Assembly: GCA_963821525.1 (NCBI GenBank)
Contig: CAWGED010000005.1
Span: forward strand, 192,001-256,000
DNA from: an uncultured Gemmatimonadales bacterium
Lineage (GTDB): Bacteria > Gemmatimonadota > Gemmatimonadetes > Gemmatimonadales > GWC2-71-9
Direction of reading: 5' to 3'
Length of the DNA stretch: 64,000 nucleotides
Positions within the stretch are counted from its first letter, which is position 1. Each line of letters starts with the position of its first letter. The notes under the pieces are model-generated. The model was not told where the DNA came from. It ran no database searches and saw only the letters and a list, made by a program, of their open reading frames with translations. Positions 1 to 64,000 of this stretch are shown one piece after another. Both the position numbers and the translations under genes were made by a program.

Positions 1-186
1 GGCTTCCTCGACGACGTCGAGGTCAAGTCGATCCGGAAGTGGGAAGCGGATTTCCTCGCGTACCTCGAGGCGCAGCATCCCGCCGTGCTGCAGGGCATCC
101 GTACCAAGAAGACGCTGGACGAGGACCTGACGGGCAAGCTCAAGGCCGCGATCGCCGCCTTCAAGCCGCTGTTCCGGGCCGAGTAA
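1..186 (+). CDS. atpA: F1Fo ATP synthase subunit alpha, C-terminal end (partial)
   Basis: Frame 1 reads [61 protein letters not shown], directly before atpG. Confidence 0.9.
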
Positions 187-1088
187 ATGGCCAAGTCTCG
201 CGGCGCTCCGGGGACGGATCCGCTCCGTGCAGAACACCCGCAAGATCACGCGGACGATGGAGCTGGTCTCCACGTCCAAGCTCAAGCGGGCCCAGGATCG
301 CGTCGTCGCGGCGCGGCCCTACGCGGAGGCGCTGGCGCGAAGTCATCGCCGATCTGGTCACGCCCGAGCTGCCAGGCCCGATTCCCGCTGCTCCGGCAGC
401 CGGCGCCGCACGGCAAGGGCGGTCCCAAGCGGGCGGCGGTCATCCTGATCACGTCCAACCGCGGGCTGGCCGGCGGGTTCAACTCCAACCTGATCAAGGA
501 AGCCCGCCGCCGCATCGAGGCGCTCGAGGGCGCGGGCTACACCGTCGATCTGCACGGCGTGGGTAAGAAGGGCATCGGGTACTTCAGGTACATCGGGCGC
601 GCCGCTGGCACTCAGCGGCTCGACATCGGTGACAAGCCGACGGCCGATCACGCCTCGGAGCTGGTGGCTCCGCTGATCGAGGAGTTCGCGGCGGGACGGC
701 TCGCCAGCGTGGACATGGTCTACGCCAAGTTCAACAGCCCGCTGTCCACGCCGCCGACGCCTGCTGCCGGTCCTCCCGGTCGAGACGCCGGAGCGGCCGA
801 AGGGCGGCAGTGCGGCCCGACTACATCCTCAAGCCCGGGGCGGACGAAATCCTGGAGCAGCTGTTGCCGCTCTACGTCCGGAACCTGGTGTACCGGGGCC
901 TGGTCGAGACCGCCGCGTCGGAGCACGGCGCCCGGCGCACCGCGATGAAGAACGCGACCGACAACGCCGGTGAGATTCACGATCTGCTGAAGCGCACCTA
1001 CAACCGCCAGCGCCAGGCGGCGATCACGCAGGAAATCGCGGAGATCGTCGGCGGGGCAGCGGCGCTTGGAGGGATAGTCGCCGATTGA
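187..1088 (+). CDS. atpG: ATP synthase subunit gamma (frameshifted)
   Basis: [28 protein letters not shown] and [18 protein letters not shown]...[16 protein letters not shown] lie in different frames; the true stop may be ~1077. Confidence 0.95.
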
Positions 1089-1156
1089 AGATCGAAGAAT
1101 TCAGATTGAAGATTGAAACAGCTAGCAGCTAATGGCTAACAGCTAACACAGCTAAC
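1083..1156. repeat. Intergenic heptamer tandem repeats (GATTGAA-type, then GCTAACA-type)
   Basis: gattgaagatcgaagaattcagattgaagattgaa followed by cagctagcagctaatggctaacagctaacacagctaac. Confidence 0.8.
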
Positions 1157-1172
1157 GGACCGACAGGCACAC

Positions 1173-2853
<1,681 letters not shown>

Positions 2854-2864
<11 letters not shown>

Positions 2865-3469
2865 GCTTCTGGTGTTTTTAGTAGCGGCAGGACTGGCGTC
2901 AACGGCAGGGACGTTGCCGGCGCAGACGCTCGGCACGCCAATTTTCATGGCGCCGACCCGCGCGTTTCAGAAACAGGAATTAGGTGGTTATATCTCGGAT
3001 CCCGGCGAAGGGGTGAGCATCGCGATCGAGGGCGAGTACCGGCGCTTCCATAAGACCTTCGACTGGGGTTTCCAGGGCGGTTACATGGACGCAGATGGTG
3101 GCGGCGACAACATCGGCGCGCTCGGTATTGATGCCCGCGCCGTCCTCGCCAAGCACAGCGAGGATTTCCCGCTCGACGCTGCGGTGACGGGTGGCTTTGG
3201 GGTTCTCTTTTCCGGCGGTGACGTCGGTTTCCTCATCCCGCTCGGCGTTTCGCTTGGGACGCCAGGTCCTGCTGGAAGAGTCCAAGATCAGCTTCACCCC
3301 CTACGTCCACCCGGTCATTGCTCCGGCCTTCGGCGACCTGTTCGACGACGCTCAGTTTGGTCTGGGTCTCGGCGTGGATATCACCCTCACCAAGACGTTC
3401 GATGTTCGGGTGAGCGGTGCGGTGGGGGACTACGAAGGAGTGGGGATCGGCGTAGCGTGGCATAAGTGA
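2854..3469 (+). CDS. Putative small outer-membrane beta-barrel protein (frameshift ~3255)
   Basis: Signal peptide, alternating Gly/hydrophobic strands, ends GVGIGVAWHK. Confidence 0.6.
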
Positions 3470-3513
3470 GTAGCCCGCTGCCGGCCTGTTTCTTATCAGC
3501 CGTTCCCGTATGA

Positions 3514-3550
3514 CACGACCCTCCTCGGCGTGGAGCCGAGGAGGGTTGTG
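3514..3550 (+). terminator. Stem-loop after the atp operon/OMP gene
   Basis: accctcctcggc-gtgga-gccgaggagggt, perfect 12-bp stem. Confidence 0.6.
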
Positions 3551-3651
3551 CTATCAGGCCCGTTTCACGGCGTCCGATCTCTGCCCACCAGATTGACGAA
3601 CCCCGCGCGACGCCGCTACCTTGCGCGCCGATTCGACTCGATTCCCCGGAG

Positions 3652-4293
3652 GTGTTGATGCGGCGGTACCCGACAGTGCTTGCTGCGGCGTGCGTGTTGC
3701 TCGCCGGTCCGCTCGAGGCGCAGGTCACTGGCCTCCCCACCCGCAATGCCGGCATCCCCAGCGGCCTCAGTGTCGGAGCCGAAGTGGGCTTCCCCAACTC
3801 CGACTACGGCGATGGAACCGCGTATGGGGCACGGGGCGCGATCGGGTTCGGCACCATCGGACTCTCGGCGATCATCTCCCACTTCGATCCTGAGGGGTCG
3901 GTCGATGGCTACACCGCCCTCGGCGGCGACCTCAATCTCAAGGTCTTCGGCGGTCCATTGGTCCCGCTCTCCGTGACTTTACAGGCCGGTGCCGAATACG
4001 CCGACCCGTCGGGTCCGGGAACCGTCGTCCACGCGCCGATCGGCCTGGGTATCGCGCTCACAATTCCCAATCCCAACCTCGCCATCAGGCCCTGGATCGC
4101 TCCGCGGGTTGATGTCACCCGAGTCACTGGAAATGTCGATGAGACCAACACCAACTTCGGACTCTCGGGCGGCATCGATCTGAATTTGATTTTCGGGCTC
4201 GGCCTGACGTTCTCTTACGATCAGGTTTGGGGCGACAACGGCGTGAAGCCCTCGGTGTTCGGTGTGGGAGCCAACTGGACGTTCGGACTCTGA
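3652..4293 (+). CDS. Putative outer-membrane beta-barrel protein
   Basis: Signal peptide (LEA-Q), amphipathic strands, ends FGVGANWTFGL. Confidence 0.7.
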   Translation: MLMRRYPTVLAAACVLLAGPLEAQVTGLPTRNAGIPSGLSVGAEVGFPNSDYGDGTAYGARGAIGFGTIGLSAIISHFDPEGSVDGYTALGGDLNLKVFGGPLVPLSVTLQAGAEYADPSGPGTVVHAPIGLGIALTIPNPNLAIRPWIAPRVDVTRVTGNVDETNTNFGLSGGIDLNLIFGLGLTFSYDQVWGDNGVKPSVFGVGANWTFGL

Positions 4294-4297
4294 TCGC

Positions 4298-4675
4298 GTG
4301 AATTTCCGCCTGCATCTGCCCGCCCGGATCATTCTTGCCGCGGGACTGCTCCTCGTGTCGGGCTGCGCCAACACGTTCGACGCGACACGGCTTGGCGTGC
4401 CGGTGACCATGGCATCAGGTGGCGACGCCCCCGCACAGGGCACCTCGTTCAAGGTGACCTCGCACGCCGTTTACGGTTTCTGGGGCGTGGTCCAGTTCTC
4501 TGAACCGTCGCTCAAGAAGGCCTTGAGCAGCCAGCTGGTCGGGGGAGCCGGAGTAGCCGACCTCAAAATCAAGGTCCGCAGCAGGTTTCTCGATGTGATC
4601 ATTACCGGGCTTACGCTCGGGATTATCGTGCCGCGCTCGGTGACGTTTGAAGGCGTTGTAGTCCAGCCGAAGTAA
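4298..4675 (+). CDS. Lipoprotein, Bor/TRL-like
   Basis: Lipobox VSGC; YGFWGVV and ITGLTLGIIVPRSV. Confidence 0.55.
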   Translation: MNFRLHLPARIILAAGLLLVSGCANTFDATRLGVPVTMASGGDAPAQGTSFKVTSHAVYGFWGVVQFSEPSLKKALSSQLVGGAGVADLKIKVRSRFLDVIITGLTLGIIVPRSVTFEGVVVQPK

Positions 4676-5957
4676 CCAGCCCCTCAACCATTCGCGCGCA
4701 GCGCTCCGCCGCTCCGCGTCCCTGATCGACCACCGCCCGGGCGACCCGTCCCGCCGCGGCCCGGGCCGCTTCATCCGTGTGCCAGGCAGTCCACGCGCGG
4801 ACGAGGTCCGCGGCTCCGGTCGCGCCTCGCCGGATGGAAAGCCCGCCTCCCTGAGCCAATAGCCGGCTCGCGTCCAGGCTCTCGTGCCAGTGGGGGCCCA
4901 CGGTCACCGGAATCGCCCAGGCCGAGGGCTCCAGTACCGAATGGAGGCCCGCGGTGCCAAACGCGCCGCCCACATGAGCAACTTTTCCTGCTCCGTACAA
5001 CCTCGCGAGCCTTCCGGAGCGATCCTCGACCATGAGGGGTGCGGGTTTGACGGCGTCCGCCACAAGCACCGGGGGAGGCAGCCCGAGTTGAGCCGCGGTG
5101 CGTTCGATCCGGTGGAGCTGACGGGATGATGGTTCGTGAGGCACCAGGATGAGCCGGGAGTCGGGGTGCTGCCGTCGCAGTGTCCTGAAAGCGCTGAGCA
5201 GCACCTGATCGTCGGAGTGCCAGGTCGATCCCCCCACGATGGTCCATGCATCCGCACCCAGGGCTAGCAGGGGGTCTTCCGGTGACACCTCGGCGACCTT
5301 GGCCGCGACGCTGTCGTAGCGCGGGTCGCCCAGCGTCTGGATTCGATCCGCTTCCACGCCAAGTTGGACGAGCCGGTCGGCATCGTCTTCCGATGCCGTT
5401 CCGACGGCGTCCAGGACAGAGTACCCCGGATGGAGCAATGCGCGGATCGGCCACCGGAGCCTGCCGCTGTGCGGCCGCACTGTCCCCGTGATCAATCCGA
5501 GCTTGATGCCACGCTGATGCGCCCTGGTGGCGAGCTCGGGCCAGATATCGACTTTGGTGAAGATCAGGACGGTGGGGGAGAGGAGGTCGAGGAACTCGGT
5601 GACGTCGTGCACCCGGTCGTAGGGGAGGTATCCGGTAACGTCGGCGGGGAGCTTCGTCAGAAGCGGTTCAGCCGAGGGACTGAAACAGCTGAAACCGATC
5701 TGCCAATCGGGCTGCAGGCGGCGGAGCTCACGCATCACCGCCTCGGCCTGGCGTGCTTCTCCCACCGATGGCGCGTGAAACCAGACCAGCGGCTTTGCCA
5801 GGTCGCGGCTCGCAGCGGCCCATTGGCGGAATCCTTCGAGACTCGCTGCGCGCCCTTCATGCCCGAGCACGATCTTCCGGCTCCAGGCCCCCGCCACCGG
5901 TGCGAGTGCGGTGCCGAGCGTGATCGCGGCGCGATAGAACGGGTTGGTTTCGGTCAA
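4623..5957 (-). CDS. waaA: Kdo transferase family glycosyltransferase
   Basis: VWFHAPSVGE, YLPYD, DIWPE, LILVPHEP, VGGAFG...HSVLEP. Confidence 0.85.
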   Translation of the reverse strand: MTETNPFYRAAITLGTALAPVAGAWSRKIVLGHEGRAASLEGFRQWAAASRDLAKPLVWFHAPSVGEARQAEAVMRELRRLQPDWQIGFSCFSPSAEPLLTKLPADVTGYLPYDRVHDVTEFLDLLSPTVLIFTKVDIWPELATRAHQRGIKLGLITGTVRPHSGRLRWPIRALLHPGYSVLDAVGTASEDDADRLVQLGVEADRIQTLGDPRYDSVAAKVAEVSPEDPLLALGADAWTIVGGSTWHSDDQVLLSAFRTLRRQHPDSRLILVPHEPSSRQLHRIERTAAQLGLPPPVLVADAVKPAPLMVEDRSGRLARLYGAGKVAHVGGAFGTAGLHSVLEPSAWAIPVTVGPHWHESLDASRLLAQGGGLSIRRGATGAADLVRAWTAWHTDEAARAAAGRVARAVVDQGRGAAERCARMVEGLVTSAGLQRLQTSPSAAR

Positions 5958-6007
5958 GGAACGCCGGGCGGTAAGAGCGCCGCTTTGGAGTGAGCCATCC
6001 TGTCGAC

Positions 6008-6037
6008 TTGCGAGAGCGCCCTGCCTACTGCTAAACT
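6008..6037 (+). promoter_or_regulatory. Sigma70-like promoter with extended -10
   Basis: TTGCGA (6008-6013), 18 nt, TAAACT (6032-6037) with TG at 6029-6030. Confidence 0.5.
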
Positions 6038-6082
6038 AAGTCCGTTCGCCCTATGTTCCACCCTGTGAGAGGAGGTGATCCA

Positions 6083-6142
6083 TTGTCTAGTGAGAGTTGC
6101 ATCCGTAGCTCGAGCAGGGCAAGCGATCGCCTGAGCGAGTAG
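6083..6142 (+). CDS. Putative 19-aa Ser-rich peptide MSSESCIRSSSRASDRLSE
   Basis: TTG start immediately after AGGAGGTGATCCA; TAG at 6140-6142. Confidence 0.4.
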   Translation: MSSESCIRSSSRASDRLSE

Positions 6143-6201
6143 CGGCGTCGAAGTGACGCCGGAGGCCCGAGGCCGATCGTCTCGAGCTCGATGACAACCG
6201 A

Positions 6202-6245
6202 CCGCGCCATTCCGTGAACTCACGGGGTGGCGCGGCCTGCTTTTC
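6202..6245 (+). terminator. Intrinsic terminator-like hairpin
   Basis: ccgcgccattccgtg-aact-cacggggtggcgcgg (15 bp, 2 G-U) then cctgctttt. Confidence 0.65.
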
Positions 6246-6286
6246 CCTCCTCAGTCCTCAGTCCTTTCCCTCATTACTTTCTTTCC

Positions 6287-7012
6287 ATGCCCTCCTACTG
6301 GTCCACCACCCGGGCCCCCCGCTACAGCCTCACCTTCGCCTTCCCATTGCTGATCCTCTACGAGTTCATGGCCCGCGGCCTGTCCGGGCCGGACGGCTCG
6401 GGGATCCGGAATGGGGCCGATGTTCTTCTCAAGAGCCTGTTCGTCCTGCTGGGCGGAGGACATGGCCTGACGATCTTCGGGGTGCTTCTGCTGGGCACCG
6501 GCATAGTCCTGGTGTGGCGAGACCGGCGGAAGAACGGGCCCATCGAGGGCCGGTACTTCGTTGGGATGCTGGCGGAGTCCGTGGTCTACGCGGTGCTGTT
6601 CGGGGTGGTGACGAGCCTGCTCACGACGCTGGTGCTTCAGGGACCGAGACTCCTGGCGCTCGGTCCAATGGAGGGACAGGGCCTCGGCACCCAGATCATG
6701 GTTTCGCTGGGTGCCGGGATCTACGAGGAATTGCTGTTCCGGGTCCTGATTGTCGGGGCGCTGTCGCGGTTTGCGATCGGGGCCTTCCAGATGAAGCCCT
6801 TTCCGGCGGGAGTCTTCGCGACGCTTCTGGGAGCGGTCATCTTCGCGGCATTTCACTATGTCGGCCCGCTGGGCGACAGCTTCGAGCTGACCTCCTTTAC
6901 CTTCCGCACCATTGCCGGCGTGTTGCTGAGCGCCCTGTATCTCGTCCGGGGCTTCGGCGTCACGGCCTGGACCCACGCGTTGTACGATGTGTTGCTGACG
7001 GTGGCGCGGTAG
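6287..7012 (+). CDS. CPBP (CAAX/Abi) intramembrane glutamic endopeptidase
   Basis: GIYEELLFR, IFAAFHY, HALYD motifs; multiple TM segments. Confidence 0.88.
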   Translation: MPSYWSTTRAPRYSLTFAFPLLILYEFMARGLSGPDGSGIRNGADVLLKSLFVLLGGGHGLTIFGVLLLGTGIVLVWRDRRKNGPIEGRYFVGMLAESVVYAVLFGVVTSLLTTLVLQGPRLLALGPMEGQGLGTQIMVSLGAGIYEELLFRVLIVGALSRFAIGAFQMKPFPAGVFATLLGAVIFAAFHYVGPLGDSFELTSFTFRTIAGVLLSALYLVRGFGVTAWTHALYDVLLTVAR

Positions 7013-7014
7013 CG

Positions 7015-7153
7015 GTCGAGGTCGATGGTCGATGGTCGATGGTCAATGGTCTAAGGTCGTGAGTCTAGGGTCTTGAGTCTTGTGACCATGACTCATGACC
7101 CAAGACCTATGACCAACGACCTATCGACTATCGACTATCGACTATTGACTATC
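7015..7153. repeat. Inverted heptamer repeat arrays between convergent genes
   Basis: (gtcgatg)n...gagtcttg then catgacc...(tatcgac)n. Confidence 0.8.
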
Positions 7154-7776
7154 ACCCTTCACCCCCGTCCTCACCTTCCACAACGAATCCAGAATGTGCC
7201 GGTAGGTTTCGAGGGGTGCGGCTCCCTTGAGTAGTCCGGCTCCCTCGATGTAGACCGTCGGCGTGCTGGAGACGCCGGAGCGGGCGGCCGAATTGGCTTC
7301 GCTCTGGATGAGGCCCGGGTTTCCTGCTTCTGGAGACAGGAAACAATCGAGTCTCGCGGCACGCCGGCCGAGTCGGCGAGCGTGAGGAGAAACGGCGCCG
7401 GATCCTTGAGCGGGGCCCACTTGGACTGGTACTGGAAGAGCAGGTCGTGGATCGGCCAGAAATGATCGGCCTTGGCGGCGCACATCGCGAACTCGGCGGC
7501 CGCCCCCGCGTTGGGATGGAGATCGGTGATCGGGAAGTTCACGAAGATCCAGCGCACTTTTCCGGTCGAGATGAATTCCTGTTCCAACTGCGGCAGCACT
7601 TCCATGGCCTGCTTCCGGCACCAGGGACACTGGAAGTCTGACATTTCGTAGACCGTGACCGGCGCCGTCGGCGAACCCTTGGTTCGTGCGGCAACCAGGC
7701 CCGGATCCTTGAGCTGCGCCGCGGCGCTCGTGAAGCCGCCGATCGTCAGCAAGAGCGCCAGCATCGGAATTCGCAT
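7142..7776 (-). CDS. DsbA family thioredoxin-fold protein (frameshift ~7315)
   Basis: EMSDFQCPWC, NFPITDLHPNA, GVSSTPT. Confidence 0.88.
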
Positions 7777-7777
7777 G

Positions 7778-8524
7778 TTAGTACCTCGACTGCCGCTTTC
7801 CCGTCGTGCGATCGAGCACGATCTTGCCACTGCGGATCGGGACATTCCAGTACCATTCTGCGTTGGGATCGTCGGCCACCCACGAACGAGCGTACACCCA
7901 CCAGTCGCCATTCGGCAACCGGATCGTCACCGAACCATCGGCGCCCGTCGTGTCTGGAATCGGCTGGCGTCCAACTACATTGTTGAGCCGGTCGACGATA
8001 CTGTCGTAGCCCTTATAGGTGCTATCTTGCCAACGGCTCATCAGTTCGCGGAGGCTGTCGATCGGCGCGGCCAGCGTGTCGCGAGCCTTCTTGAGCTGGA
8101 GTTGTGCCGCGTCGCGCCGCTTGGCGAAGTCGGCGAGCGAGTCGGAGAGGGTGTTGAAGTGCCGGTAAAGGAACGCGTAGTCCGGTGCCGACCGCGGCAT
8201 TGAATCGAGCCGGACCTTGAGGCGTGCGAGGGAATCCTGGGTGCGGGTCACGGCCAGCGACGCAGTGACGTAGGCGTGGAACGGCTTCTGGAAGGCATGG
8301 AACAGCGTATCCAGTCGCTGCTTGATCCGTGTCGGCGGGGTGGCCTTGGCCTCGAGCAGGGCGATGATGCTGTCCCGGTCGTAGGAGAGTACGATCAGTG
8401 GTAGGTTCGCCACCGGCGCGTCAACAGAATCGGGGCCGGGAATGGCGACGTCTACACGGACTTCCCGGCCGCCGCAGGCGGCCAGAACCAGAGCGAGCGT
8501 GATCAAACAGCGGGGCACAGGCAA
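7778..8524 (-). CDS. Hypothetical lipoprotein with coiled-coil segment
   Basis: Lipobox LAAC; 248-aa ORF co-oriented with dsbA. Confidence 0.65.
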   Translation of the reverse strand: MPVPRCLITLALVLAACGGREVRVDVAIPGPDSVDAPVANLPLIVLSYDRDSIIALLEAKATPPTRIKQRLDTLFHAFQKPFHAYVTASLAVTRTQDSLARLKVRLDSMPRSAPDYAFLYRHFNTLSDSLADFAKRRDAAQLQLKKARDTLAAPIDSLRELMSRWQDSTYKGYDSIVDRLNNVVGRQPIPDTTGADGSVTIRLPNGDWWVYARSWVADDPNAEWYWNVPIRSGKIVLDRTTGKRQSRY

Positions 8525-8528
8525 CCGG

Positions 8529-9402
8529 GTGAGGGGGACCGAAGGGGTATTCGGGCCGGGGAAAGCTAGGCGAGTCCTGGGGTTGCTTCAACTCATCCCG
8601 GCGCTGCTCGTGGCACAGCAGAGCGGCGGAATCGACTCGCTCTTTCCCGCGCGCCCCACCGGGTACCTCACCGACGTTGCTGGCGTCGTGGATCAACCGT
8701 CGGCCTCCCGGATCGAAGACCTTGCCGCCCGCCTCCGGACCGCCACGGGCGCTGAGCTCGCCGTGGTTACCCTCCCCACTCAAGGACGCTACGAAACCTC
8801 CGAGCTTGCCCTGGCCATCGGTCGGGCTTGGGGCGTGGGGGCCAAGGCCGAGATCGGCGACCAGCGCCGCAACGCGGGCCTGGTACTCCTCGTCGTGCCG
8901 AAACGCGAAGGACAAAAGGGCGGGCTCTACCTCGCCACCGGGCGCGGAGTCGAGGGCATCGTCACCGATGCCACCGCCGGCCGGATTCTGGATCTCATGA
9001 TCCCGCAGCTCCGACAGGGTGAATACGGGCCCGGCGCTCGTCACCGGCACCGAGGCGATCGCAAGCACCGTCGCCAAGGGCTTCGGTGTCACCGACTCCG
9101 CCCTCACCGCGGCCGATCCCTTCAAGAGCTCCGGGGGCGGTGAGGGCGGCATTCCGGGCTGGGTGATTCCGGTTCTGTTCATCCTCGTGTTCTTTGTTCT
9201 GCCCATGTTGGCGCGCGCCGGTCGCGGCCGCGGTGGTCGAGGGGGTAGAGGCGGCCCCCCGATTTACTGGGGACCGGGCTGGGGTGGCGGTGGCTGGGGC
9301 GGTGGCTTTGGCGGTGGAGGTTTTGGTGGTGGTGGGGGAGGATTCGGCGGCTTTGGTGGTGGCGGCGGGTTCAGTGGTGGCGGTGCGGGAAGGAGCTTCT
9401 GA
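8529..9402 (+). CDS. TPM domain protein with Gly-rich tail (frameshift ~9030; start uncertain)
   Basis: GYLTDVAGV, AELAVVTLP, WGVG, ATGRGVEG, GGFSGGGAGRSF. Confidence 0.88.
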
Positions 9403-10124
9403 TGAGCAACGACGTCGAGCAACTGCTCCAGTCATTTCTCACTCGGGCCGATCAGGCAGGGTTGGGCAACTACGTTGCCGTACTCTACGGTTCCCATGCC
9501 CGGGGGCATGCGCTGCCCCGCCGGTCGGACGTGAACCTGCTCCTGATTCTGGACCAGGTAGACGCTGCGAGGCTGCGAGCATTGGGCCCCGCGTTCAGCG
9601 AATGGGAGGCGGCCGGGCAACCGCCACCAATAATTCTATCGAAGGTGGACTGGGAGCGGTCGGCCGACGCGTTCCCGCTCGAGATCTCCGACATGGCGTT
9701 GGCATACCGGGTCCTCAGGGGAGACAATCCGCTCGCGAGCATCGCCGTGGATCGCGCCGACCTCCGACGCGCGCTGGAGCGGGAGCTGCGCGGCAAGATG
9801 CTCCGGCTGAGACAAGCCTACGCCACGTTCACCGGCAAAGGGGACCGCCTGGCGGAGCTGGCGCAGGGTAGCGCGGGAGTCATCCAGTTTCTCTTCCGGA
9901 TGCTGGTCAGTGTCGCCGGGGAAGCTCCCCCGGGAGACGCCCAGCAGGCGGCGGCCGCGGCGGGCCGGCTTGCCGGCTTCGATCCCGCCGCCACCCAGAC
10001 AGTCTTCGCCCATCGGGGCGACCCCAATTGGCGCTGTAGCGACGAGGATTTCGTAGGGTATCTTCACGCGGTGGAAGCGGCCGCGCGCTTTGTGGACCAA
10101 CTTCAGACTGGAGAGCGGAGATGA
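9402..10124 (+). CDS. Nucleotidyltransferase-fold protein
   Basis: VLYGSHARG...SDVNLLLI; DAFPLEI. Confidence 0.7.
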   Translation: MSNDVEQLLQSFLTRADQAGLGNYVAVLYGSHARGHALPRRSDVNLLLILDQVDAARLRALGPAFSEWEAAGQPPPIILSKVDWERSADAFPLEISDMALAYRVLRGDNPLASIAVDRADLRRALERELRGKMLRLRQAYATFTGKGDRLAELAQGSAGVIQFLFRMLVSVAGEAPPGDAQQAAAAAGRLAGFDPAATQTVFAHRGDPNWRCSDEDFVGYLHAVEAAARFVDQLQTGERR

Positions 10125-10684
10125 TGCGGTACCTTCGGCTGTCTCTGTTGCTGCTCGCGGTGACGGCCACTGGCTGCGGCTATAACAGGATCCAGGCAAT
10201 GGACGAGCAGGTCAATTCCGCCAAGGGACAGATTGCGGCCCAGCTGCAGCGGCGGGCCGACCTGATCCCGAACCTGGTGGAAACGGTGAAGGGCTACGCC
10301 AAGCACGAAGAGACGATCTTCACCGAAGTCGCCAACGCGCGGGCCAAGCTCGCGGGCAGCGTGCAGTCGGGGAATGTCGAGGAGATGGCGCAGGCCAACC
10401 AGGCCATGAACGGCTCGCTGGGACGCCTCCTCGCGATCGCCGAGAACTATCCGCAGCTCAAGGCTGATCAGAACTTCCGCCAGTTTGCCGACGAGCTGGC
10501 CGGCACCGAGAACCGGATCTCCGTGGCTCGGCAGGACTACAATACCGCGGCGCAGCAGTACAACACCTTCATCCGCACCTTCCCCTACAACCTCACGGCG
10601 AAGGTCTTCGGCGCCGGGGGACCCAAGCCCTACTTTGAGGCGAAGGAGGGGGCGGAGGAGGCGCCGTCTGTGAAGTTCAATTAG
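10121..10684 (+). CDS. lemA: LemA family protein
   Basis: QRRADLIPNLVETVKGYAKHE, ENYPQLKA, GTENRISVARQDYN. Confidence 0.95.
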   Translation: MMRYLRLSLLLLAVTATGCGYNRIQAMDEQVNSAKGQIAAQLQRRADLIPNLVETVKGYAKHEETIFTEVANARAKLAGSVQSGNVEEMAQANQAMNGSLGRLLAIAENYPQLKADQNFRQFADELAGTENRISVARQDYNTAAQQYNTFIRTFPYNLTAKVFGAGGPKPYFEAKEGAEEAPSVKFN

Positions 10685-10689
10685 TCGGG

Positions 10690-10803
10690 AGCTGTTAGCT
10701 GTTAGCTATTGGCGGTCAGAAACTAAGAACCCTCCGGGGACACACCGGAGGGTTCGCTTTTCTGGGAGCTGCTAACAGCTAATCGCTAACAGCTAGCCGC
10801 TAG
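10690..10803. repeat. Inverted GCTGTTA/TAACAGC heptamer arrays enclosing a terminator hairpin
   Basis: gctgttagctgttagct...gaaccctccgg-ggacaca-ccggagggttc...gctaacagctaatcgctaacagctag. Confidence 0.8.
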
Positions 10804-11720
10804 TCCACCACAACCTGCGGCAGCACGTACCGCAGCGGATCGACCGGCTGGCCACGCACGTGGACCTCGTAGTGGAGGTGCGGGCCGGTGGCGAGGCCGG
10901 TATTCCCCACCTGGGCGATCAGGTCGCCCCGCTTCACCCGCTGGCCCTGGTGCACCAGAATCTTCGAGCAGTGGGCGAACTTGGTGGTAATCCCATAGCC
11001 GTGATCGATCTCGACCGTGTTCCCATAGCCGGTTTCCCAGCCGGTGGAAATCACTACGCCCGCGCCGGGGGACTGGATGGGGGCGCCGAGGGGGGCCTGC
11101 ACATCGATGCCCTCGTGCGGCCGCGCGTAGTGCAGGATGGGATGCTCCCGCATCGAGGCAAATGCACTCGTGAGCCAGCCCGTGGTGGGCATGATGGACG
11201 GCATCGCCACCAGCCGATCGCGGTGGGCGGAGATGCTGTCCGTGGCTTCTTTGAACGAGAAGGCCAGCAGGTTGGCCCGACGGATCAGGCCGGCCAGATC
11301 CACCCGGACCTCCTCGGCCCGGCGGGCGAGCACGTTGATCGGCCGCGCGATCGCACCCTCGGGGGCCGGGCCACCGATACCGGCCTGCTGCACCTGGGGA
11401 TCGTTGGGCTCCAGGTTCGCCATCAGGCGAATCTTGGCGTCTCGCTGGGCGATGAGGCGCAGGGTATCCGACAGGACGTCGACCTTGCCGTTGAGCTGGC
11501 CGATCTGCTCGGCCAAGTCGGCGTTTTCACGCTGGAGGGCGGAACTCCGCTGGAGACTGACGCTTCGTGAAACGGTGGCGTAGCCGAGAAGGAGGGCGGA
11601 AAGGACGAGGACCACACCGAAGCCGGCTGCGATCTTCAGCAGCGCCTGAGATACCTCGACTGCTTTCGAGGCACCTGAGCCAGGTGGCACGATGACAAGA
11701 GTCCACTTCCGTTCGCCCAT
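10800..11720 (-). CDS. M23 family metallopeptidase
   Basis: HEGID, GYGN, ATGPHLHYEV; N-terminal TM plus coiled coil. Confidence 0.93.
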   Translation of the reverse strand: MGERKWTLVIVPPGSGASKAVEVSQALLKIAAGFGVVLVLSALLLGYATVSRSVSLQRSSALQRENADLAEQIGQLNGKVDVLSDTLRLIAQRDAKIRLMANLEPNDPQVQQAGIGGPAPEGAIARPINVLARRAEEVRVDLAGLIRRANLLAFSFKEATDSISAHRDRLVAMPSIMPTTGWLTSAFASMREHPILHYARPHEGIDVQAPLGAPIQSPGAGVVISTGWETGYGNTVEIDHGYGITTKFAHCSKILVHQGQRVKRGDLIAQVGNTGLATGPHLHYEVHVRGQPVDPLRYVLPQVVVD

Positions 11721-11829
11721 TCGCCTGCCTTAGCTAAGCTGTTGGAGTTGTGTGAATAAGCTGGCGTTATAATGCTCCTCGGTCCCAGGCATGTCAAGGT
11801 ACAAGACGACACGTTCAAGTGTTTGACTG

Positions 11830-13353
11830 TCAAGTTTTTACTATGGCTAACTTGGGGAAAAGTCCGGCGGGTTTTCTGACCTGCAGGCCGGCCACTTTGG
11901 GGCGCTCCAGCCCCTGAATCCGGCTCTTTTCGGCCCGGCCCTCCAAGCCCAGGTGGGTCCAAAGCTCCTCGGCCTTCCCGGGAAGGAACGGGGAGGTGAG
12001 GACCGCGAGCCGGAAGAGACAGCGGGCCAGCGCGGCAAGGGTGGCATCGAGTTCCGTCTCCTTGCCCTCCTTGGCCAAGGTCCAGGGGGCGCGCTGGACG
12101 ATGAACTGGTTCGCCTCCCCTACCAGGGTCCAGGCAGCCTCGGCGCCACCCTTGAGGTCGGTGGCATCCATGGCCTTCCGGTAGGCGGCCAGCGCCGCCG
12201 CTCCAGCTGCATCCAAGGGCGTATCCGCTCCTTCGGGCACCACTCCGGCCCGGTACTTCTCGATCATGGCGAGAGAGCGTGAGGCGAGATTCCCAAGTCC
12301 GTCGGCCAGGTCGCTGTTGTAGCGCGCGTCGAATCGCTCCCAGCTGAATTCTCCGTCTCCGGAGAACCCGACCTCACGTAAAAGGAAGTAGCGCAGCGCA
12401 TCCGGTCCGTGGTGGGCGATTGCCTCCGACAACTCGAGCCGCACCCCGGCGCTCTTGGAGAAGCGGTCGCCACCGAGATAAATGAAGCCATGGGCCCAGA
12501 CCTGTTCCGGCAATGCTTCACCGGCAGCCTCGAGCATCGCGGGCCAGATCACCGTGTGGAACCGGGTGATGTCCTTGCCGACCACGTGAATCTGGGCGGG
12601 CCAGCTGGCGCGGGAATTGGGGAATCGCTGCGCGGTCCAGTAGTTCGGCAGGGCGTCGAACCAGACGTAGGTGGTTTGGGTCTCGCCGTCGCTGGTCGGA
12701 CGGGGGAAGGGTACACCCCAGCTGAAGCGGCTGCGGCTCGCCGAGACGTCCTCCAGCCCTTCTCTCAGGAGTCCGAGAATTTCGTTGCGGCGGATCTCCG
12801 GCTGGACGAACTCCGGTTTCCTGGCGAGCAGATCCTCGAGGAACTTCTGGTAGCGGGAGAGCCGGAAGAACCAGTTCCGCTCCTCGACCAGCTCGAGGGT
12901 CCGGGTGGGATGCAGCGCGCAGTGCCCGTCCACGATGTCCGCTTCGGTCTTGAACGACTCACATCCGACGCAATAAAGCCCGGAGTACGACTTCTCGTAA
13001 AAGTCATCCGGGTTCCGCGCGAAGATCTTCTCGATCAGCTCACGCACCCCCGCCTTGTGCTCGGGGGCGGTGGTGCGAATGAACTGGTCGTAGCTGATGT
13101 TGAGCTCCGCCCAGGTGCGCTGGAAGGACGTTGCCACCTGATCCACCAGGGCCTGAGGAGTGATGCCCTGGTCGGCCGCGGTCTGGGCCACCTTCTGGCC
13201 GTGCTCGTCCATGCCGATGAGGAACCAGACGTCGTCCCCCTTCAGCCGGTGATATCGCGCGATGCAGTCGGCGCCGACCTTTTCGAAGGCGTGACCCATG
13301 TGAGGGTCGCCATTCGCATAGTCGATCGCAGTCGTAATGAAGAAGTGACCCAC
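11830..13353 (-). CDS. metG: Methionine--tRNA ligase
   Basis: TTAIDYANGDPHMGH, DEHGQK, YVWFDAL, GKDITRFH, FSKS. Confidence 0.97.
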   Translation of the reverse strand: MGHFFITTAIDYANGDPHMGHAFEKVGADCIARYHRLKGDDVWFLIGMDEHGQKVAQTAADQGITPQALVDQVATSFQRTWAELNISYDQFIRTTAPEHKAGVRELIEKIFARNPDDFYEKSYSGLYCVGCESFKTEADIVDGHCALHPTRTLELVEERNWFFRLSRYQKFLEDLLARKPEFVQPEIRRNEILGLLREGLEDVSASRSRFSWGVPFPRPTSDGETQTTYVWFDALPNYWTAQRFPNSRASWPAQIHVVGKDITRFHTVIWPAMLEAAGEALPEQVWAHGFIYLGGDRFSKSAGVRLELSEAIAHHGPDALRYFLLREVGFSGDGEFSWERFDARYNSDLADGLGNLASRSLAMIEKYRAGVVPEGADTPLDAAGAAALAAYRKAMDATDLKGGAEAAWTLVGEANQFIVQRAPWTLAKEGKETELDATLAALARCLFRLAVLTSPFLPGKAEELWTHLGLEGRAEKSRIQGLERPKVAGLQVRKPAGLFPKLAIVKT

Positions 13354-14400
13354 TCAGGACTCAGTCGGAGGGGATTCGGGGCCTTCGCTCGCTCCGCCAC
13401 GGCCTCTGCGGCCACGCCGCCGCCGCCGCCGTCGGGGCCCGCTTCCCGGCTCCGCGGGGGCCTGAGACGAAGGAGGCGCGGACTCCCTGGCGGGAGCGGG
13501 AGTAGGAGCGGGCGCCGGAGGCGGAGGCGGAGCGATGGTGGCCGCTTCCGGGTGGGCGGCTTCCATTTCGTCCCGGAGTTGCACCAGCGGGATAATGCGC
13601 GAGCCCTGCTCTTCGTGGCGGAGGAAGACCCGCTCCCGGAAGATGTCGACCGCCACCACCTTCTCCGGGCCGCGGGCAGTCTGAAGCGTCTTCCCCTCGC
13701 GGGGGAATCGCTTGCGCGAGGCGACGTAGAACTCGTGTTCGTACTTCAGGCAGCAGAGCAGCCGGCCGCAGCCGCCGGAGATCTGAGCCGGGTTGAGCGA
13801 GAGATGCTGGTCCTTCGCCAACGCCAGGCTCACCGGGGACAGCTCGGTCAGCCAGGTTGAGCAGCAGTATTCCCGCCCGCAACGGCCCACGCCCTTGAGC
13901 CGTGCCGCCTCATCCCGCACGCCGATCTGACGCAACTCGATCCGGGTACGAAACTGTGCTGCGAGATCGCGGACCAGGGCGCGGAAGTCCACCCGCTTTT
14001 CCGCCGTGAAGAAGATGGTGAGCTTGCCCCGGTCCCACTGCCACTCGGCATCGCTCACCTTCATCTCGAGGGAGTGTTGCCGGACCTTGTCGATCACCTT
14101 GCGGCGGGCTTCTTCTTCGTTCTGGCGCAGTTCGTTTGCGGTGCGGATCTCTTCCTGGGAGGCACGTCGTACCACTGGACGCATCGCGGGAGGGGCCGTG
14201 GCGCCTACCGCGCACCCGTTGCAGGCGCCGGCGCATTTCTTCTGCGCCACCTCTCCCGCCGAAAACACCCGTCCGAAGTCGAGGCCACGCTCCGCCTCGA
14301 CCACGACCGCTTCCTTCAGCCGGAGCGGATCCTGCTCGTCGGTCCAGAGGAAAAAGTCGCGGCGGGTACCCTTGAAGCGTACTTCGACGGTTTGAGGCAT
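13354..14400 (-). CDS. ricT: PSP1/RicT (YaaT) family protein
   Basis: RVDFRALVRDLA, IELRQIGVRDEA, CGREYCC, ISGGCGRLLCCLKYE. Confidence 0.92.
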   Translation of the reverse strand: MPQTVEVRFKGTRRDFFLWTDEQDPLRLKEAVVVEAERGLDFGRVFSAGEVAQKKCAGACNGCAVGATAPPAMRPVVRRASQEEIRTANELRQNEEEARRKVIDKVRQHSLEMKVSDAEWQWDRGKLTIFFTAEKRVDFRALVRDLAAQFRTRIELRQIGVRDEAARLKGVGRCGREYCCSTWLTELSPVSLALAKDQHLSLNPAQISGGCGRLLCCLKYEHEFYVASRKRFPREGKTLQTARGPEKVVAVDIFRERVFLRHEEQGSRIIPLVQLRDEMEAAHPEAATIAPPPPPAPAPTPAPARESAPPSSQAPAEPGSGPRRRRRRRGRRGRGGASEGPESPPTES

Positions 14401-15362
14401 CAGGTCTCGGTAAAAGCGCCCATGGCCGCGTACTTGTCAGCACGGCGGCGCACCAGCTTTTCGGGCCGGACCTTTCGCAACTCCGTCATGTGGCGAATGA
14501 GAGCTTCTCGCAGAGCCTCACCGGTCGCGTCGGGGTCGAAATGCGCCCCTCCGAGCGGTTCCGGAATAATTTCGTCAATGAGCTTGAGTCGGAGCAGGTC
14601 CTGCGCCGTCAGCTTCAATGCATCGGCCGCCCGTTCCCGCTGAGAGGCGTCCTTCCAGAGAATCGCCGCGCATCCCTCGGGCGAAATGACTGAATAGACC
14701 GAGTTCTCCAGCATCAGCACCCGGTCGGCCACACCGAGCGCGAGCGCTCCGCCGGAGCCACCCTCGCCGACGACGACCGCGATGCAGGGCGTCGGGAGTG
14801 CGGCCATCTCCAGAATGCTGCGGGCCAGGGCTTCCGACTGTCCCCGCTCCTCCGCGCCGAGTCCTGGATAGGCGCCCGGCGTGTCGATGAGGGAGATGAC
14901 CGGAGCGCTGAACTTGGCCGCCAGCTTCATGAGGCGGAGCGCCTTGCGGTATCCCTCCGGGTGCGCCATGCCGAAATTGCGCTTGAGATTCTCCTTGGTG
15001 TCCCGCCCCTTCTGGTGCCCGATCACCATCACCGAGACGCCGGCCAGCCGGGCCCAGCCCCCGACGATCGCCGGATCGTCGCGGTACAACCGGTCTCCGT
15101 GAAGCTCGATGAAGTCGGTAAAGATGGTGCTCAGGTAATCGAGCGTGTAAGGCCGGCGTGAATGGCGCGCCACCTGCACCCGCTGCATTGGGGTCAGGTT
15201 CATGTAGATCTCGGATCGGAGGGTGTTGAGCCGGACCTGGAGGAGACGGGCTTCTTCCGAAACGTCGATCTGCTGCTTCTCGCCCAGCTGGGTGAGATCC
15301 TCGATCTGCCGCTCCAGTTCCTGCAGGGGCCGCTCAAAATCGAGACTGTAGGTGTTCGCCAT
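14400..15362 (-). CDS. accA: Acetyl-CoA carboxylase carboxyltransferase alpha
   Basis: ELHGDR, PEGYRKALR, DTPGAYPG, GEGGSGGAL, SVISPEGCA. Confidence 0.97.
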   Translation of the reverse strand: MANTYSLDFERPLQELERQIEDLTQLGEKQQIDVSEEARLLQVRLNTLRSEIYMNLTPMQRVQVARHSRRPYTLDYLSTIFTDFIELHGDRLYRDDPAIVGGWARLAGVSVMVIGHQKGRDTKENLKRNFGMAHPEGYRKALRLMKLAAKFSAPVISLIDTPGAYPGLGAEERGQSEALARSILEMAALPTPCIAVVVGEGGSGGALALGVADRVLMLENSVYSVISPEGCAAILWKDASQRERAADALKLTAQDLLRLKLIDEIIPEPLGGAHFDPDATGEALREALIRHMTELRKVRPEKLVRRRADKYAAMGAFTET

Positions 15363-15380
15363 TTCGTTTCTAAGAGAGGA

Positions 15381-15440
15381 GCCCCAAGCCCGAAGCCGTA
15401 AGCCATAAGCATGAGAGCCTAAGGCCTATGGCTTATGGCA
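15381..15440. repeat. Heptamer repeats (GCCRTAA-type) with inverted copy
   Basis: gccccaagcccgaagccgtaagccataagc...gcctatggcttatggc. Confidence 0.7.
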
Positions 15441-15481
15441 TTCCCCCGAAAGGGGTTTCTGGTTCGCGGTTTCGCCCAGGG

Positions 15482-18400
15482 TTAGCCTGCCCGAACATAC
15501 TGCACGTGCTCGGCACCCAGCAACCTGCGGAGTCCCTGGATCAGCTCCTCATCCGGGGCAATCCTGACCCGTCTGGACCGGGCCCTCAGCCGCTCTCCAT
15601 TCCCGTCGCTCCATTCAATATAGAGCGGAGCCGGGCCCGGGTGAGCGGCGCAGAGCGCTACGGCTTCCTTGATTCGCTCGGGGGGCGGGGCTTCTGGTGC
15701 CTTCCAGCGGAGCGCCACGCCGAGGGCTCCGCTGGGTATGAGCTCATCGAGCGGCCGCGCCAATTCTACGACGAACGGTGCCCGTTCCTCCCCGCGATCC
15801 CGGGCGCTGTAGCCGCCCGTGAGCAGCACAGGCAAATCGTCACGGATCACCTGGTTGAGCCGGGCCCAGGCGTCCGGGAAGACGATGGCTTCCGCCGTCC
15901 CGTGGAAATCCTCGAGGGTGATCCGGGCGTACTCCTTCCCGGTCTTCTTGGAGATCTGCCGTTTCACCAAAGTGATGACCGCCGCGATCGTCACCTGGTG
16001 TTCACTCCATTCTCCGAGCGTGCTCGTGGTCCGGGTGCCGAACACTTCAACCTCGGCGCGGAACCGTTCCAGCGGATGGCCCGAGATGAAGAAGCCCAGG
16101 ACCTCCTTCTCCTTCGCCAACCGGTCGGCTTCACTCCATTCGGGCACTTCCGGCAACGTCTCCTGGTGATGCCGCGCGGCGACCGCATCTCCGAACAAGG
16201 AGGCTTGTCCCGCCTCCCGCTCCTGTTGGGCCAGTTGTGCTTCGCCCAGCGCCTCATCCAGCCCAGCCGCGAACTGCGCGCGGTGCCCGCCCAGGGAGTC
16301 CAGCGCACCTGCAGCGACGAGGGATTCGATCACCCGCTTGTTGGCGAGGCGCAAATCAATCCGGCTGGCGAAGTCTGGCAGTGATTTGAACGGCGCGTCC
16401 TTCCGCGCGGCGATGAACGAGTCGATTGCCCCGCGCCCCACGTTCCGCACCGCGCCCAGCCCGAAGCGCAGCCTCCGGTCTCCAATCACCGTGAACTTGA
16501 ACCCCGACTCATTCACGTCGGGTGGGAGCACCTCGAGGTCCAGCTCCCGGGCCTCGTTGATGTACTGCACCACCTTGTCAGTATTCCCGATTTCGGACGA
16601 GAGCAGCGCAGCCAGAAACTCGGCGGGGTAGTAGGTCTTGAGCCACGCCGTCTGGTACGACAGGAGCGAGTAGGCGACCGAGTGCGACTTGTTGAAGCCG
16701 TACCGGCCGAAGGTCTTGATCTGGCCTCCCAGCTCCTCCGCCAGTCTGCGCTGAATGCCGTTGGCGACGGCCCGCTCGATGAACCGCCCAACTTCCTTGT
16801 CGATGAGCTCCTGATCTTTCTTGCCTACTGCCTTCCGCAGCACGTCGGCTTCGGCCAGGCTGTATCCCGCGAGCACGTTCGCGATGCGCATCACCTGCTC
16901 CTGGTAGGTGATGACGCCATAGGTCGGCTCGAGCACCTCGGCAAGCAACGGATGCGGGTAGGTAACCGTTTCCTGTCCCAGCTTGCGCCGAATGAAGACC
17001 AGGTGCATGCCGGCATCGAGCGGCCCGGGACGCAATAGCGCGTTCGAAGCCACCAGATCATCGAACCGGTCGCACTTCATGTTGCGTAGGGTGTCGGTGG
17101 CCAGCGGAGATTCGAACTGGAATACGCCGGCCGTCCGGCCGTGCCTCAGCATCTCGTAGACTTTGGGATCGTCGAGCCCCAGCGTGTCCATGTCGAGCGT
17201 AATGCCGTGACGCTCCTTGATCATTTCGATCGCATCGTGGATCACGGTCAGCGTCTTGAGGCCGAGCATGTCCATCTTCAGCATGCCGACCTTCTCGAGG
17301 GCGTCCATTTCGTACTGCGTGATGATCGCGTCTTCGCCCTCGGCCGTGGCCCCGGCGCCCTTGGTCGGCGCGGTGCATACCGGTACGTACTCGGTAAGTG
17401 GTCCCGGAGCGATCACCACTCCCGCCGCATGCACCGACATGTGCCGGGAGATGCCTTCGATTCGGGAGCCCAGACGTCACCAGCCGGCTGTACACCGGAT
17501 CGTTCCGCACCAGGTCCCGGAGCTCGGGTACTCGGTCTACGGCCTCTTCGATGCTCAGGCTGTAGGCCGGTCCCGAGGGGATGAGCTTGGTGAGCCGGTC
17601 GGCGTCACTGGGCGGGATCCGCAGCAGCCGGGCTACGTCCTTGAGCGCTGCCCGCGCCTTCAGGGTTCCAAAGGTGATGATCTGACCCACGCTCTGGCGC
17701 CCGTAACGTTCCCGGACGTACTCGATCACTTCACCCCGGCGTTCGAAGCAGAAGTCCACGTCGATGTCCGGCATGGATATCCGCTCGGGATTCAGGAAGC
17801 GCTCGAACAGCAGATCGAACCTGAGCGGATCGACGTTGGTGATGCCGAGCGAATAGGCGACCAGCGAGCCGGCGGCGGAACCGCGGCCGGGGCCCACGGG
17901 GATCCCGCGCTCCCGTGCCGCCGCGATGAAGTCTTGTACAATCAGGAAGTAACCCGCGTATCCCGCCTTGTTGATCACCCCGAGCTCGTAGGCCAGCCGC
18001 TCCTGGACTGCCTGGGGCAAGGGTGAGCCGTACCGGGCGCTGGCTCCTTGCCGCGCGAGATCCTCCAGGAGCTGCTCATCACTCGTGTGCGTGGCAGGGC
18101 GGGGGAAACTCGGGAGGAAATACTTCTTCTCGAAGCTGAATTCGCAGAGGTTGGCCACCTTCGCCGTATTGGCCAGGACCTCCGGCGTGCGCTCGAACAG
18201 CGCCGCCATCTCCCGCTCCGACTTGACGTACGACTCCTGCCCCATGAAGCGGAATCGCTTCGGGTCGTCCAGTTCGGCGCCGGTTCCGATCGCGAGCAGT
18301 ACGTCGTGGGCCTCGGCATCCTCCCGCCGGAGGTAGTGCGCGTCATTGGTAGCGACGACTCCAAGGCCCAACTCCTGGCCCAGCTGGAACATTCCGGCAT

Positions 18401-18963
18401 TCACCTGGACCTCTTCCGGAATGCCGTGCTGCTGCACCTCCAGCCAAAAGCCGTCCGGTCCGAAGGTCCTGGCGAACCATTCGGCGGAGCGCTTCGCCTC
18501 CTCGTAGTTGCCTTGCCGCAGGTAGAGCGAGATCTCCCCAGACAGACATGCCGCGAGCCCGACCAGTCCCTCGGAATGTTCCGCGAGGACTTCCTTGTCG
18601 ATCCGCGGCCGGCGGTAGAAGCCCTCCAGATAACCGATGGAGCTCAGCCGGACCAGGTTCCGGTAGCCCGCACGGTTCTTTGCCAGCAACACGAGATGGC
18701 TGTAGATCCCGGGCGCGCCCTGCGGCTTCTGCTGATTTCTTCGGGAACCGAAGGCGAGATACGCCTCGAAGCCGAGGATCGGGCGGATGCCCTTCGCCTT
18801 GGCGTGATCGTAGAACGACCATGCCGCGTGAAGGTTGCCGTGGTCCGTCACGGCCAGGCTGTCCATACCGAGGCGCTTTACGTGATCAACCAGCTCGGGT
18901 ATTCGGTTGGCGCCGTCGAGGAGGGAGTACTCGGAGTGGGTGTGGAGATGAACGAATGCCATG
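15482..18963 (-). CDS. dnaE: DNA polymerase III subunit alpha (frameshift ~17465)
   Basis: FVHLHTHSEYSLLDGA, GRGSAAGSL, MPDIDVDF, YGFNKSH, OB-fold C-terminus. Confidence 0.97.
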
Positions 18964-19047
18964 GTAGTTCGCTGTCCACGGTTCCTCGTCGCGATCCTGC
19001 CGTGCCGCATGCGCGGCCGGCCCCAATCGCTGATGGCCCGCGAACAG

Positions 19048-19734
19048 CTATTTCTCCCGGTCCTGGAGCTCCTTCAACACGGCGCCCAGCGGGACACCGC
19101 GCGACTGCAGGAGCACCAGCAGGTGATAGAGGAGATCGGCCGCCTCGGACGCGAGACGGTGTTCATCCTCCGAATTCGCTGCGACTACAACTTCAACTGC
19201 CTCTTCTCCGACCTTCTGCGAGATCTTGCCACGGCCCTGTTCCAGCAGCGAGGCCGTGTAGGAACCCGGCTGAGGATTCCGCGCCCGGCTGGCGATCAGG
19301 GCGGCGAGGCGACTCAACTGATGCCCGCCCGGATCTTCCTCTTCAACCGGCCGGATCGATTCATCCTGCGGGGAAGAATCCCGCCGAACCGCCTTCGAGA
19401 AGCAAGTCCGGGTTCCGGTGTGGCAGGCGGGCCCGGTCTGCTCCACCCGGTACAACACCGCGTCGCCGTCGCAGTCGAGCCGGATCTCGACGACTCGCTG
19501 TTCGTGCCCGGAGGTCTCGCCCTTGCGCCACAGCGTCTGGCGGCTGCGACTGTAGTAGTGCGCTTTGCCGCTCAGCAGCGTCTGTTCCAGCGCTTCCCGG
19601 TTGGCCCAGGCGAGCATCAGCACATCGCCCGAGAGGCGTTCCTGAGCGACCACGGGCACCAGTCCATCGGTGCCGAAACGGACCTCTTCGAGCCAGTTCG
19701 CGGCAGTCACGCCCGAAGGTATTCGGAGGGTCAA
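19048..19734 (-). CDS. hisIE: Bifunctional PRA-CH/PRA-PH
   Basis: [37 protein letters not shown]. Confidence 0.95.
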
Positions 19735-19775
19735 CGATTGTCAAAACCCGTTGTGCTGCTTTATCTTGCCTCGCG

Positions 19776-20663
19776 ATGCCGAGCCTCCGGCTTGCCGCGT
19801 ACTGTTCTCTCCTCACGATGTCGGCAGCCACTAACGGGGCCGCACAATCTCCCCGACCCACCCCACTCGCCACCACCTTACCGATTTCGGTCCGTTTCGC
19901 CGGATTGGGCGGTGCCTCCGTGGCCGTGAGCGGGGACGCCGGTTCAGTGTTCTTCAACCCGACCGGGCTTGCCACCGTACGGAATATCGCGGTCGAAGGC
20001 TCGCTGCAGCGATATCCCGATGGCACCGCCGAAACCATGGGTGCTGCGGCGTTTCGGTTGCTGCAATTCGATCTGGGGGGCGGGTATCACTACCTTCGAT
20101 TCAACAGTGATTCGCCGATCAAGGACAACATCATGTGGGTCGGTTCGGCCACGTACCGATTCGGAATCATTGCGGTCGGTGGCACGACCAAGTACGTCTC
20201 GCAGGAGGACTCGGCGGGAAAGATTCTCCGCTCCGGGTCGGTCGACGCCGGACTCGGCATCTATGTGTTCGACCTGATGTCGCTCGGCTTCTCGGTGCAG
20301 AACCTGGGAGACTGGGCGGTGAGCGGAGGCGGCGTCGAGCTTCCGACGAGCAAGCATTTCGGGTTCACCTTCAATTTCGTGGATCCGCAGGAGACGGCGC
20401 GGCTTCTTGCTACCATGGACGTCGCCTGGACCGAAGGCCAGGACCGGCGGACCGTGCTCGGCGCCGAAGCCGGTGTAGTCTTGAGCGGAGTCGGGCTGGT
20501 GGGTCGGGTCGGATATGGCGCGGCGCCCGATGGTTCAGGCCAGCGCGACGTCTCCTTCGGCGCCAGCCTGGTGTTGAGTCGGGTGAATATTGACTACGCC
20601 CATCAAACACGCACTACGCTGGGCGACTACGTTCACCGGTTCGGCGTGCGGTTCACCCTCTGA
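19776..20663 (+). CDS. Outer-membrane barrel, PorV/UPF0164-like
   Basis: RFAGLGGASVAVSGDAGSVFFNPTGLA; ends HRFGVRFTL. Confidence 0.65.
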   Translation: MPSLRLAAYCSLLTMSAATNGAAQSPRPTPLATTLPISVRFAGLGGASVAVSGDAGSVFFNPTGLATVRNIAVEGSLQRYPDGTAETMGAAAFRLLQFDLGGGYHYLRFNSDSPIKDNIMWVGSATYRFGIIAVGGTTKYVSQEDSAGKILRSGSVDAGLGIYVFDLMSLGFSVQNLGDWAVSGGGVELPTSKHFGFTFNFVDPQETARLLATMDVAWTEGQDRRTVLGAEAGVVLSGVGLVGRVGYGAAPDGSGQRDVSFGASLVLSRVNIDYAHQTRTTLGDYVHRFGVRFTL

Positions 20664-21736
20664 TGAAGCGGCGGGCGATCGTGATCTTTCTCATCGTGGT
20701 TGGCGCGCTCATGGCCGGCTATGGCACCGCGTATGTCGCGAGCGAAGACGTTCGCTACATCACCCGTGCCGGGTTCGAACAAACCCACATTCTTCAGGCC
20801 CGGCGCCCCATCTCGAAAATCCTGGCCGATCCCAAGACCGACGCCGCTACTCGCGGTTCACTCGAACTGGTGCTGGCCGCGCGCGACTTCGCGGCTCAGC
20901 TCGATTTCGAGGCGAAGGACACCTACACGACGTACTCCGATATCGGGCGCGACACCCTGCTCGTCGTGCTGTCTGCGTCTCCCAAGAATTGTCTCTGCCC
21001 CTATACGTGGAAGTACCCGATCGTCGGGAGGATTCCCTACAAGGGCTTCTTCGATCCCGCGATGGCGCGGAAGGAAACCAGCAAGCTCGACGCGATGGGC
21101 TACGACACCTATCTGCGGCCGGCCGCCGCGTTCTCGACGCTGGGCTGGTTCAACGACCCGCTGCTTTCGACCGCGATGACCCGGGATTCAGTCGAGCTTG
21201 CGGCGCTGGTCCTGCACGAGATCGCCCACAACACACTCTACGTGAAGAGTGCGACACCCTTCAACGAAAGCTTCGCCCAGCTCGCCGGATATCGCGGAGC
21301 GGAAGCGTTCTTCCGCTCCCGCGGAGAGCAGGAGGCCGCTGACAAAGCAGCCGCACGCTGGGAGGACGAAGTCGTTCTGAGCGGCTACTACACCGCTCTC
21401 GCTGCCCGGCTCGACAGCCTGTATCAGTCCACGCCCGACTCGGCAGCACTCGCCGCTGGGCGAGCCAGTATCGCCGCCTGGGCCCGGGAGCAGCTCCAGG
21501 GGCCGATCGCCCAGCAGCTTCGCTCCTACCGGATCGGACGGATCTCCGAGCGTCCCATCAACAACGCGCAGATCATCTCGGCGAGAATCTACCGGACGCG
21601 GCTCGACCTGTTTGACCGCTGGTATCAGAAGGAGGGACAGGACATCAAGCTGGCGGTGAAGGATCTCAAGGCACAGCTGGATGGAGTCACGGGCGACTCG
21701 GCGTTTGCGGTGCTGGAAAAAGCGGTGGGCGAGTAA
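20663..21736 (+). CDS. Predicted zinc aminopeptidase
   Basis: IPYKGFF, AFSTLGWFNDP, HEIAH, FNESFA. Confidence 0.88.
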   Translation: MKRRAIVIFLIVVGALMAGYGTAYVASEDVRYITRAGFEQTHILQARRPISKILADPKTDAATRGSLELVLAARDFAAQLDFEAKDTYTTYSDIGRDTLLVVLSASPKNCLCPYTWKYPIVGRIPYKGFFDPAMARKETSKLDAMGYDTYLRPAAAFSTLGWFNDPLLSTAMTRDSVELAALVLHEIAHNTLYVKSATPFNESFAQLAGYRGAEAFFRSRGEQEAADKAAARWEDEVVLSGYYTALAARLDSLYQSTPDSAALAAGRASIAAWAREQLQGPIAQQLRSYRIGRISERPINNAQIISARIYRTRLDLFDRWYQKEGQDIKLAVKDLKAQLDGVTGDSAFAVLEKAVGE

Positions 21737-21795
21737 CTGAAAGCGGTGAACAGGGAACCGGGAAAGGGAACCGGAGCAGGGTGAACTGATCTAGC

Positions 21796-21888
21796 ACCTC
21801 ATCCCGAGGAGTTACGTCGCGAGCAGGATCTCCCTGCCTTGACACTTCGGATAGGACGCTAGATCCCTCGCTGCGCTCGGGATGAGGT
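21796..21888. repeat. REP-like palindromic element
   Basis: acctcatcccgag (21796-21808) and ctcgggatgaggt (21876-21888); right arm agatccctcgctgcgctcgggatga. Confidence 0.7.
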
Positions 21889-21926
21889 TCTCACCCGGTC
21901 CCGCATTCCCCTTCCGCCCTCCCGCC

Positions 21927-22967
21927 TTACCGCCTCAGGGTCACATCCCCCGACCCGGTCTCGATATCAATCCTCCCCTGACCGTCCCCCAGCTTCGCGA
22001 TCAGTTTGCCTTCCTCTTTACGGATCAACTGGACCGGAAAGTCCACCTGGAATTCGCCGCTCCCGGTCTCGAGGCTCAGCTCGGCTCCGACAGCTTCTGG
22101 AATTCGCAGGGTGACATTGCCGGAACCGGTCTCCGCGTCCAGCGAATTGACGTCGGTCTCGAGGGTCACCTCCACGTCGCCGCTCCCGGCGCTCAGCTCG
22201 AGGTCGGTGGACTTGGCGGCGGCGATCGTGATGTTGCCCGAACCGGTCTCGATGTCGAGCCGGGGCGATTCGATCTGGCTGCCTTGCACGTTGCCGCTCC
22301 CCGTCTCGATGTCGAGGACGGTTCCCTTGAACGTGGTTACCCTGACGTCTCCCGAACCGGTGTCGATATTGAGCGTGCCGCTGGCCGTCGTCGCCTCGAC
22401 GTTGCCCGATCCCGTGTCCACGTGGAGCTGACCGCCGACCGAGGTCATCCGGATATCGCCTGAAGCGGCGTCCAGGCTGATGTCTCCATTCACATTCGAG
22501 GCCTCAATCTTCCCCACGCCAAGGAATACGGCGATTCGCTGGCCCTCGGGTACTCGAACCGTGATGTCGGCATGGGCCTCGAGGCCGTCACCGTCGCCTC
22601 TTACCGAGATGCGGCGGGAGTGCTTGCCGCTGTCGCCCCAGGTCCCGTCGTCATTGACGCTGAAGTTGGAATTGGAGTGGCGGCCGAGAGCGGGATAGAC
22701 GATGTGATCTTCGGGGAAATTGACTCGGATCGCCGGGCGACCCCTGATCGAGGTGGATTCAACCGTGAGCTTGCCGGCGTCCTTGCCACCCGGCCTCACT
22801 TCGACCTGGACCGAAGGGCCGCTCCCTCGCTCAACCGTCATCTCGCCGACCAGATCGTATACCGCCACGTCCTGGCCCTGCAGAGTGAAGGTCTTGGTTT
22901 GAGCCGCGGCGACAGCGGGGAAGGCAGCCAGCACTGCTACGAGTGTAGAAGAAAGGGCGCGCATCAT
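21927..22967 (-). CDS. DUF4097 (adhesin-like) beta-strand repeat protein
   Basis: Signal peptide; repeated D/E-TGSG-N/D-V units. Confidence 0.85.
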   Translation of the reverse strand: MMRALSSTLVAVLAAFPAVAAAQTKTFTLQGQDVAVYDLVGEMTVERGSGPSVQVEVRPGGKDAGKLTVESTSIRGRPAIRVNFPEDHIVYPALGRHSNSNFSVNDDGTWGDSGKHSRRISVRGDGDGLEAHADITVRVPEGQRIAVFLGVGKIEASNVNGDISLDAASGDIRMTSVGGQLHVDTGSGNVEATTASGTLNIDTGSGDVRVTTFKGTVLDIETGSGNVQGSQIESPRLDIETGSGNITIAAAKSTDLELSAGSGDVEVTLETDVNSLDAETGSGNVTLRIPEAVGAELSLETGSGEFQVDFPVQLIRKEEGKLIAKLGDGQGRIDIETGSGDVTLRR

Positions 22968-23086
22968 GTTCTCCGGGGAGCGGTGCTGGCTTTGACGGGC
23001 CCGGGAGAGGGAAGGTTGCACCAGCCTATCGCCCACAGGCTTGGGGCGGCATACTACACCTGTCTTTTCGGGAAAGGTCAGCGAGG

Positions 23087-23937
23087 ATGGCGCGGGATCT
23101 TCTGCCCATGGTGCGGCAGGCACTAAGCGGGCGTTATGAAGTCGATCGCGAGATCGGCCGGGGCGGAGCCGCACGGGTGTTCGCCGCGCGGGCCAGCGAT
23201 GGGAGACTGGTGGCCCTCAAGGTCCTGCATCCCCAGCTTGCCGCCAGCGTTGCCGCGGAGCGTTTCTTCCGGGAGATCCATCACCTGGCACCGCTGGAGC
23301 ATCCCCACATCGCCCGTCTGATTGACTACGGTGAGGAAGACTGGGTCCTCTACTACGTGATGGATTACGTCGAAGGGCCTACCCTCAAGCAACATCTTCA
23401 GGCGGTGCGGCGGGCAGGGATCAGCGATACGCTGCGAATCGCGCATGACGTGCTGGATGCCCTGGCCTGCGCTCATGACCGGGGCATCGTGCACCGAGAC
23501 GTCAAGCCGGAAAACATTCTGCTGGCACCTCAGGGTGCGGTGCTCGTGGATTTTGGGATCGCGCGGGCAGTCTCCCAGGCCGGGGCGGACCGGCTGACCC
23601 GTTCAGGCTTCGCCGTCGGCACTTCGGCCTACATGAGCCCGGAGCAGATCGCCGGTTCCGACGATATCGACGCCCGCTCCGATATCTATTCGCTGGGGTG
23701 TGTGCTGTTCGAATGCCCTGGCTGGACGACCGCCCTACGAGGATCCGCTTCGAGGATGCCGTGTTGCGGCTCCACCGGACCGCTCCGGTTCCATCGGTTC
23801 TGGAACGCCGGGAAGACACGCCGCCGGCACTCGCGGAGGCCATTCACCGCGCGATGGCGAAAGATCCTGCGGACCGGTGGCCCAGCGCCCAGATGATGCG
23901 TTCGGCCCTGCCCGAGTTGGAACCCTCCCCCCGCTAG
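23087..23937 (+). CDS. Ser/Thr protein kinase (frameshift ~23720)
   Basis: IGRGGAARV, VALK, HRDVKPEN, DFG, YMSPEQ, SDIYSLG. Confidence 0.93.
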
Positions 23938-23943
23938 CTCCGC

Positions 23944-24456
23944 TCAGCTCGTCTCACTCAAGACCCTCTGGTATTCGTGCAGGTCCGTCTCGCTGAAACA
24001 GACGAACCGTACCAGCTCCACGTTCGGATGAGTTCGGACCGTATCGCGCACGGTGCGCACCGCGATTTCCGTCGCCTGATCCAGCGGGTAGCCGTAGATC
24101 CCGGTGCTGATGGCGGGGAATGCGATGGATCGAAGCCCGTACTCGTCCGCCAGCTCGAGTGACCGCCGGTAACAACTGGCCAAATCGTCCGGTTCTCCCT
24201 TGGCGCCACCGTGCCACACCGGGCCGACGGCGTGAATCACATGGCTGGCCTTGAGAGCAAATCCCGGAGTAATCCGGGCATCTCCGGTCGGGCAGCCTCC
24301 CAGTTCGGCGCAGGCCCTGGCTAACTCGGGGCCAGCTGCCCTGTGGATGGCGCCGCAAACTCCCCCGCCCGGAGCGAGCGAGGAGTTGGCGGCATTGACG
24401 ATGGCGTCGGTGGTTTCCTGCGTGATATCGCCGCTTACGGCGAGCAACCTGGACAT
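23944..24456 (-). CDS. Macro domain O-acetyl-ADP-ribose deacetylase (YmdB-like)
   Basis: [36 protein letters not shown]. Confidence 0.93.
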
Positions 24457-25557
24457 TACGACAACACCCGTCGCTGCAGCCTCCCTTCCGGATGCTGGGC
24501 TGCTTCGGTCGCGAAGGGGAGATCACACGCGGCGCCGCCGGCACCGACCAGGACGCCGAAGACGTCCGCGGCCTCCACGTCGGGCACCTGTTGCAGCGCC
24601 AACGACAATCCGCGGCCGAGGCAGGCGAGATCCGCGTTCGCGGCACTCCAGCGCGAATCGGTTCCATCGGGACGCCGGGCTACGAGCAATGGCACCGGAC
24701 TCGGATCCGAAGGGAGCCCATCGAGCACCGGGATGTCGAGCGCAGTGGAGAGTCGCCGCCAGCCTTCCCAATTGTCGGTCGAGATCAAGCAGGTGAAGCG
24801 CCATCCCTGTTCTCGAGTGAGTTGGGCGAAGGCGTCCAGCAACTGGCCTTCGGTCGGTGGCGCGACACTGGAGGTGGATGTGAGCGGCACCGCGCCCGTC
24901 TCCGCGAACCAGCGGCGGGGAAGAGGGATGTTGTCGGGACGCTGGCCGGGGAACGCGGCGTAGCGGCGGGTCACCCTGACCTGGCGCTCCGCCTCGGCGC
25001 GTTGTTCGGGGAACTCTGCCGCCTCGGCGGCGCCCTCGAAAGAAACCTCGGCGGCGAGGTACCGTCCCGCCTGCCGAAGGACCTTCCCTCTGAGGTGAAG
25101 AGTTCCGCTATGGGGCTCCAGTGCGAAGGCACGGTCCAGTGCCATGAGGGCCCGGGAATACTCGCCCAGCCGGTACGCTGCGTACCCTGCCTCATGCCAT
25201 ACGATGCCCAGATTGGGATCCCGTGGCAGCTGCCTCTTCCAGCGCGGCGAGCCCGTCGCGATAGCGTCCCAGCTCCACCAGCGCCGCACCCCGGAGCGCC
25301 GGGCCGAGCGCATCGTCGCCAAAGCGGCTCATCGCCTTCTCGCTCAAATCCAGCGCGTCTTCGAAGCGGCGGTGGTGTCGCAGCAACCCGAAGTACTCGA
25401 GCCAGGCCGCGCGCAGGTCGGGTTCCTGTTCCAATACGGTGCGGTAGGCGAGGTCGGCGTCGTGGGCCCGGCCCTCGTGCAGCAATCTCCGGGGACGGGA
25501 GAGAATGCGGTCGGAGTGCTCACCGCTGAAGACCCGGTACTGGCCAGTCGAGAACAT
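24456..25557 (-). CDS. Tetratricopeptide repeat protein (frameshift ~25220)
   Basis: TPR-like helices in two adjacent frames (25192-25557 and 24456-25322). Confidence 0.7.
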
Positions 25558-25648
25558 GAGCGCGAATGTATCCGGCCCGCGACCGAGCGCTAGAGGTCAA
25601 TCGTCCCTCACTTTTCCCCCGTCCGATGACTCAGTAGTTTCCTCTCCC

Positions 25649-27016
25649 ATGCCAAACCATACCCTTGCCCGCTCGCACGATCTCCTGCTCGGCGAACTGA
25701 CCGAGTTCCTGTCCATCCCCAGCATCAGCGCGCTCCCCAACCACGCCCCCGACTGTCGTAAGGCCGCTGAGTGGCTACTCGCTGATCTTCGGCGGCTGGG
25801 CTGCCCGGTCGCGACCCTCATCGAGGGAGACGGGCAGCCCGTGGTCTGGGCCGAAAGCCCGCCGGTCCCCGGCGCCCCGACGCTGCTGATCTACGGCCAC
25901 TACGATGTCCAGCCGGTCGATCCTCTCGACGAATGGGTCACACCGCCATTCACGCCGACGGTTCGGGACGGCAAGCTGTACGCCCGCGGTTCCGCCGACG
26001 ACAAAGGCCAGGTCTTCTGTCTTCTCAGGGCGTATGAGGCGCTCTGCGATACCACTGGCCACCCGCCCCTCAACGTCCATTTCATCTTCGAGGGCGAGGA
26101 GGAGAGTGGGGGCCACGTCATCTACGACCTGCTCAAGCGGGAACCCGAGCGGACCAAGGCCGATGTCGTCCTGGTGTGTGACATGTCCTACTACGCCAGC
26201 GGGTATCCCGCGGTGTACACGGCGCTGCGCGGCATGTGCTACGCCGAGATATCGGTGCGCACTCTGCGGCGGGACCTCCACTCGGGAACTTATGGCGGTG
26301 TCGCGCCCAACGCGGTCGAGACGCTGGTGCATCTGCTCCATGATTTGAAGAGCGAAGACGGGCGGATCCACATCCCCAAGCTCTACAAATCGGTGAAGCC
26401 GCCCTCAAAGCTGGAGCTGAGAACCTGGAAGCGGCTCCCGTTCAAGAAGAAGCAGTTCCTTCAGGAGGAGGTGACCGGCAAGGGACTGACCGGCTTGAGG
26501 AAGTACTCGGTGTTCGAGCGCACCTGGGCGCTTCCCACCTTCGAAATTCACGGCATCAAGGGTGGATTCGTTGGCGATGGAGCAAAGACGGTGATTCCCG
26601 CTCAGGCGACCGCGAAGGTGAGTCTCCGGCTGGTCCCGGGGCTGAGCTTCGATGCGGTCCAGAAGTGGCTGACCCGTGCGGCGCAGCGCGCGGCTCCATC
26701 GTACGCCGAGGTCCAGGTCAAGATCCTGCACGGAGGGGATCCAGTTCAGGTGGACGTCAACCATCCGGCATTCGCGGCGCTCGACGAAGCGTTCAAGGAA
26801 GGCACCGGGCGAGAGGCGGTGCGGGTGCGGGCCGGCGGTTCGATTCCGATCGTGCCTCAACTGGGTGCCATGGGTGCGCCGGTCGTTCTCACCGGCATCG
26901 GGCTTCCCGATGACGGGCTGCACTCTCCCAATGAAAAACTGGATCTGCAGCAGCTGTGGGACGGGATCGGAATCTTTGCGAGCTTCATGGAGAAGCTGGC
27001 GCAACGCGGGACGTAA
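25649..27016 (+). CDS. M20 family dipeptidase
   Basis: YGHYDVQP, ARGSADDKGQ, EGEEESG, DLHSG, HSPNEK. Confidence 0.93.
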   Translation: MPNHTLARSHDLLLGELTEFLSIPSISALPNHAPDCRKAAEWLLADLRRLGCPVATLIEGDGQPVVWAESPPVPGAPTLLIYGHYDVQPVDPLDEWVTPPFTPTVRDGKLYARGSADDKGQVFCLLRAYEALCDTTGHPPLNVHFIFEGEEESGGHVIYDLLKREPERTKADVVLVCDMSYYASGYPAVYTALRGMCYAEISVRTLRRDLHSGTYGGVAPNAVETLVHLLHDLKSEDGRIHIPKLYKSVKPPSKLELRTWKRLPFKKKQFLQEEVTGKGLTGLRKYSVFERTWALPTFEIHGIKGGFVGDGAKTVIPAQATAKVSLRLVPGLSFDAVQKWLTRAAQRAAPSYAEVQVKILHGGDPVQVDVNHPAFAALDEAFKEGTGREAVRVRAGGSIPIVPQLGAMGAPVVLTGIGLPDDGLHSPNEKLDLQQLWDGIGIFASFMEKLAQRGT

Positions 27017-27167
27017 GAAGTAAGAAGTAGGACGTGAGTAGTACGCGACTGCGGACGTGATACGTGGACTAGGCAAAAGCAAGCCTCCGCGCAGTCGAGG
27101 CGGAGGCTTCTGTTTTGTCTCACGTCTCTCACTTCTCACTTCTTACTCCTTACTCCTACTCTTACTG
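27014..27167. repeat. Inverted TAAGAAG/CTCACTT heptamer arrays around a terminator hairpin
   Basis: taagaagtaagaagtaggacgtgag...aagcctccgc/gcggaggctt...ctcacttctcacttcttactccttact. Confidence 0.8.
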
Positions 27168-27716
27168 CTCGTCCTCCTCCTGCACCACCCTCTTTCCTCC
27201 GGCGTACTGCGCCTCGGTCCGGGCATGCAGCTCGTCTACTCCGACAACCGCACGCACCGACGCCACGATTCCGGCCACGACGTCTTCCGACCAGTAGGGA
27301 TCAGGCCGCTCTGAGGCAGGCAGGCCGGCCGCACACGATTCGAGAAACTGAATCGCCGTCGTGATCCACTCCGACTGGGCGCTCGGCACCAGGGCCCAGG
27401 ATCCCGTCGCTTTCAGCTCCAACTCGGTGAGTCCCGCGAGTTCCTTCTCGACTCCCGAGGTTACGGCGCTGGAGGAAAGGCGCTTGGCCACGAGAGAGAG
27501 CACGGTGCGACGCTCCGTTTCCTGCGGCTCGGGCAACGGTGCCAAATAGTGTCGTTGATCCGCCACCATCTCGCCCAGCCGGATGCATACCGCGCGCACC
27601 GCTGGTTGCAACGCAGGCGGAGCCTCCCGGGCCCAGCCTGCTGCAGCCTTCAGAATATCGTTCACCCGCTGGTCCGCCTGCGACTCCGGACTCGGCCGGT
27701 CTGTGCTTTCTGCCAT
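27162..27716 (-). CDS. Hypothetical protein
   Basis: Helical ORF co-oriented with the upstream operon; no motif recognised. Confidence 0.55.
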   Translation of the reverse strand: MAESTDRPSPESQADQRVNDILKAAAGWAREAPPALQPAVRAVCIRLGEMVADQRHYLAPLPEPQETERRTVLSLVAKRLSSSAVTSGVEKELAGLTELELKATGSWALVPSAQSEWITTAIQFLESCAAGLPASERPDPYWSEDVVAGIVASVRAVVGVDELHARTEAQYAGGKRVVQEEDEQ

Positions 27717-27761
27717 AGGACTCACAGAATCGCCCCAAGGCGCCCGAAAGGCAATGCCCCG

Positions 27762-28389
27762 TCACGATCTGGGGCCTCGCCGCATTCGCACCGGATCGGG
27801 TCGGCCGTATCGCTCTTCGGCCCAGGGCTCGCCGCGCTTGTGATAGCCGTTCTGCTCCCAGAATCCGGGGTAGTCTTCCTCGAGGAACTCGAACCCCGTC
27901 ACCCATTTGGCGCTCTTCCACAAGTAGAGGTGCGGAATCAGCAGCCGAACCGGACCGCCGTGTTCCGGATCCAGATCGCTTCCATTGTGAGTCAAGGCGA
28001 GGAGATTGGCCGGCCGATCGAGGTCGGAGAGGGGGAGATTCGTGGTGTACCCTTGTTCCGCATGCACGAGGACGAAGCGAGCCTCGGGCTTGACCTTCGC
28101 CCGCTGGATGATGGACTGGACCGGAATCCCGCCAAACACATTGTCGTAGCGGCTCCAGCGCGTCACGCAGTGAATGTCGCAGACAGTTTCCTGACGGGGC
28201 AGCCCCATGTAGCTCGTCCCAGGTGAGCTCGAAGGGCTGTTCCACCGCTCCCCAGACGCGGAAGCGCCAGGTGGCGAGGTCAACCTTGGGTACTGTCCCG
28301 TAGTGAAGGACGGGCCACTTCACCGTGACAATCTGTCCCGGTGGAAGCCGTTTCCCTTCCTGGTTGCGGACGTCAACGCGATCGGTCAT
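27762..28389 (-). CDS. Sulfite oxidase-like molybdopterin-binding oxidoreductase (frameshift ~28210)
   Basis: RLPPGQ..KWPVLH, DIHCVTRWS, EHGGPVRL, WKSAKWV, GFWEQNGYH. Confidence 0.9.
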
Positions 28390-28493
28390 TGCGGGCTCCG
28401 ACTGAAGTAACCTGTGAACCAGTTCTTAACGCCGGCTGGCCTCGGTTGGTTCTCTCGATCGGAGGAACTATTGAAAGGCCGCTGTGGGCCGGC

Positions 28494-29223
28494 TCAGGCA
28501 GGAACGGCCGGAAGGAAGCGGGGCAGTGTCGCGGGGATCGCTTCTCGGCTCAGTATCTTCGCGACCTCCTGAATCACCGACTCCCGAGTCGCCTGCCACA
28601 AATCGGCACCGTGCAGCCTCGTGTCTCCATCAGCCGCATCGGCCCAGGCGCCTTCCCGTTCGACGGAGGTCATCTCCACTCCGGCGTATCCCGCAGGGAA
28701 TGATGAGATTGAAACCGGATTCCTCATCCAGGACATTCAACGCGAAGCCATGGGTTGTAACCCACTGCCGGACGTGAATGCCGATGCTCGCGATCTTCCG
28801 CCCTCCGGTCCAGACTCCGGTCAGCCCCGCTGTGCGCTCCGCGGTGATCCCCAATCTTTCGAGCGCTGAAATGAGGCCTGCCTCGAGCTGGCGCAGATAC
28901 CAGTGCAGGTCCTGGCGATGGTGGTGGAGATCGAGAATCGGATAGCCGACCAACTGCCCGGGGCCGTGGTAGGTCACATCGCCACCCCGCTCCACTTCCG
29001 CCACCTCCAGCCCCTTCGCAGCCAGTGCCGCCGGAGAGAAGGGAAGGCTGCTTTCGCGGGTGCCGCGACCGAGGGTCACGACGGGATCATGCTGCACCAG
29101 CAGCAAGATGTCATCGCTGATCTCGCCGGCGATACGGCGATCGGCAAGGTCCCGCTGCAACCGGTGAACCTCGTCGTAGCCCCGACGGCCGAGGTCGATC
29201 ACGTAGAGCGGAGGATTACTCAT
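28494..29223 (-). CDS. lipB: Lipoyl(octanoyl) transferase (frameshift ~28685)
   Basis: QHDPVVTLG, RGGDVTYHGPGQLVGYP, KIASIG, HGFALN, IIPCGI. Confidence 0.93.
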
Positions 29224-29642
29224 TGGGGGCGTGGCTGTCGGGCGCGACCAAGCCAGAGGCAGGCTAGAACCGCCGCGGCGGCCAGAGCGAGGAGACCCAT
29301 GCGCCCGAAGGCGCGGTCGAGCGGCATCGCGATGAGAGCGGCGACGAGCGACGCGAATCCGGCCACGAGCGAGAATGCCCCCCGCCGGTACAGCGATTCG
29401 ACCGGCCTCAGCAGCGACCAGGTCGCGGCACCGCCCGCGAGCACACCGGCCAAGGTTCCAATCAACAGGAGCATGGCCTGGGGACCGCCGGTCTCAGGCG
29501 AGGTCGTAGGGGGAGACTGCAGTTGCAGGGTGCGCACGAGCCACAGGACCATCGCGATGACTGCCGTGCCGAACAGCACCCCGAAGGGGAGAGCGCGGAG
29601 CACAAGGCCGAGCTGGTGCGCCTCCTCGTCTTCGTTCAGCAA
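29220..29642 (-). CDS. Hypothetical membrane protein (about 4 TM)
   Basis: Hydrophobic ORF overlapping the lipB start. Confidence 0.65.
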   Translation of the reverse strand: MLNEDEEAHQLGLVLRALPFGVLFGTAVIAMVLWLVRTLQLQSPPTTSPETGGPQAMLLLIGTLAGVLAGGAATWSLLRPVESLYRRGAFSLVAGFASLVAALIAMPLDRAFGRMGLLALAAAAVLACLWLGRARQPRPQ

Positions 29643-29657
29643 TTAGCCTTCCCGTTC

Positions 29658-29770
29658 GATTGAAGATTGAAGATTTCAGATTGAAGATTAAATGCGTTTC
29701 CGCTGGACCTTGGCGATGGCAGATTCGAAACTGAAACAATCTGCAATCTGAAATCTTCAATCTGAAATCC
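29658..29770. repeat. Inverted GATTGAA/TTCAATC heptamer arrays
   Basis: gattgaagattgaagatttcagattgaagatt...aatctgcaatctgaaatcttcaatctgaaatc. Confidence 0.8.
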
Positions 29771-31166
29771 TCAGATGTGCAGCACCCGGCCCATCGAATC
29801 GAGCGCTGCCTCGGCGATCGCCTCGGAGAGTGTCGGGTGGGCATGGATCGCCAGATCCACTTCCTCGACGGTGTATTCGTTCTCCCGGGCCACGGCGAGT
29901 TCATGGATCATCTCTGATGCGTGAGACGCCACGATATGGGCTCCGAGGATCTCGCCGTACTTCTTATCGCGAATGATTTTTACGAAGCCTTCTGTCTCGT
30001 TCGACGCGCGGGCTCTTCCGTTGGCGCTGAAGGGGAACCGGCCTACCTGGTAGTCAAGCTTCTTTTCCTTGCACTGATCCTCGGTCAGCCCGATGCTGGC
30101 GACTTCCGGATGGCAATAGGTTACGCTGGGCACATTGTCGTAGCGGATCGGATGGGGCTTGTGGCCCGCGAGCAGCTCGGCCACGAACACCCCCTCACGG
30201 CTCCCCTTGTGGGCCAGCATGGGAGGCCCGGCCACGTCGCCGATGCAATAGACCCCGGGCGCGGTCGTCTCGAGAGTCGCAAGGTTGACCTTGACGAACC
30301 CCCGCTGGTCCAACTGCACTCCCGCTTCCTTGAATCCCATGTTTTCCGTGTTCACCGCGCGACCCGCGGCCATGAGCACCTTCTCCGCCTGCACCGTTTC
30401 GGTCTTGCCGCCCACTTCAACCGTCAGCGTCACCTTGTCCTTGCTCGACCTGGGCCTTGGTGACCTTGGCACCCGCGAACACATCCATCTTCCGCTTCCG
30501 GAAGCTTTTGCTGATCACATCCGATGATTCGGCGTCCTCCAGCGGAAGGATCCGAGGCAGCGCCTCGATGAGCGTGACCTTCGACCCGAAGGCGTTGAAG
30601 ATGTCGGCAAACTCGCAACCGACCGCTCCTGCTCCGATCACCGCGACCGAGGCCGGCAGTTTCTCCAGGAAGAGCGCCTCATCGGAGCTGATGACCGTCG
30701 TCTTGTTGATCTCGAGCCCGATCTGCGGAATGCCCTTCACTCGCGAGCCGGTCGCGATGATGACCGCCTTCTTGGCTTCGTGGGTCTCCCCGCCGACCTT
30801 CACTTTTTTCCCCGGAAGCAGGCTCCCCTCACCCTTCAACACCGTCACCTTGTGCTTCTTCATCAGGAACTCGACGCCCTTCGAGTTCTGCTCGGCGACT
30901 CGCCGCGACCGCTTCATCGCGACCCCGTAATCGGTCTTCACGCTGCCGACTTCGATGCCGAGGTCCTTCGCGTCGTGGGCGATGAGATTGGCCGTGTATG
31001 CGCTGTGAAGCAGCGCCTTGGTCGGGATACACCCGATATTGACGCACACCCCACCGAGTTTGTCTTTCTCCACGACGGCGGTGGCGAGCCCAAGCTGTGC
31101 GCACCGGATGGCGCAGACGTAGCCTGCAGGGCCACCGCCGAGGATGATCACATCAAACTGGGCCAC
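29771..31166 (-). CDS. lpdA: Dihydrolipoyl dehydrogenase (frameshift ~30450)
   Basis: GGGPAGY, GGVCVNIGCIPTKALL, IGAGAVGCE, HAHPTLSE. Confidence 0.96.
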
Positions 31167-31188
31167 ACTACCTCCAGAGGTCGTTGTC

Positions 31189-32509
<1,321 letters not shown>

Positions 32510-32556
32510 GCAGGTCCGAATTACCGTAACCGAGATGCTCAGTCTTACGGCCTGGC

Positions 32557-33540
32557 TTATGGCCCTGTATATGTCACCTTCCGCACCGCCGCCACCACCT
32601 TATCCGCATCCACTTTGGCCGCCTTCTCCAGCCGCTTGTTGTACGGCATGGGAACATCGGCGCCGGTGACTCGCAGTACCGGGGCATCCAACTCGTCGAA
32701 TACCTCGCGCTGGATCTCGTCCACTACCTGCGCCCCGACGCCGGCGAAGGGCCACCCTTCCTCGACTACGACGCAGCGGTGGGTCTTTCCGACCGACTCG
32801 AAGATGGCCGCCGTATCCAGCGGTCTGATGGTGCGAAGGTCGATGACTTCGGCCGAGATTCCGTCCGCTTCGAGCTGCTGCGCTGCCTTGAGTGCGATGG
32901 CGACCGTCTTCGCGTGGCAGACGAGCGTCACGTGCTCGCCGGGACGTTTGATGTCCGCGACCCCGATCGGAAGCGTGTACTCTCCTTCTGGCACTTCACC
33001 CTTCACGTTGTAGAGCATCTCGCCTTCCATGAACACGATCGGGTCGTCATCCCGGATCGCGCTCTTGAGCAGGCCCTTTGCGTCGGCCGGTGTCGCCGGC
33101 ATCACGACCTTCAAGCCGGGGATATTGGCGTACATGCTCTCGAACGACTGCGAGTGTTGCGAGGCGAGCTGCAGTGCGGCGCCTGACGGGCCGCGGAAGA
33201 CGATCGGAACTCCGACCTGCCCGCCGGACATGTAGCGCATCTTGGCCGCGGAATTCACCAGCTGGTCGATTGCGAGCAACGCGAAGTTCCAGGTCATGAA
33301 CTCGATGATCGGTCGCAGGCCAACCATCGCCGCCCCGACCCCGACTCCGGCGAATCCCAGCTCGGTGATCGGCGTATCCACGACCCGGTTGGGGCCGAAC
33401 TCCTCCAGCAGGCCGCGGCTCACCTTGTAAGCGCCCTGGTAGACCCCGACCTCCTCGCCCATGAGGAAGACATCGGGATCCCGTTGCATCTCCTCGCGGA
33501 GAGCCTGGTTGAGGGCGTCCCTGTATGTCAGTGTCGGCAT
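32557..33540 (-). CDS. pdhB: Pyruvate dehydrogenase E1 beta
   Basis: [29 protein letters not shown]. Confidence 0.96.
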
Positions 33541-33556
33541 GGTCTCGATTTCGCAG

Positions 33557-33631
33557 GTAGTGGGTTGTAGGTGGTAGGGAGTAGGTGCGGCATCCCCACT
33601 CCCTACTCCCCACTCCCTACTCCCTACTCCC
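33557..33631. repeat. Inverted GGGAGTA/TACTCCC heptamer arrays
   Basis: gtaggtggtagggagtagg...ccccactccctactccccactccctactccctactccc. Confidence 0.8.
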
Positions 33632-34640
33632 TGTTTTAACCGGCGCATACACATCCGTATACAACTCCTCCGGCTCCGGATCCTCCGCCGCATCCGCGAA
33701 GTCATAGGCATCCTGTACCTCTGCCACGACTTCCTTGTCCATCGCGGCGATCTGCTCGTCGGTGATGATGCCGTCGGCCTTGAGCTTCTCCTGCCAGAGC
33801 AGGATCGGATCCCGCTTGCGGTGCGCCTCCACCTCTTCCTTGGTCCGGTAGTGCCCGTGGATCGGGTCGGACATCGAGTGCCCGACAAATCGGTAGGTCC
33901 TGATCTCGAGAAGCGTCGGTGCTGCAGGTCGGCGGGCCCGGACCACTGCGCGGTCCATTGCGGCCATCACTTCCAGCAGATCCTGCCCGTCCACCACCTC
34001 TCGTGACATGTCGTACGAAGCGGCGCGCTCGGAGATGTTCCAGGTGGCGGTCGCCCGGTCGAGCGCGGTGCCCATCCCGTAGCCGGTTGTTCTCGCAGAT
34101 GAAGATGCAGGGCAGCTTCCAGATCCCCGCCATGTTCAGCGCCTCATGGAAGGCGCCGTTGTTGATCGCCGCCTCTCCGAAGAAACAGACCGCGACCTGA
34201 TCTTTCTCGCGGTACTTGATGGCGAAGCCGATTCCCGCGGCGAGCGGAATATGCCCGCCGACGATTCCGTGTCCTCCAAGGAAGCCGAGAGAGGCGTCGA
34301 ACAGGTGCATCGACCCGCCCTTGCCCTTCGAACACCCCGCCGCCTTGCCGAATAACTCGGCCATCACCGCGCGGGAGGATATCCCCCGCACCAGGGCCTG
34401 ACCGTGGTCGCGATAGGTGGTGACGATGTAGTCGTCGGGTCGCAGCTGAGACAGGCAGCCGACTCCCACCGCTTCCTGGCCGATGTAGAGGTGACAGAAC
34501 CCGCCGATCTTCCCCAGGCTGTACGCCTCGCCGGCCTTCTCCTCGAAGCGCCTGATGAGCAGCATCTGGCGGAGATACAGCCGGTACTTCTCGGCGAGCT
34601 TGGTGTCGGGCTTGCGCGAGGCCTTGGTGGAAGCGGTCAT
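33617..34640 (-). CDS. pdhA: Pyruvate dehydrogenase E1 alpha (frameshift ~34080)
   Basis: [35 protein letters not shown]. Confidence 0.95.
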
Positions 34641-35599
34641 GGTGTCAGAGCGGCCGAGCTAGCCGCCGAGCCGTCCTGTCGCCGAGCCGCCGCATCTGCC
34701 TGCTCCCAGGCGTGGTAGGACGACCGAGTCAGCGGGCTCGACTGAACGTGGGTGAATCCCAGATCCATTCCGATGTCTCGCAGCTCGTCGAATTCGGCCG
34801 GCGTGTAGTAACGGGCGATCGGCAGGTGAGCGGCGGAAGGCCGGAGATACTGGCCCAGCGTGAGAATATTCACGTCCTTGCGTCGCAGGTCCCGCATGCA
34901 GGTCACGATCTCGTCCCACTCCTCACCCATGCCGAGGATTACTCCCGACTTGGTCAGTCCTTCCGGGGCCATGCGGCGAGCCGCACCGAGAAGGTTCAGG
35001 GCGCGGTCGTAGCGTCCGCCCGGACGGGCCAGGCGGTACAGCCGCTCGCAGGTTTCCAGGTTGTGATTGAAGATGTCAGGCTTGGCCTCGAGCACGATGG
35101 CCAGCGCCGTCTCCGAACCCTTGAAATCCGGCGTCAGCACCTCGACCGTGGTTTCCGGCAAGCGCTGGTGGATTTCCGAGATGCACGCCGCAAATGCCTC
35201 GGCGCCACCGTTGGGGAGGTCGTCCCGGTCTACCGATGTGATGACCACGTGGCGCAGGCCCATCTCCGCCACGGCCTCAGCCAGTCGCACCGGCTCGAGC
35301 GGGTCGTAGGGTGCCGGAGTACCGTGCGAAACCGCGCAGTACGCGCAGTTCCTGGTGCACACGTCGCCCAGGATCATGAAGGTGGCGGCTTTGTGCTCCC
35401 AGCACTCGCCGATGTTGGGACAGCGAGCCTCTTCGCAGACCGTGTGAAGCCCGAGGTCTCGCATCAATTGCTGGATTTGCAGGTAGGTTGGTCCGCCCGG
35501 AGCCTTCACCTTGAGCCAAGCGGGCTTCCGGGGCGGTGGATTGGCAGGGACTGAGGTCAGCTCGTTGCTGCGAGTGAGCTGGACCAGCGGGAGAACCAT
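34637..35599 (-). CDS. lipA: Lipoyl synthase
   Basis: [34 protein letters not shown]. Confidence 0.97.
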
Positions 35600-35719
35600 A
35601 TGGTCTCCAGACCTCTAAACGAGGAGAGCCGGAATACTTACCGGGGATGCAAGCTAGTGCGACCGGTCGGAGGGGGCCATGGGCAAAAGGGGCATTTTCA
35701 ACCGAATGGATGAAATTAT

Positions 35720-36169
35720 CTACATCCCGGCAGGGGCCTCCTTACAGCGGTCCATAAGAGTGGCAGCATCCGTCCTTACCGTCGACGTGGCGTGAGCCTC
35801 GACCGTGGTAATACCGCGTTCGGTCTGGTACTCGTCAAACGTGCTCGCCTTGACAGTGAGATCGGAGCCAAGCGTGGTACCGGTCGCAGCCTGGAGCTCG
35901 ATTTGATCGTAATGGCGGCGGAATTTCACGTTCGACTCCCGGTAGGTGCTGTCGTTCTTCTGCCCCATGACCCGACGCGCATCGTCATCGTGGACAATCT
36001 GCTTGTACCCCATCGATTTGAGCTGTTGCTGGGCACAGGTGTACGCGTCGTCTCTCGCCAGACTGGAAGACGCGGCGCCGGTGCTGTACAGGGTTCCGCC
36101 GCCGCATGCGGCGAGAACAAGAGCGATACTCAGACTGGAGGTGATCCCGACTCCGACTCGCAGGGACAT
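35720..36169 (-). CDS. Hypothetical lipoprotein
   Basis: Lipobox LAAC; two further Cys. Confidence 0.6.
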   Translation of the reverse strand: MSLRVGVGITSSLSIALVLAACGGGTLYSTGAASSSLARDDAYTCAQQQLKSMGYKQIVHDDDARRVMGQKNDSTYRESNVKFRRHYDQIELQAATGTTLGSDLTVKASTFDEYQTERGITTVEAHATSTVRTDAATLMDRCKEAPAGM

Positions 36170-36257
36170 TTTCACAACGCTCCGACGTGGAATTGAAGAG
36201 GATGGTGTGGCGGAATAGTAATCGGTTGCGCCTCAGGACAGAGAGGGCAGGAAAACC

Positions 36258-36286
36258 AACGGCCCCCCATGACGGGGGGCCGTTGT
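36258..36286. terminator. Terminator-like hairpin downstream of the porin
   Basis: aacggcccccc-atgac-ggggggccgtt. Confidence 0.7.
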
Positions 36287-36320
36287 TAGCACCGAATGAA
36301 CCGCTGAAGCGCTGCCGGGC

Positions 36321-37500
36321 CTAGTAGAACAGCATGAAACCAAACGCGCCGGTGAAGGCCTTGTTTTGCTCTACGTTGTTCTCGGTGTCGTCGGATATCA
36401 TGTAGTTGCCTTCAACGACGATCTTCAGAGACTTGGTAGCCTGGTGGTAAAGGCCGCCGGAGATCAGGCTGTTGCTGGTCTTGAAGTCGGGCTCGCCGTC
36501 GGTGCTCTGGAGCATGCTGGTGCCGTAGCTGGCCGCCAGGGTGTTCTTCTCGCCCAAGCCGATCGTCGCCTGAGCAAAGCCGCCGTAGGAGTCGCGCAGC
36601 TCGCCATCGGCTCCGACGCCCAATCCGCCCAGGGCCGGGCCAACGCCAGAGAAATAAGGGTGGTGCCGATGCCCTTGCCCCAGTAGCCGGTTCCGGTGAG
36701 CGAGAACTTGCCGTTCTCCGTCTTGAAGGTGAGGCCGCCGCCTACGCCCGTGGCAGTCTTGGACTGATCAGCCACCGGGTCCTTGGCGTTCTGGGCCGTT
36801 CCGTTGATGAACAGGTTGATGTTCTTGCCCTTCCACGTGAACTCGCCTTCCAGCCGCGGGAGATCGGTCTGGGTGTAGTTGCCGTCGAGCGCGGAAGGAT
36901 CCATCAGGCCGATGCTCAACTGGGTGGGTCTGCCACTCTTCGTCGAGTAGGTGATCTGGCCCACGAAGTTGGCATAGGGATACCCATAGCCGATACGGCC
37001 CAGCGTGGTGCCGCTCGGGGCGATGCCACCGCCACCGACGCCGAACAGGGTCTGGTCCGCCAGGATGTTCCCGCGGGCGAACAGGCCCAGTTCCTTACCG
37101 GCCAGGATCTGGCCCCAGCCCCCGCCGACGGTCAGGAACACCTGACGCATATCGATCTGGGCGCCGAAGCAGTCGTGGATGCCGCCACCGCACTGCACTT
37201 CGGGCGCGAAGCCGAAGTGGACGCCGAGGTCAGTATTGCCCTCTTTGCCCTTGGCTTCAAACGTCGCGAACGCAGGCAGCAGGCCGGTGCCGTAGTAGAA
37301 GCCCTGGCCTCCCACGCCGGTCAGGGTTCCCGGGGAATCGGTTGTGCCGCCATCTTCTGGCTCTGGTACTGCGCGAAGATGTTGACGTTCCCCGCGAACG
37401 AGAACGTCCAGCCGTTACTCATCTGCATGGTCAGCTGCGCGTTGGCGGTACTCGCCGCGGCTAGCAGCAGACCGCCCAACAACAGTGCGGAACGCTTCAT
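36321..37500 (-). CDS. Porin (at least two frameshifts)
   Basis: Signal MKRSALLLGG..ANA-Q; GLLPAFATF, IDMRQVFLTVGGGWG, LGRIGYGY; aromatic C-terminus FGFMLFY. Confidence 0.75.
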
Positions 37501-37597
37501 CGGTGCCTTCTCCTGACTAGAAGAGGAATTGGAACTACCCGCTTCATCAACAAGTGCCTGCACCAACTGACGTCTCAAACAAAGTCAGCGATAGATC

Positions 37598-37960
37598 TCA
37601 CTCCTTCTGTTGCATCTGCCGTTTGAGATCGTTGTTCACCTCCCAGAAAGCGTACCAGAGCGCGTTTGGACGATGGTTCTCCCACCAGAAATAATCGTCG
37701 AGCCGGGCCCCATAAACATTGGCCGCATAGCGAAATACCAGCCCATTCACCCGCAGGCTGTCCATTACCCGCCACAACCCGGCCGAATCCCGAACGCCAG
37801 AGGCAAGCGCCTGACTCAGCGCGCTGCCTGCGAGAAAGCCCGAAAGGAAGGTGTTGCGTGCGTCCGGACTGAGTTTCGCCCAATCCTGGCCGCTGATCGA
37901 AAACCAGTTAGGGTCCCGTATCTCACGAATCGGAAAAAAGATACAAAGACCCGCCAGCAA
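37598..37960 (-). CDS. Hypothetical exported protein (start uncertain)
   Basis: Trp-rich 120-aa ORF co-oriented between the cupredoxin and porin genes. Confidence 0.55.
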   Translation of the reverse strand: MLAGLCIFFPIREIRDPNWFSISGQDWAKLSPDARNTFLSGFLAGSALSQALASGVRDSAGLWRVMDSLRVNGLVFRYAANVYGARLDDYFWWENHRPNALWYAFWEVNNDLKRQMQQKE

Positions 37961-38054
37961 CGCAACCCGGGGCCATTGAATTCCTAGGCATCTTAGTCGG
38001 ATATGAGCGTCCTGTTGGGTTCAATCCACAACCTCGGAATTCACCGGCTCCCCC

Positions 38055-38609
38055 TTAGTTGCTGGTTGAAGCCTCCACGGAGGGGGCCGAAACCTGGGAA
38101 CTCACCACGAAACGGATCCACATTCCTGAATGCCCGTGCCCCGGCACTCCGCAAATTATCCGGTACTCCGCAGCGGGTTCGGCCTTGAAGCGCATGGTGT
38201 CCTTCTGCCCCTGGGCGAGTCCCTGCGTGGCTTCCCGAGTGTAAGCTCTAGGGATCGCCGCTTCTTCCGCCATGTTCGGTATCGGCCCCTCGGCGGGAAT
38301 CATCACGGCACTGTGCGGGGTGCCATCATCATTCACGAAGGGCATCACGACGGTGGATCCGGCCGGTACTGTGAGAGTGAGTTCTCCGTTGGTAAAGCCG
38401 TTGAAGTTGAACGGACTCTTGGCTCCCCCGGTGAGCCCCGCAATCAACTTGAAGGAGACCGTCTTGGATGCTGAATCATAGCTGAGCCAGGTTGAATCAA
38501 TTGGAAAATGACCGGCGTGTTGCGCTTCGGTGGTCTGCGTCGCCGCCGTGCGGGCAGCGACCAGAGCCGCAAGAACTAGCAGAACCTGCCGGGACTCTCG
38601 CCAAATCAT
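38055..38609 (-). CDS. Sulfocyanin-like blue copper protein
   Basis: Signal peptide; FNFNG..NGEL..VPAG, PHS, CGVPGHGHSGMW (C-x4-H-x4-M). Confidence 0.88.
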   Translation of the reverse strand: MIWRESRQVLLVLAALVAARTAATQTTEAQHAGHFPIDSTWLSYDSASKTVSFKLIAGLTGGAKSPFNFNGFTNGELTLTVPAGSTVVMPFVNDDGTPHSAVMIPAEGPIPNMAEEAAIPRAYTREATQGLAQGQKDTMRFKAEPAAEYRIICGVPGHGHSGMWIRFVVSSQVSAPSVEASTSN

Positions 38610-38643
38610 GCCGACTCCTGAAAAAGAAGTAACCACTCAAAGT

Positions 38644-38676
38644 GAAGCGGGCCAGCCGGCATGGCTGGCCCGCTTC
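38644..38676. terminator. Hairpin between the dehydrogenase and cupredoxin genes
   Basis: gaagcgggccagcc-ggcat-ggctggcccgcttc, 14-bp stem. Confidence 0.6.
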
Positions 38677-38727
38677 TCAAGATAGAACCGGCAAGGGCCT
38701 ATGAGGAAGCCTCGCCGATCGCCCCGG

Positions 38728-40396
38728 TCATGCGGGGGGCGTATACGCCTTCGGCAGGCCGAAGATGTACACGCTGTTGCCCAGCGGGTAGCTCAGCTGG
38801 AAGTTGCCACCGCAGGCCACCGCGATGAACTGCTCGTTCTTGAACTGTGTAGGTCATCGGAGCGGAGTTGCATCCGGCGCCCGCCTGGAACTGCCAGAGC
38901 AGCTTCCCGGTGCGGGAATCGTAGGCGTTGAAATTCCCGTTGCCTTCTCCGGTGAAGACGAGCCCGCCGGCCGTCGCCAGGGCCCCGCCCATCATCGGCT
39001 GCGGCACCTTCACCTGCCACGCCTTCTTGCCGGTGCCGAGGTTGAGCGCCGTGAACGAGCCCGTACTGCTCCTCACCCGGCGATCGCGACGAAGGCCGAA
39101 CCGAGCCACAGTTTTCCCTTGTCCCACGGCGGCGTTGTGGGTGATGTAGTTCATCGGCTGATGGAGGCCTGCTACGAAGGCGTAGTTGAGCTTGGGATCC
39201 ACCGCGATCGGCGACCACTCTGCACCGCCGTTGGCGCCGGGAAGCATCCGGGTACCCGAAGCGGTGGGCTGGGCGAACATGTTTTCCTGCGGGGTGAAGT
39301 TCTCAGTCTTGCGCACCAGCGTGCCGGTTGCGGCGTCCAGCACGTAGACCCAGGCGGTCTTGCCGGCATGGACCACGACCTTCTTGCCGCCCAGCGTGGT
39401 GACGACCGGCGGGGACACGGCGTCGAGGTCCCACACGTCGTGCGGAACCGTCTGGTAGTACCACTTGGTCTTGCCGGTTGTCGCCTCGATGGCGACGACG
39501 CAGTCGGTGTACAGGTTATCGCCCGGGCGCACGCTGCCGTCGAGGTCGGGCGAGGGGTTACCAACCGCCACGTAGATGAGACCGAGGCTCTGGTCGTAGG
39601 CCGGAGTCATCCAGACGCCGCCGCCGCCGCGGGTCCACGCGTCCGCGTACTTGGCGCTGTCCGACTTCTCGGCGCCGGTGTTGCGGTTCAGGTTGTTGCC
39701 TTCGGGGGTCGCGTCAACCCAGTTGCCGTACCAGCCATTGGGAGCCGCCTCATCGAAGGTGGGATCGCCCTTGGGAGCGGGAATCGAATACCAGCGCCAG
39801 ACCTGCTTGCCGGTCACCGCATCGTAGGCGGTCACGTGGCCCCGGATGCCGTATTCACCGCCCGAGACACCGACGATCACGTTGTTGCCGATGACAAGCG
39901 GCGCGTGGGTGATGCTGTAGCCGAAGGCCGGATCGGCCACCTCGTTGTCCCAGACAACGTCACCGGTCATCCGGTCGAAGGCGATGAGGTGGGCATCGAG
40001 GGTGCCCATGTAGACGTGCGGGCCATGCACGCCCACGCCGCGGTTGTTGGGGCCGCAGCAGAAGATCGTAGTGCCGAGCTTGTGCTCGTAACGCCAGACC
40101 TGTTTCCCGGTGTCGAGGTTGTACGCGATCAGGGTGTTGTACGGGGTGGTCACGTACATCATGTTCTCAACCACGATCGGCGTATTCTCGAACGAGCCGA
40201 GCTTGCTGATCCCGGTCTGGAAGACCACCCGAGGCACCAGCGACTTCACGTTTGTGGTATTGATCGCCGTAAGCGTGGAGTAGCGCTGGTTCCAGTCATT
40301 CCCGCCATACGTCATCCACTTGGTCTGGGCGGAGAGGTTGCTGGCAGCCGCTGCGCAAACGAGCATGGCCAGACCCCAACGAGAAGCACTGCGCAT
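38728..40396 (-). CDS. PQQ-dependent dehydrogenase, methanol/ethanol family (C-terminal frameshifts)
   Basis: Signal peptide; FENTP, CCGPNNRG, GGEYGIRG, GGGVW, GNPSP..RPGDNLY, HDVWDLD, TAGGLVF; corrected end QFIAVACGGNFQLSYPLGNSVYIFGLPKAYTPPA*. Confidence 0.92.
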
Positions 40397-40584
40397 GGGA
40401 GAAGGTCTCCTGGGTATAGGGAACTGAGGAAACGACCATCGTGCCGCCACGACACAGCCAGACGCGGGCGGAAGCGCCATTGATACGCAGGCTTTAAGAG
40501 GCTCGGGAAGATGCCACCGCCCACGGCCGTGGGACGGCGGCGCTTTTGGAAATAGGGCTTGCGACCGGAACCGTCAAGTGGCCT

Positions 40585-40725
40585 TTAGTGGAATAGGAGC
40601 ACTGCCTTCTGGAAGGTCATGAAGACCCCCCATCCCAGCGGAATCCCCACCGCGATCCAGGCCAGTGCGACCAGCCCCCAGTTCCCCGGTTCGGGCTGGC
40701 TGCCGGTCGGCTCGTTGGGTTGCAT
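40585..40725 (-). CDS. OFA-associated MFS transporter small subunit (46 aa; not in ORF track)
   Basis: MQPNEPTGSQPEPGNWGLVALAWIAVGIPLGWGVFMTFQKAVLLFH*, AGGAGG upstream. Confidence 0.75.
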   Translation of the reverse strand: MQPNEPTGSQPEPGNWGLVALAWIAVGIPLGWGVFMTFQKAVLLFH

Positions 40726-40767
40726 GTGCGTCCCTCCTAGAGGTACCGCTTCTCCGGAACCGTCTCG

Positions 40768-42145
40768 TCAGTGGCCCCGCAGGCGCTCCCGGGCCAGCTC
40801 CTCGTCGGACATGAAGTAGCGATCGGGAAGCGGCCGGACCAGCAGGTTGCAGATGAAACCGATCACCAGGAGCCCAGCCAGGACGTACATAGTCGTGTTA
40901 TACGCCTCCGCCACTGGTACCCCGCGGTCCACCTGATGTTGCCGGATCTCGTTCACCAGCAGCGGGCCCACGACACCGGCGGTCGACCAGGCCGTCAGCA
41001 ATCTTCCGTGAATGGCGCCCACAAACTGGGTCCCGAAGATGTCCGACAAATAGGCGGGGATGGTGGCGAAGCCGCCGCCATACATCGTGATGATCACGCA
41101 GAAGATCGCCACGAAGAGCGCGACGCTGCCGATCCGGCCCGCATGCGGGACCAGTGAGTAGAGCACGATCCCAAGGGCGAAGAAAATGAAGTAGGTCGGC
41201 TTGCGGCCGAGCTTATCAGAGAGCGACGCCCACCCGATCCGCCCCCCGATGTTGAACAGACTCAGGAGTCCCACGAAGCCCGCCGCGGCGGAGGCCGACA
41301 CTTTGTCCTTGAAGACCTCCTGGATCATGGGCGATGCCTGTTCCAGGACGCCGATACCGGCGCTCACGTTGGTGCACAGGACCAGCCAGAGCAGTATGAA
41401 GGGCACCGTCTTCCAGGCCACGTCCACGTGAACATGGCGACGAGTGACCATGCTGACATTAGTGGTAGCGGGCGTCCACCCCGCGGGTTTCCAGTCATTG
41501 GGCGGAATCCGATAACTGAACGCGCCGCACATCATCGTCACGAAGTCAGATGAGACCCATCGTGACGAAGGTCTCCCAAACACCGACCGAGGTCGGCGTG
41601 GCGTAGTGCTTCATCAGGATAACGGCCAGCGGCGCCCCGATCATGGCACCGCCTCCGAATCCCATGATCGCCATGCCGGTTGCCATGCCGCGGCGGTCCG
41701 GGAACCACTTGATGAGGGTGGAAACCGGTGAGATGTATCCCAGTCCGAGTCCGCACCCACCAATCACCCCGTTGCCGAGATACAGGAGCCAGAGCTGGTG
41801 GGTGCGAACGCCGATTGCGGAGATCAGGTACCCTCCACCCCAGCAGAAGGCGGCCGCGACACCCGCCCTGCGCGGGCCCACTCGCTCGAGCCAGCGTCCG
41901 AACACCGCCGCTGACAGACCCAGGAACACGATGAAAATCGTGAACACGAGGGCGATTTGCGTCTGCGTCCAGTCGCCTGGGCCGGACTCGGTGATGCCGA
42001 GGGCACGAGTGAGCGGAAGTTTGAAGACGCTGTAGGCGTAGGCTTGGCCGATCGAGAGATGGATGGCGAGCGCCGCCGGTGGGACCAGCCACCGATTGAA
42101 CCCTGGCTTCGCGACAATACGTTCCTTGTCGAGCAGGCCGGACAT
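40768..42145 (-). CDS. OFA (oxalate/formate antiporter) family MFS transporter (frameshift ~41548)
   Basis: FNRWLVPPAALAIHLSIGQAYA, KWFPDRRGMATG, YGGGFATIPAYL, IHGRLLTAWS. Confidence 0.92.
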
Positions 42146-42214
42146 CAGCGACTCCTGATGTGGGACGGGTACATCCGGGAGGAACCGGCATACATTACCG
42201 CGAGCCCGAGAAAA

Positions 42215-42761
42215 ATGCCAACCGACCCGAACCTTTCGATTCCCTCGCTCACGCGAGCCGGACTCACCAGCCTCATGCTCGTCCTGGCGGCGATGGGCAC
42301 TTTGTCCGCCCAGCAGACCGGCGCGCTTCCCCAGTGGATGACCGCAGATTCGGCGAGTCGAACGGTCTCTCTGGAGCTCAAGGTTGCATGGAGCTGCGGG
42401 TTCGCCAGCGACTATCTCGGGCTACCGCCAGGGGGGCGTGGAGGTCGTGGTTCCGGTCGGCTGGACGATTCGCTGGCGATGGATCAATGGGGACAGCACC
42501 GCGGCGCATAGCCTGGTGGTGATGGTGGAGCGGGAGAAACTGCCGGCTGAAGGCGGCAGCCCGGTGTTCGACAACGCGATGAGCCGGAATGTCGTCCGTG
42601 GTCTAGGCCCCGGGAAAACCGACGAGACCACATTCACTGCGGATCAGGCGGGGTGGTACTGGCTGCTCTGCGGCGTCCCGGGCCACGCGCTGGGCGGAGA
42701 ATGGATCGGTCTGAAGGTGGACGCTGAGGCCAAGGCTCCCGCTGCGACGTTCCGGCAGTGA
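42215..42761 (+). CDS. Second sulfocyanin-like cupredoxin (frameshift ~42388)
   Basis: Signal peptide; VVVPVGW, AHSLVV, YWLLCGVPGHALGGEW. Confidence 0.8.
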
Positions 42762-42770
42762 GGGGGCCGC

Positions 42771-42820
42771 GTAAGAAGTAAGAAGTTTTGCCTCTCACTT
42801 CTCACGTCTTACTTCTCACG
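42771..42820. repeat. Inverted TAAGAAG/CTCACTT heptamers
   Basis: gtaagaagtaagaag...ctcacttctcacgtcttacttctcacg. Confidence 0.7.
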
Positions 42821-42835
42821 CATTCACGGCGTCAC

Positions 42836-44002
42836 TTACCTCTCTTGGAGTAACCCCTCCACTTCCGCCCGCATCTCCTTCACCAGCTTCGCGTGCTGCT
42901 CCGGCAGGGCGGGGCCATAGAAACCGGCGTGAATCCGACGGACTCGACCAGTGCGGTCGAGAAAGATCGTGGTGGGGAACGCCGTAAAGTTGGTGAGCTG
43001 CGGCAGGGTCGCCGCGGCGGCCTCGGTGTCATTGGTTCCCGCCCGAAGCAGGATGAACGGGATGTGGTAGGCATCCCGGTACAGTCGCACCTGGTGATTG
43101 TCGGTGGCGCTGTCGCCGCTTACCTCATAGGCGAGTCCGACGATCTCCAGCCCGCGGGCGTGGTAGTCCTTATAGAGCTGCACCAGGGCGGGGGCCGCGT
43201 CGTGGCAGGTGGGGCACCAGGTCCCGAACACGTCGATCACGACCACCTTGTCCTTGAGTCGCGGGTCGGCCTCGGTGATCTGCCGGCCTTCGAGATCGGG
43301 GAAGCTGAAGCGGAACGGTGTCGTGTCCGCCGTCGTGATCTCGCTGGGCGACTTGAGATGAGGAACTCCGGTGCTGCGGACGGCGATGAATCGGGTCTGG
43401 GTTCGGAGGCCGGCGTGGAAGATCCCGCGGAGGGTGTCTGCCTTAAGCTGGCCGGTCAGCATGTAGACGTAGGAGCCGTCGAAGTGGGAGATCGAAAAAC
43501 TGTCCGCCTGCGCATGTCCCCAGAAAAGACCGTAGTCCCCCGTGTTGGAGATGATGGTTCCCTCGAGGCCCGCCTGGCCATTGCGTAGCTCGATGACGCG
43601 AGGGCTCGCGTCGAAATCGGTCAGGAACTGCGCGTCCCAGCGACCGGTCAGCCCCGCGGGACCTTTCTCGACCGGCCAACGGCCGCGTCCCGCGCGAAAA
43701 GGAATGGTGCGGGGTCCGCGCCGTCCTACGTTGTGATACTCCCCGACCAGGGAATCCCCTCTGGCCACCGCGGCAATGGTGGCTGCGTAGGCCGAGATGT
43801 CGAACACCACGCTGTCGCCGGCGACGCGTACCGCGCTCAGCGCCTGGCACTGCGTCCCATTGCAGAGCTTACCCTGCCACGTTCCTCCCTTTTGTTCTAC
43901 CGTGAGCGCGAAGCGAAGAGGGCCTCCGGCAATGTCGAGCACGGCCCGCCACGGGCCAGCGGGGGTGGGAGCGACAGTGAGGGCTAGGAGAAGCGTAAAC
44001 AA
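42836..44002 (-). CDS. TlpA/redoxin family protein with N-terminal beta domains
   Basis: GTWCPTCHD, AFPTTIFLDRTG; TTG start inferred. Confidence 0.85.
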   Translation of the reverse strand: MFTLLLALTVAPTPAGPWRAVLDIAGGPLRFALTVEQKGGTWQGKLCNGTQCQALSAVRVAGDSVVFDISAYAATIAAVARGDSLVGEYHNVGRRGPRTIPFRAGRGRWPVEKGPAGLTGRWDAQFLTDFDASPRVIELRNGQAGLEGTIISNTGDYGLFWGHAQADSFSISHFDGSYVYMLTGQLKADTLRGIFHAGLRTQTRFIAVRSTGVPHLKSPSEITTADTTPFRFSFPDLEGRQITEADPRLKDKVVVIDVFGTWCPTCHDAAPALVQLYKDYHARGLEIVGLAYEVSGDSATDNHQVRLYRDAYHIPFILLRAGTNDTEAAAATLPQLTNFTAFPTTIFLDRTGRVRRIHAGFYGPALPEQHAKLVKEMRAEVEGLLQER

Positions 44003-44100
44003 TTGACGATTGACGATTGATGATTGATGATTGAACTGCTGTGGACTCGAGATGATTACCAATCTGCAATCGGCAATCGGCAATTACCAATTGGCAATCA
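44001..44100. repeat. GATTGAY and CAATCGG-type heptamer arrays in inverted arrangement
   Basis: attgacgattgacgattgatgattgatgattga...caatctgcaatcggcaatcggcaattaccaattggcaatc. Confidence 0.8.
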
Positions 44101-44932
44101 TCAGTACTTCTCCCCGGCACGAATCTCCGCCGACACCCGATTCCCCGGCCACGGCGCCGGGCAGGCGTACGCGGTGCTGTAGGCGCAGAAGGGATTGCGC
44201 GACCGGTTGAAGTCGAGCAGGTAGGTGCTCTCGTCGCGCGGAGTCAGAGTGACGAACCGCCCCGCCGGATAGCTCCCCTTTCCATTGGTCAGATCCTGGA
44301 AATAGATGATCAGCTCCGACTCGCCGCTGTCTTCATCGGCGATCCGGTAGGCCTTGAGATTGGCGGCACCTGACTCGAGCGGGATGGTGAAGACGCCGGC
44401 CTCTATCGCTTCGGTTTCCACTCCGTCCAGCATGAGAATTCGGTGTGTCACCCGGCTGGCTGGCTTGGTCAGGCTGCCTATTAGGACGAGGTGAGTATCG
44501 GCCGGAAAGTAGCTCGGTATGAGAGTACGGTGCTCCGGGCCGAACACGGTGAGGACGGACCGGCCAGAGGGCCCCGTCGGCCGGAGCTGGTAGGATCCAA
44601 TGGCGGTGAGGCGGTCGCGAGGCAGGGGTGTCTTGGTCCCCTGTTGGCTCAGCACCACGCTGCGCCCTTCTTCCCGCACCGTCATGCGCGTCGAGTTCTT
44701 GAGCGGGACGTCGGCGTCCTCCGGTCCGAGCGTGAGCCCCGTTCCGATGGCCTGCTGGGCCAGCGCGGCCAGAGGTGAATCGGGGGCGTTGGCCAGCCAA
44801 AGGGCGAATGCGCTCCGCTCCGCGACGAGGTCATCTCTGGGCAGTAAGCGGTGAGCGGTGAGCAGTGAGCAGGAGTGGAATAATCAGTGTGGTGCGGATT
44901 GCCGAGGCGAACCCGCGCCGAGGGAAGACCAC
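44101..44932 (-). CDS. DUF1684 domain protein (frameshift near N-terminus; start inferred)
   Basis: FQDLTNGKGSYPAGRF, LDFNRSRNPFCAYS..CPAP..N...IRAGEK. Confidence 0.85.
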
Positions 44933-44980
44933 CTCTGCTTTCGGTGCCCGCCGCTCACCGCTCACTGCTTACCGCTCACA
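44844..44980. repeat. Inverted GTGAGCG/CGCTCAC heptamer arrays
   Basis: gtaagcggtgagcggtgagcagtgagcag...ccgctcaccgctcactgcttaccgctcac. Confidence 0.8.
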
Positions 44981-44985
44981 GTAGT

Positions 44986-45792
44986 TCAGCTCCCGATCGT
45001 CCCAACCAGGATGGGCTGGGTCGTGGGCTGGGGCGAACCACCAGCAGGTTCGTTGGTGACCGCGGCGACAGCGAGGTTCGGGGCTTCCGGAATTGCGACC
45101 TGTTGCACCATGGCATGCCCGGTCGGCTCCGCGGTGAACGTCACCGAGGGAATCGGCTTGCCGCCCTTGGGGATGAACCAGAGCTGGTAGACCCGTCCGC
45201 TCTCGGTCGGCTGCAGGTTGAAGGCGTGAATCAGTGCCACCCGCTTCTTCGGATTCATGAAGAGCTGAATCACCGGTGCGGGCGTCGAGGTCGATGTCAG
45301 GGTCGTAAGGCGTACATCGGGTTCCAGAATCGCATTCAGGGTTGCCTCTCGCTCGGCGAGCTGGGCCTGGGTCGCTCCGAAGTCTCGTCTCAGCTCGGCG
45401 ATCGCGGTGTCTCGCTCCGTCACCTGGCGCCGGAGGGCAATCGACTGAAGTCCAAACCCGACAGCCAGCAGGACAGCCGCAGCGGCAGCCCAGGGGATCC
45501 AGTTGGGCCGGGCCGCCGCCGGCCGTAGCGCTACCACCTTCTCCTTCGCTACGCGAGCGAGCACCCGGTCGCGCAGGTCGCTGGAGGGACCGGACCCGGC
45601 GCCCGCCGTCGTCGTGGTGAGGAGTGTGGCGACTTCCCGGAATTCGGCCACCTCCCGCTGTGCCTCGGGAGACGTAGCCAGAAAGGCCTCGAACGAGCGA
45701 GCCTCCGCCGGATCGAGGGCGCCCAGCGCGTAGGCCGCGGCGAGATCCTTCAAGTCCTGACTATCCCTGTCTTGACTATCCGCGCTGCTCAC
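44986..45792 (-). CDS. Anti-sigma factor, RskA family
   Basis: AAAYALGALD, TM helix, YQLWFI, AVTNEPAGGSPQPT. Confidence 0.9.
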   Translation of the reverse strand: MSSADSQDRDSQDLKDLAAAYALGALDPAEARSFEAFLATSPEAQREVAEFREVATLLTTTTAGAGSGPSSDLRDRVLARVAKEKVVALRPAAARPNWIPWAAAAAVLLAVGFGLQSIALRRQVTERDTAIAELRRDFGATQAQLAEREATLNAILEPDVRLTTLTSTSTPAPVIQLFMNPKKRVALIHAFNLQPTESGRVYQLWFIPKGGKPIPSVTFTAEPTGHAMVQQVAIPEAPNLAVAAVTNEPAGGSPQPTTQPILVGTIGS

Positions 45793-46391
45793 AGGCCCGC
45801 CTCGTGAAAATAGGGACGCAATGCGTCCCGCAATTTCTGCATTCCCAGTCGCATCCGTGTCTTGACCGTCCCCAGCGGCTCCGCGAGTCGCTCGGCGATT
45901 TCCGATTGCGACAACCCTTCGAAATAGGCAAGCTCGATCGCCTGTCGTTGCGGTGGCGAAAGGTCCGCGAGCGCGATTGCCACACGCTTGCGGCGCTCGT
46001 CGGATTCAACCGCATCGCCCGGCTTCTCCGGCCATCCACCCATCGCCGGGGAGGACGTCGGGTTCTCCCGCGCCGCCGTCTCAGTGATTCGGGTTCGCCG
46101 CTGGCGCGAACGGACCAGATCGAGGGCCCGGCTCCGGGTCATCATCGTGAGCCAGGCGGCCACCGATCCCCGTTCGCCTTCGAAGCGGGCCGCGCCGCGC
46201 CAGGCCTGGGCGAAAGCCTCGAGCACGACCTCTTCCGCATCGGCTCGCTGGCCGAGCATACGGTACGCCACGGCGTACAGAGTGGGTCCGTATTTGTCGT
46301 AGAGGGAAGCCGCCGCGCGTTCGTCGCCTGCTGCCATCTGAGCAACCAGGTCGGCGTCCCGCACTCCGGTGGAGGTGGTGAGATCGGCCAT
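45789..46391 (-). CDS. ECF sigma factor (SigK-like)
   Basis: DAEEVVLEAF, GSVAAWL, LAYFEGLSQSEIA..PLGTVKTRMR. Confidence 0.93.
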   Translation of the reverse strand: MADLTTSTGVRDADLVAQMAAGDERAAASLYDKYGPTLYAVAYRMLGQRADAEEVVLEAFAQAWRGAARFEGERGSVAAWLTMMTRSRALDLVRSRQRRTRITETAARENPTSSPAMGGWPEKPGDAVESDERRKRVAIALADLSPPQRQAIELAYFEGLSQSEIAERLAEPLGTVKTRMRLGMQKLRDALRPYFHEAGL

Positions 46392-46525
46392 CTGCGCTCG
46401 GGCGCGCGAGCTCCGCACAACTGAGGTGACGTGCAACACCGGAACGGTGTCCATCAGTCTATACCCCAGTGCGGAGCCGCCACAAGACGGCAGCATGCGG
46501 TCGCCTCTCCTCTACCGGTCATTTC

Positions 46526-46551
46526 CTACGCACGGGGCGGCGGTTCAGATC
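46526..46551 (-). promoter_or_regulatory. Putative ECF promoter upstream of the sigma gene
   Basis: Minus strand GATCTG-N15-CGTAG; matches the motif at 50476-50501. Confidence 0.65.
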
Positions 46552-47011
46552 AGTGGACGGTCTTTTCTCCGTCGTCGCCGGTGAACAGGAGACTCGCTGA
46601 GCGGCCGGCGAAGCGAGCCTGCACGATGTTGACCTGATCGGAGAACAACTCGTTGTGAATGGCATTTCGTAAATGAGCGCCTGCCAGGCCGCCGGGAACA
46701 TCGGCCTCCATCGTGATCCAGGTGAGGTCGCCCGTGGCACGGCGGCCGATCCAGTTCATGGCGACCGGAACTCCCGCTGCCGTCCTGAGGCCGAGGTGAG
46801 TCCTGACATACCGGGACAGGAGGGTGTCTTCCGCGGACGGCGAGATGGCGGCCCCCGCTTGCACGGCCGTGTTGAGGTCGTCGCTGAACGCACGGACTAC
46901 AATCGTCACTCGCTTTCCACCCGGCTGTTCGACCAGCTCGGTCAATGTGGTGTGCAGCGGGTGCAGGGCGGCAACCAGCAATGGAGCCATGAGGAATCGC
47001 AGGTCTACCAT
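46550..47011 (-). CDS. DUF6702 family protein
   Basis: Signal peptide then HPLHTTLTEL..VRAFSDDL; ELFSDQVNIV. Confidence 0.75.
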   Translation of the reverse strand: MVDLRFLMAPLLVAALHPLHTTLTELVEQPGGKRVTIVVRAFSDDLNTAVQAGAAISPSAEDTLLSRYVRTHLGLRTAAGVPVAMNWIGRRATGDLTWITMEADVPGGLAGAHLRNAIHNELFSDQVNIVQARFAGRSASLLFTGDDGEKTVH

Positions 47012-47607
47012 GGCAGCCTCTCTGCAACCATGCGGGACCCGAGCAGTAGTACGAGGCAGCTGACCGCCGTGATGCGAATCCGAAGCGGAGTCCACCGGCT
47101 CCAGACCACGCCGCGGCGCAGGGCGCCATCCAGGGCAGTCAGCGCCGCACCAGCTGCGACCAGTACTACGATTTGCCCCAGCTCGATCCCGATGTTGAAG
47201 CCGAACAGTGGGACCACGATGTGGTCCATGAACAGCCTTTGCAGGTATTCGGCAAACCCGGCGCCGTGAACCAGACCAAACAGTGCCGCAAAACCGGCGC
47301 GCCAGCGGGTCGGTCGTGCCACCCCCTCACCCGCATGGGTGAAGACGTTGCTCGCCGCGGTCATCACGATCGTGACCGGAATCAGGAACTCGATCCAGCG
47401 GATCGGCAGCACCAGCGCCCCGGTGGCAGCGAGAACCAGGGTGACCGAGTGGCCCACCGTGAACGCTGTTATGACCCACAACGCATCCCGCCAATCCTGC
47501 CGCCGGTAGATGGCAGCGAGGGCGAGGAGAAAGAGGATGTGGTCCAGGGCTTCGCGGTTCACGATGTGACCGAAGCCGAGCTGGATGTAGGTTGTCAGTT
47601 CGGACAT
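47005..47607 (-). CDS. HupE/UreJ family membrane protein
   Basis: LGFGHI...DHILFL, TAFTVGHSVTL, FGLVHGAGFA, FNIGIELGQ. Confidence 0.9.
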   Translation of the reverse strand: MSELTTYIQLGFGHIVNREALDHILFLLALAAIYRRQDWRDALWVITAFTVGHSVTLVLAATGALVLPIRWIEFLIPVTIVMTAASNVFTHAGEGVARPTRWRAGFAALFGLVHGAGFAEYLQRLFMDHIVVPLFGFNIGIELGQIVVLVAAGAALTALDGALRRGVVWSRWTPLRIRITAVSCLVLLLGSRMVAERLPW

Positions 47608-47617
47608 GGTGGTATTA

Positions 47618-47688
47618 GCTGCAGCCGTCAGCCGTCAGCCGTCAGCCATAAGCTCACGCGTCGAGCTTACGGCTTACGGCCTATGGCC
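47618..47688. repeat. GCCGTCA/GCTTACG heptamer arrays
   Basis: cagccgtcagccgtcagccgtcagccataagc...gcttacggcttacggcctatggc. Confidence 0.75.
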
Positions 47689-48936
47689 CCGTAAAAGGGA
47701 TTGATCTCCTTCGCCATCTCCAACCGCTCCCGCGACAGCAACGAATCCCCCAGTGCCGCAGCGATCTGGCCGGCATGCCAGTAGAGCATCGCGTCGCGAG
47801 TGCCTTGTGACAGGGCCTGCTCGACGAGCGGAGCCGCTTCGATATCGCGGCCCGACTGGTGTAAGGCCCAGGCGACGAGGTCGTAACCGTAGACATCCTT
47901 GCGCGTGCGCAGTTCCTCGCTTGCCTTTCGCAGCACAAGAGGAACATCCCGGCCGTGATCCAGCAGGAAGAGGGACCAGGCTCTGTGAAAGGCGCCGGGC
48001 TGCTGGCTCACCGATACTTCCATCGCCTTGGCGTATTCCGCGGCCTTCGCGGTGTCGCCCTCCGCCGCATAGCAATCGCTGAGGAGTCCCAGCGTCGCTG
48101 GGTCCAGCACGTTCGCGATCGCCCGTTCGCCGAAACGAATCGCGCCCGACCAATCCTTCTTTGCCGCGTGGAGCCGTGCCTCAGCACCAAGCAGCCGGTA
48201 GTCTTCGGGTGCTTCGCTCAATCCAGAGGCGAATGCCTTGCCAGCCTCGCGGAGCCTTCCCCGACGAAGTTCCAGATCACCAATTCGCAGATCGAACCAG
48301 GCGAGCTGCTCGGCAGGGACGCGGAAGCCGTTGTCCAGGTCGCGACGCACCGAGCGCAGCAGGTCCAGGGCCTCCACCGGCCTGCCTTCCAACTCGAGCC
48401 AGCGGGCGTAGCGGGGCGCCAGTGCCGGTGCATAGCGCTGAGTCGCGATCGTGGAGAAGAGCCGCTTCGCTTCCTCGTAATGCCCCAGTTCGAGCGCGAT
48501 CTCGCCCAACATCGCGCGTGTGCCGGGCTCCGAGGAGTCGGCCGCAACCAGTGCCTTCGCCGTCGTGTACGCCTCGGTGAATCGGTGTTCGGCCAGCAGG
48601 GCCGAAGCGAGGAGTGCTGCGGCCTCGCCGTTTCTCCTCGCGCGATGACGATAAGAGGTGCGGGCCGCGTCTTCCGCTCGAAGCAGGTCCTGATAACTCC
48701 CGGTTTCTCGCGCCCGCGCGAGATAAAGGCTGCCGAGCATTGCAAGGTCGCGTGCGCCGTAGGGATCGCGGGCCACCCGGGCCTGGTAGAAGGCGATGTC
48801 CTGTTCTCGGATCTCGGCGGGAAGGCGGGAAGGTGGTACGGCGGGACGCTTGCTCGTCCGCATGGTGAAACGACCAGCCAAGCAGACCAGCGGACGCCAA
48901 CATGGTAAGAATTCCAAACTGCAGTCGACGAGTCAT
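47667..48936 (-). CDS. TPR protein with N-terminal signal/anchor (frameshift ~48865)
   Basis: TPR helices; MTRRLQFGILTMLASAGLLGW in the adjacent frame with GGAG upstream. Confidence 0.8.
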
Positions 48937-49036
48937 CGCCAGGTACTCCCAGTCGCAAGAGCCATCGGTTGGTGATCAGCGCCGAAGCGGACGGGTGGGC
49001 GTTGTGACCGTCCAGCCCGTCCGCCTTCCCGCCCGC

Positions 49037-49624
49037 CTAGTTCGGCGGCGCCAGATACGGGAAGCTCGCCGAGAACGGCGAGTCGCTCGCCACGTTATCA
49101 GTTGTCAGAGCCGGCGTAGTGTGGGTCGGATCGGCGCCAAACGGATCGCCGAAGATCGCGAGCAGCGCGAGATCCACTACGTCGTCATCCAGCTTCCGCC
49201 CACCCCAGCCGTTCACCAGCGGCGGCAGGTCCACGATGTTGAGCCAGCTGGCGGTATTGGTCGGCTTGTCGGTCTGGACTACCAGCACATCCGGCAGCAA
49301 CACGCTGCCCAGCGCGCTGATGTATGCGGGATCGCGTCCCGCGACGGTGGTCACGAAATTCACCACCTTGGGCGCCACCAGAGCCGCATCCTGGTCGGGG
49401 CCGATCGAGCCATGCAGCGAGTGGTCCCGCTTGTCGAGCAGCACTTCGCTGATCAGAGGATTGCCCAGCCGCTGGACCTGGTTGAAGGCCTGGTTGGGAT
49501 CGGGGCCGGCGGTGCCACCGCTGTTGCTATCGTCGCTGCAGGCGCCGGCCAGCAGCGCAAGCCCGAGCGCGAGGCCGGGCAGGACCACGCGGCGCAGGGC
49601 CGGCAAATCGATGGAGTTCTTCAT
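49037..49624 (-). CDS. DUF4331 family lipoprotein
   Basis: Lipobox LAGAC; QVQRLGNPLISEVL, GGRKLDDDVVD, FPYLAPP. Confidence 0.85.
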   Translation of the reverse strand: MKNSIDLPALRRVVLPGLALGLALLAGACSDDSNSGGTAGPDPNQAFNQVQRLGNPLISEVLLDKRDHSLHGSIGPDQDAALVAPKVVNFVTTVAGRDPAYISALGSVLLPDVLVVQTDKPTNTASWLNIVDLPPLVNGWGGRKLDDDVVDLALLAIFGDPFGADPTHTTPALTTDNVASDSPFSASFPYLAPPN

Positions 49625-49668
49625 GAGAGCTATCCTCGGAGTCGGGTCAGTCATGGTGTGGGAGGTCT

Positions 49669-50397
49669 TCAGCGGCTGATGGTGCCCCAGATGTTGAGCT
49701 TGCCGGGCGCTCCATTCTCAAGCATCGAGCTGGGCAGCTCGACCACGATCGAAAGCACGTTGAAGCCTTCGATGTAGTTCACCCCGGGATTCCGGAAGGC
49801 GGCACCGCCGGGGAGTGCGCAGGGCTGTGAGAGGGCACCGGTCGAAGGACGCCGGTCAGGCAGGATGCAGAAGGCCGCCTCGAGATCGAGGAAGAACGAA
49901 TCGTCCCGGGGGCCGGCGAAGGCCTGAATGCCGCTGGCCGAACCAAGATTGGTGTTGAAAGCGCCACTCAGGTCCGTGGCGCCGAAGTCGATCACGTTCA
50001 TCATGGCGCCGGTTACCGTCGGCGTGAACGGACCGCGGACGTGAACCGTCTGGCTGGTGGTTTTGCCGTCGAAGGTGACCTGAATGACCTTGTCTTCGAC
50101 GTAGTCTCCATCGTTGTCCACCTTGAACTGATAGAGAATGTTCGGATCGAACGCGGCGGACCCGGTCTGACCCGGGCTGAGGAATCCGCTGGTATTCATG
50201 ACCAGCACGATTCTGCCCGGGGCCGAGCCGGGGAACGCGTACACGTCGGTGAGATCCATTCGGGGGTTGAGTTCCACCAGAGGAGTGTCCTGGTGGTCCG
50301 AGCCCGCCAGCAGTCTCACGCCGCCGGCCAGTGCGCCGGTGAGGACGAGGATTGCGGCGAGCCGCTGGGTGCGTGGAAGGGCGCGCCAAGGGTACAT
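49669..50397 (-). CDS. DUF4331 family exported protein
   Basis: SDHQDTP...DLTDVYAF, YQFKVDNDGD, FAGPRDDSFFLD, NVLSIVVELP. Confidence 0.88.
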   Translation of the reverse strand: MYPWRALPRTQRLAAILVLTGALAGGVRLLAGSDHQDTPLVELNPRMDLTDVYAFPGSAPGRIVLVMNTSGFLSPGQTGSAAFDPNILYQFKVDNDGDYVEDKVIQVTFDGKTTSQTVHVRGPFTPTVTGAMMNVIDFGATDLSGAFNTNLGSASGIQAFAGPRDDSFFLDLEAAFCILPDRRPSTGALSQPCALPGGAAFRNPGVNYIEGFNVLSIVVELPSSMLENGAPGKLNIWGTISR

Positions 50398-50475
50398 GAC
50401 CGGACTCCTGGAGATGAGAGTGACGAAGCCTGGGACCGTCGGCGACGGAGACCGTCTCCTTCGCCTGCGCCCCAT

Positions 50476-50501
50476 CTACGCCCGTCACCGGGGTCCGGAT
50501 C
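50476..50501 (-). promoter_or_regulatory. Putative ECF promoter upstream of the DUF4331 operon
   Basis: Minus strand GATCCG-N15-CGTAG. Confidence 0.65.
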
Positions 50502-50524
50502 TATGGCCTATGTATGAGTGGAAA

Positions 50525-50638
50525 GGACTGGGACTGAGGACTGAGAGGTAGCGAGTACCTGGTACCGAGTACCGAGTACCGAGAAGCTCAGCTTACCGCT
50601 CACCGCTTACCGCTCACCGCTTACCGCTTACCGTTCAC
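50525..50638. repeat. Three consecutive heptamer arrays (GACTGAG, GTACCGA, CCGCTYA)
   Basis: ggactgggactgaggactgag; gtaccgagtaccgagtaccgag; cttaccgctcaccgcttaccgctcaccgcttaccgcttaccg. Confidence 0.85.
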
Positions 50639-51738
50639 CACTCCCAGAACCGCTCCGGCCTCACCGCTTCGAGGTGTTCGATCTCGTTCTCACCCGAAAT
50701 CAGTCGCGCAATCATCACGGCGGTAATCCCCGCGAGGAGAATGCCGTTTCGTCCGTGTCCGGTCGCATACCAGAGACCACGGGCTCGTGGCTCTTTCCCG
50801 ATGATCGGCAAGCCATCTGGGGTGCCGGGTCTGAGGCCAGCCCAGGTTCGAGTGACTTCCGCCTGAGCCAGGGAAGGACAGAGTCCGCTCGCAGTCGTGA
50901 AGATGCTGGCGAGACCGGCGGCGCTGACCTGGGTGTCGAAGCCCGCGTTCTCCATTGTGCTGCCGAGAATCGCTTCACCATCACGGGCAACGATGTAGCC
51001 GCCGTTACCTACGACGATGGCGTTGGGGACTCCTTTGGGCCATGCGGTGGCTGCCATCTGGCCCCGAACCGGTTCCACCGACAGCGGCCGGGGCAATCCG
51101 CCGAGATTCTTGGACCAAGCTCCCGCGGCGATGATGACGTCCCCGGCTGAATAGCGTTGGGCTCCGCGGACTCCGATTACCAGATCTCCCCGCCGCTCCA
51201 CCTCGCTTACTTCCTCAGTGACCACCTCGGCCCCAAGACGCCGGGCATCGGTCAACAGTCCCTCGACCAGGCGCTCCGGGTGAAGAGCAGCATCGTTGGG
51301 CGCCCACAAGGCCCCGTGGGTTGGGCCCAGCCAGGGCCATCTTCCCTTAACTTCAGCAGCATCGAACCAGTCACAGACATGGCCCTGCTGTCGCTGCCAC
51401 GCCACCTTGGACCGGAGCACAACGGTCTCTGCCTCGGTGCTGGCGACCCGAGCAATGCCGGATTCCCACCATCCGATGTCGATTCCGGTTTCAGCTTTCA
51501 GGGAGGCGGCGAGGCTCTGGTAGTATTCCCGGCCGGCCAGGCCGAGCTCGAAGAGAGGGTCTTCGGCGCCGGCATCGACCTGGGGAGCCAGCATTCCGGC
51601 GGCGGCGCGCCATCCTTCGCCGGAAGAGATGCCCCGCTCGCACACGAGGACCCGGCGGCCGGCCAACGCGAGTTCCCGGGCGCATGCGGCCCCTACTGCG
51701 CCGCCCCCGACCACGATAACATCGTACGCTGTAGTCAC
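50635..51738 (-). CDS. thiO: Glycine oxidase
   Basis: VVGGGAVG, AAAGMLAP, PVRGQ, WAGLRPGTPD, ATGHGRNGILLA. Confidence 0.88.
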   Translation of the reverse strand: MTTAYDVIVVGGGAVGAACARELALAGRRVLVCERGISSGEGWRAAAGMLAPQVDAGAEDPLFELGLAGREYYQSLAASLKAETGIDIGWWESGIARVASTEAETVVLRSKVAWQRQQGHVCDWFDAAEVKGRWPWLGPTHGALWAPNDAALHPERLVEGLLTDARRLGAEVVTEEVSEVERRGDLVIGVRGAQRYSAGDVIIAAGAWSKNLGGLPRPLSVEPVRGQMAATAWPKGVPNAIVVGNGGYIVARDGEAILGSTMENAGFDTQVSAAGLASIFTTASGLCPSLAQAEVTRTWAGLRPGTPDGLPIIGKEPRARGLWYATGHGRNGILLAGITAVMIARLISGENEIEHLEAVRPERFWEW

Positions 51739-51811
51739 TTAGGGCTCGACGAAACTTTCTGAAACGCAGTGCGTATGAGTCGCTGCCCGCAACATCCCGG
51801 AGGAAAGTAGC

Positions 51812-52027
51812 ATGATAAGGAATATGCTCGGCTTCGCGGCGCTGGCCGTGGTCGCGATGATAGCCATCAAATTCATCTTCAGCATCTTCGGCATCATCGT
51901 GAGCCTGTTCATGGCCTTGGTGTGGTTCGCTTTTGTAGGGTTTCTGATCTACATGGTGCTTCGCGTGCTCAGTCCCAGCACCGCAGATCGAGTCAAGGAG
52001 ATGATTTCAGGCAAACCCGTAGTGTGA
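51812..52027 (+). CDS. Small 2-TM membrane protein
   Basis: GGAGG RBS; hydrophobic 71-aa ORF. Confidence 0.7.
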   Translation: MIRNMLGFAALAVVAMIAIKFIFSIFGIIVSLFMALVWFAFVGFLIYMVLRVLSPSTADRVKEMISGKPVV

Positions 52028-52097
52028 TGACGAGTTCCTCCGGCAAAGCGCCCGGTCTCACGGCCGGGCGCTGTTGTTTCTGGCTGATCCTTCCGAT

Positions 52098-52369
52098 CTA
52101 ATTTCCCGAAGCACTGTGGGCGTGGACAATTTTGATGCGGCGTAACGAGGAACTCCGCCGCGACGGTTCCCATTGGCGGTGATGAGCACCGCCGGATCAT
52201 AGAGGGAATCTGCCCGCTCCAATCGAGCGTCGGCTGTAAGCGCCTCAGTCACGAGGTCGGTGATCTGATCTGCGGCCTGTGTGTTGAGTGGCGTTGGGGA
52301 ATGTGAGGGGGACGACTTGGCACAGGCCAAGCCGATGACCAGGATGGCGGGGAGGAGACTACCTCGCAT
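52098..52369 (-). pseudogene. Possibly internally deleted SnoaL/NTF2-like lipoprotein
   Basis: Lipobox GLAC; N-terminal half jumps to IKIVHAHSASGN* in another frame. Confidence 0.3.
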
Positions 52370-53318
52370 CCAGCCGATCGAACACGGCCCAGGTGAGGAG
52401 GGGAAACATGATTTCGTGATGTCCGGTGATCTGCATCCCGATACCCGACGGCCGGGTCGGTCGTTCGACCACGTTCACCTGAGGACGGTAGTGCCGTTGC
52501 ATGTCGAAGTCGGCGGCGACGAACCCGGTTGGACGTCCCTGATCCAGATTGCGCGCCACGCTTAACGCCTTGACGAAAACTTCCGGCAGGATGACCGCGC
52601 TGCCCAGGTTGATCACCACTCCGCCGTCGTCGAGGCTCGCGAGCGATGCAGCCAGCCGTTTGAAGTCACGATGACTCGTGGCGCCCAAAGCCGCTCCATC
52701 AGCCGATGGGTGCTGATGGATCACGTCGCTGCCGAGCGCTACGTGAACCGTGATCGGGACCGCTGCCTGCCGCGCGCCGAGCAGGATGGAGGCTTCCGCG
52801 CCGGGTAGTGCGCTGCGCCGGGAGAGCGCATCGGCCAGTCCCTCTCCAAGTCCGAAGTCACCGCGCTGCCGCCTGCCGAGGCCGCCTGGTTCATCGCGGC
52901 TCCGGTCTCCTCGGCCATGCCGAAACTGCCATCCGCCAGCCCCGACTCGACATCCTCGCTGGTCTGGCCAAATGCCGCGAGCTCGAAATCGTGGATCGCC
53001 GCTGCACCGTTCAGTGCGACGTGGGTGACGATCCCTCGACGGAGCCACTCGACGACCAACGGCCCCAGCCCGACCTTGGCGACGTGACCTCCGATCAGGA
53101 AGAGAACCCCACGCTGTTGTTTCTTCGCGTGAGCGAGTGCTGCAATCAGCAGCCCGCAGGTTACGGGCCGCCAGCACGTCGGGAAGCGACTCGAGGAAGG
53201 CGTGGAAGGAGCGGTCGGCTCCGGGCACCGACGCTAGAAGGGAGGTGTCGACCTTCGTGGGGCGGTTCCCGACCGGAACCGTCCTCACCCGGGTCAGGTC
53301 CACCTCCCGGTAGTGCAC
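52359..53318 (-). CDS. Conserved protein, possibly deoxyhypusine-synthase-like fold (frameshifted)
   Basis: HVALNGAAAIHDFE..TSEDV..GSFGMAEETG, VHVALGSDVIH, NLGSAVILPEVFVKAL, ITGHHEIMFP. Confidence 0.65.
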   Translation of the reverse strand: MHYREVDLTRVRTVPVGNRPTKVDTSLLASVPGADRSFHAFLESLPDVLAARNLRAADCSTRSREETTAWGSLPDRRSRRQGRAGAVGRRVAPSRDRHPRRTERCSGDPRFRARGIWPDQRGCRVGAGGWQFRHGRGDRSRDEPGGLGRRQRGDFGLGEGLADALSRRSALPGAEASILLGARQAAVPITVHVALGSDVIHQHPSADGAALGATSHRDFKRLAASLASLDDGGVVINLGSAVILPEVFVKALSVARNLDQGRPTGFVAADFDMQRHYRPQVNVVERPTRPSGIGMQITGHHEIMFPLLTWAVFDRLDAR

Positions 53319-53320
53319 GC

Positions 53321-54084
53321 TCAGCTGCCTGCGGTAGTACCGTCGGGGAGTTTCATCGAGATCAGGCGCAAAGTCACGCTCCCGAAGGGGAGCTTCGACT
53401 TGATCTGTACCGGGATCCTTCGCTCGTCATCGGTAAGCCAGAGCTTGGCTTCGGCCCGCGGAGCGAAGAGACCGTCGCTGCCAACCGCTGGGCTCAGCAC
53501 CAGGCATTGCACCTTCTTGCCATCGGGCAGCTCCATCTCCTCCCGCTTCTCCACCTTGATTACCACCGGATTCAGATCCTTCCGGAAGTACCGGTTGTAC
53601 TTGTAGGTCTGCCCTTTTTCCAAGGGGATGGTGCGGAGAAAGTAGAAGAAGGCGGCGTCGTCCAGCGGATCGGCCACAGTAGATCCGGTGTCGCCGTGCG
53701 TCGTCTGGATCCAGGTAGAGTCAGGGTAGATCTCGAATTTGCGTTGCTTGGGCTTTCCGTTCTCATCCAGGTCCTGGTAGAACCGGCGGGAAATCATGTC
53801 GCTGGTTCCAGTCCACGAAGTGAGAACGCTCGTCAGGTCTTGTAGAAAGGAGCCGAAGCATCGAGCCCGAACACGAACACGAAGGATTCAACTCCACGCA
53901 CCGTATCGATGCCGGTCACCGCCATCCGCGCCGTCCCCAGCCGGAGAACTCCCAGCTTGGCGGAGTACTCGAACTCCTCGCCGACGGCGAAGGGATAAGC
54001 GCCCACCGGATGGGCCGGTGGTGGTGAAGGCACGAACGCTACGCTCGCGCCCAGCAGCGAAAGGGCGAGGGCGATGGCTTTCAT
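53321..54084 (-). CDS. DUF3108 domain protein (frameshift ~53840)
   Basis: PFAVGEEFEY, PLDDAAFFYFLR, LWLTDDERRIPV. Confidence 0.8.
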
Positions 54085-54878
54085 GAGGTTGCCTCCTGCA
54101 ATTCGTTCGACTCGGAGGGCGGACCGCCGGGGCCTGACGACTCGGCTCGCGGTCCGCTCCGAATTCGGAGCCGCCGGCCGTTCCGCCAGAGCTCCTTCGC
54201 ATATCCCCAGGGATCGACCCGACTTGGCCGCTCCCGCAGATCATGTCTTTCCACTGTCTGTACCACGTCCACGCGCCGGGCCTGTTGTGCCGCTCGGGCG
54301 AACAACTCGGCGTTGGCAGTCCATCCATCGGTAGTGATGAGGCTGCCTCCCGATGCCCGAATCGCGTTGCGCAGACAGATCAGACGGATTGCGCCGCAGC
54401 CCGAGACGACGTCGGTCGACCCGGGGATCGAGAGACCCGGGAGCAGAAAGCGCGCGGCTTTCCGCACCCACCGGCGACCTCGCGAGGGCTCGCCCTGTAC
54501 CGTGGCTCGGGTGACGACCACATCGGCCCCGCTGTCCAGGCGCCGAACAAGTTCGGGCAGGCACTCGGGGCTGTGGGCGAAGTCCGCGTGGAGAAGTATG
54601 GCGGCGTCCCGCTTCGGACGGTCCGAGCGCTCCAGCGCGGCTCGAATCAGTTCCTCGACTGAACCGCCGTAACCGCGACGCTCGCCGTGCCGAATCACGG
54701 TCAGCGGCAAGGCCTTGGCATACGGCTCCAGCACTTCGGCGGTGGGATCGGTCGATCCATCATCCACCACAAGCAACTGGTATTCTCGCGGGAACTCCTC
54801 GAACACCCGCCGGATTTTCCAGAGCACGAGGCCCACGGTCGAGGCTTCGTTGTAGCTCGGTATGCAGACGTAAATCAT
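54081..54878 (-). CDS. Glycosyltransferase family 2
   Basis: IPSYNE, VVDDGSTD, RRGYGG. Confidence 0.85.
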   Translation of the reverse strand: MIYVCIPSYNEASTVGLVLWKIRRVFEEFPREYQLLVVDDGSTDPTAEVLEPYAKALPLTVIRHGERRGYGGSVEELIRAALERSDRPKRDAAILLHADFAHSPECLPELVRRLDSGADVVVTRATVQGEPSRGRRWVRKAARFLLPGLSIPGSTDVVSGCGAIRLICLRNAIRASGGSLITTDGWTANAELFARAAQQARRVDVVQTVERHDLRERPSRVDPWGYAKELWRNGRRLRIRSGPRAESSGPGGPPSESNELQEATS

Positions 54879-54884
54879 TTGCCT

Positions 54885-55961
54885 TCAATCATCTGAGACG
54901 AGGGAACGATACACAGGGAGATGCTCACTTGCCATCCTTTCATCACTGAATACCACGGTCCGGTGGCGGCCTGCTGTCGTAAGCCTCTCTCGTTCAACCG
55001 GATCGGCCAGAATCCGTTCGACGGCCGCGGCGATTTGATCGGGTCTGCCCTTGGAGCAAATCACTCCAGCCTGAGTTCCCACAATCTCGGGCAATCCTCC
55101 GGCATCGGTGGTCACTACAGGCACGCCGAGTGCCATCGCATCGAGAACCGAAGTGCCTAGGCCTTCTTCACTTGAGCTCATGACGAAGACATCTGCGTCG
55201 GCAATGAGCGACACTCCATCGGGAATCGTTCCCAGAAGGTGGACAACTCCCGTAAGGCCTGCCTCTGCTACCTGCACTTCAATTTCGTTTCTAAGGGGTC
55301 CGTCACCCGCGACTACCCAATGCAGGTCGGGCAGGCGGGGCCGGAGCAGGCGGGCGGTCTCGACTAGTGTGTGATGATCCTTGTGCCCGACCAGTGCCGC
55401 CACGTTGACGGCGATCCGGCAGTTGTGTCCCAAGCCGAGCGACTCTCGAATATTGAGCGGCTGAGTTTCGGCATGGTGGCTTGGAGATCGATGCCCGAGT
55501 GGATGACGGAGATCCGGTCGGGCGCGACTCCACTCGTGATCAGCACTTCCCGAACGGCCTGCGATATCGCAATGACGCGATTGGCCTGTCGCCAGGGCCA
55601 GGGCCGCCGAAGCGGAAAGTCCACTCGGCGAGTTGCGACGAGGGCTGCACCGGTCCAGCGGGCACAGAGTGCGGCAAGAGCGAGAGCATGGCCGTCGTGG
55701 GCGTGGAGAATCGGGCGGACGCTACCACGCGTGACGCGAAGGAGCGGCAGAATCACCCGCGGGTCGAGTCCTGCGCTCCACGGTACCGATTCGACCGATA
55801 CTCCGGCGCTCCGGAGCCGGCGTTCGAGCTCGCTGTTGCGCGGAAGTTATCACTGTCTGGCTCAGGTCCCGCTCGCGGCCCAGCGCGCGGGCAAGCAGTA
55901 GAACCTGGCGCTGCCCCCCTCGCCATTCGCGACCGGAGGCAACGTGGATGATACGCGGCAT
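54885..55961 (-). CDS. Glycosyltransferase family 4 (frameshifts)
   Basis: WRGGQRQV, HAHDGHA, TRRVDFP, SSSEEGLGTSVLDAM. Confidence 0.87.
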
Positions 55962-55963
55962 CC

Positions 55964-57866
55964 TCAGTGATCGAGGGCCCGTCGTCTCGTCACCGGCGGC
56001 AACTGGGAGAATTCCCGAAGCAGCCCGCGCAGTTCGCTCAGACTGAATGGTTTGCGTAGCCACGGCCGGTGCTGTTTCTCCAGAAACTGCAGGGTGTCGC
56101 CACGAATCGTGTCTCCGGTGCTGAATGCCACCCGGTCGGCCATGCTGGGGAAACGGCGGCCCAGCTCCTCGTAGAATTCCTGGCCTCCGGTTCGCGGCAT
56201 GCGCAGGTCGGAGATGATCAGGTCGTAGGCGGCTTCTCCAACCTGGGCCAGAGCGGCCTGGCCATCGGCCGCAACGTCAACCTTGTGTCCCCAAGCCTCG
56301 AGGGTGGCACGGACGTAGTGAAGAATGTGGGGCTCATCGTCAACCACCAGAACTCTCAGTGGACGAATGGCAACCGGGGGAGCTTCCTCGGCCGGCGGCC
56401 GGTGGAGGTGTTGGTCGAGCGGGGAGTTCGACGGTAAAGGTGGCACCCTCTCCCGGTCGGGTGGACAGACCGATCATGCCCTGGTGTTCCTTCACGATTC
56501 CCTGGCTGATCGAGAGGCCGAGCCCGGTGCCCTCGCCCTCGGGCTTGGTGGTAAAGAACGGCTCGAAGGCCCGGGCCGCGAGTGACTCATCCATTCCGGG
56601 CCCGTCGTCCGCCACGGTCACCGACACTCCACCGAGCCAGCGTCGAGCCTGAATCCGGATGGTGCCCGGGCGTCCGGTGGATGCGATAGCCTGTGCGGCG
56701 TTGTTGATCAGGTTGACGAACACCTGCTGGATTTGCACCGGATCGAGATCCAGTTCCGGCACATCGGGGTCGCAGGAGAGCTCCGCCTCGACGCCCACCG
56801 CCATGAGCTGATTTCGAAGAAGAGTGAGCGTCGCTTCGAGCAGGGAACGCATCGAGGTCGGCCTGCGACGATGCTCCTGCTTCCGGGCGAACCCAAGGAG
56901 ATTCTTGACGATCAGGGCCGCGCGTTCGGCCTCCTGCTGGATCACCAGCAGCGGTTCGCGAATGCGGGGCGGCACTTCGCTGAACTCGGCGAGATAGTCG
57001 GCAAAGCCCACGACTGAAGTGAGCGGGTTGTTGAGGTCGTGCGCGATGCCCGCGATCAGCTGGCCGATCGCGGACAGCTTTTCCGACTGTACCAACTGAT
57101 CCTGGAGACGTTGCCGTTCGGTCTGGTCGCTGAGCAGCAGTACACCCTCCCGCTCTCCCCGCCGCTGATGGGGAAGACGGTCGCTCCATAAATGCGGTCC
57201 CGATGTCTGAGCGTAGCCGAGGTCGCGGTGCCCGCCTCGCCCAAGGGCCTGACGGATCCCGGGGTGCCAGTCCTGCGGCATCAGTTCATGCCAGGGCCGA
57301 CCCACAAGGGTGGAGATCGGAATCTCGAGTAACTCGGCAAGTGCGCGATTAGCCCGCTGGACCCGGCCGCCTGGTTCGATGATGCACAGCGCGAGGGAAA
57401 CAGCATCCAGCGTCTCTTCCCACGCACGCTTCGAATTGTCGGCCAGCTCAACGACTCTCGCGCTATCGAGTGCCACACCGGCCGCAGCGGCGAGCGCTTC
57501 AAGCAGAGCAAGGTTGGGACTGCTAGGGTGCTCCAGGCGGGCGAGCAGCACTCCAAGCCCCGGTCTTCGCGTGTGCAGGCGCACGGCGATCAGCGTGCTG
57601 GTACCGTTGGCGTCGCTGACCGGCTCCGTTCTACTGAGTGCCGCCTCGATCAGCCGCCGGTTTTCTCCCAGGCTTCTATCGCCACTCACAGTTTCGAGTT
57701 GGAGGGTTTCGGGGTGTAAAAGCGCCACCGCGCTTGCCACTGGCCCGAAGGTTGCTTTGACTTGAGCGACAAGGAGATCCGCGACCGATTGCGGACGCAG
57801 GGTGCCGGCAAGCGACCGGGCAAAGGCGGTAACTACCGAGAGGTCACGACCGGGAGAGTCTGTCAT
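55964..57866 (-). CDS. Hybrid sensor histidine kinase, GAF-PAS-HK-REC (frameshifts)
   Basis: GIAHDLNNPL, NLINNA, DDGPG, PFFTTK.GEGTGLGL; REC VLVVDDE..SDLRMP..KPF. Confidence 0.9.
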
Positions 57867-58545
57867 GATTCTCGCCAACATTCGTGGTCAACTGAAGCCA
57901 AACGACCTGCAGCTGGTTCTTCTGCTGTTGAGCCGAGGCTCCGCAACGCGTCGAGCGCTGCTGGAACGGCGACTCACTGAGGAAGGGCCTGACAGCCTTC
58001 TCGAATCTCCCGATCTGCCTGAAGCACTCCTCGCCGTTCGGACCATCCTTGTCCCGAGTCCCGCGCTGTTCTTCTATGTGATGGTTCGCCACGCGCTGCG
58101 TACCGCGGAGGTGGACGACCGGGAGTTGGCGGACTACCTCGCGTCGATGCTGCTGGAGTTCGGGCGTCGGGAGCGGGCCTACCAAGTCGACTGGAACGAC
58201 GACCAGCGGCATCGCTACATGATCGATATCCTGGCGGATCTCGAGCTCTCGCAGGGCGCGCGACGATTCAAGGTGATGGTCCATCTGGGCAATTACGCGC
58301 TCTGGCTGGCAGGGCTCTTTCCGGACTACATCGCGGCGCGACAGCTTCGGAGCGGCGGCCCGGATCTCAGCTACTACGATACGCTCGGTCGCCGGGGCTT
58401 CGAGCTCGCTTCGGACCACGCGCTGGCCGACCACTACAACCTCGAGACGGTTTTTCGCTCGGCGGCCGAACGCTATCCCGAAGTTCGCGGTGCGCTCAAC
58501 GACATCAGCGAGCGCGTCTTTTTCCCTTCCGGCTACCTCCACTGA
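57865..58545 (+). CDS. Conserved hypothetical helical protein
   Basis: MILANIRG start; ADYLASML, HLGNYALWLAGLFPD, YYDTLGRRGF. Confidence 0.7.
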   Translation: MILANIRGQLKPNDLQLVLLLLSRGSATRRALLERRLTEEGPDSLLESPDLPEALLAVRTILVPSPALFFYVMVRHALRTAEVDDRELADYLASMLLEFGRRERAYQVDWNDDQRHRYMIDILADLELSQGARRFKVMVHLGNYALWLAGLFPDYIAARQLRSGGPDLSYYDTLGRRGFELASDHALADHYNLETVFRSAAERYPEVRGALNDISERVFFPSGYLH

Positions 58546-59288
58546 TCCTGCCGGGCTGCGGTCGAAGCCCGGTTCGCCTCTCGCACCAGAGCCTGAAACA
58601 ATCCCAAATCAGGTCGATTCCGCCTCGGCGTGGAACTCCTCCGGATGCCACTGCACGGCGAGGAGCCAGGCCAGGCCCTGCTTCCTGTTCCAATCCTTCG
58701 GCCAAGCCGTCAGGCGACAGAGCGGAAACCTTGAGGCCCGGCGCCAGCTTGCGAATGCCCTGATGATGGAACGAGTTCACCTCGAGTTGCGTGGCTCCCA
58801 AGGCCTTAGCCAGTATCGTCTGGGGCACGACCTCAACTCGGTGGGACTGCGGTCGTTCCTCGCGCCCTTCTGCCGGTGATCGATCTCCGCCGGACGCTGG
58901 CTCGGCAGGTCCTGCCAGAGCGTGCCGCCCAAGGCGACGTTCACCAGTTGGAAGCCGCGGCAGATCGCGAGCGTCGGCACCTGCCGCTCGCGGCGCGGCG
59001 CGGAACACCGCCAGCTCGAACGCGTCCCGCTGAGGATCGATCGGATCGAGCGAAGGATGAGGAGCCTCGCCGTAGTGCGAGGGATCCATGTCGTCTCCGC
59101 CGGTGAGCAGCAGACCGTCCACCGTCTCCACCACCTGTCCGGCGAGCTCCGGGCCCAACAGCGGCGAAAGAATCAGGGGGATTCCGCCGGCCCGAAGCAC
59201 GCTGCGCACGTAGGCGGACGTTCACCCCGCTGCGGTCCGCGCCGCTTACGGCCCGAGTCAGTCCAGTGACACCGATCCTTGGCGTCAT
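58505..59288 (-). CDS. Peptidase C26 / gamma-glutamyl-GABA hydrolase family (frameshifts; end uncertain)
   Basis: GLLLTGGDD, AICRGFQLVNVALGGTL, VNSFHHQ, QWHPE. Confidence 0.85.
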
Positions 59289-59767
59289 GGGTGCACCGAG
59301 TCCGGGAAGAATGGGCATCGTGGGTCCTCGTACCGCTCGACGGGGAGCTGGATTCCGAGCAGTGGTACCATGACGGAATCAATAGCCACCGAGCCAAGCT
59401 CCGGTGCGCCCTTGATCGGGGCGGATTCATAAAGCATCACGCCACGCGGCTTCCCGGTGGGATCTACCACGAGCACCCCAAAACCTGGCCGCACCTTGCT
59501 GGGAAGATTTCCTTCCATTCCGATCACCAGTTTTTCCCCGGTCCGCCCGGCGATGGCGGAGTAGGCCGGTCCGGCGGCAAGGCGGACGACGACTCGCTCC
59601 GGCAGGGCCGAGGGCGGAGTGCTCAGGGTCTGGTCCGGGACTCCGAATTGTTCCAGCAGCAGGCTGGCGCCCGCCATCGCGGTGAACCCGCAGGTGGCAC
59701 CACCCGAAGGCTTGCCACATGCCCCCAGGACGACCAGAAGCAGCGGAGTGAAACGGGTCATCCACAT
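59285..59767 (-). CDS. Hypothetical lipoprotein
   Basis: Lipobox LGAC; stop overlaps the C26 start. Confidence 0.6.
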   Translation of the reverse strand: MWMTRFTPLLLVVLGACGKPSGGATCGFTAMAGASLLLEQFGVPDQTLSTPPSALPERVVVRLAAGPAYSAIAGRTGEKLVIGMEGNLPSKVRPGFGVLVVDPTGKPRGVMLYESAPIKGAPELGSVAIDSVMVPLLGIQLPVERYEDPRCPFFPDSVHP

Positions 59768-59833
59768 GCCGTAAGTTAACACCCGGGCGACGGTTCCTTG
59801 ACGGTCGGTGGGTCGGTACCGTAGCATTTGGGC

Positions 59834-59998
59834 ATGGCCCTCTATGAATATCGTTGTACCGCCTGCGACCACATCTTTTCGGTGTTCCATCCGGTCGAGG
59901 AGCACGGGAAGGCGCGGGTGACCTGCCCCAAATGCAAGTCGGCGAAAGTCGAACAGGTCTTTTCTCCGTTCTACGCCAAGACCGTCCGGAAATCCTGA
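59834..59998 (+). CDS. FmdB-family zinc-ribbon protein (54 aa; not in ORF track)
   Basis: MALYEYRCTACDH...TCPKCKS...VFSPFYAKTVRKS*. Confidence 0.85.
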   Translation: MALYEYRCTACDHIFSVFHPVEEHGKARVTCPKCKSAKVEQVFSPFYAKTVRKS

Positions 59999-60000
59999 GC

Positions 60001-60453
60001 GTGTTCGAAGGACTGCGCGGGCGTGCGCGGGCAGCGGCCCTGCAGGCCGCGGTCATCGAGGCCAAGGTGGCGGTCGGTCTCTTGCGTGACGGCATCGCGG
60101 CGACGGAGCGCGAGCTCGCGCTGGAACAAAGGCATTTGGGGGACGCCGAGCGGCGTGGTGAACTCGCACGGCAGATTCCCGATCCCGAAACCGTCGCGAT
60201 TGCGGAACGGTTCGCGGCCAAACACCGGGAGCGGGCCACCGTTCTGGAACGGAAGCTGTCCGTCCAGAGAGACGAACTGGTGCTGGCGGAGCGCGAGCTG
60301 GCGGAGATGACCGAAGCCCTGAAAAACCCGGCGGGCGAGACCGACGCCGATGATCCGGCCCTGAAAATCCGGATGGACCGCGCCGGCTATGAGGCGGCCG
60401 CCGAGGCGCAGCTCGCGCACCTGAAGAGGAAGCTGGGAAAGGACAAACCGTGA
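60001..60453 (+). CDS. Coiled-coil protein, PspA/IM30-like
   Basis: GTG start; ERRGELARQI.D, ends AEAQLAHLKRKLGK. Confidence 0.6.
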   Translation: MFEGLRGRARAAALQAAVIEAKVAVGLLRDGIAATERELALEQRHLGDAERRGELARQIPDPETVAIAERFAAKHRERATVLERKLSVQRDELVLAERELAEMTEALKNPAGETDADDPALKIRMDRAGYEAAAEAQLAHLKRKLGKDKP

Positions 60454-60651
60454 GACCAACGGTGATTGCTCGTCCTGCAACATCCCGCCGACCTCTCGCT
60501 CACAACTAATAAAGTCGCAAACCGCTGGTGACCTGCGGTCCCGGGAGATGTTCGGGGTCAGAATTCTGTCAGAGCTTGCGGTCGCTCGTACGCGGCACGT
60601 GATTGGCTGCTAGCGTTCACTGGGAAATCCCCCTCTAAGGAGAAAACCACC

Positions 60652-62212
60652 TTGGCGACGACGTCCGCACCGCCCTCGCAGCACGCGCCGGCGGCGGGGC
60701 AATCCGCGCAGCATGACGCCGCCTTCTTCGGGCACCCCCGCGGGCTGGCGACACTTTTCTTCACCGAGATGTGGGAGCGGTTCGCCTACTACGGCAAGCG
60801 CGCCATCCTGATCCTCTTCATGACGGCCTCGGCCGCGGCCGGCGGACTGGGCTGGGACGTCGCGAAGGCCGGTGCGGTCTACGGGACCTACGTCGCGCTG
60901 GTGTACATGCTGTCGCTGCCGGGCGGGTGGATGGCCGACAAGATCCTGGGGCTCCGCCGGGCGGTGCTCTACGGCGGCATCTTCATCATGTGCGGGCAGA
61001 TCTGTCTCGCCATTCCGGGGAGCACGCTCTTCTTCCCGGGACTGGCCTGCATCATCATCGGCACCGGATTGCTCAAGCCCAACGTCAGCGCGATCGTGGG
61101 TGAGCTGTATACCCAGGAAGATCGCCGGCGGGACGCCGGCTTTTCGATTTTCTACATGGGGATCAACCTCGGCGCATTCATCTCCCCGCTGGTCGTCGGA
61201 TCGCTGGCTCAGGGCAGCACGTTCCAGGGCTTTCTGCAGAACATGGGATTCGATCCCCGCAATTCATGGCATTGGGGATTCGGGATCGGCTCGCTGGGCA
61301 TGCTGTTCGGCCTCATTCAGTACATGCGAGGCTGGAAGTACCTGGGTGAAGCGGGCATCCATCCCAGTGTAACGCCGGCGTCGCCGCAGGGCGCGCAGGC
61401 CCGGCGCCAGGTCTGGATCGGTGCGCTCGTAATCATCGCCATCATCGGCCTCATCGCCGCGCTGGTGCAGCAGAATGTGATCTCGATTCAGACCGTCACC
61501 AATGGATTCAGCTGGCTCTACCTCGCGATCGTGGTCGGCTTCTTCGTCTGGCTCTTCCAGTTCGGCCAATGGACCAGGGAGGAACGGAAGCGACTGATCG
61601 TGATCCTGGTGCTGTTCTGCTCCGCGGCGGTGTTCTGGTCGGCGTTCGAGCAGGCCGCATCCAGCCTGAATCTGTTCGCCCAGCGGAACACCGATACCAA
61701 GTTCCTGGGCATCGCGTTCCCGCCGAGCTGGCTCCAGTCGGTGAACGCCGCTGATGATCATCATCTTCGCCCCCGTCTTCGCCTGGCTCTGGATACGGTT
61801 GGGCAAGCATGATCCCTCGAGTCCCACCAAGTTCGCCTTCGGCCTGCTCTTCGTAGGGCTCGGATTCGCCGTCATGATCGGCGCGGCAGCTGCGTCGGCG
61901 AGCGGTCAGCTGGTCAGTCCGATGTGGCTGATGGTCACCTACTTCCTGCACACTGTCGGCGAGCTCTGCCTGAGCCCGGTCGGACTTTCTTCGATGACGC
62001 GGCTCGCCCCGGACCGGGTGAAGGGCATGATGATGGGTGTGTGGTTCCTGGCAACGTCGGTGGGCAACCTGATCGCCGGCCGGGTGGCCGGCTTCTACAC
62101 TTCGTTCTCGCTCACCCAGCTGTTCGGCGCGGTCACGGTCTTCGCACTCGTCGCGAGCCTGATCATGTTCCTGCTGGTCCGGCCCATCAAGCAGATGCTG
62201 GCGAGGGACTAG
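60652..62212 (+). CDS. POT/PTR peptide:H+ symporter (frameshift ~61752)
   Basis: FFGHPRGL..FFTEMWERF, GLLKPN, FYMGINLG, GELCLSPVGLS. Confidence 0.93.
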
Positions 62213-62214
62213 GA

Positions 62215-63222
62215 TTACTTACTCTTGAACACCCGGAAGAGGTAGCGCAGAGAAGGGAACAAGACCGCCGCACCCAGGGCCAGGGCAGCCAAGGTGAGCT
62301 GCAGGGTTATCCGAGGTGCGGCGGCGTCTTTTATGGTGAGGTCGGGAGGAAGCAGGTAAGGATACTGCGCCGCCGCCCACCCCCAGATGATGCAGCTGAG
62401 CTGTGCCGCGGCCGCAAACCGTGCCAGGTGCCACCGCCGCTTCCAGAGTGCCAGCAGCGCAGTCACTGCAAAGGCTCCGGTGAGCAGGTGAATCGGGATC
62501 GCGCGAGTGGAGCCGAGCAGCCCCTCCTCCATGAGCGGCGCATCGCGGAGCGCCGTCAGCAGAGTCAGCACCGCCGCCACAAAGCAGAGCCCGCCCGCGA
62601 CGAGCGCCCGGGTCCGGAAATCCTCCTTCAAAGATTCGCTGTCCGCCTCGATGGTGAGATAGACCGCCGCGAGGAACGCGAACAACACCACCGTGAAGAG
62701 CCCCAGCGACAGGGCGAACGGCGTGAGCCATGGAGAGACATAGCCGGCGAGAAAATCGGTTCCTGCCGGCGGACGACGGACGCGCCCCGATGCGATCGCG
62801 CCCACACACACCCCCAACAAGAACGGAGTCAGCAGGCTCGCGATGGAAAAGGTCCGGCCCCAGCGGCGCTGGGCCACATCGTGATGGGTATCGTAGGAGC
62901 GGAAGATGAAGGCGGATCCCCGGAGCACGATGCCGAAGAGCATCAGGGTGAGCGGGATGTGGAGACCCACCGCGACGCGGCTGAACCCGAGGGGGAAACA
63001 GGTGAAGAGCAGGACGACCACGAGAATCAGCCATACATGGTTCGCTTCCCACACCGGGCCGATCGCGTTGGCGATGAGCTCGCGCTGCCGGTCGCGCCGC
63101 GGCCCGGACGCAAGCAGGTCCCAGACTCCTCCACCGAAATCCGCTCCGGCCAGGAGCATGTAACCGTTCAGGGCGATGAGAATTACACCCGCGATGAGCA
63201 GCGCTTCGATCGCAGGAGACAT
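62215..63222 (-). CDS. cydB: Cytochrome bd oxidase subunit II
   Basis: GADFGGGVWD, IGPVWEANHVWLI, LRGSAF. Confidence 0.92.
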   Translation of the reverse strand: MSPAIEALLIAGVILIALNGYMLLAGADFGGGVWDLLASGPRRDRQRELIANAIGPVWEANHVWLILVVVLLFTCFPLGFSRVAVGLHIPLTLMLFGIVLRGSAFIFRSYDTHHDVAQRRWGRTFSIASLLTPFLLGVCVGAIASGRVRRPPAGTDFLAGYVSPWLTPFALSLGLFTVVLFAFLAAVYLTIEADSESLKEDFRTRALVAGGLCFVAAVLTLLTALRDAPLMEEGLLGSTRAIPIHLLTGAFAVTALLALWKRRWHLARFAAAAQLSCIIWGWAAAQYPYLLPPDLTIKDAAAPRITLQLTLAALALGAAVLFPSLRYLFRVFKSK

Positions 63223-64000
63223 CAGCCCTTCACCTCGATCTTGGGGCCGGGCGTATAGCTGCGGCTCCAGTCTCTGGTCACCGGGCTTCTGATGATCTGG
63301 GAGTAGAGCATCCAGGCGACGATCGTGCCGAGGAAGAGATAGAGCAGCGTAATCAGGGTAAACGGCACTACGAGGCCCGGCATCGGAGTGACTGCCTCCG
63401 CCGTTCTCAAGACACCGGTGATGATCCACGGTTGCCGGCCAACCTCGGTCACCACCCAGCCCGCTTCGATGGCGAGAAACCCCATCGGACCGGCCAGGAT
63501 GATCGCCTTGAGCAGGGTACGATTCTGCGGAATTTCGCGGCGTCGTAAGGCTGTAATCGCCACCCACAGAGCGAGGAGAGCCATGTAGCTGCCGAGCCCC
63601 ACCATGATCTGAAATGCCAGGTGGACGATCGTGACGTGGGGCCAATCTTCACGGGGTACCTGGTCGAGGCCCTTCACCTCCGCGTGGGGATCATGATACG
63701 CCAGGAGTGACAGTCCGTAGGGAATCTCGATTCCAAAGCGAACCTCCCGCCGTTCAATGTCAGGCAGCCCGCCGATCAGGAGTGGGGCTCCGCGCCGGGT
63801 CTCGAAGACGGACTCCATCGCGGCGAGTTTGGCCGGCTGATACTCGGCTACGTTCCGGGCGCTGATGTCCCCCGAGACAGGCTGCAGCAGGGCGGCCGGT
63901 GTTCCGACCATGAGGCCGATCTGCAGGGCCCGCCGGTGGAAGGCGTTCATGGGATCGCCGAGGAGGAAGACCGCATGGACCGCGGAGACGGCGAGGCCGG
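63222..64000 (-). CDS. cydA: Cytochrome bd oxidase subunit I, C-terminal part (partial)
   Basis: QPAKLAAME, AFQIMVG, EAGWVVTEVGRQPW. Confidence 0.95.
   Translation of the reverse strand, partial: GLAVSAVHAVFLLGDPMNAFHRRALQIGLMVGTPAALLQPVSGDISARNVAEYQPAKLAAMESVFETRRGAPLLIGGLPDIERREVRFGIEIPYGLSLLAYHDPHAEVKGLDQVPREDWPHVTIVHLAFQIMVGLGSYMALLALWVAITALRRREIPQNRTLLKAIILAGPMGFLAIEAGWVVTEVGRQPWIITGVLRTAEAVTPMPGLVVPFTLITLLYLFLGTIVAWMLYSQIIRSPVTRDWSRSYTPGPKIEVKG

Follow-up and report, generated by a model that had tools for sequence, protein, structure and literature searches.

The window analysed here (the whole 64,000-nucleotide stretch of DNA) carries, between a divergent kdtA/waaA gene and a gene for an intramembrane protease, a short element at 6008-6245 with the following features:

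6008..6013, + strand: -35-like hexamer TTGCGA, from the sequence, 4 of 6 positions as in the consensus; not called by the promoter scan
6029..6037, + strand: extended -10 TGnTAAACT, from the sequence; the offset of its hexamer is conserved in homologues
6045..6066, + strand: 5' leader, with GCCC at 6048-6051 predicted to form a pseudoknot with a GGGC bulge (6117-6120) in the rod state
6056-6062, + strand: weak upstream anti-Shine-Dalgarno (anti-SD) TTCCACC, within the 5' leader
6067..6082, + strand: extended Shine-Dalgarno (SD), 13 Watson-Crick pairs (6070-6082), or 16 with one G-U, to the 3' end of the genome's own 16S rRNA
6083..6142, + strand: 19-codon ORF running from TTG to TAG, conserved in frame and in stop position but not in peptide
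6096..6114, + strand: 5' strand of the rod, pairing with 6181-6198; a local hairpin in the locked fold
6117..6132, + strand: internal anti-SD/anti-start, pairing in the lock with 6073-6080 and 6083-6088; in the rod 6123-6132 pairs with 6170-6180
6143..6161, + strand: hairpin directly after the stop codon, within an apex of variable length
6170..6198, + strand: 3' strand of the rod (anti-anti-SD), from folding and covariation
6202..6245, + strand: terminator-like hairpin, 15 pairs, weak T tail
4623..5957, - strand: flank, outside the element; divergent kdtA/waaA (PF04413), a neighbour in 44 of 111 Gemmatimonadota loci
6287..7012, + strand: flank, outside the element; CPBP/Rce1-like intramembrane protease (PF02517), downstream in 36 of 111 loci

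A sequence-only reading of this DNA had described a self-contained structured transcript with a very long SD and a small TTG ORF, and all the coordinates that it named match the sequence. The 13-mer AGGAGGTGATCCA at 6070-6082 is indeed the exact complement of the 3' tail of the genome's own 16S rRNA; the pairing reaches 16 pairs (6067-6082) when one G-U is counted and, for the window copy, might extend further into 16S helix 45. In the 4.33 Mb genome this 13-mer occurs three times (in the element, in the 16S gene itself and at one further site), while about 0.1 copies are expected from base composition. The nested pairings 6096-6103/6190-6198, 6107-6114/6181-6188, 6123-6132/6170-6180 and 6143-6149/6155-6161 all exist, as do the 19-codon ORF and the 15-bp terminator-like stem (6202-6235), whose T tail is poor. 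Folding of 6045-6250 gave z = -4.09, with 0 of 200 shuffles as good, and folding of the rod alone gave z = -2.04 (6 of 200 shuffles as good). The promoter TTGCGA-18-TGnTAAACT scores 8 of 12 by our count, below the threshold of the promoter scan, which did not call it, but a TANNNT hexamer stands at the same offset in 59 of 110 homologues versus 11 of 110 in a control window, and this conserved offset predicts a transcription start at about 6044-6045. No tRNA or tmRNA was found in the 64-kb window.

Transcription in Gemmatimonadota is suggested by metatranscriptome contigs of low depth (3-6). Contigs were compared from 8 of the 24 runs listed; four match the element without a difference and contain hardly anything besides it (X8, 6036-6217; X10, 6064-6215; X11, 6073-6221; X6, 6004-6216), while X2, X5 and X7 extend beyond it, X7 to 6354. 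Considering this low depth, the contigs that run on and the fact that a possibly DNA-derived run (X1) also stops in the terminator, the 3' stops of these contigs are no evidence of a transcript end.

Other features were noticed around the element. A short 7-base repeat follows the terminator at about 6250-6265, with a similar run on contig C19, and behind the CPBP gene (7020-7155) degenerate 7-base repeats stand in two runs of opposite orientation, which might pair into a long hairpin where convergent genes meet. Genes at 187-2604, 7142-7911 and 8442-9402 are split over several frames, which suggests indel errors of the assembly; they comprise two that we take from their translations to be atpG-like and atpD-like, one DsbA-like gene (by Pfam match) and one further gene.

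We looked at the distribution of the element. As the sequence-only reading had proposed to check, BLAST found it conserved in all 4 genomes of the same genus, with weaker matches in other genera. An exact 17-letter pattern matched once each in 102 of 301 genomes of the phylum, of which at least 3 are off-target (long frames or coding DNA), while the reversed control gave 0. A covariance model built from 39 window-like copies matched in 55 of 101 genomes of the family and did not find the element in the other 46. Nine pattern-negative genomes have no element beside kdtA, although in G084, which is among the nine, it lies at another place. When the pattern was changed to require a non-T second codon, it matched 19 times in 17 of 151 genomes, and none of these matches is an intact element by eye. 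Scanning all genomes returned at least 120 loci; of the 80 with titles among the matches listed, 66 belong to Alphaproteobacteria or unclassified proteobacteria, 11 to Gemmatimonadota, 1 to Planctomycetaceae and 2 to Lachnospiraceae, the last two being judged not to be elements. The pattern was found in 49 of 251 sampled Pseudomonadota genomes (control 1) and in 11 of 151 Planctomycetota genomes (control 4). Among 35 Pseudomonadota loci inspected, 30 have frames of 14-31 codons and 5 are ordinary long genes with an 11-base perfect SD ahead of ATG (L328-L332), and 8 of the 11 Planctomycetota loci looked element-like by eye. These Planctomycetota versions (L303-L310) have 10-19 codons in at least two layouts and reach 23-37 bits to the Rfam family CC2171 where scored.

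The pattern also gave 41 matches in viral contigs, which were set aside, since most of them fall on a single ordinary phage gene preceded by a strong SD and a few are host-like copies; the phage gene family (L032-L071, about 30 viral contigs) has the same 13-base SD and TTG start followed by a long frame. A plasmid search returned 12 short matches, unannotated.

We sorted 216 distinct loci into three Gemmatimonadota subtypes, T1 (window-like, 73), T2 (18) and T3 (20), and three alphaproteobacterial ones, A1 (Caulobacter-like, 65), A2 (rreB-type, 13) and A3 (rreR-type, 14); 13 other loci were excluded from these counts. As 25 T1, 3 T2 and 16 T3 loci all lie beside kdtA, the three Gemmatimonadota subtypes are likely orthologues despite their different frame lengths (17-24, 14 and 11 codons). 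On the downstream side, 8 of the 111 Gemmatimonadota loci have a convergent DsbA-like gene, and 20 of the remaining 58 downstream frames gave a Pfam match, to ten other families. In one family (L274-L281), 10 loci were scanned, and in 8 of them a diaminopimelate epimerase gene begins just behind the element. Some single loci are unusual in other ways: an isolated copy of leader and SD followed by unrelated DNA lies about 4 kb from an intact element and is possibly the relic of an insertion (L337, G115:C129:6750); a CRISPR array-like 36-base repeat with unique spacers holds the SD motif in one spacer (L343, G101:C1:392885); a very short variant of about 100 bases has its stop codon at the terminator and matches model R1 weakly (L214, L215); and in two Caulobacter-like copies the 3' region contains the 16S anti-SD sequence letter for letter (L111, L128). 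Taken as a whole, the data support a self-contained, conserved and structured mini-mRNA, whose RNA is likely about 190 nt long.

The ORF is conserved in an unusual way, as its frame and stop position are kept across homologues while the peptide is not. The start codon is TTG or GTG in 111 of 111 Gemmatimonadota loci, with ORFs of 11-24 codons, and ATG occurs in 0 of the 102 phylum matches even though the pattern allowed it; some Pseudomonadota copies do start with ATG. The stop falls at 17-24 codons in 73 of 73 T1, at 14 in 18 of 18 T2 and at 11 in 20 of 20 T3 loci, and in T1 the three stop codons interchange (TGA 28, TAG 26, TAA 19). In all 73 T1 loci the anti-SD lies in the same frame, 43, 46 or 49 bases from the SD, and the stop comes 2-23 bases past it (mode 11). 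By contrast with this fixed frame, pN/pS over 54 distinct T1 frames is about 1.9, a crude value in which codons with several hits count as replacements and related copies are not independent; mean hydropathy of the peptides is -0.64, codon 2 encodes Pro in 4 loci found by the covariance model, and frameshifted copies persist (L005, L236, L237). These results suggest that frame and stop are under selection and the peptide unconstrained, so that translating likely matters and the peptide likely does not.

The sequence-only reading held that the ORF is buried in the rod hairpin. Our analysis points to the reverse, since the rod would free the ribosome site and it is an alternative helix with 6117-6132, overlooked in that reading, that covers SD and start codon; the rod is one of two mutually exclusive folds and not the computed minimum for the window copy. 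By the criterion that at most 5 of 100 dinucleotide shuffles do as well, pairing between the ORF body and the SD with its start codon exceeds the shuffled level in 71 of 73 T1, 18 of 18 T2, 19 of 19 T3 and 12 of 13 A2 loci, but in only 31 of 64 A1 and 2 of 12 A3 loci. In A1 this lock is weaker (-10.5 to -15.4 kcal/mol in five loci), and in 6 of 12 A3 loci the anti-SD lies in the 3' tail. The anti-SD sequences differ among the subtypes that bear the lock. For 39 of the 73 T1 loci, aligned without regard to structure, RNAalifold returns the lock as its consensus, with 99.8% of the alignment cells paired in these 39 homologues and one-sided changes only. Two-sided covariation was not found for the lock in the 39-locus alignment and it does not beat the shuffle control, as one of its strands is nearly invariant. 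Of 18 further model-found loci 17 could be parsed; 10 of them had escaped the exact pattern, and one has the same sequence as a locus of the alignment. The 13 core lock pairs are all intact in 16 of the 17, and in these 16 the changes on the SD side keep the pairing (codon 2 from TCT to CCT in 3, GAT to GGT in 2), while two unpaired spacer bases vary. The Watson-Crick run to the 16S tail of the window genome ranges from 11 to 18 nt, with a mode of 13 in T1.

The rod competes for the same anti-SD, and therefore rod and lock are mutually exclusive. Here the covariation asked for by the sequence-only reading is found: over the 39 T1 copies 90.7% of cells are paired and 11 of 20 pairs show two-sided changes, with 78 two-sided cells versus 29 in shuffled alignments (0 of 500 shuffles as good), and slid controls pair at 30-41%. 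The core helix of the rod is 97.4% paired, with 6 of 7 pairs compensatory. The leader GCCC is present in 71 of 73 T1, 8 of 18 T2 and 1 of 19 T3 loci, and its predicted pseudoknot with GGGC is 98.7% paired, with wobble changes only and a duplex energy of -9.5 to -12.5 kcal/mol.

In the window copy the computed energies are -62.0 kcal/mol for the lock and -58.9 for the rod, a difference of about 3. Across T1 the predicted probability of the lock exceeds 0.5 in 48 of 73 nascent prefixes versus 14 of 73 full bodies, while for the window copy it is near 1 in the model for both prefix and full length; opening of this copy would thus need the pseudoknot, which is outside the model, or binding of a 30S subunit. 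Forcing the SD open lets at least 40% of the anti-SD find new partners past the stop codon in 54 of 73 T1, 16 of 17 T2, 18 of 19 T3 and 12 of 13 A2 loci. With the 28 nt behind the anti-SD blocked, relocking was predicted in 21 of 73 loci instead of 14, a small rise that supports the relocking step weakly. We consider it probable that both folds are functional.

The element has relatives with a literature. The rre genes (rreB and rreR) are extended-SD mini-mRNAs of Alphaproteobacteria (Hahn et al. 2016, PMC5711450). In that report the rreB mRNA is 165 nt long, has an SD of 17 nt and a GTG frame of 14 codons, is found mostly in P100, co-sediments with 30S and is weakly translated; removing the start codon lengthens its half-life from 10 to 37 min, a 60-nt ORF-only product is formed, the 5' extension of the SD is essential for binding, and 20-fold overexpression leaves growth unchanged, ribosomes far outnumbering the RNA. 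RreB and RreR are described there as unstructured peptides, conserved within their clades, and function was left open, including whether some condition makes translation efficient (PMC5711450). Subtype A2 is rreB itself, as L126 matches the published cloning oligo (PMC5711450), and a tRNA-Gly gene is present at 11 of 13 A2 loci. The window element resembles the published rre genes in being a probable stand-alone small RNA with an SD running up to a non-ATG start, a TCT second codon, an ORF within the range of 11-24 codons and a terminator-like stem; with rreB it also shares the GATCGCC core of the anti-SD and a predicted hairpin over SD and start codon. It differs in phylum, in its TTG start and unrelated peptide, in pairing (13 perfect pairs, 16 with the G-U, versus 16-17 perfect pairs, the first base of GTG among them, in the rre genes as published), and in having a split anti-SD with a GGGC bulge and its GCCC partner in the leader. 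Measured against the definition of rre genes, the short non-ATG ORF directly behind an extended SD and the predicted hairpin over most of SD and start codon are both there, and a conserved -10-like hexamer, a terminator-like stem and variable neighbours would suit a stand-alone unit, but the pairing ends before TTG and does not reach the first base of the start codon with at least 16 nt.

The second relative is the Rfam family CC2171 (RF01867), which gave its best match in the genome at the window element, with 24.4 bits (E 0.006), below the cut-off of 75 bits. Scanning 1-20000 against Rfam gave CC2171 (E 0.13) and, apart from it, just one lncRNA match due to chance, and the Ms_IGR-5 model (RF02471) gave five weak matches in the genome, none at the element. 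CC2171 scores are higher elsewhere, up to 43.1 bits (E 8e-6) for the best Gemmatimonadota copy, 42-47 for A2, 31-43 for A3 and 120 for the Caulobacter locus L127; reciprocally, model R1 scores 16-22 bits on the CC2171-type loci L117, L127 and L088. The score of the window copy comes mostly from the SD module and the terminator. The 5' module, the general layout, a closing helix before the terminator and the single copy are shared with CC2171, while Rfam lists that family as a non-coding sRNA with one fold, unlike the window element with its ORF and two predicted folds.

We are confident of a kinship with rre and CC2171, although the element is rre-type rather than a member by definition, because it fails both the rre length rule and the Rfam cut-off. 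Homology across phyla is likely, judging from the 5' module, the shared anti-SD core and the sub-threshold scores in both directions, and the likeness may instead reflect convergence on the 16S tail. The self-contained peptide unit that had been called undescribed is thus a conserved structured mini-mRNA of a class already described, being an rre variant with a sub-cut-off score to CC2171. The other suggestion, a translationally locked peptide mRNA, came close to what is known of rreB, except that the lock is made by the anti-SD inside the ORF and not by the rod. In the part of PMC5711450 consulted, the text contains no alternative fold and does not mention CC2171, Rfam, Gemmatimonad or Planctomyc, and we found no literature linking rre to CC2171, to a Gemmatimonadota member or to a second fold in a search that lay mostly outside subscription papers and whose supplements were not indexed. 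What is new here is the phylum, the link between rre and CC2171 and the covarying second fold.

The link to CC2171 brings in Caulobacter data. The CC2171 probe maps to CCNA_R0051, a 193-nt RNA with a 5' triphosphate that is marked as translated (CCNA_03965), and in the tables consulted its RNA stands at 1334 RPKM in rich versus 1696 RPKM in minimal medium while CCNA_03965 footprints go from 0 to 2049 RPKM (PMC4117421). With one dataset per medium, this suggests that ribosome occupancy depends on the medium. Among 58 neighbouring rows of the same tables, 2 have zero footprints and 13 zero RNA in rich medium (PMC4117421), and from these 13 zeros we take values for short ORFs to be noisy; pausing at Ser codons in minimal medium could also inflate the footprints. 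A YFP fusion strain is listed and the legend gives bands for all four small-CDS fusions (PMC4117421), among which we infer CCNA_03965 to be; as a fusion at the stop codon drops the 3' strand and apparently still gave a band, the rod would not be strictly needed for translation. According to the parts of the sources consulted, R0051 has a promoter of its own and a neighbour in convergent orientation (PMC6237742), peaks in G1 (PMC5988900) and is barely enriched with Hfq (log2 0.45; PMC11724286), and CC2171 has been confirmed by Northern blot in Methylorubrum (10.1101/2022.01.24.477521). No R0051 row stands among the entries listed of the Hfq supplement PMC11005374, no matching ORF among those listed of a Sinorhizobium Ribo-seq supplement, and nothing on CC2171 among the passages and entries listed of PMC10117765.

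Considering these data, we favour, at about even chances, a single-copy, free-standing gene for an rre/CC2171-type mini-mRNA with two exclusive folds that acts as an RNA switch operated by the ribosome. The nascent RNA would first fold into the lock, as the folding model predicts, hiding SD and start codon; after synthesis of the 3' strand, rod and leader pseudoknot could take the anti-SD and free the SD loop. By analogy with rreB, a free 30S subunit might then bind tightly and initiate rarely. A ribosome that does translate would have to melt the rod, and its stop 2-23 nt past the anti-SD would favour relocking or cleavage. The proportions of open, loaded and degraded RNA would then follow how many idle 30S subunits are available, the ribosome presumably flipping the switch and the RNA reporting this supply. 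As output we propose three candidates, the state of the RNA, the released ORF fragment with its mimic of the 16S tail, or traces of peptide. The published rreB sORF-egfp fusions, which as described contain 5' UTR and sORF without the native 3' strand, would on this reading have measured a lock-biased form.

Several other explanations have to be weighed. The element could be a decoy that stores or protects 30S subunits by covering the whole free 16S tail of idle ones, with the lock preventing this during transcription and the ORF releasing the subunit and clearing the RNA. The sequence-only reading had named a ribosome-binding decoy, which is indeed close to what is known of rreB, and the 13-16 pairs to the own 16S tail, the fact that Gemmatimonadota copies have weak start codons only, the presence of rreB mostly in P100, its co-sedimentation with 30S and its start-codon-dependent turnover (PMC5711450) all fit; yet ribosomes far outnumber rreB, whose 20-fold excess does not change growth (PMC5711450), CCNA_R0051 reaches about 900-1500 RPKM versus 18,000-27,000 for 6S RNA in the data seen, the two SD bases adjoining the start codon vary although 16S pairing suffers by it, and 46 of 101 genomes of the family gave no match to the element, so we hold this reading unlikely. 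We give somewhat less credit still to a controlled peptide gene resembling a type I toxin mRNA, in which sequential anti-SDs would block co-transcriptional translation and the peptide would be the product. As far as the reports were consulted, aapA3 (PMC6733600) shares with the window element an upstream and an in-ORF anti-SD, co-transcriptional locking and replacement by a long-range fold, and the timP switch (PMC13000454) a possible pseudoknot-aided opening; translation is reported for rreB (PMC5711450) and CCNA_03965 (PMC4117421), and Hahn et al. call both Rre peptides conserved within clades. However, the long-range fold of the window element is predicted to open the site while in those toxin mRNAs it closes it, an oversized SD is combined with a weak start, and no hydrophobic, conserved and toxic peptide was found: hydropathy and pN/pS, lengths of 11-24 codons at one syntenic site and the three persisting frameshifted copies argue against one, and so do the unstructured Rre peptides, overexpressed with no effect on growth (PMC5711450), and a Caulobacter library passage that names only AbnZ and R0184 as abolishing plating (PMC11724286). 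For an antisense antitoxin RNA the sequence gave no sign: a conserved reverse-strand -10 was not found downstream in 70 T1 loci, and a reverse terminator was not found near the 5' end.

Improbable in our view is a guide or sensor of 16S 3' end maturation or of specialised ribosomes, which would bind only 30S with a free tail (with an unprocessed trailer, or lacking a tail-binding protein) and mark or test them. The pairing does cover the whole single-stranded tail and, when one G-U is allowed, takes in the bases beyond CCUCC, and the 5' extension is essential for binding in rreB (PMC5711450), but this extension is not conserved in Gemmatimonadota, where the run to the window genome's tail varies between 11 and 18 nt around a mode of 13, and no ribosome-biogenesis genes occur among the neighbours identified. 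A leader-peptide attenuator of the CPBP protease gene, also raised by the sequence-only reading, is less probable again. The short ORF, the alternative folds, a weakly T-tailed terminator closely followed by a gene on the same strand, which is CPBP in 36 of 111 loci, and the X7 contig running to 6354 would suit it, whereas the downstream gene is variable, belonging to at least 10 other families elsewhere, and sometimes convergent (DsbA-like in 8 of 111 loci; also the Caulobacter neighbour, PMC6237742), and CPBP lies beside kdtA in other genomes without the element. Neither a fixed same-strand operon nor an alternation of terminator and antiterminator was found, the terminator stem being intact in both computed folds. 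Least credible of all is a 6S-like RNA-polymerase decoy carrying an SD by chance, as had also been suggested; a length of about 190 nt and a rod with an internal bulge recall 6S, and with E values up to 1 allowed, the 6S model RF00013 matched nowhere in the genome, which is 81% complete; the 6S gene of the lineage may be missing from the assembly or lie beyond the model's reach. RF00013 gave no score at the site either, Caulobacter has both CC2171 and a separate 6S gene, and selection on frame and stop is not expected of such an RNA.

Coming back to the ribosome-operated switch, a broader form of it can be put forward only tentatively: the rre and CC2171 RNAs and those of Gemmatimonadota and Planctomycetota could be one old cross-phylum class of bistable RNAs measuring the idle 30S pool, locked when ribosomes are busy, opened and loaded when they are idle, with translation of a dummy frame releasing an ORF fragment whose 16S-tail mimic would act on other mRNAs or on initiation. 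If true, this would be a riboswitch-like device with the ribosome as ligand and an output in trans. For work on what rre genes do, the locus offers three handles. One is the covarying rod as a competitor of the SD lock, from which particular point mutants can be predicted. Another, through the link to CC2171, is the genetically tractable Caulobacter with CCNA_R0051, for which the published data suggest medium-dependent ribosome loading. The third is the finding in a distant phylum that frame and stop are kept while the peptide drifts, which directs attention to the RNA rather than the peptide.

Follow-up and report, generated by a model that had tools for sequence, protein, structure and literature searches.

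To our knowledge, the characterised soluble PQQ alcohol dehydrogenases give their electrons to haem c first. The dehydrogenase studied here (DH), from an uncultured Gemmatimonadales bacterium, has its best structural-sequence matches among the type I alcohol dehydrogenases PedH/ExaF (lanthanide) and PedE/ExaA (calcium) (6zcv, 6zcw and 1flg; E about 1e-77), and like them is a single propeller without haem, with a vicinal disulfide, Glu/Asn/Asp residues and, as in PedH, a D-x-D motif. Unlike PedH and ExaA, it belongs to a distant, separate clade and has as its partner gene a cupredoxin, not cytochrome c550; the PedH pocket residues F412/L413/N417 become A/N/E, and the PQQ-side Arg is a Lys. With XoxF, which is common in Gemmatimonadota according to two papers (PMC10875860, PMC5103831), DH shares the D-x-D lanthanide site and the disulfide, but it falls outside the XoxF clade and its cluster has neither xoxJ nor xoxG.

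Type II quinohaemoprotein alcohol dehydrogenases that work with azurin (1kv9, 1kb0) have the same PQQ-side residues as DH, Glu (E-x-T-P) and Lys, and deliver their electrons finally to blue copper (PMC8348568), as we propose for DH. DH differs from them in having no haem c domain, which would make PQQ the direct reductant of copper; in fused relatives of DH, the C-terminal place of the type II haem domain is occupied by a cupredoxin. Aromatic amine dehydrogenase is a quinoprotein with azurin as its direct type-1 copper acceptor. It and methylamine dehydrogenase have a TTQ cofactor and a catalytic subunit unrelated to PQQ enzymes, whereas the cofactor of DH is PQQ with a predicted lanthanide. 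Direct reduction of the type-1 copper protein amicyanin by the quinoprotein methylamine dehydrogenase is described in PMC12723479.

The cupredoxins discussed here resemble sulfocyanin (SoxE) and rusticyanin in their PF06525 domain and, for CupA, in the Cys-x4-His-x4-Met loop; unlike those proteins, they are tied to a dehydrogenase, not to SoxM oxidase or iron oxidation, and CupB has an axial Glu. For marine heterotrophic Thaumarchaeota, whose cells lack cytochrome c, PQQ dehydrogenases have been hypothesised to reduce blue copper proteins; the hypothesis stems from the absence of cytochromes, no specific partner is named and the enzymes have no Cys-Cys motif (PMC7300363). A literature search with thin coverage of subscription journals yielded no paper on a PQQ dehydrogenase paired with a sulfocyanin-like protein, on a fused PQQ–cupredoxin or on a natural Glu-axial cupredoxin. 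The DH clade may already bear a type number, such as ‘PQQ-ADH type 8’, in bioRxiv 10.64898/2026.07.10.737718.

A dehydrogenase between two cupredoxins

The window, a stretch of 64,000 nucleotides (GCA_963821525.1 CAWGED010000005.1:192001-256000), contains at 36321-42761 a locus in which DH lies between two sulfocyanin-like cupredoxins, CupA and CupB:

36321..37500, minus strand: porin-like outer-membrane protein; two assembly indels; sub-cut-off Porin_4 match on a fragment
about 37598..37960, minus strand: small all-helical protein of no known family; model with pLDDT 92; start uncertain
38055..38609, minus strand: CupA, sulfocyanin/rusticyanin-like cupredoxin; PF06525, 96.9 bits (cut-off 21)
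38728..40396, minus strand: DH, PQQ-dependent dehydrogenase, 554 aa when intact; Pfam PF01011, E 7.5e-82; four single-base assembly errors
40585..40725, minus strand: MFS transporter small subunit, 46 aa; NF047966, 43.3 bits (cut-off 24)
40768..42145, minus strand: accessory, separable MFS carrier, SfMCT/OFA group; one assembly indel at 41547
about 42215..42761, plus strand: CupB, divergent CupA paralogue; PF06525; one assembly indel at 42384; start approximate

Several reading frames look broken, with single-base indels in DH (four), the porin (two), the MFS gene and CupB (one each). Two relatives (95% and 91% DNA identity) do not have these indels wherever they cover the place, and the same is true of the short-read contigs of four studies. 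RNA-library contigs show the porin indel near 36653. Because they are absent from relatives and short-read contigs, the indels are assembly errors, and the same evidence rules out a pseudogene reading. Once they were corrected, every gene in the preliminary description was present at its place and on its strand. RNA-library contigs from relatives overlap parts of DH, of the porin and of the region around the small subunit, and one run also covers part of CupA; they give little or no cover of the MFS gene or CupB, a gap that carries no meaning, and are uninformative on expression level. A promoter and terminator scan of the cluster gave counts no higher than in shuffled sequence; one strong hairpin lies 3' of the porin at 36285-36257.

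DH is a PQQ beta-propeller (PF01011) that ends at 554 aa without a CxxCH motif or the fused C-terminal haem c domain that marks type II enzymes. Alignments to PedH, ExaA, QH-ADH and XoxF structures place the vicinal Cys-Cys and the Glu/Asn/Asp metal and catalytic ligands, all invariant in 40/40 aligned sequences. The second Asp, two residues past the catalytic one (D-x-D, lanthanide type), is found in 80/80 loci, and both it and Cys-Cys in 120/120 DH homologues. The intact protein narrowly misses TIGR03075 (446 bits; cut-off 480), and its N-terminus resembles a Sec signal, judged by eye only. The trees used here, from quick IQ-TREE and FastTree runs, had 55, 43 and 36 hand-picked rows. In the quick IQ-TREE, DH stood apart from six xoxF rows, named from their xoxJ/xoxG-type neighbourhood (31–34% identity; long branches, support 100), a placement that rules out its identity as XoxF.

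In CupA, the motif His ... Cys-x4-His-x4-Met has all four ligands invariant in 40/40 aligned sequences. Its profile search matches rusticyanin, which is also the best Foldseek match, and it scores below the cut-off of the sulfocyanin equivalog TIGR03094 (91 bits against 168.4). CupB has a modelled cupredoxin fold (pLDDT 87) and a Cys-x4-His-x4-Glu loop, whose Glu is present in 120/120 homologues and aligns in register with the CupA Met. The earlier reading of CupA as a sulfocyanin-like type-1 copper protein stands; that of CupB as a second sulfocyanin-like protein needs amending, since Glu replaces the axial Met and the site is not a canonical type-1 site. That reading also overlooked both this Glu and the lanthanide-type D-x-D site of DH. 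DH, CupA and CupB each have a slightly negative net charge, which is not informative.

The cluster itself contains no cytochrome c or pqq gene, as had been described. Nearby, the one coding CxxCH belongs to the adjacent TlpA-like gene; this CPTCH is of the thioredoxin type, and the thioredoxin domain around it rules it out as a haem site.

Co-occurrence, gene slots and fusions

We surveyed 301 genomes of the phylum, defining the DH clade, fragments included, by at least 59% identity, a cut-off chosen after an identity gap had been seen. The clade occurs in 63/301 genomes, and all 63 have a CupA-clade gene; of the 238 genomes without DH, 228 also have no CupA-clade gene, and the ten that do have one indicate that CupA has other uses. 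Within family f2, DH and CupA occur in the same 9/70 genomes. The two genes lie within 600 bp of each other in 33/63 genomes and are unlinked in 30/63; CupA is directly downstream of DH in 31 of 67 close loci. Of the related loci whose flanks are long enough on either side, 56/56 contain some cupredoxin gene, so the arrangement of DH with a cupredoxin is not a product of chance. These counts overstate independence, because kinship links most of the loci, which have in common a larger block of synteny (TlpA in 49/60 loci, lipA in 36/43).

Where cupredoxin-linked DHs have a copper protein, their relatives can have a haem protein. A c-type cytochrome directly follows DH in six Gemmatimonadales homologues (43–51% identity) and in 3/3 plasmid homologues opened (47–50%), and in a quick tree a branch with SH-aLRT 98 sets the cupredoxin-linked DHs apart; eight other homologues opened (40–52%) adjoin neither kind of gene. 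Among 80 close loci, no cytochrome gene adjoins DH, and CxxCH in called genes is confined to the TlpA active site and one unrelated gene 7 kb off (L032). In four genomes (G064, G200, G238 and G117), a TlpA–MFS–porin–lipA block is present without DH, which lies elsewhere with one or both cupredoxins.

Single chains combining DH with a C-terminal SoxE domain also exist (P0245, P0246 and P0315), the SoxE domain scoring higher with the CupA than with the CupB profile. Single-ORF fusions were found in 8/80 metagenome loci (four clusters at 90% identity), and the seven with a readable motif are all of the Met type; an Atlas cluster of 204 proteins combines PQQ with SoxE (83%), with Chloroflexota the commonest phylum. 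The fused DHs have just 40–47% identity and sit on at least two other branches of the tree. A longer-protein search with CupA as query gave three matches and no PQQ fusion, a blank that we attribute to limited sensitivity because fusions surfaced only in the DH-based search.

Together, co-occurrence (63/63), the slot swap, joint relocation and domain fusion are four genomic tests that point to CupA as acceptor, and they support the earlier suggestion of a PQQ enzyme with a putative blue-copper acceptor. From such sequence evidence we think it probable that this haem-free DH, predicted to be periplasmic and lanthanide-dependent, passes electrons directly to CupA, which would replace the cytochrome c of its sisters; that copper rather than haem receives them is likely because the cupredoxin sits in the slot of the closest relatives' haem protein. 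DH would bind a lanthanide and PQQ, the latter supplied by the pqqABCDE genes of the genome, and would oxidise a small alcohol or aldehyde. Electrons would leave through the vicinal disulfide to the copper of CupA; their next acceptor would be a CuA-containing oxidase or, when oxygen is lacking, either NosZ or a NirK-like enzyme. CupB, with its anionic axial Glu, was likely gained by one lineage as a relay of lower potential or as an alternative acceptor, and the small helical protein probably aids assembly.

Other possible electron acceptors and the wider genome

The preliminary description had called for a genome-wide search for pqqABCDE and cytochromes, and both were found. The genome encodes pqqABCDE (pqqC and pqqE by scores above cut-off; pqqA, pqqB and pqqD from their ORFs), which rules out PQQ auxotrophy, together with a CuA-containing oxidase, NosZ and a NirK-like enzyme. 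It also has a separate xoxF-J-G cluster beside H4MPT genes, three genes like xoxG and, as orphans, three cytochromes that resemble the partner of the sister DHs, so the phrase ‘no cytochrome c partner’ is accurate for the cluster and not for the genome.

DH might therefore use one of these cytochromes, XoxG-like or orphan, with the cupredoxins serving as the next step from cytochrome to oxidase, much as azurin does for type II enzymes, whose electrons pass through a haem domain to azurin as natural acceptor (PMC8348568). In five f2 loci (L085-L089), DH adjoins xoxF-J-G with CupA elsewhere, and a CxxCH cytochrome is in view in four of the five. We nevertheless consider this route improbable: the fusions put no haem domain between DH and cupredoxin, the cupredoxin holds the exact slot of the sister clades' cytochrome, and the orphan family closest to the sisters' partner, present in 184/301 genomes, does not track DH, being not found in 15/63 DH genomes (a comparison confined to that one family).

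Less probable still is that CupB accepts electrons first in its lineage, with CupA a general shuttle downstream of it. CupB is in 61/63 close loci with enough upstream flank, against 31/67 for a downstream CupA; 40/41 genomes with CupB have DH; CupB stays beside DH where the MFS gene is gone; and an axial Glu should lower the potential. However, CupB was not found in 23/63 DH genomes, among them all those of f2, and the fused domains are of the Met type and nearer CupA. The Glu may also distort the site or favour another metal (compare Fe(II)-M121E azurin, named in a reference title in PMC13401956); the literature examined gave no potential for a single Met-to-Glu variant.

That the cupredoxins have no functional tie to DH, being for example iron oxidases or general carriers kept near it by shared ancestry of the block with TlpA and lipA retained in most close loci, is very improbable. 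PMC11316326 describes sulfocyanin in marine Gemmatimonadota as a putative iron oxidase, and SoxE-like proteins occur without DH in families f6 (20/23) and f7 (18/48). These f6 and f7 proteins, however, form a separate clade at 35–37% identity; DH and cupredoxins travel together when the block breaks, they lie side by side in unrelated settings and in either order (L097, L098, L100, L102 and L143-L148), and fusions arise on other branches.

Accessory genes, substrate and significance

The transport genes can be separated from DH. The MFS protein, first described as an OFA/OxlT-type carrier, passes the SfMCT L-lactate model NF049980 (338 bits, cut-off 320; intact relative L005) and falls below both oxalate/formate models (TIGR00890, 171/374.85; TIGR04259, 123.6/335); its best structure match is SfMCT (6g9x, E 8e-31, versus 2e-19 for OxlT). 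By score it ranks with lactate/monocarboxylate carriers, not with OxlT. It is found in 49/63 DH genomes and in 12 without DH, and the small subunit comes after it wherever called. The porin-like protein, for which the intact copy gave no match, is present in 46/52 loci with enough flank and linked to DH in most lineages; it remains without DH in L241, L242, L245 and L246. The proposed pathway of substrate entry by the porin and acid movement by the carrier is consequently weaker than the acceptor assignment, as the MFS gene and porin stay at the site in the four genomes where DH and cupredoxins are elsewhere. The small helical protein (no Pfam or NCBIfam match) occurs in 40/52 loci with enough flank and moves with DH, being present in the relocated clusters L250, L251 and L253; its best fold, HdeA, is a weak match under the tool's reliable level (Z 7.6, rmsd 3.2, 76 aligned).

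As substrate we tentatively put first a polar alcohol or aldehyde of several carbons, with the MFS carrier taking up the corresponding acid; a C1 compound is a more doubtful candidate, and so is a substrate outside both groups.

On balance we lean towards a class of ‘quino-cuproprotein’ dehydrogenases, widespread and so far undescribed, whose lanthanide-PQQ would reduce type-1 copper directly without haem. The class would occur as paired genes in soil Gemmatimonadales and, in other phyla, as fusions, with axial variants (Met, Glu and one Gln) that may tune the acceptor and with CupB as a natural axial-Glu cupredoxin. The conserved Glu protein is nature's counterpart to an azurin variant made by engineering and should by itself be of bioinorganic interest, and the single-chain fusions offer a direct test of the route and are candidates for direct-electron-transfer electrodes. 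For annotation, Gemmatimonadota ‘sulfocyanin’ is sometimes read as an iron oxidase and D-x-D PQQ enzymes often as methanol dehydrogenase; this clade fits neither well. If true, a lanthanide-PQQ-to-copper route would be new wiring in quinoprotein biochemistry and would make iron-sparing alcohol respiration possible in an abundant soil phylum.

A dehydrogenase–cupredoxin cluster in the window

Every gene listed in the preliminary description was found in the window:

36321..37500, minus strand, porin-like gene
37598..37960, minus strand, small helical protein of no family
38055..38609, minus strand, CupA, a SoxE-domain cupredoxin
38728..40396, minus strand, DH, the PQQ dehydrogenase
40585..40725, minus strand, small subunit of the MFS, 46 aa
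40768..42145, minus strand, MFS
42215..42761, plus strand, CupB, a second SoxE-domain gene, divergent from the minus-strand genes

Single-base indels in four of the cluster's genes are missing from two close relatives, and short-read contigs from four studies lack them as well (one porin indel was seen in RNA-library contigs); the genes are therefore intact in nature. Protein work was done on the intact copies (loci L004 and L005, protein P0001). Across the whole window many genes are broken by single-base indels, including, by eye, the lpdA, pdhA and pdhC regions; the pattern is typical of an unpolished long-read assembly, so apparent pseudogenes in this genome (81% complete) should be distrusted. 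Homologues of the window's genes carry Gemmatimonadales names, and the cluster is a real, conserved module.

Active site and copper ligands

DH is a 554-aa protein without a haem motif. Aligned to structures of PedH, ExaA, type II ADH and XoxF, it retains the catalytic Asp along with the vicinal Cys-Cys and the Glu and Asn that ligate the metal. A second Asp, at +2 from the catalytic one (D-x-D), was present in 120/120 homologues and at 80/80 loci; a preprint treats this residue as a lanthanide marker (bioRxiv 10.64898/2026.07.10.737718). Two papers indicate that XoxF is common in Gemmatimonadota (PMC10875860, PMC5103831), the former placing XoxG in almost all Gemmatimonadetes XoxF3 systems. 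We rejected DH as a XoxF, as the tree separates it from six xoxF-type entries and the genome has its own xoxF–xoxJ–xoxG cluster elsewhere, adjoining H4MPT genes. Related dehydrogenases of family f4 (L095 and L096; 50–53% identity) have no partner adjoining, in genomes without a SoxE match, and the one at L095 is missing the second Asp.

The C-terminal Trp residues with which MDH and PedH close their pockets are absent from DH in a manually extended alignment, and PedH F412, L413 and N417, around the pocket, correspond to invariant Ala, Asn and Glu in the DH clade, hinting at a pocket that may be more open and polar.

The CupA ligands (His ... Cys-x4-His-x4-Met) were invariant in 40/40 aligned sequences, and the CupA profile matches rusticyanin. 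CupB aligned with CupA over 142 columns (probability 99.9), and its model is a cupredoxin (pLDDT 87), with rusticyanin as the best Foldseek match and a VIA Z of 11–13 to cupredoxin domains. At the axial-Met position, CupB has Glu in 120/120 homologues; an axial Glu is expected to lower cupredoxin potential. A third natural variant, axial Gln, was seen at one locus (L160:3510-4199), in a CupA relative directly 3′ of a D-x-D dehydrogenase. On a plasmid of Deinococcus sp. NW-56 (L124), a sulfocyanin-like gene directly follows nirK, which supports a general electron-carrier role for this family; PMC11316326 reads sulfocyanin as a putative iron oxidase.

Linkage of DH to CupA and to its neighbours

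Synteny alone proves little here, because the block from the TlpA-like thioredoxin gene to lipA is itself often kept whole among 80 close loci. Four more tests went beyond it: co-occurrence, exchange of the neighbouring slot, relocation and fusion. In 301 genomes of the phylum, kin among which are not independent, all 63 genomes with a DH-clade gene (at least 59% identity, a cut-off placed at a gap after the list was seen; G155 counted only as negative) have CupA, and a CupA-clade gene without DH was found in 10 further genomes. In family f2, the identical 9 of 70 genomes hold both. CupB was found in 41 genomes, 40 of them with DH. As controls, the MFS was present in 49/63 DH genomes and in 12 without DH, while an orphan cytochrome family, present in 184/301 genomes, went undetected in 15/63 DH genomes. 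Against a tight link, CupA is unlinked from DH in 30/63 DH genomes and persists in the 10 that have no DH. In the tree, a branch with 98 support sets the cupredoxin-linked dehydrogenases apart, and CupA adjoins DH in each main sub-branch of this group. A c-type cytochrome takes the slot directly after six other Gemmatimonadales dehydrogenases (43–51% identity) and after 3/3 plasmid ones inspected; eight further homologues inspected had neither cytochrome nor cupredoxin alongside.

The proposed absence of a cytochrome partner holds for co-encoded genes, in which DH differs from type I PQQ-ADHs, but not for the genome, which carries three XoxG-like genes as well as three orphan cytochromes similar to the partner of the sister enzymes. 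At five f2 loci DH neighbours a xoxF cluster, so XoxG could be shared; both observations count against the CupA reading.

In four genomes (G064, G200, G238 and G117) the TlpA–MFS–porin–lipA block lacks DH, which is found on a different contig together with at least one of the two cupredoxins and, in G200 and G238, with the small helical protein. The latter has an all-helical model (pLDDT 92) and a weak HdeA-like match; any part in assembly is conjectural. The porin-like gene, without a firm family match and previously cast as the substrate's entry route, does lie 3′ of DH in f2 and other lineages but was left behind in all four relocations. The MFS accompanies DH in 44/54 genomes of family f1 and is listed without it in only 2, making a metabolic link plausible, yet it too is separable. 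The intact protein passes the SfMCT L-lactate model and not the OxlT models. Because MFS and porin are separable and the small helical protein travels with DH, the core is DH, CupA and this protein, plus CupB in one lineage.

Further neighbours were observed in the window and at other loci:

42836-44083, minus strand, TlpA-like thioredoxin gene (CPTCH) abutting CupB; at 49/60 close loci, left behind when DH relocates; could serve Cu-site or disulfide maturation
35720-36175, minus strand, conserved lipoprotein-like gene between porin and lipA, of no Pfam family; stays with the chromosomal block, not DH
29771-35599, minus strand, lipA and pyruvate dehydrogenase operon, co-oriented and immediately downstream at 36/43 close loci

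The last would fit lactate-to-pyruvate flux, but the association is probably positional. A TonB-dependent receptor precedes DH in several lineages (L092:8443-10575, L116:2987-5098, L099:8948-9919) and may import PQQ or a lanthanide; for the two scanned, the best model was PqqU, below cut-off. At L116 (genus g3) it stands directly before CupA with no DH between, suggesting DH loss.

Proposed electron flow and substrate, and partner exchange

From these sequences, we consider it likely that DH is a periplasmic Ln-PQQ enzyme that takes electrons from a small alcohol or aldehyde, oxidising it, and passes them straight to the Cu of CupA. Reduced CupA would then deliver them to a CuA-type oxidase, NosZ or a NirK-like enzyme. 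CupB would probably serve as a relay of lower potential or as another acceptor. Genes for all three sinks are present in the window's genome, G000, and a search there for pqqABCDE found the full set. The gene set (C8:192-216 kb, C19:954-958 kb, C5:453-462 kb, C5:863 kb and C8:124-127 kb) comprises:

xoxF-J-G with H4MPT genes
pqqABCDE
Sec-type NosZ and a NirK-like gene
caa3-type oxidase and a second oxidase with short subunit II

Elsewhere, a haem-copper oxidase operon, its subunit II without a cytochrome domain, directly follows DH (L091:8470-11187), and two other dehydrogenases lie near further oxidase genes (L090:10210-12560, cbb3-like; L100:1372-2715); each of them may act as an electron sink.

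Three features favour a polar multi-carbon alcohol as substrate: a carrier of lactate type, the character of the pocket and a XoxF system that stands apart. Formate dehydrogenase-N type operons 3′ of DH in two f2 genomes (L097:1720-6901, L099:3-4866) favour a C1 substrate.

The proposed DH–CupA wiring resembles that of MADH–amicyanin, and the predicted chemistry that of PedH; type II PQQ-ADHs differ in having a haem, through which, according to PMC8348568, electrons pass, with azurin as natural acceptor. PMC7300363 puts forward, for archaea, a hypothesis of PQQ enzymes reducing blue copper, and a reference title in PMC13401956 describes Fe(II)-M121E azurin. Together with PMC8915257, PMC9038741 and PMC6784897, the literature covered, largely outside subscription papers, gave no account of a DH–cupredoxin pairing, a PQQ–cupredoxin fusion or a natural Glu-axial cupredoxin.

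Among 54 long proteins drawn from the 150 best representatives, a C-terminal SoxE domain was fused to the dehydrogenase in 3 and a plastocyanin-type domain in 7, with cytochrome c in many others. The fused SoxE domains matched the CupA profile (E 4e-44, 3.5e-42 and 2.9e-30), in every case more strongly than they matched that of CupB. Single-ORF fusions occurred at 8/80 metagenome loci (four clusters at 90%), and an Atlas PQQ+SoxE cluster has 204 members, Chloroflexota being the commonest phylum among the 66 with a record. These fusions are distant relatives outside the DH clade, which weighs against them as direct evidence, and have at least two origins in a FastTree tree. The plastocyanin-type fusions (P0251, P0294, P0311, P0313, P0319, P0331 and P0392) are more distant PQQ dehydrogenases, with Atlas clusters of 62–74 members. 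On sequence grounds, cytochrome c and cupredoxin replace each other as partners across this enzyme group, both as separate genes and as fused domains, and copper coupling apparently evolved on more than one occasion.
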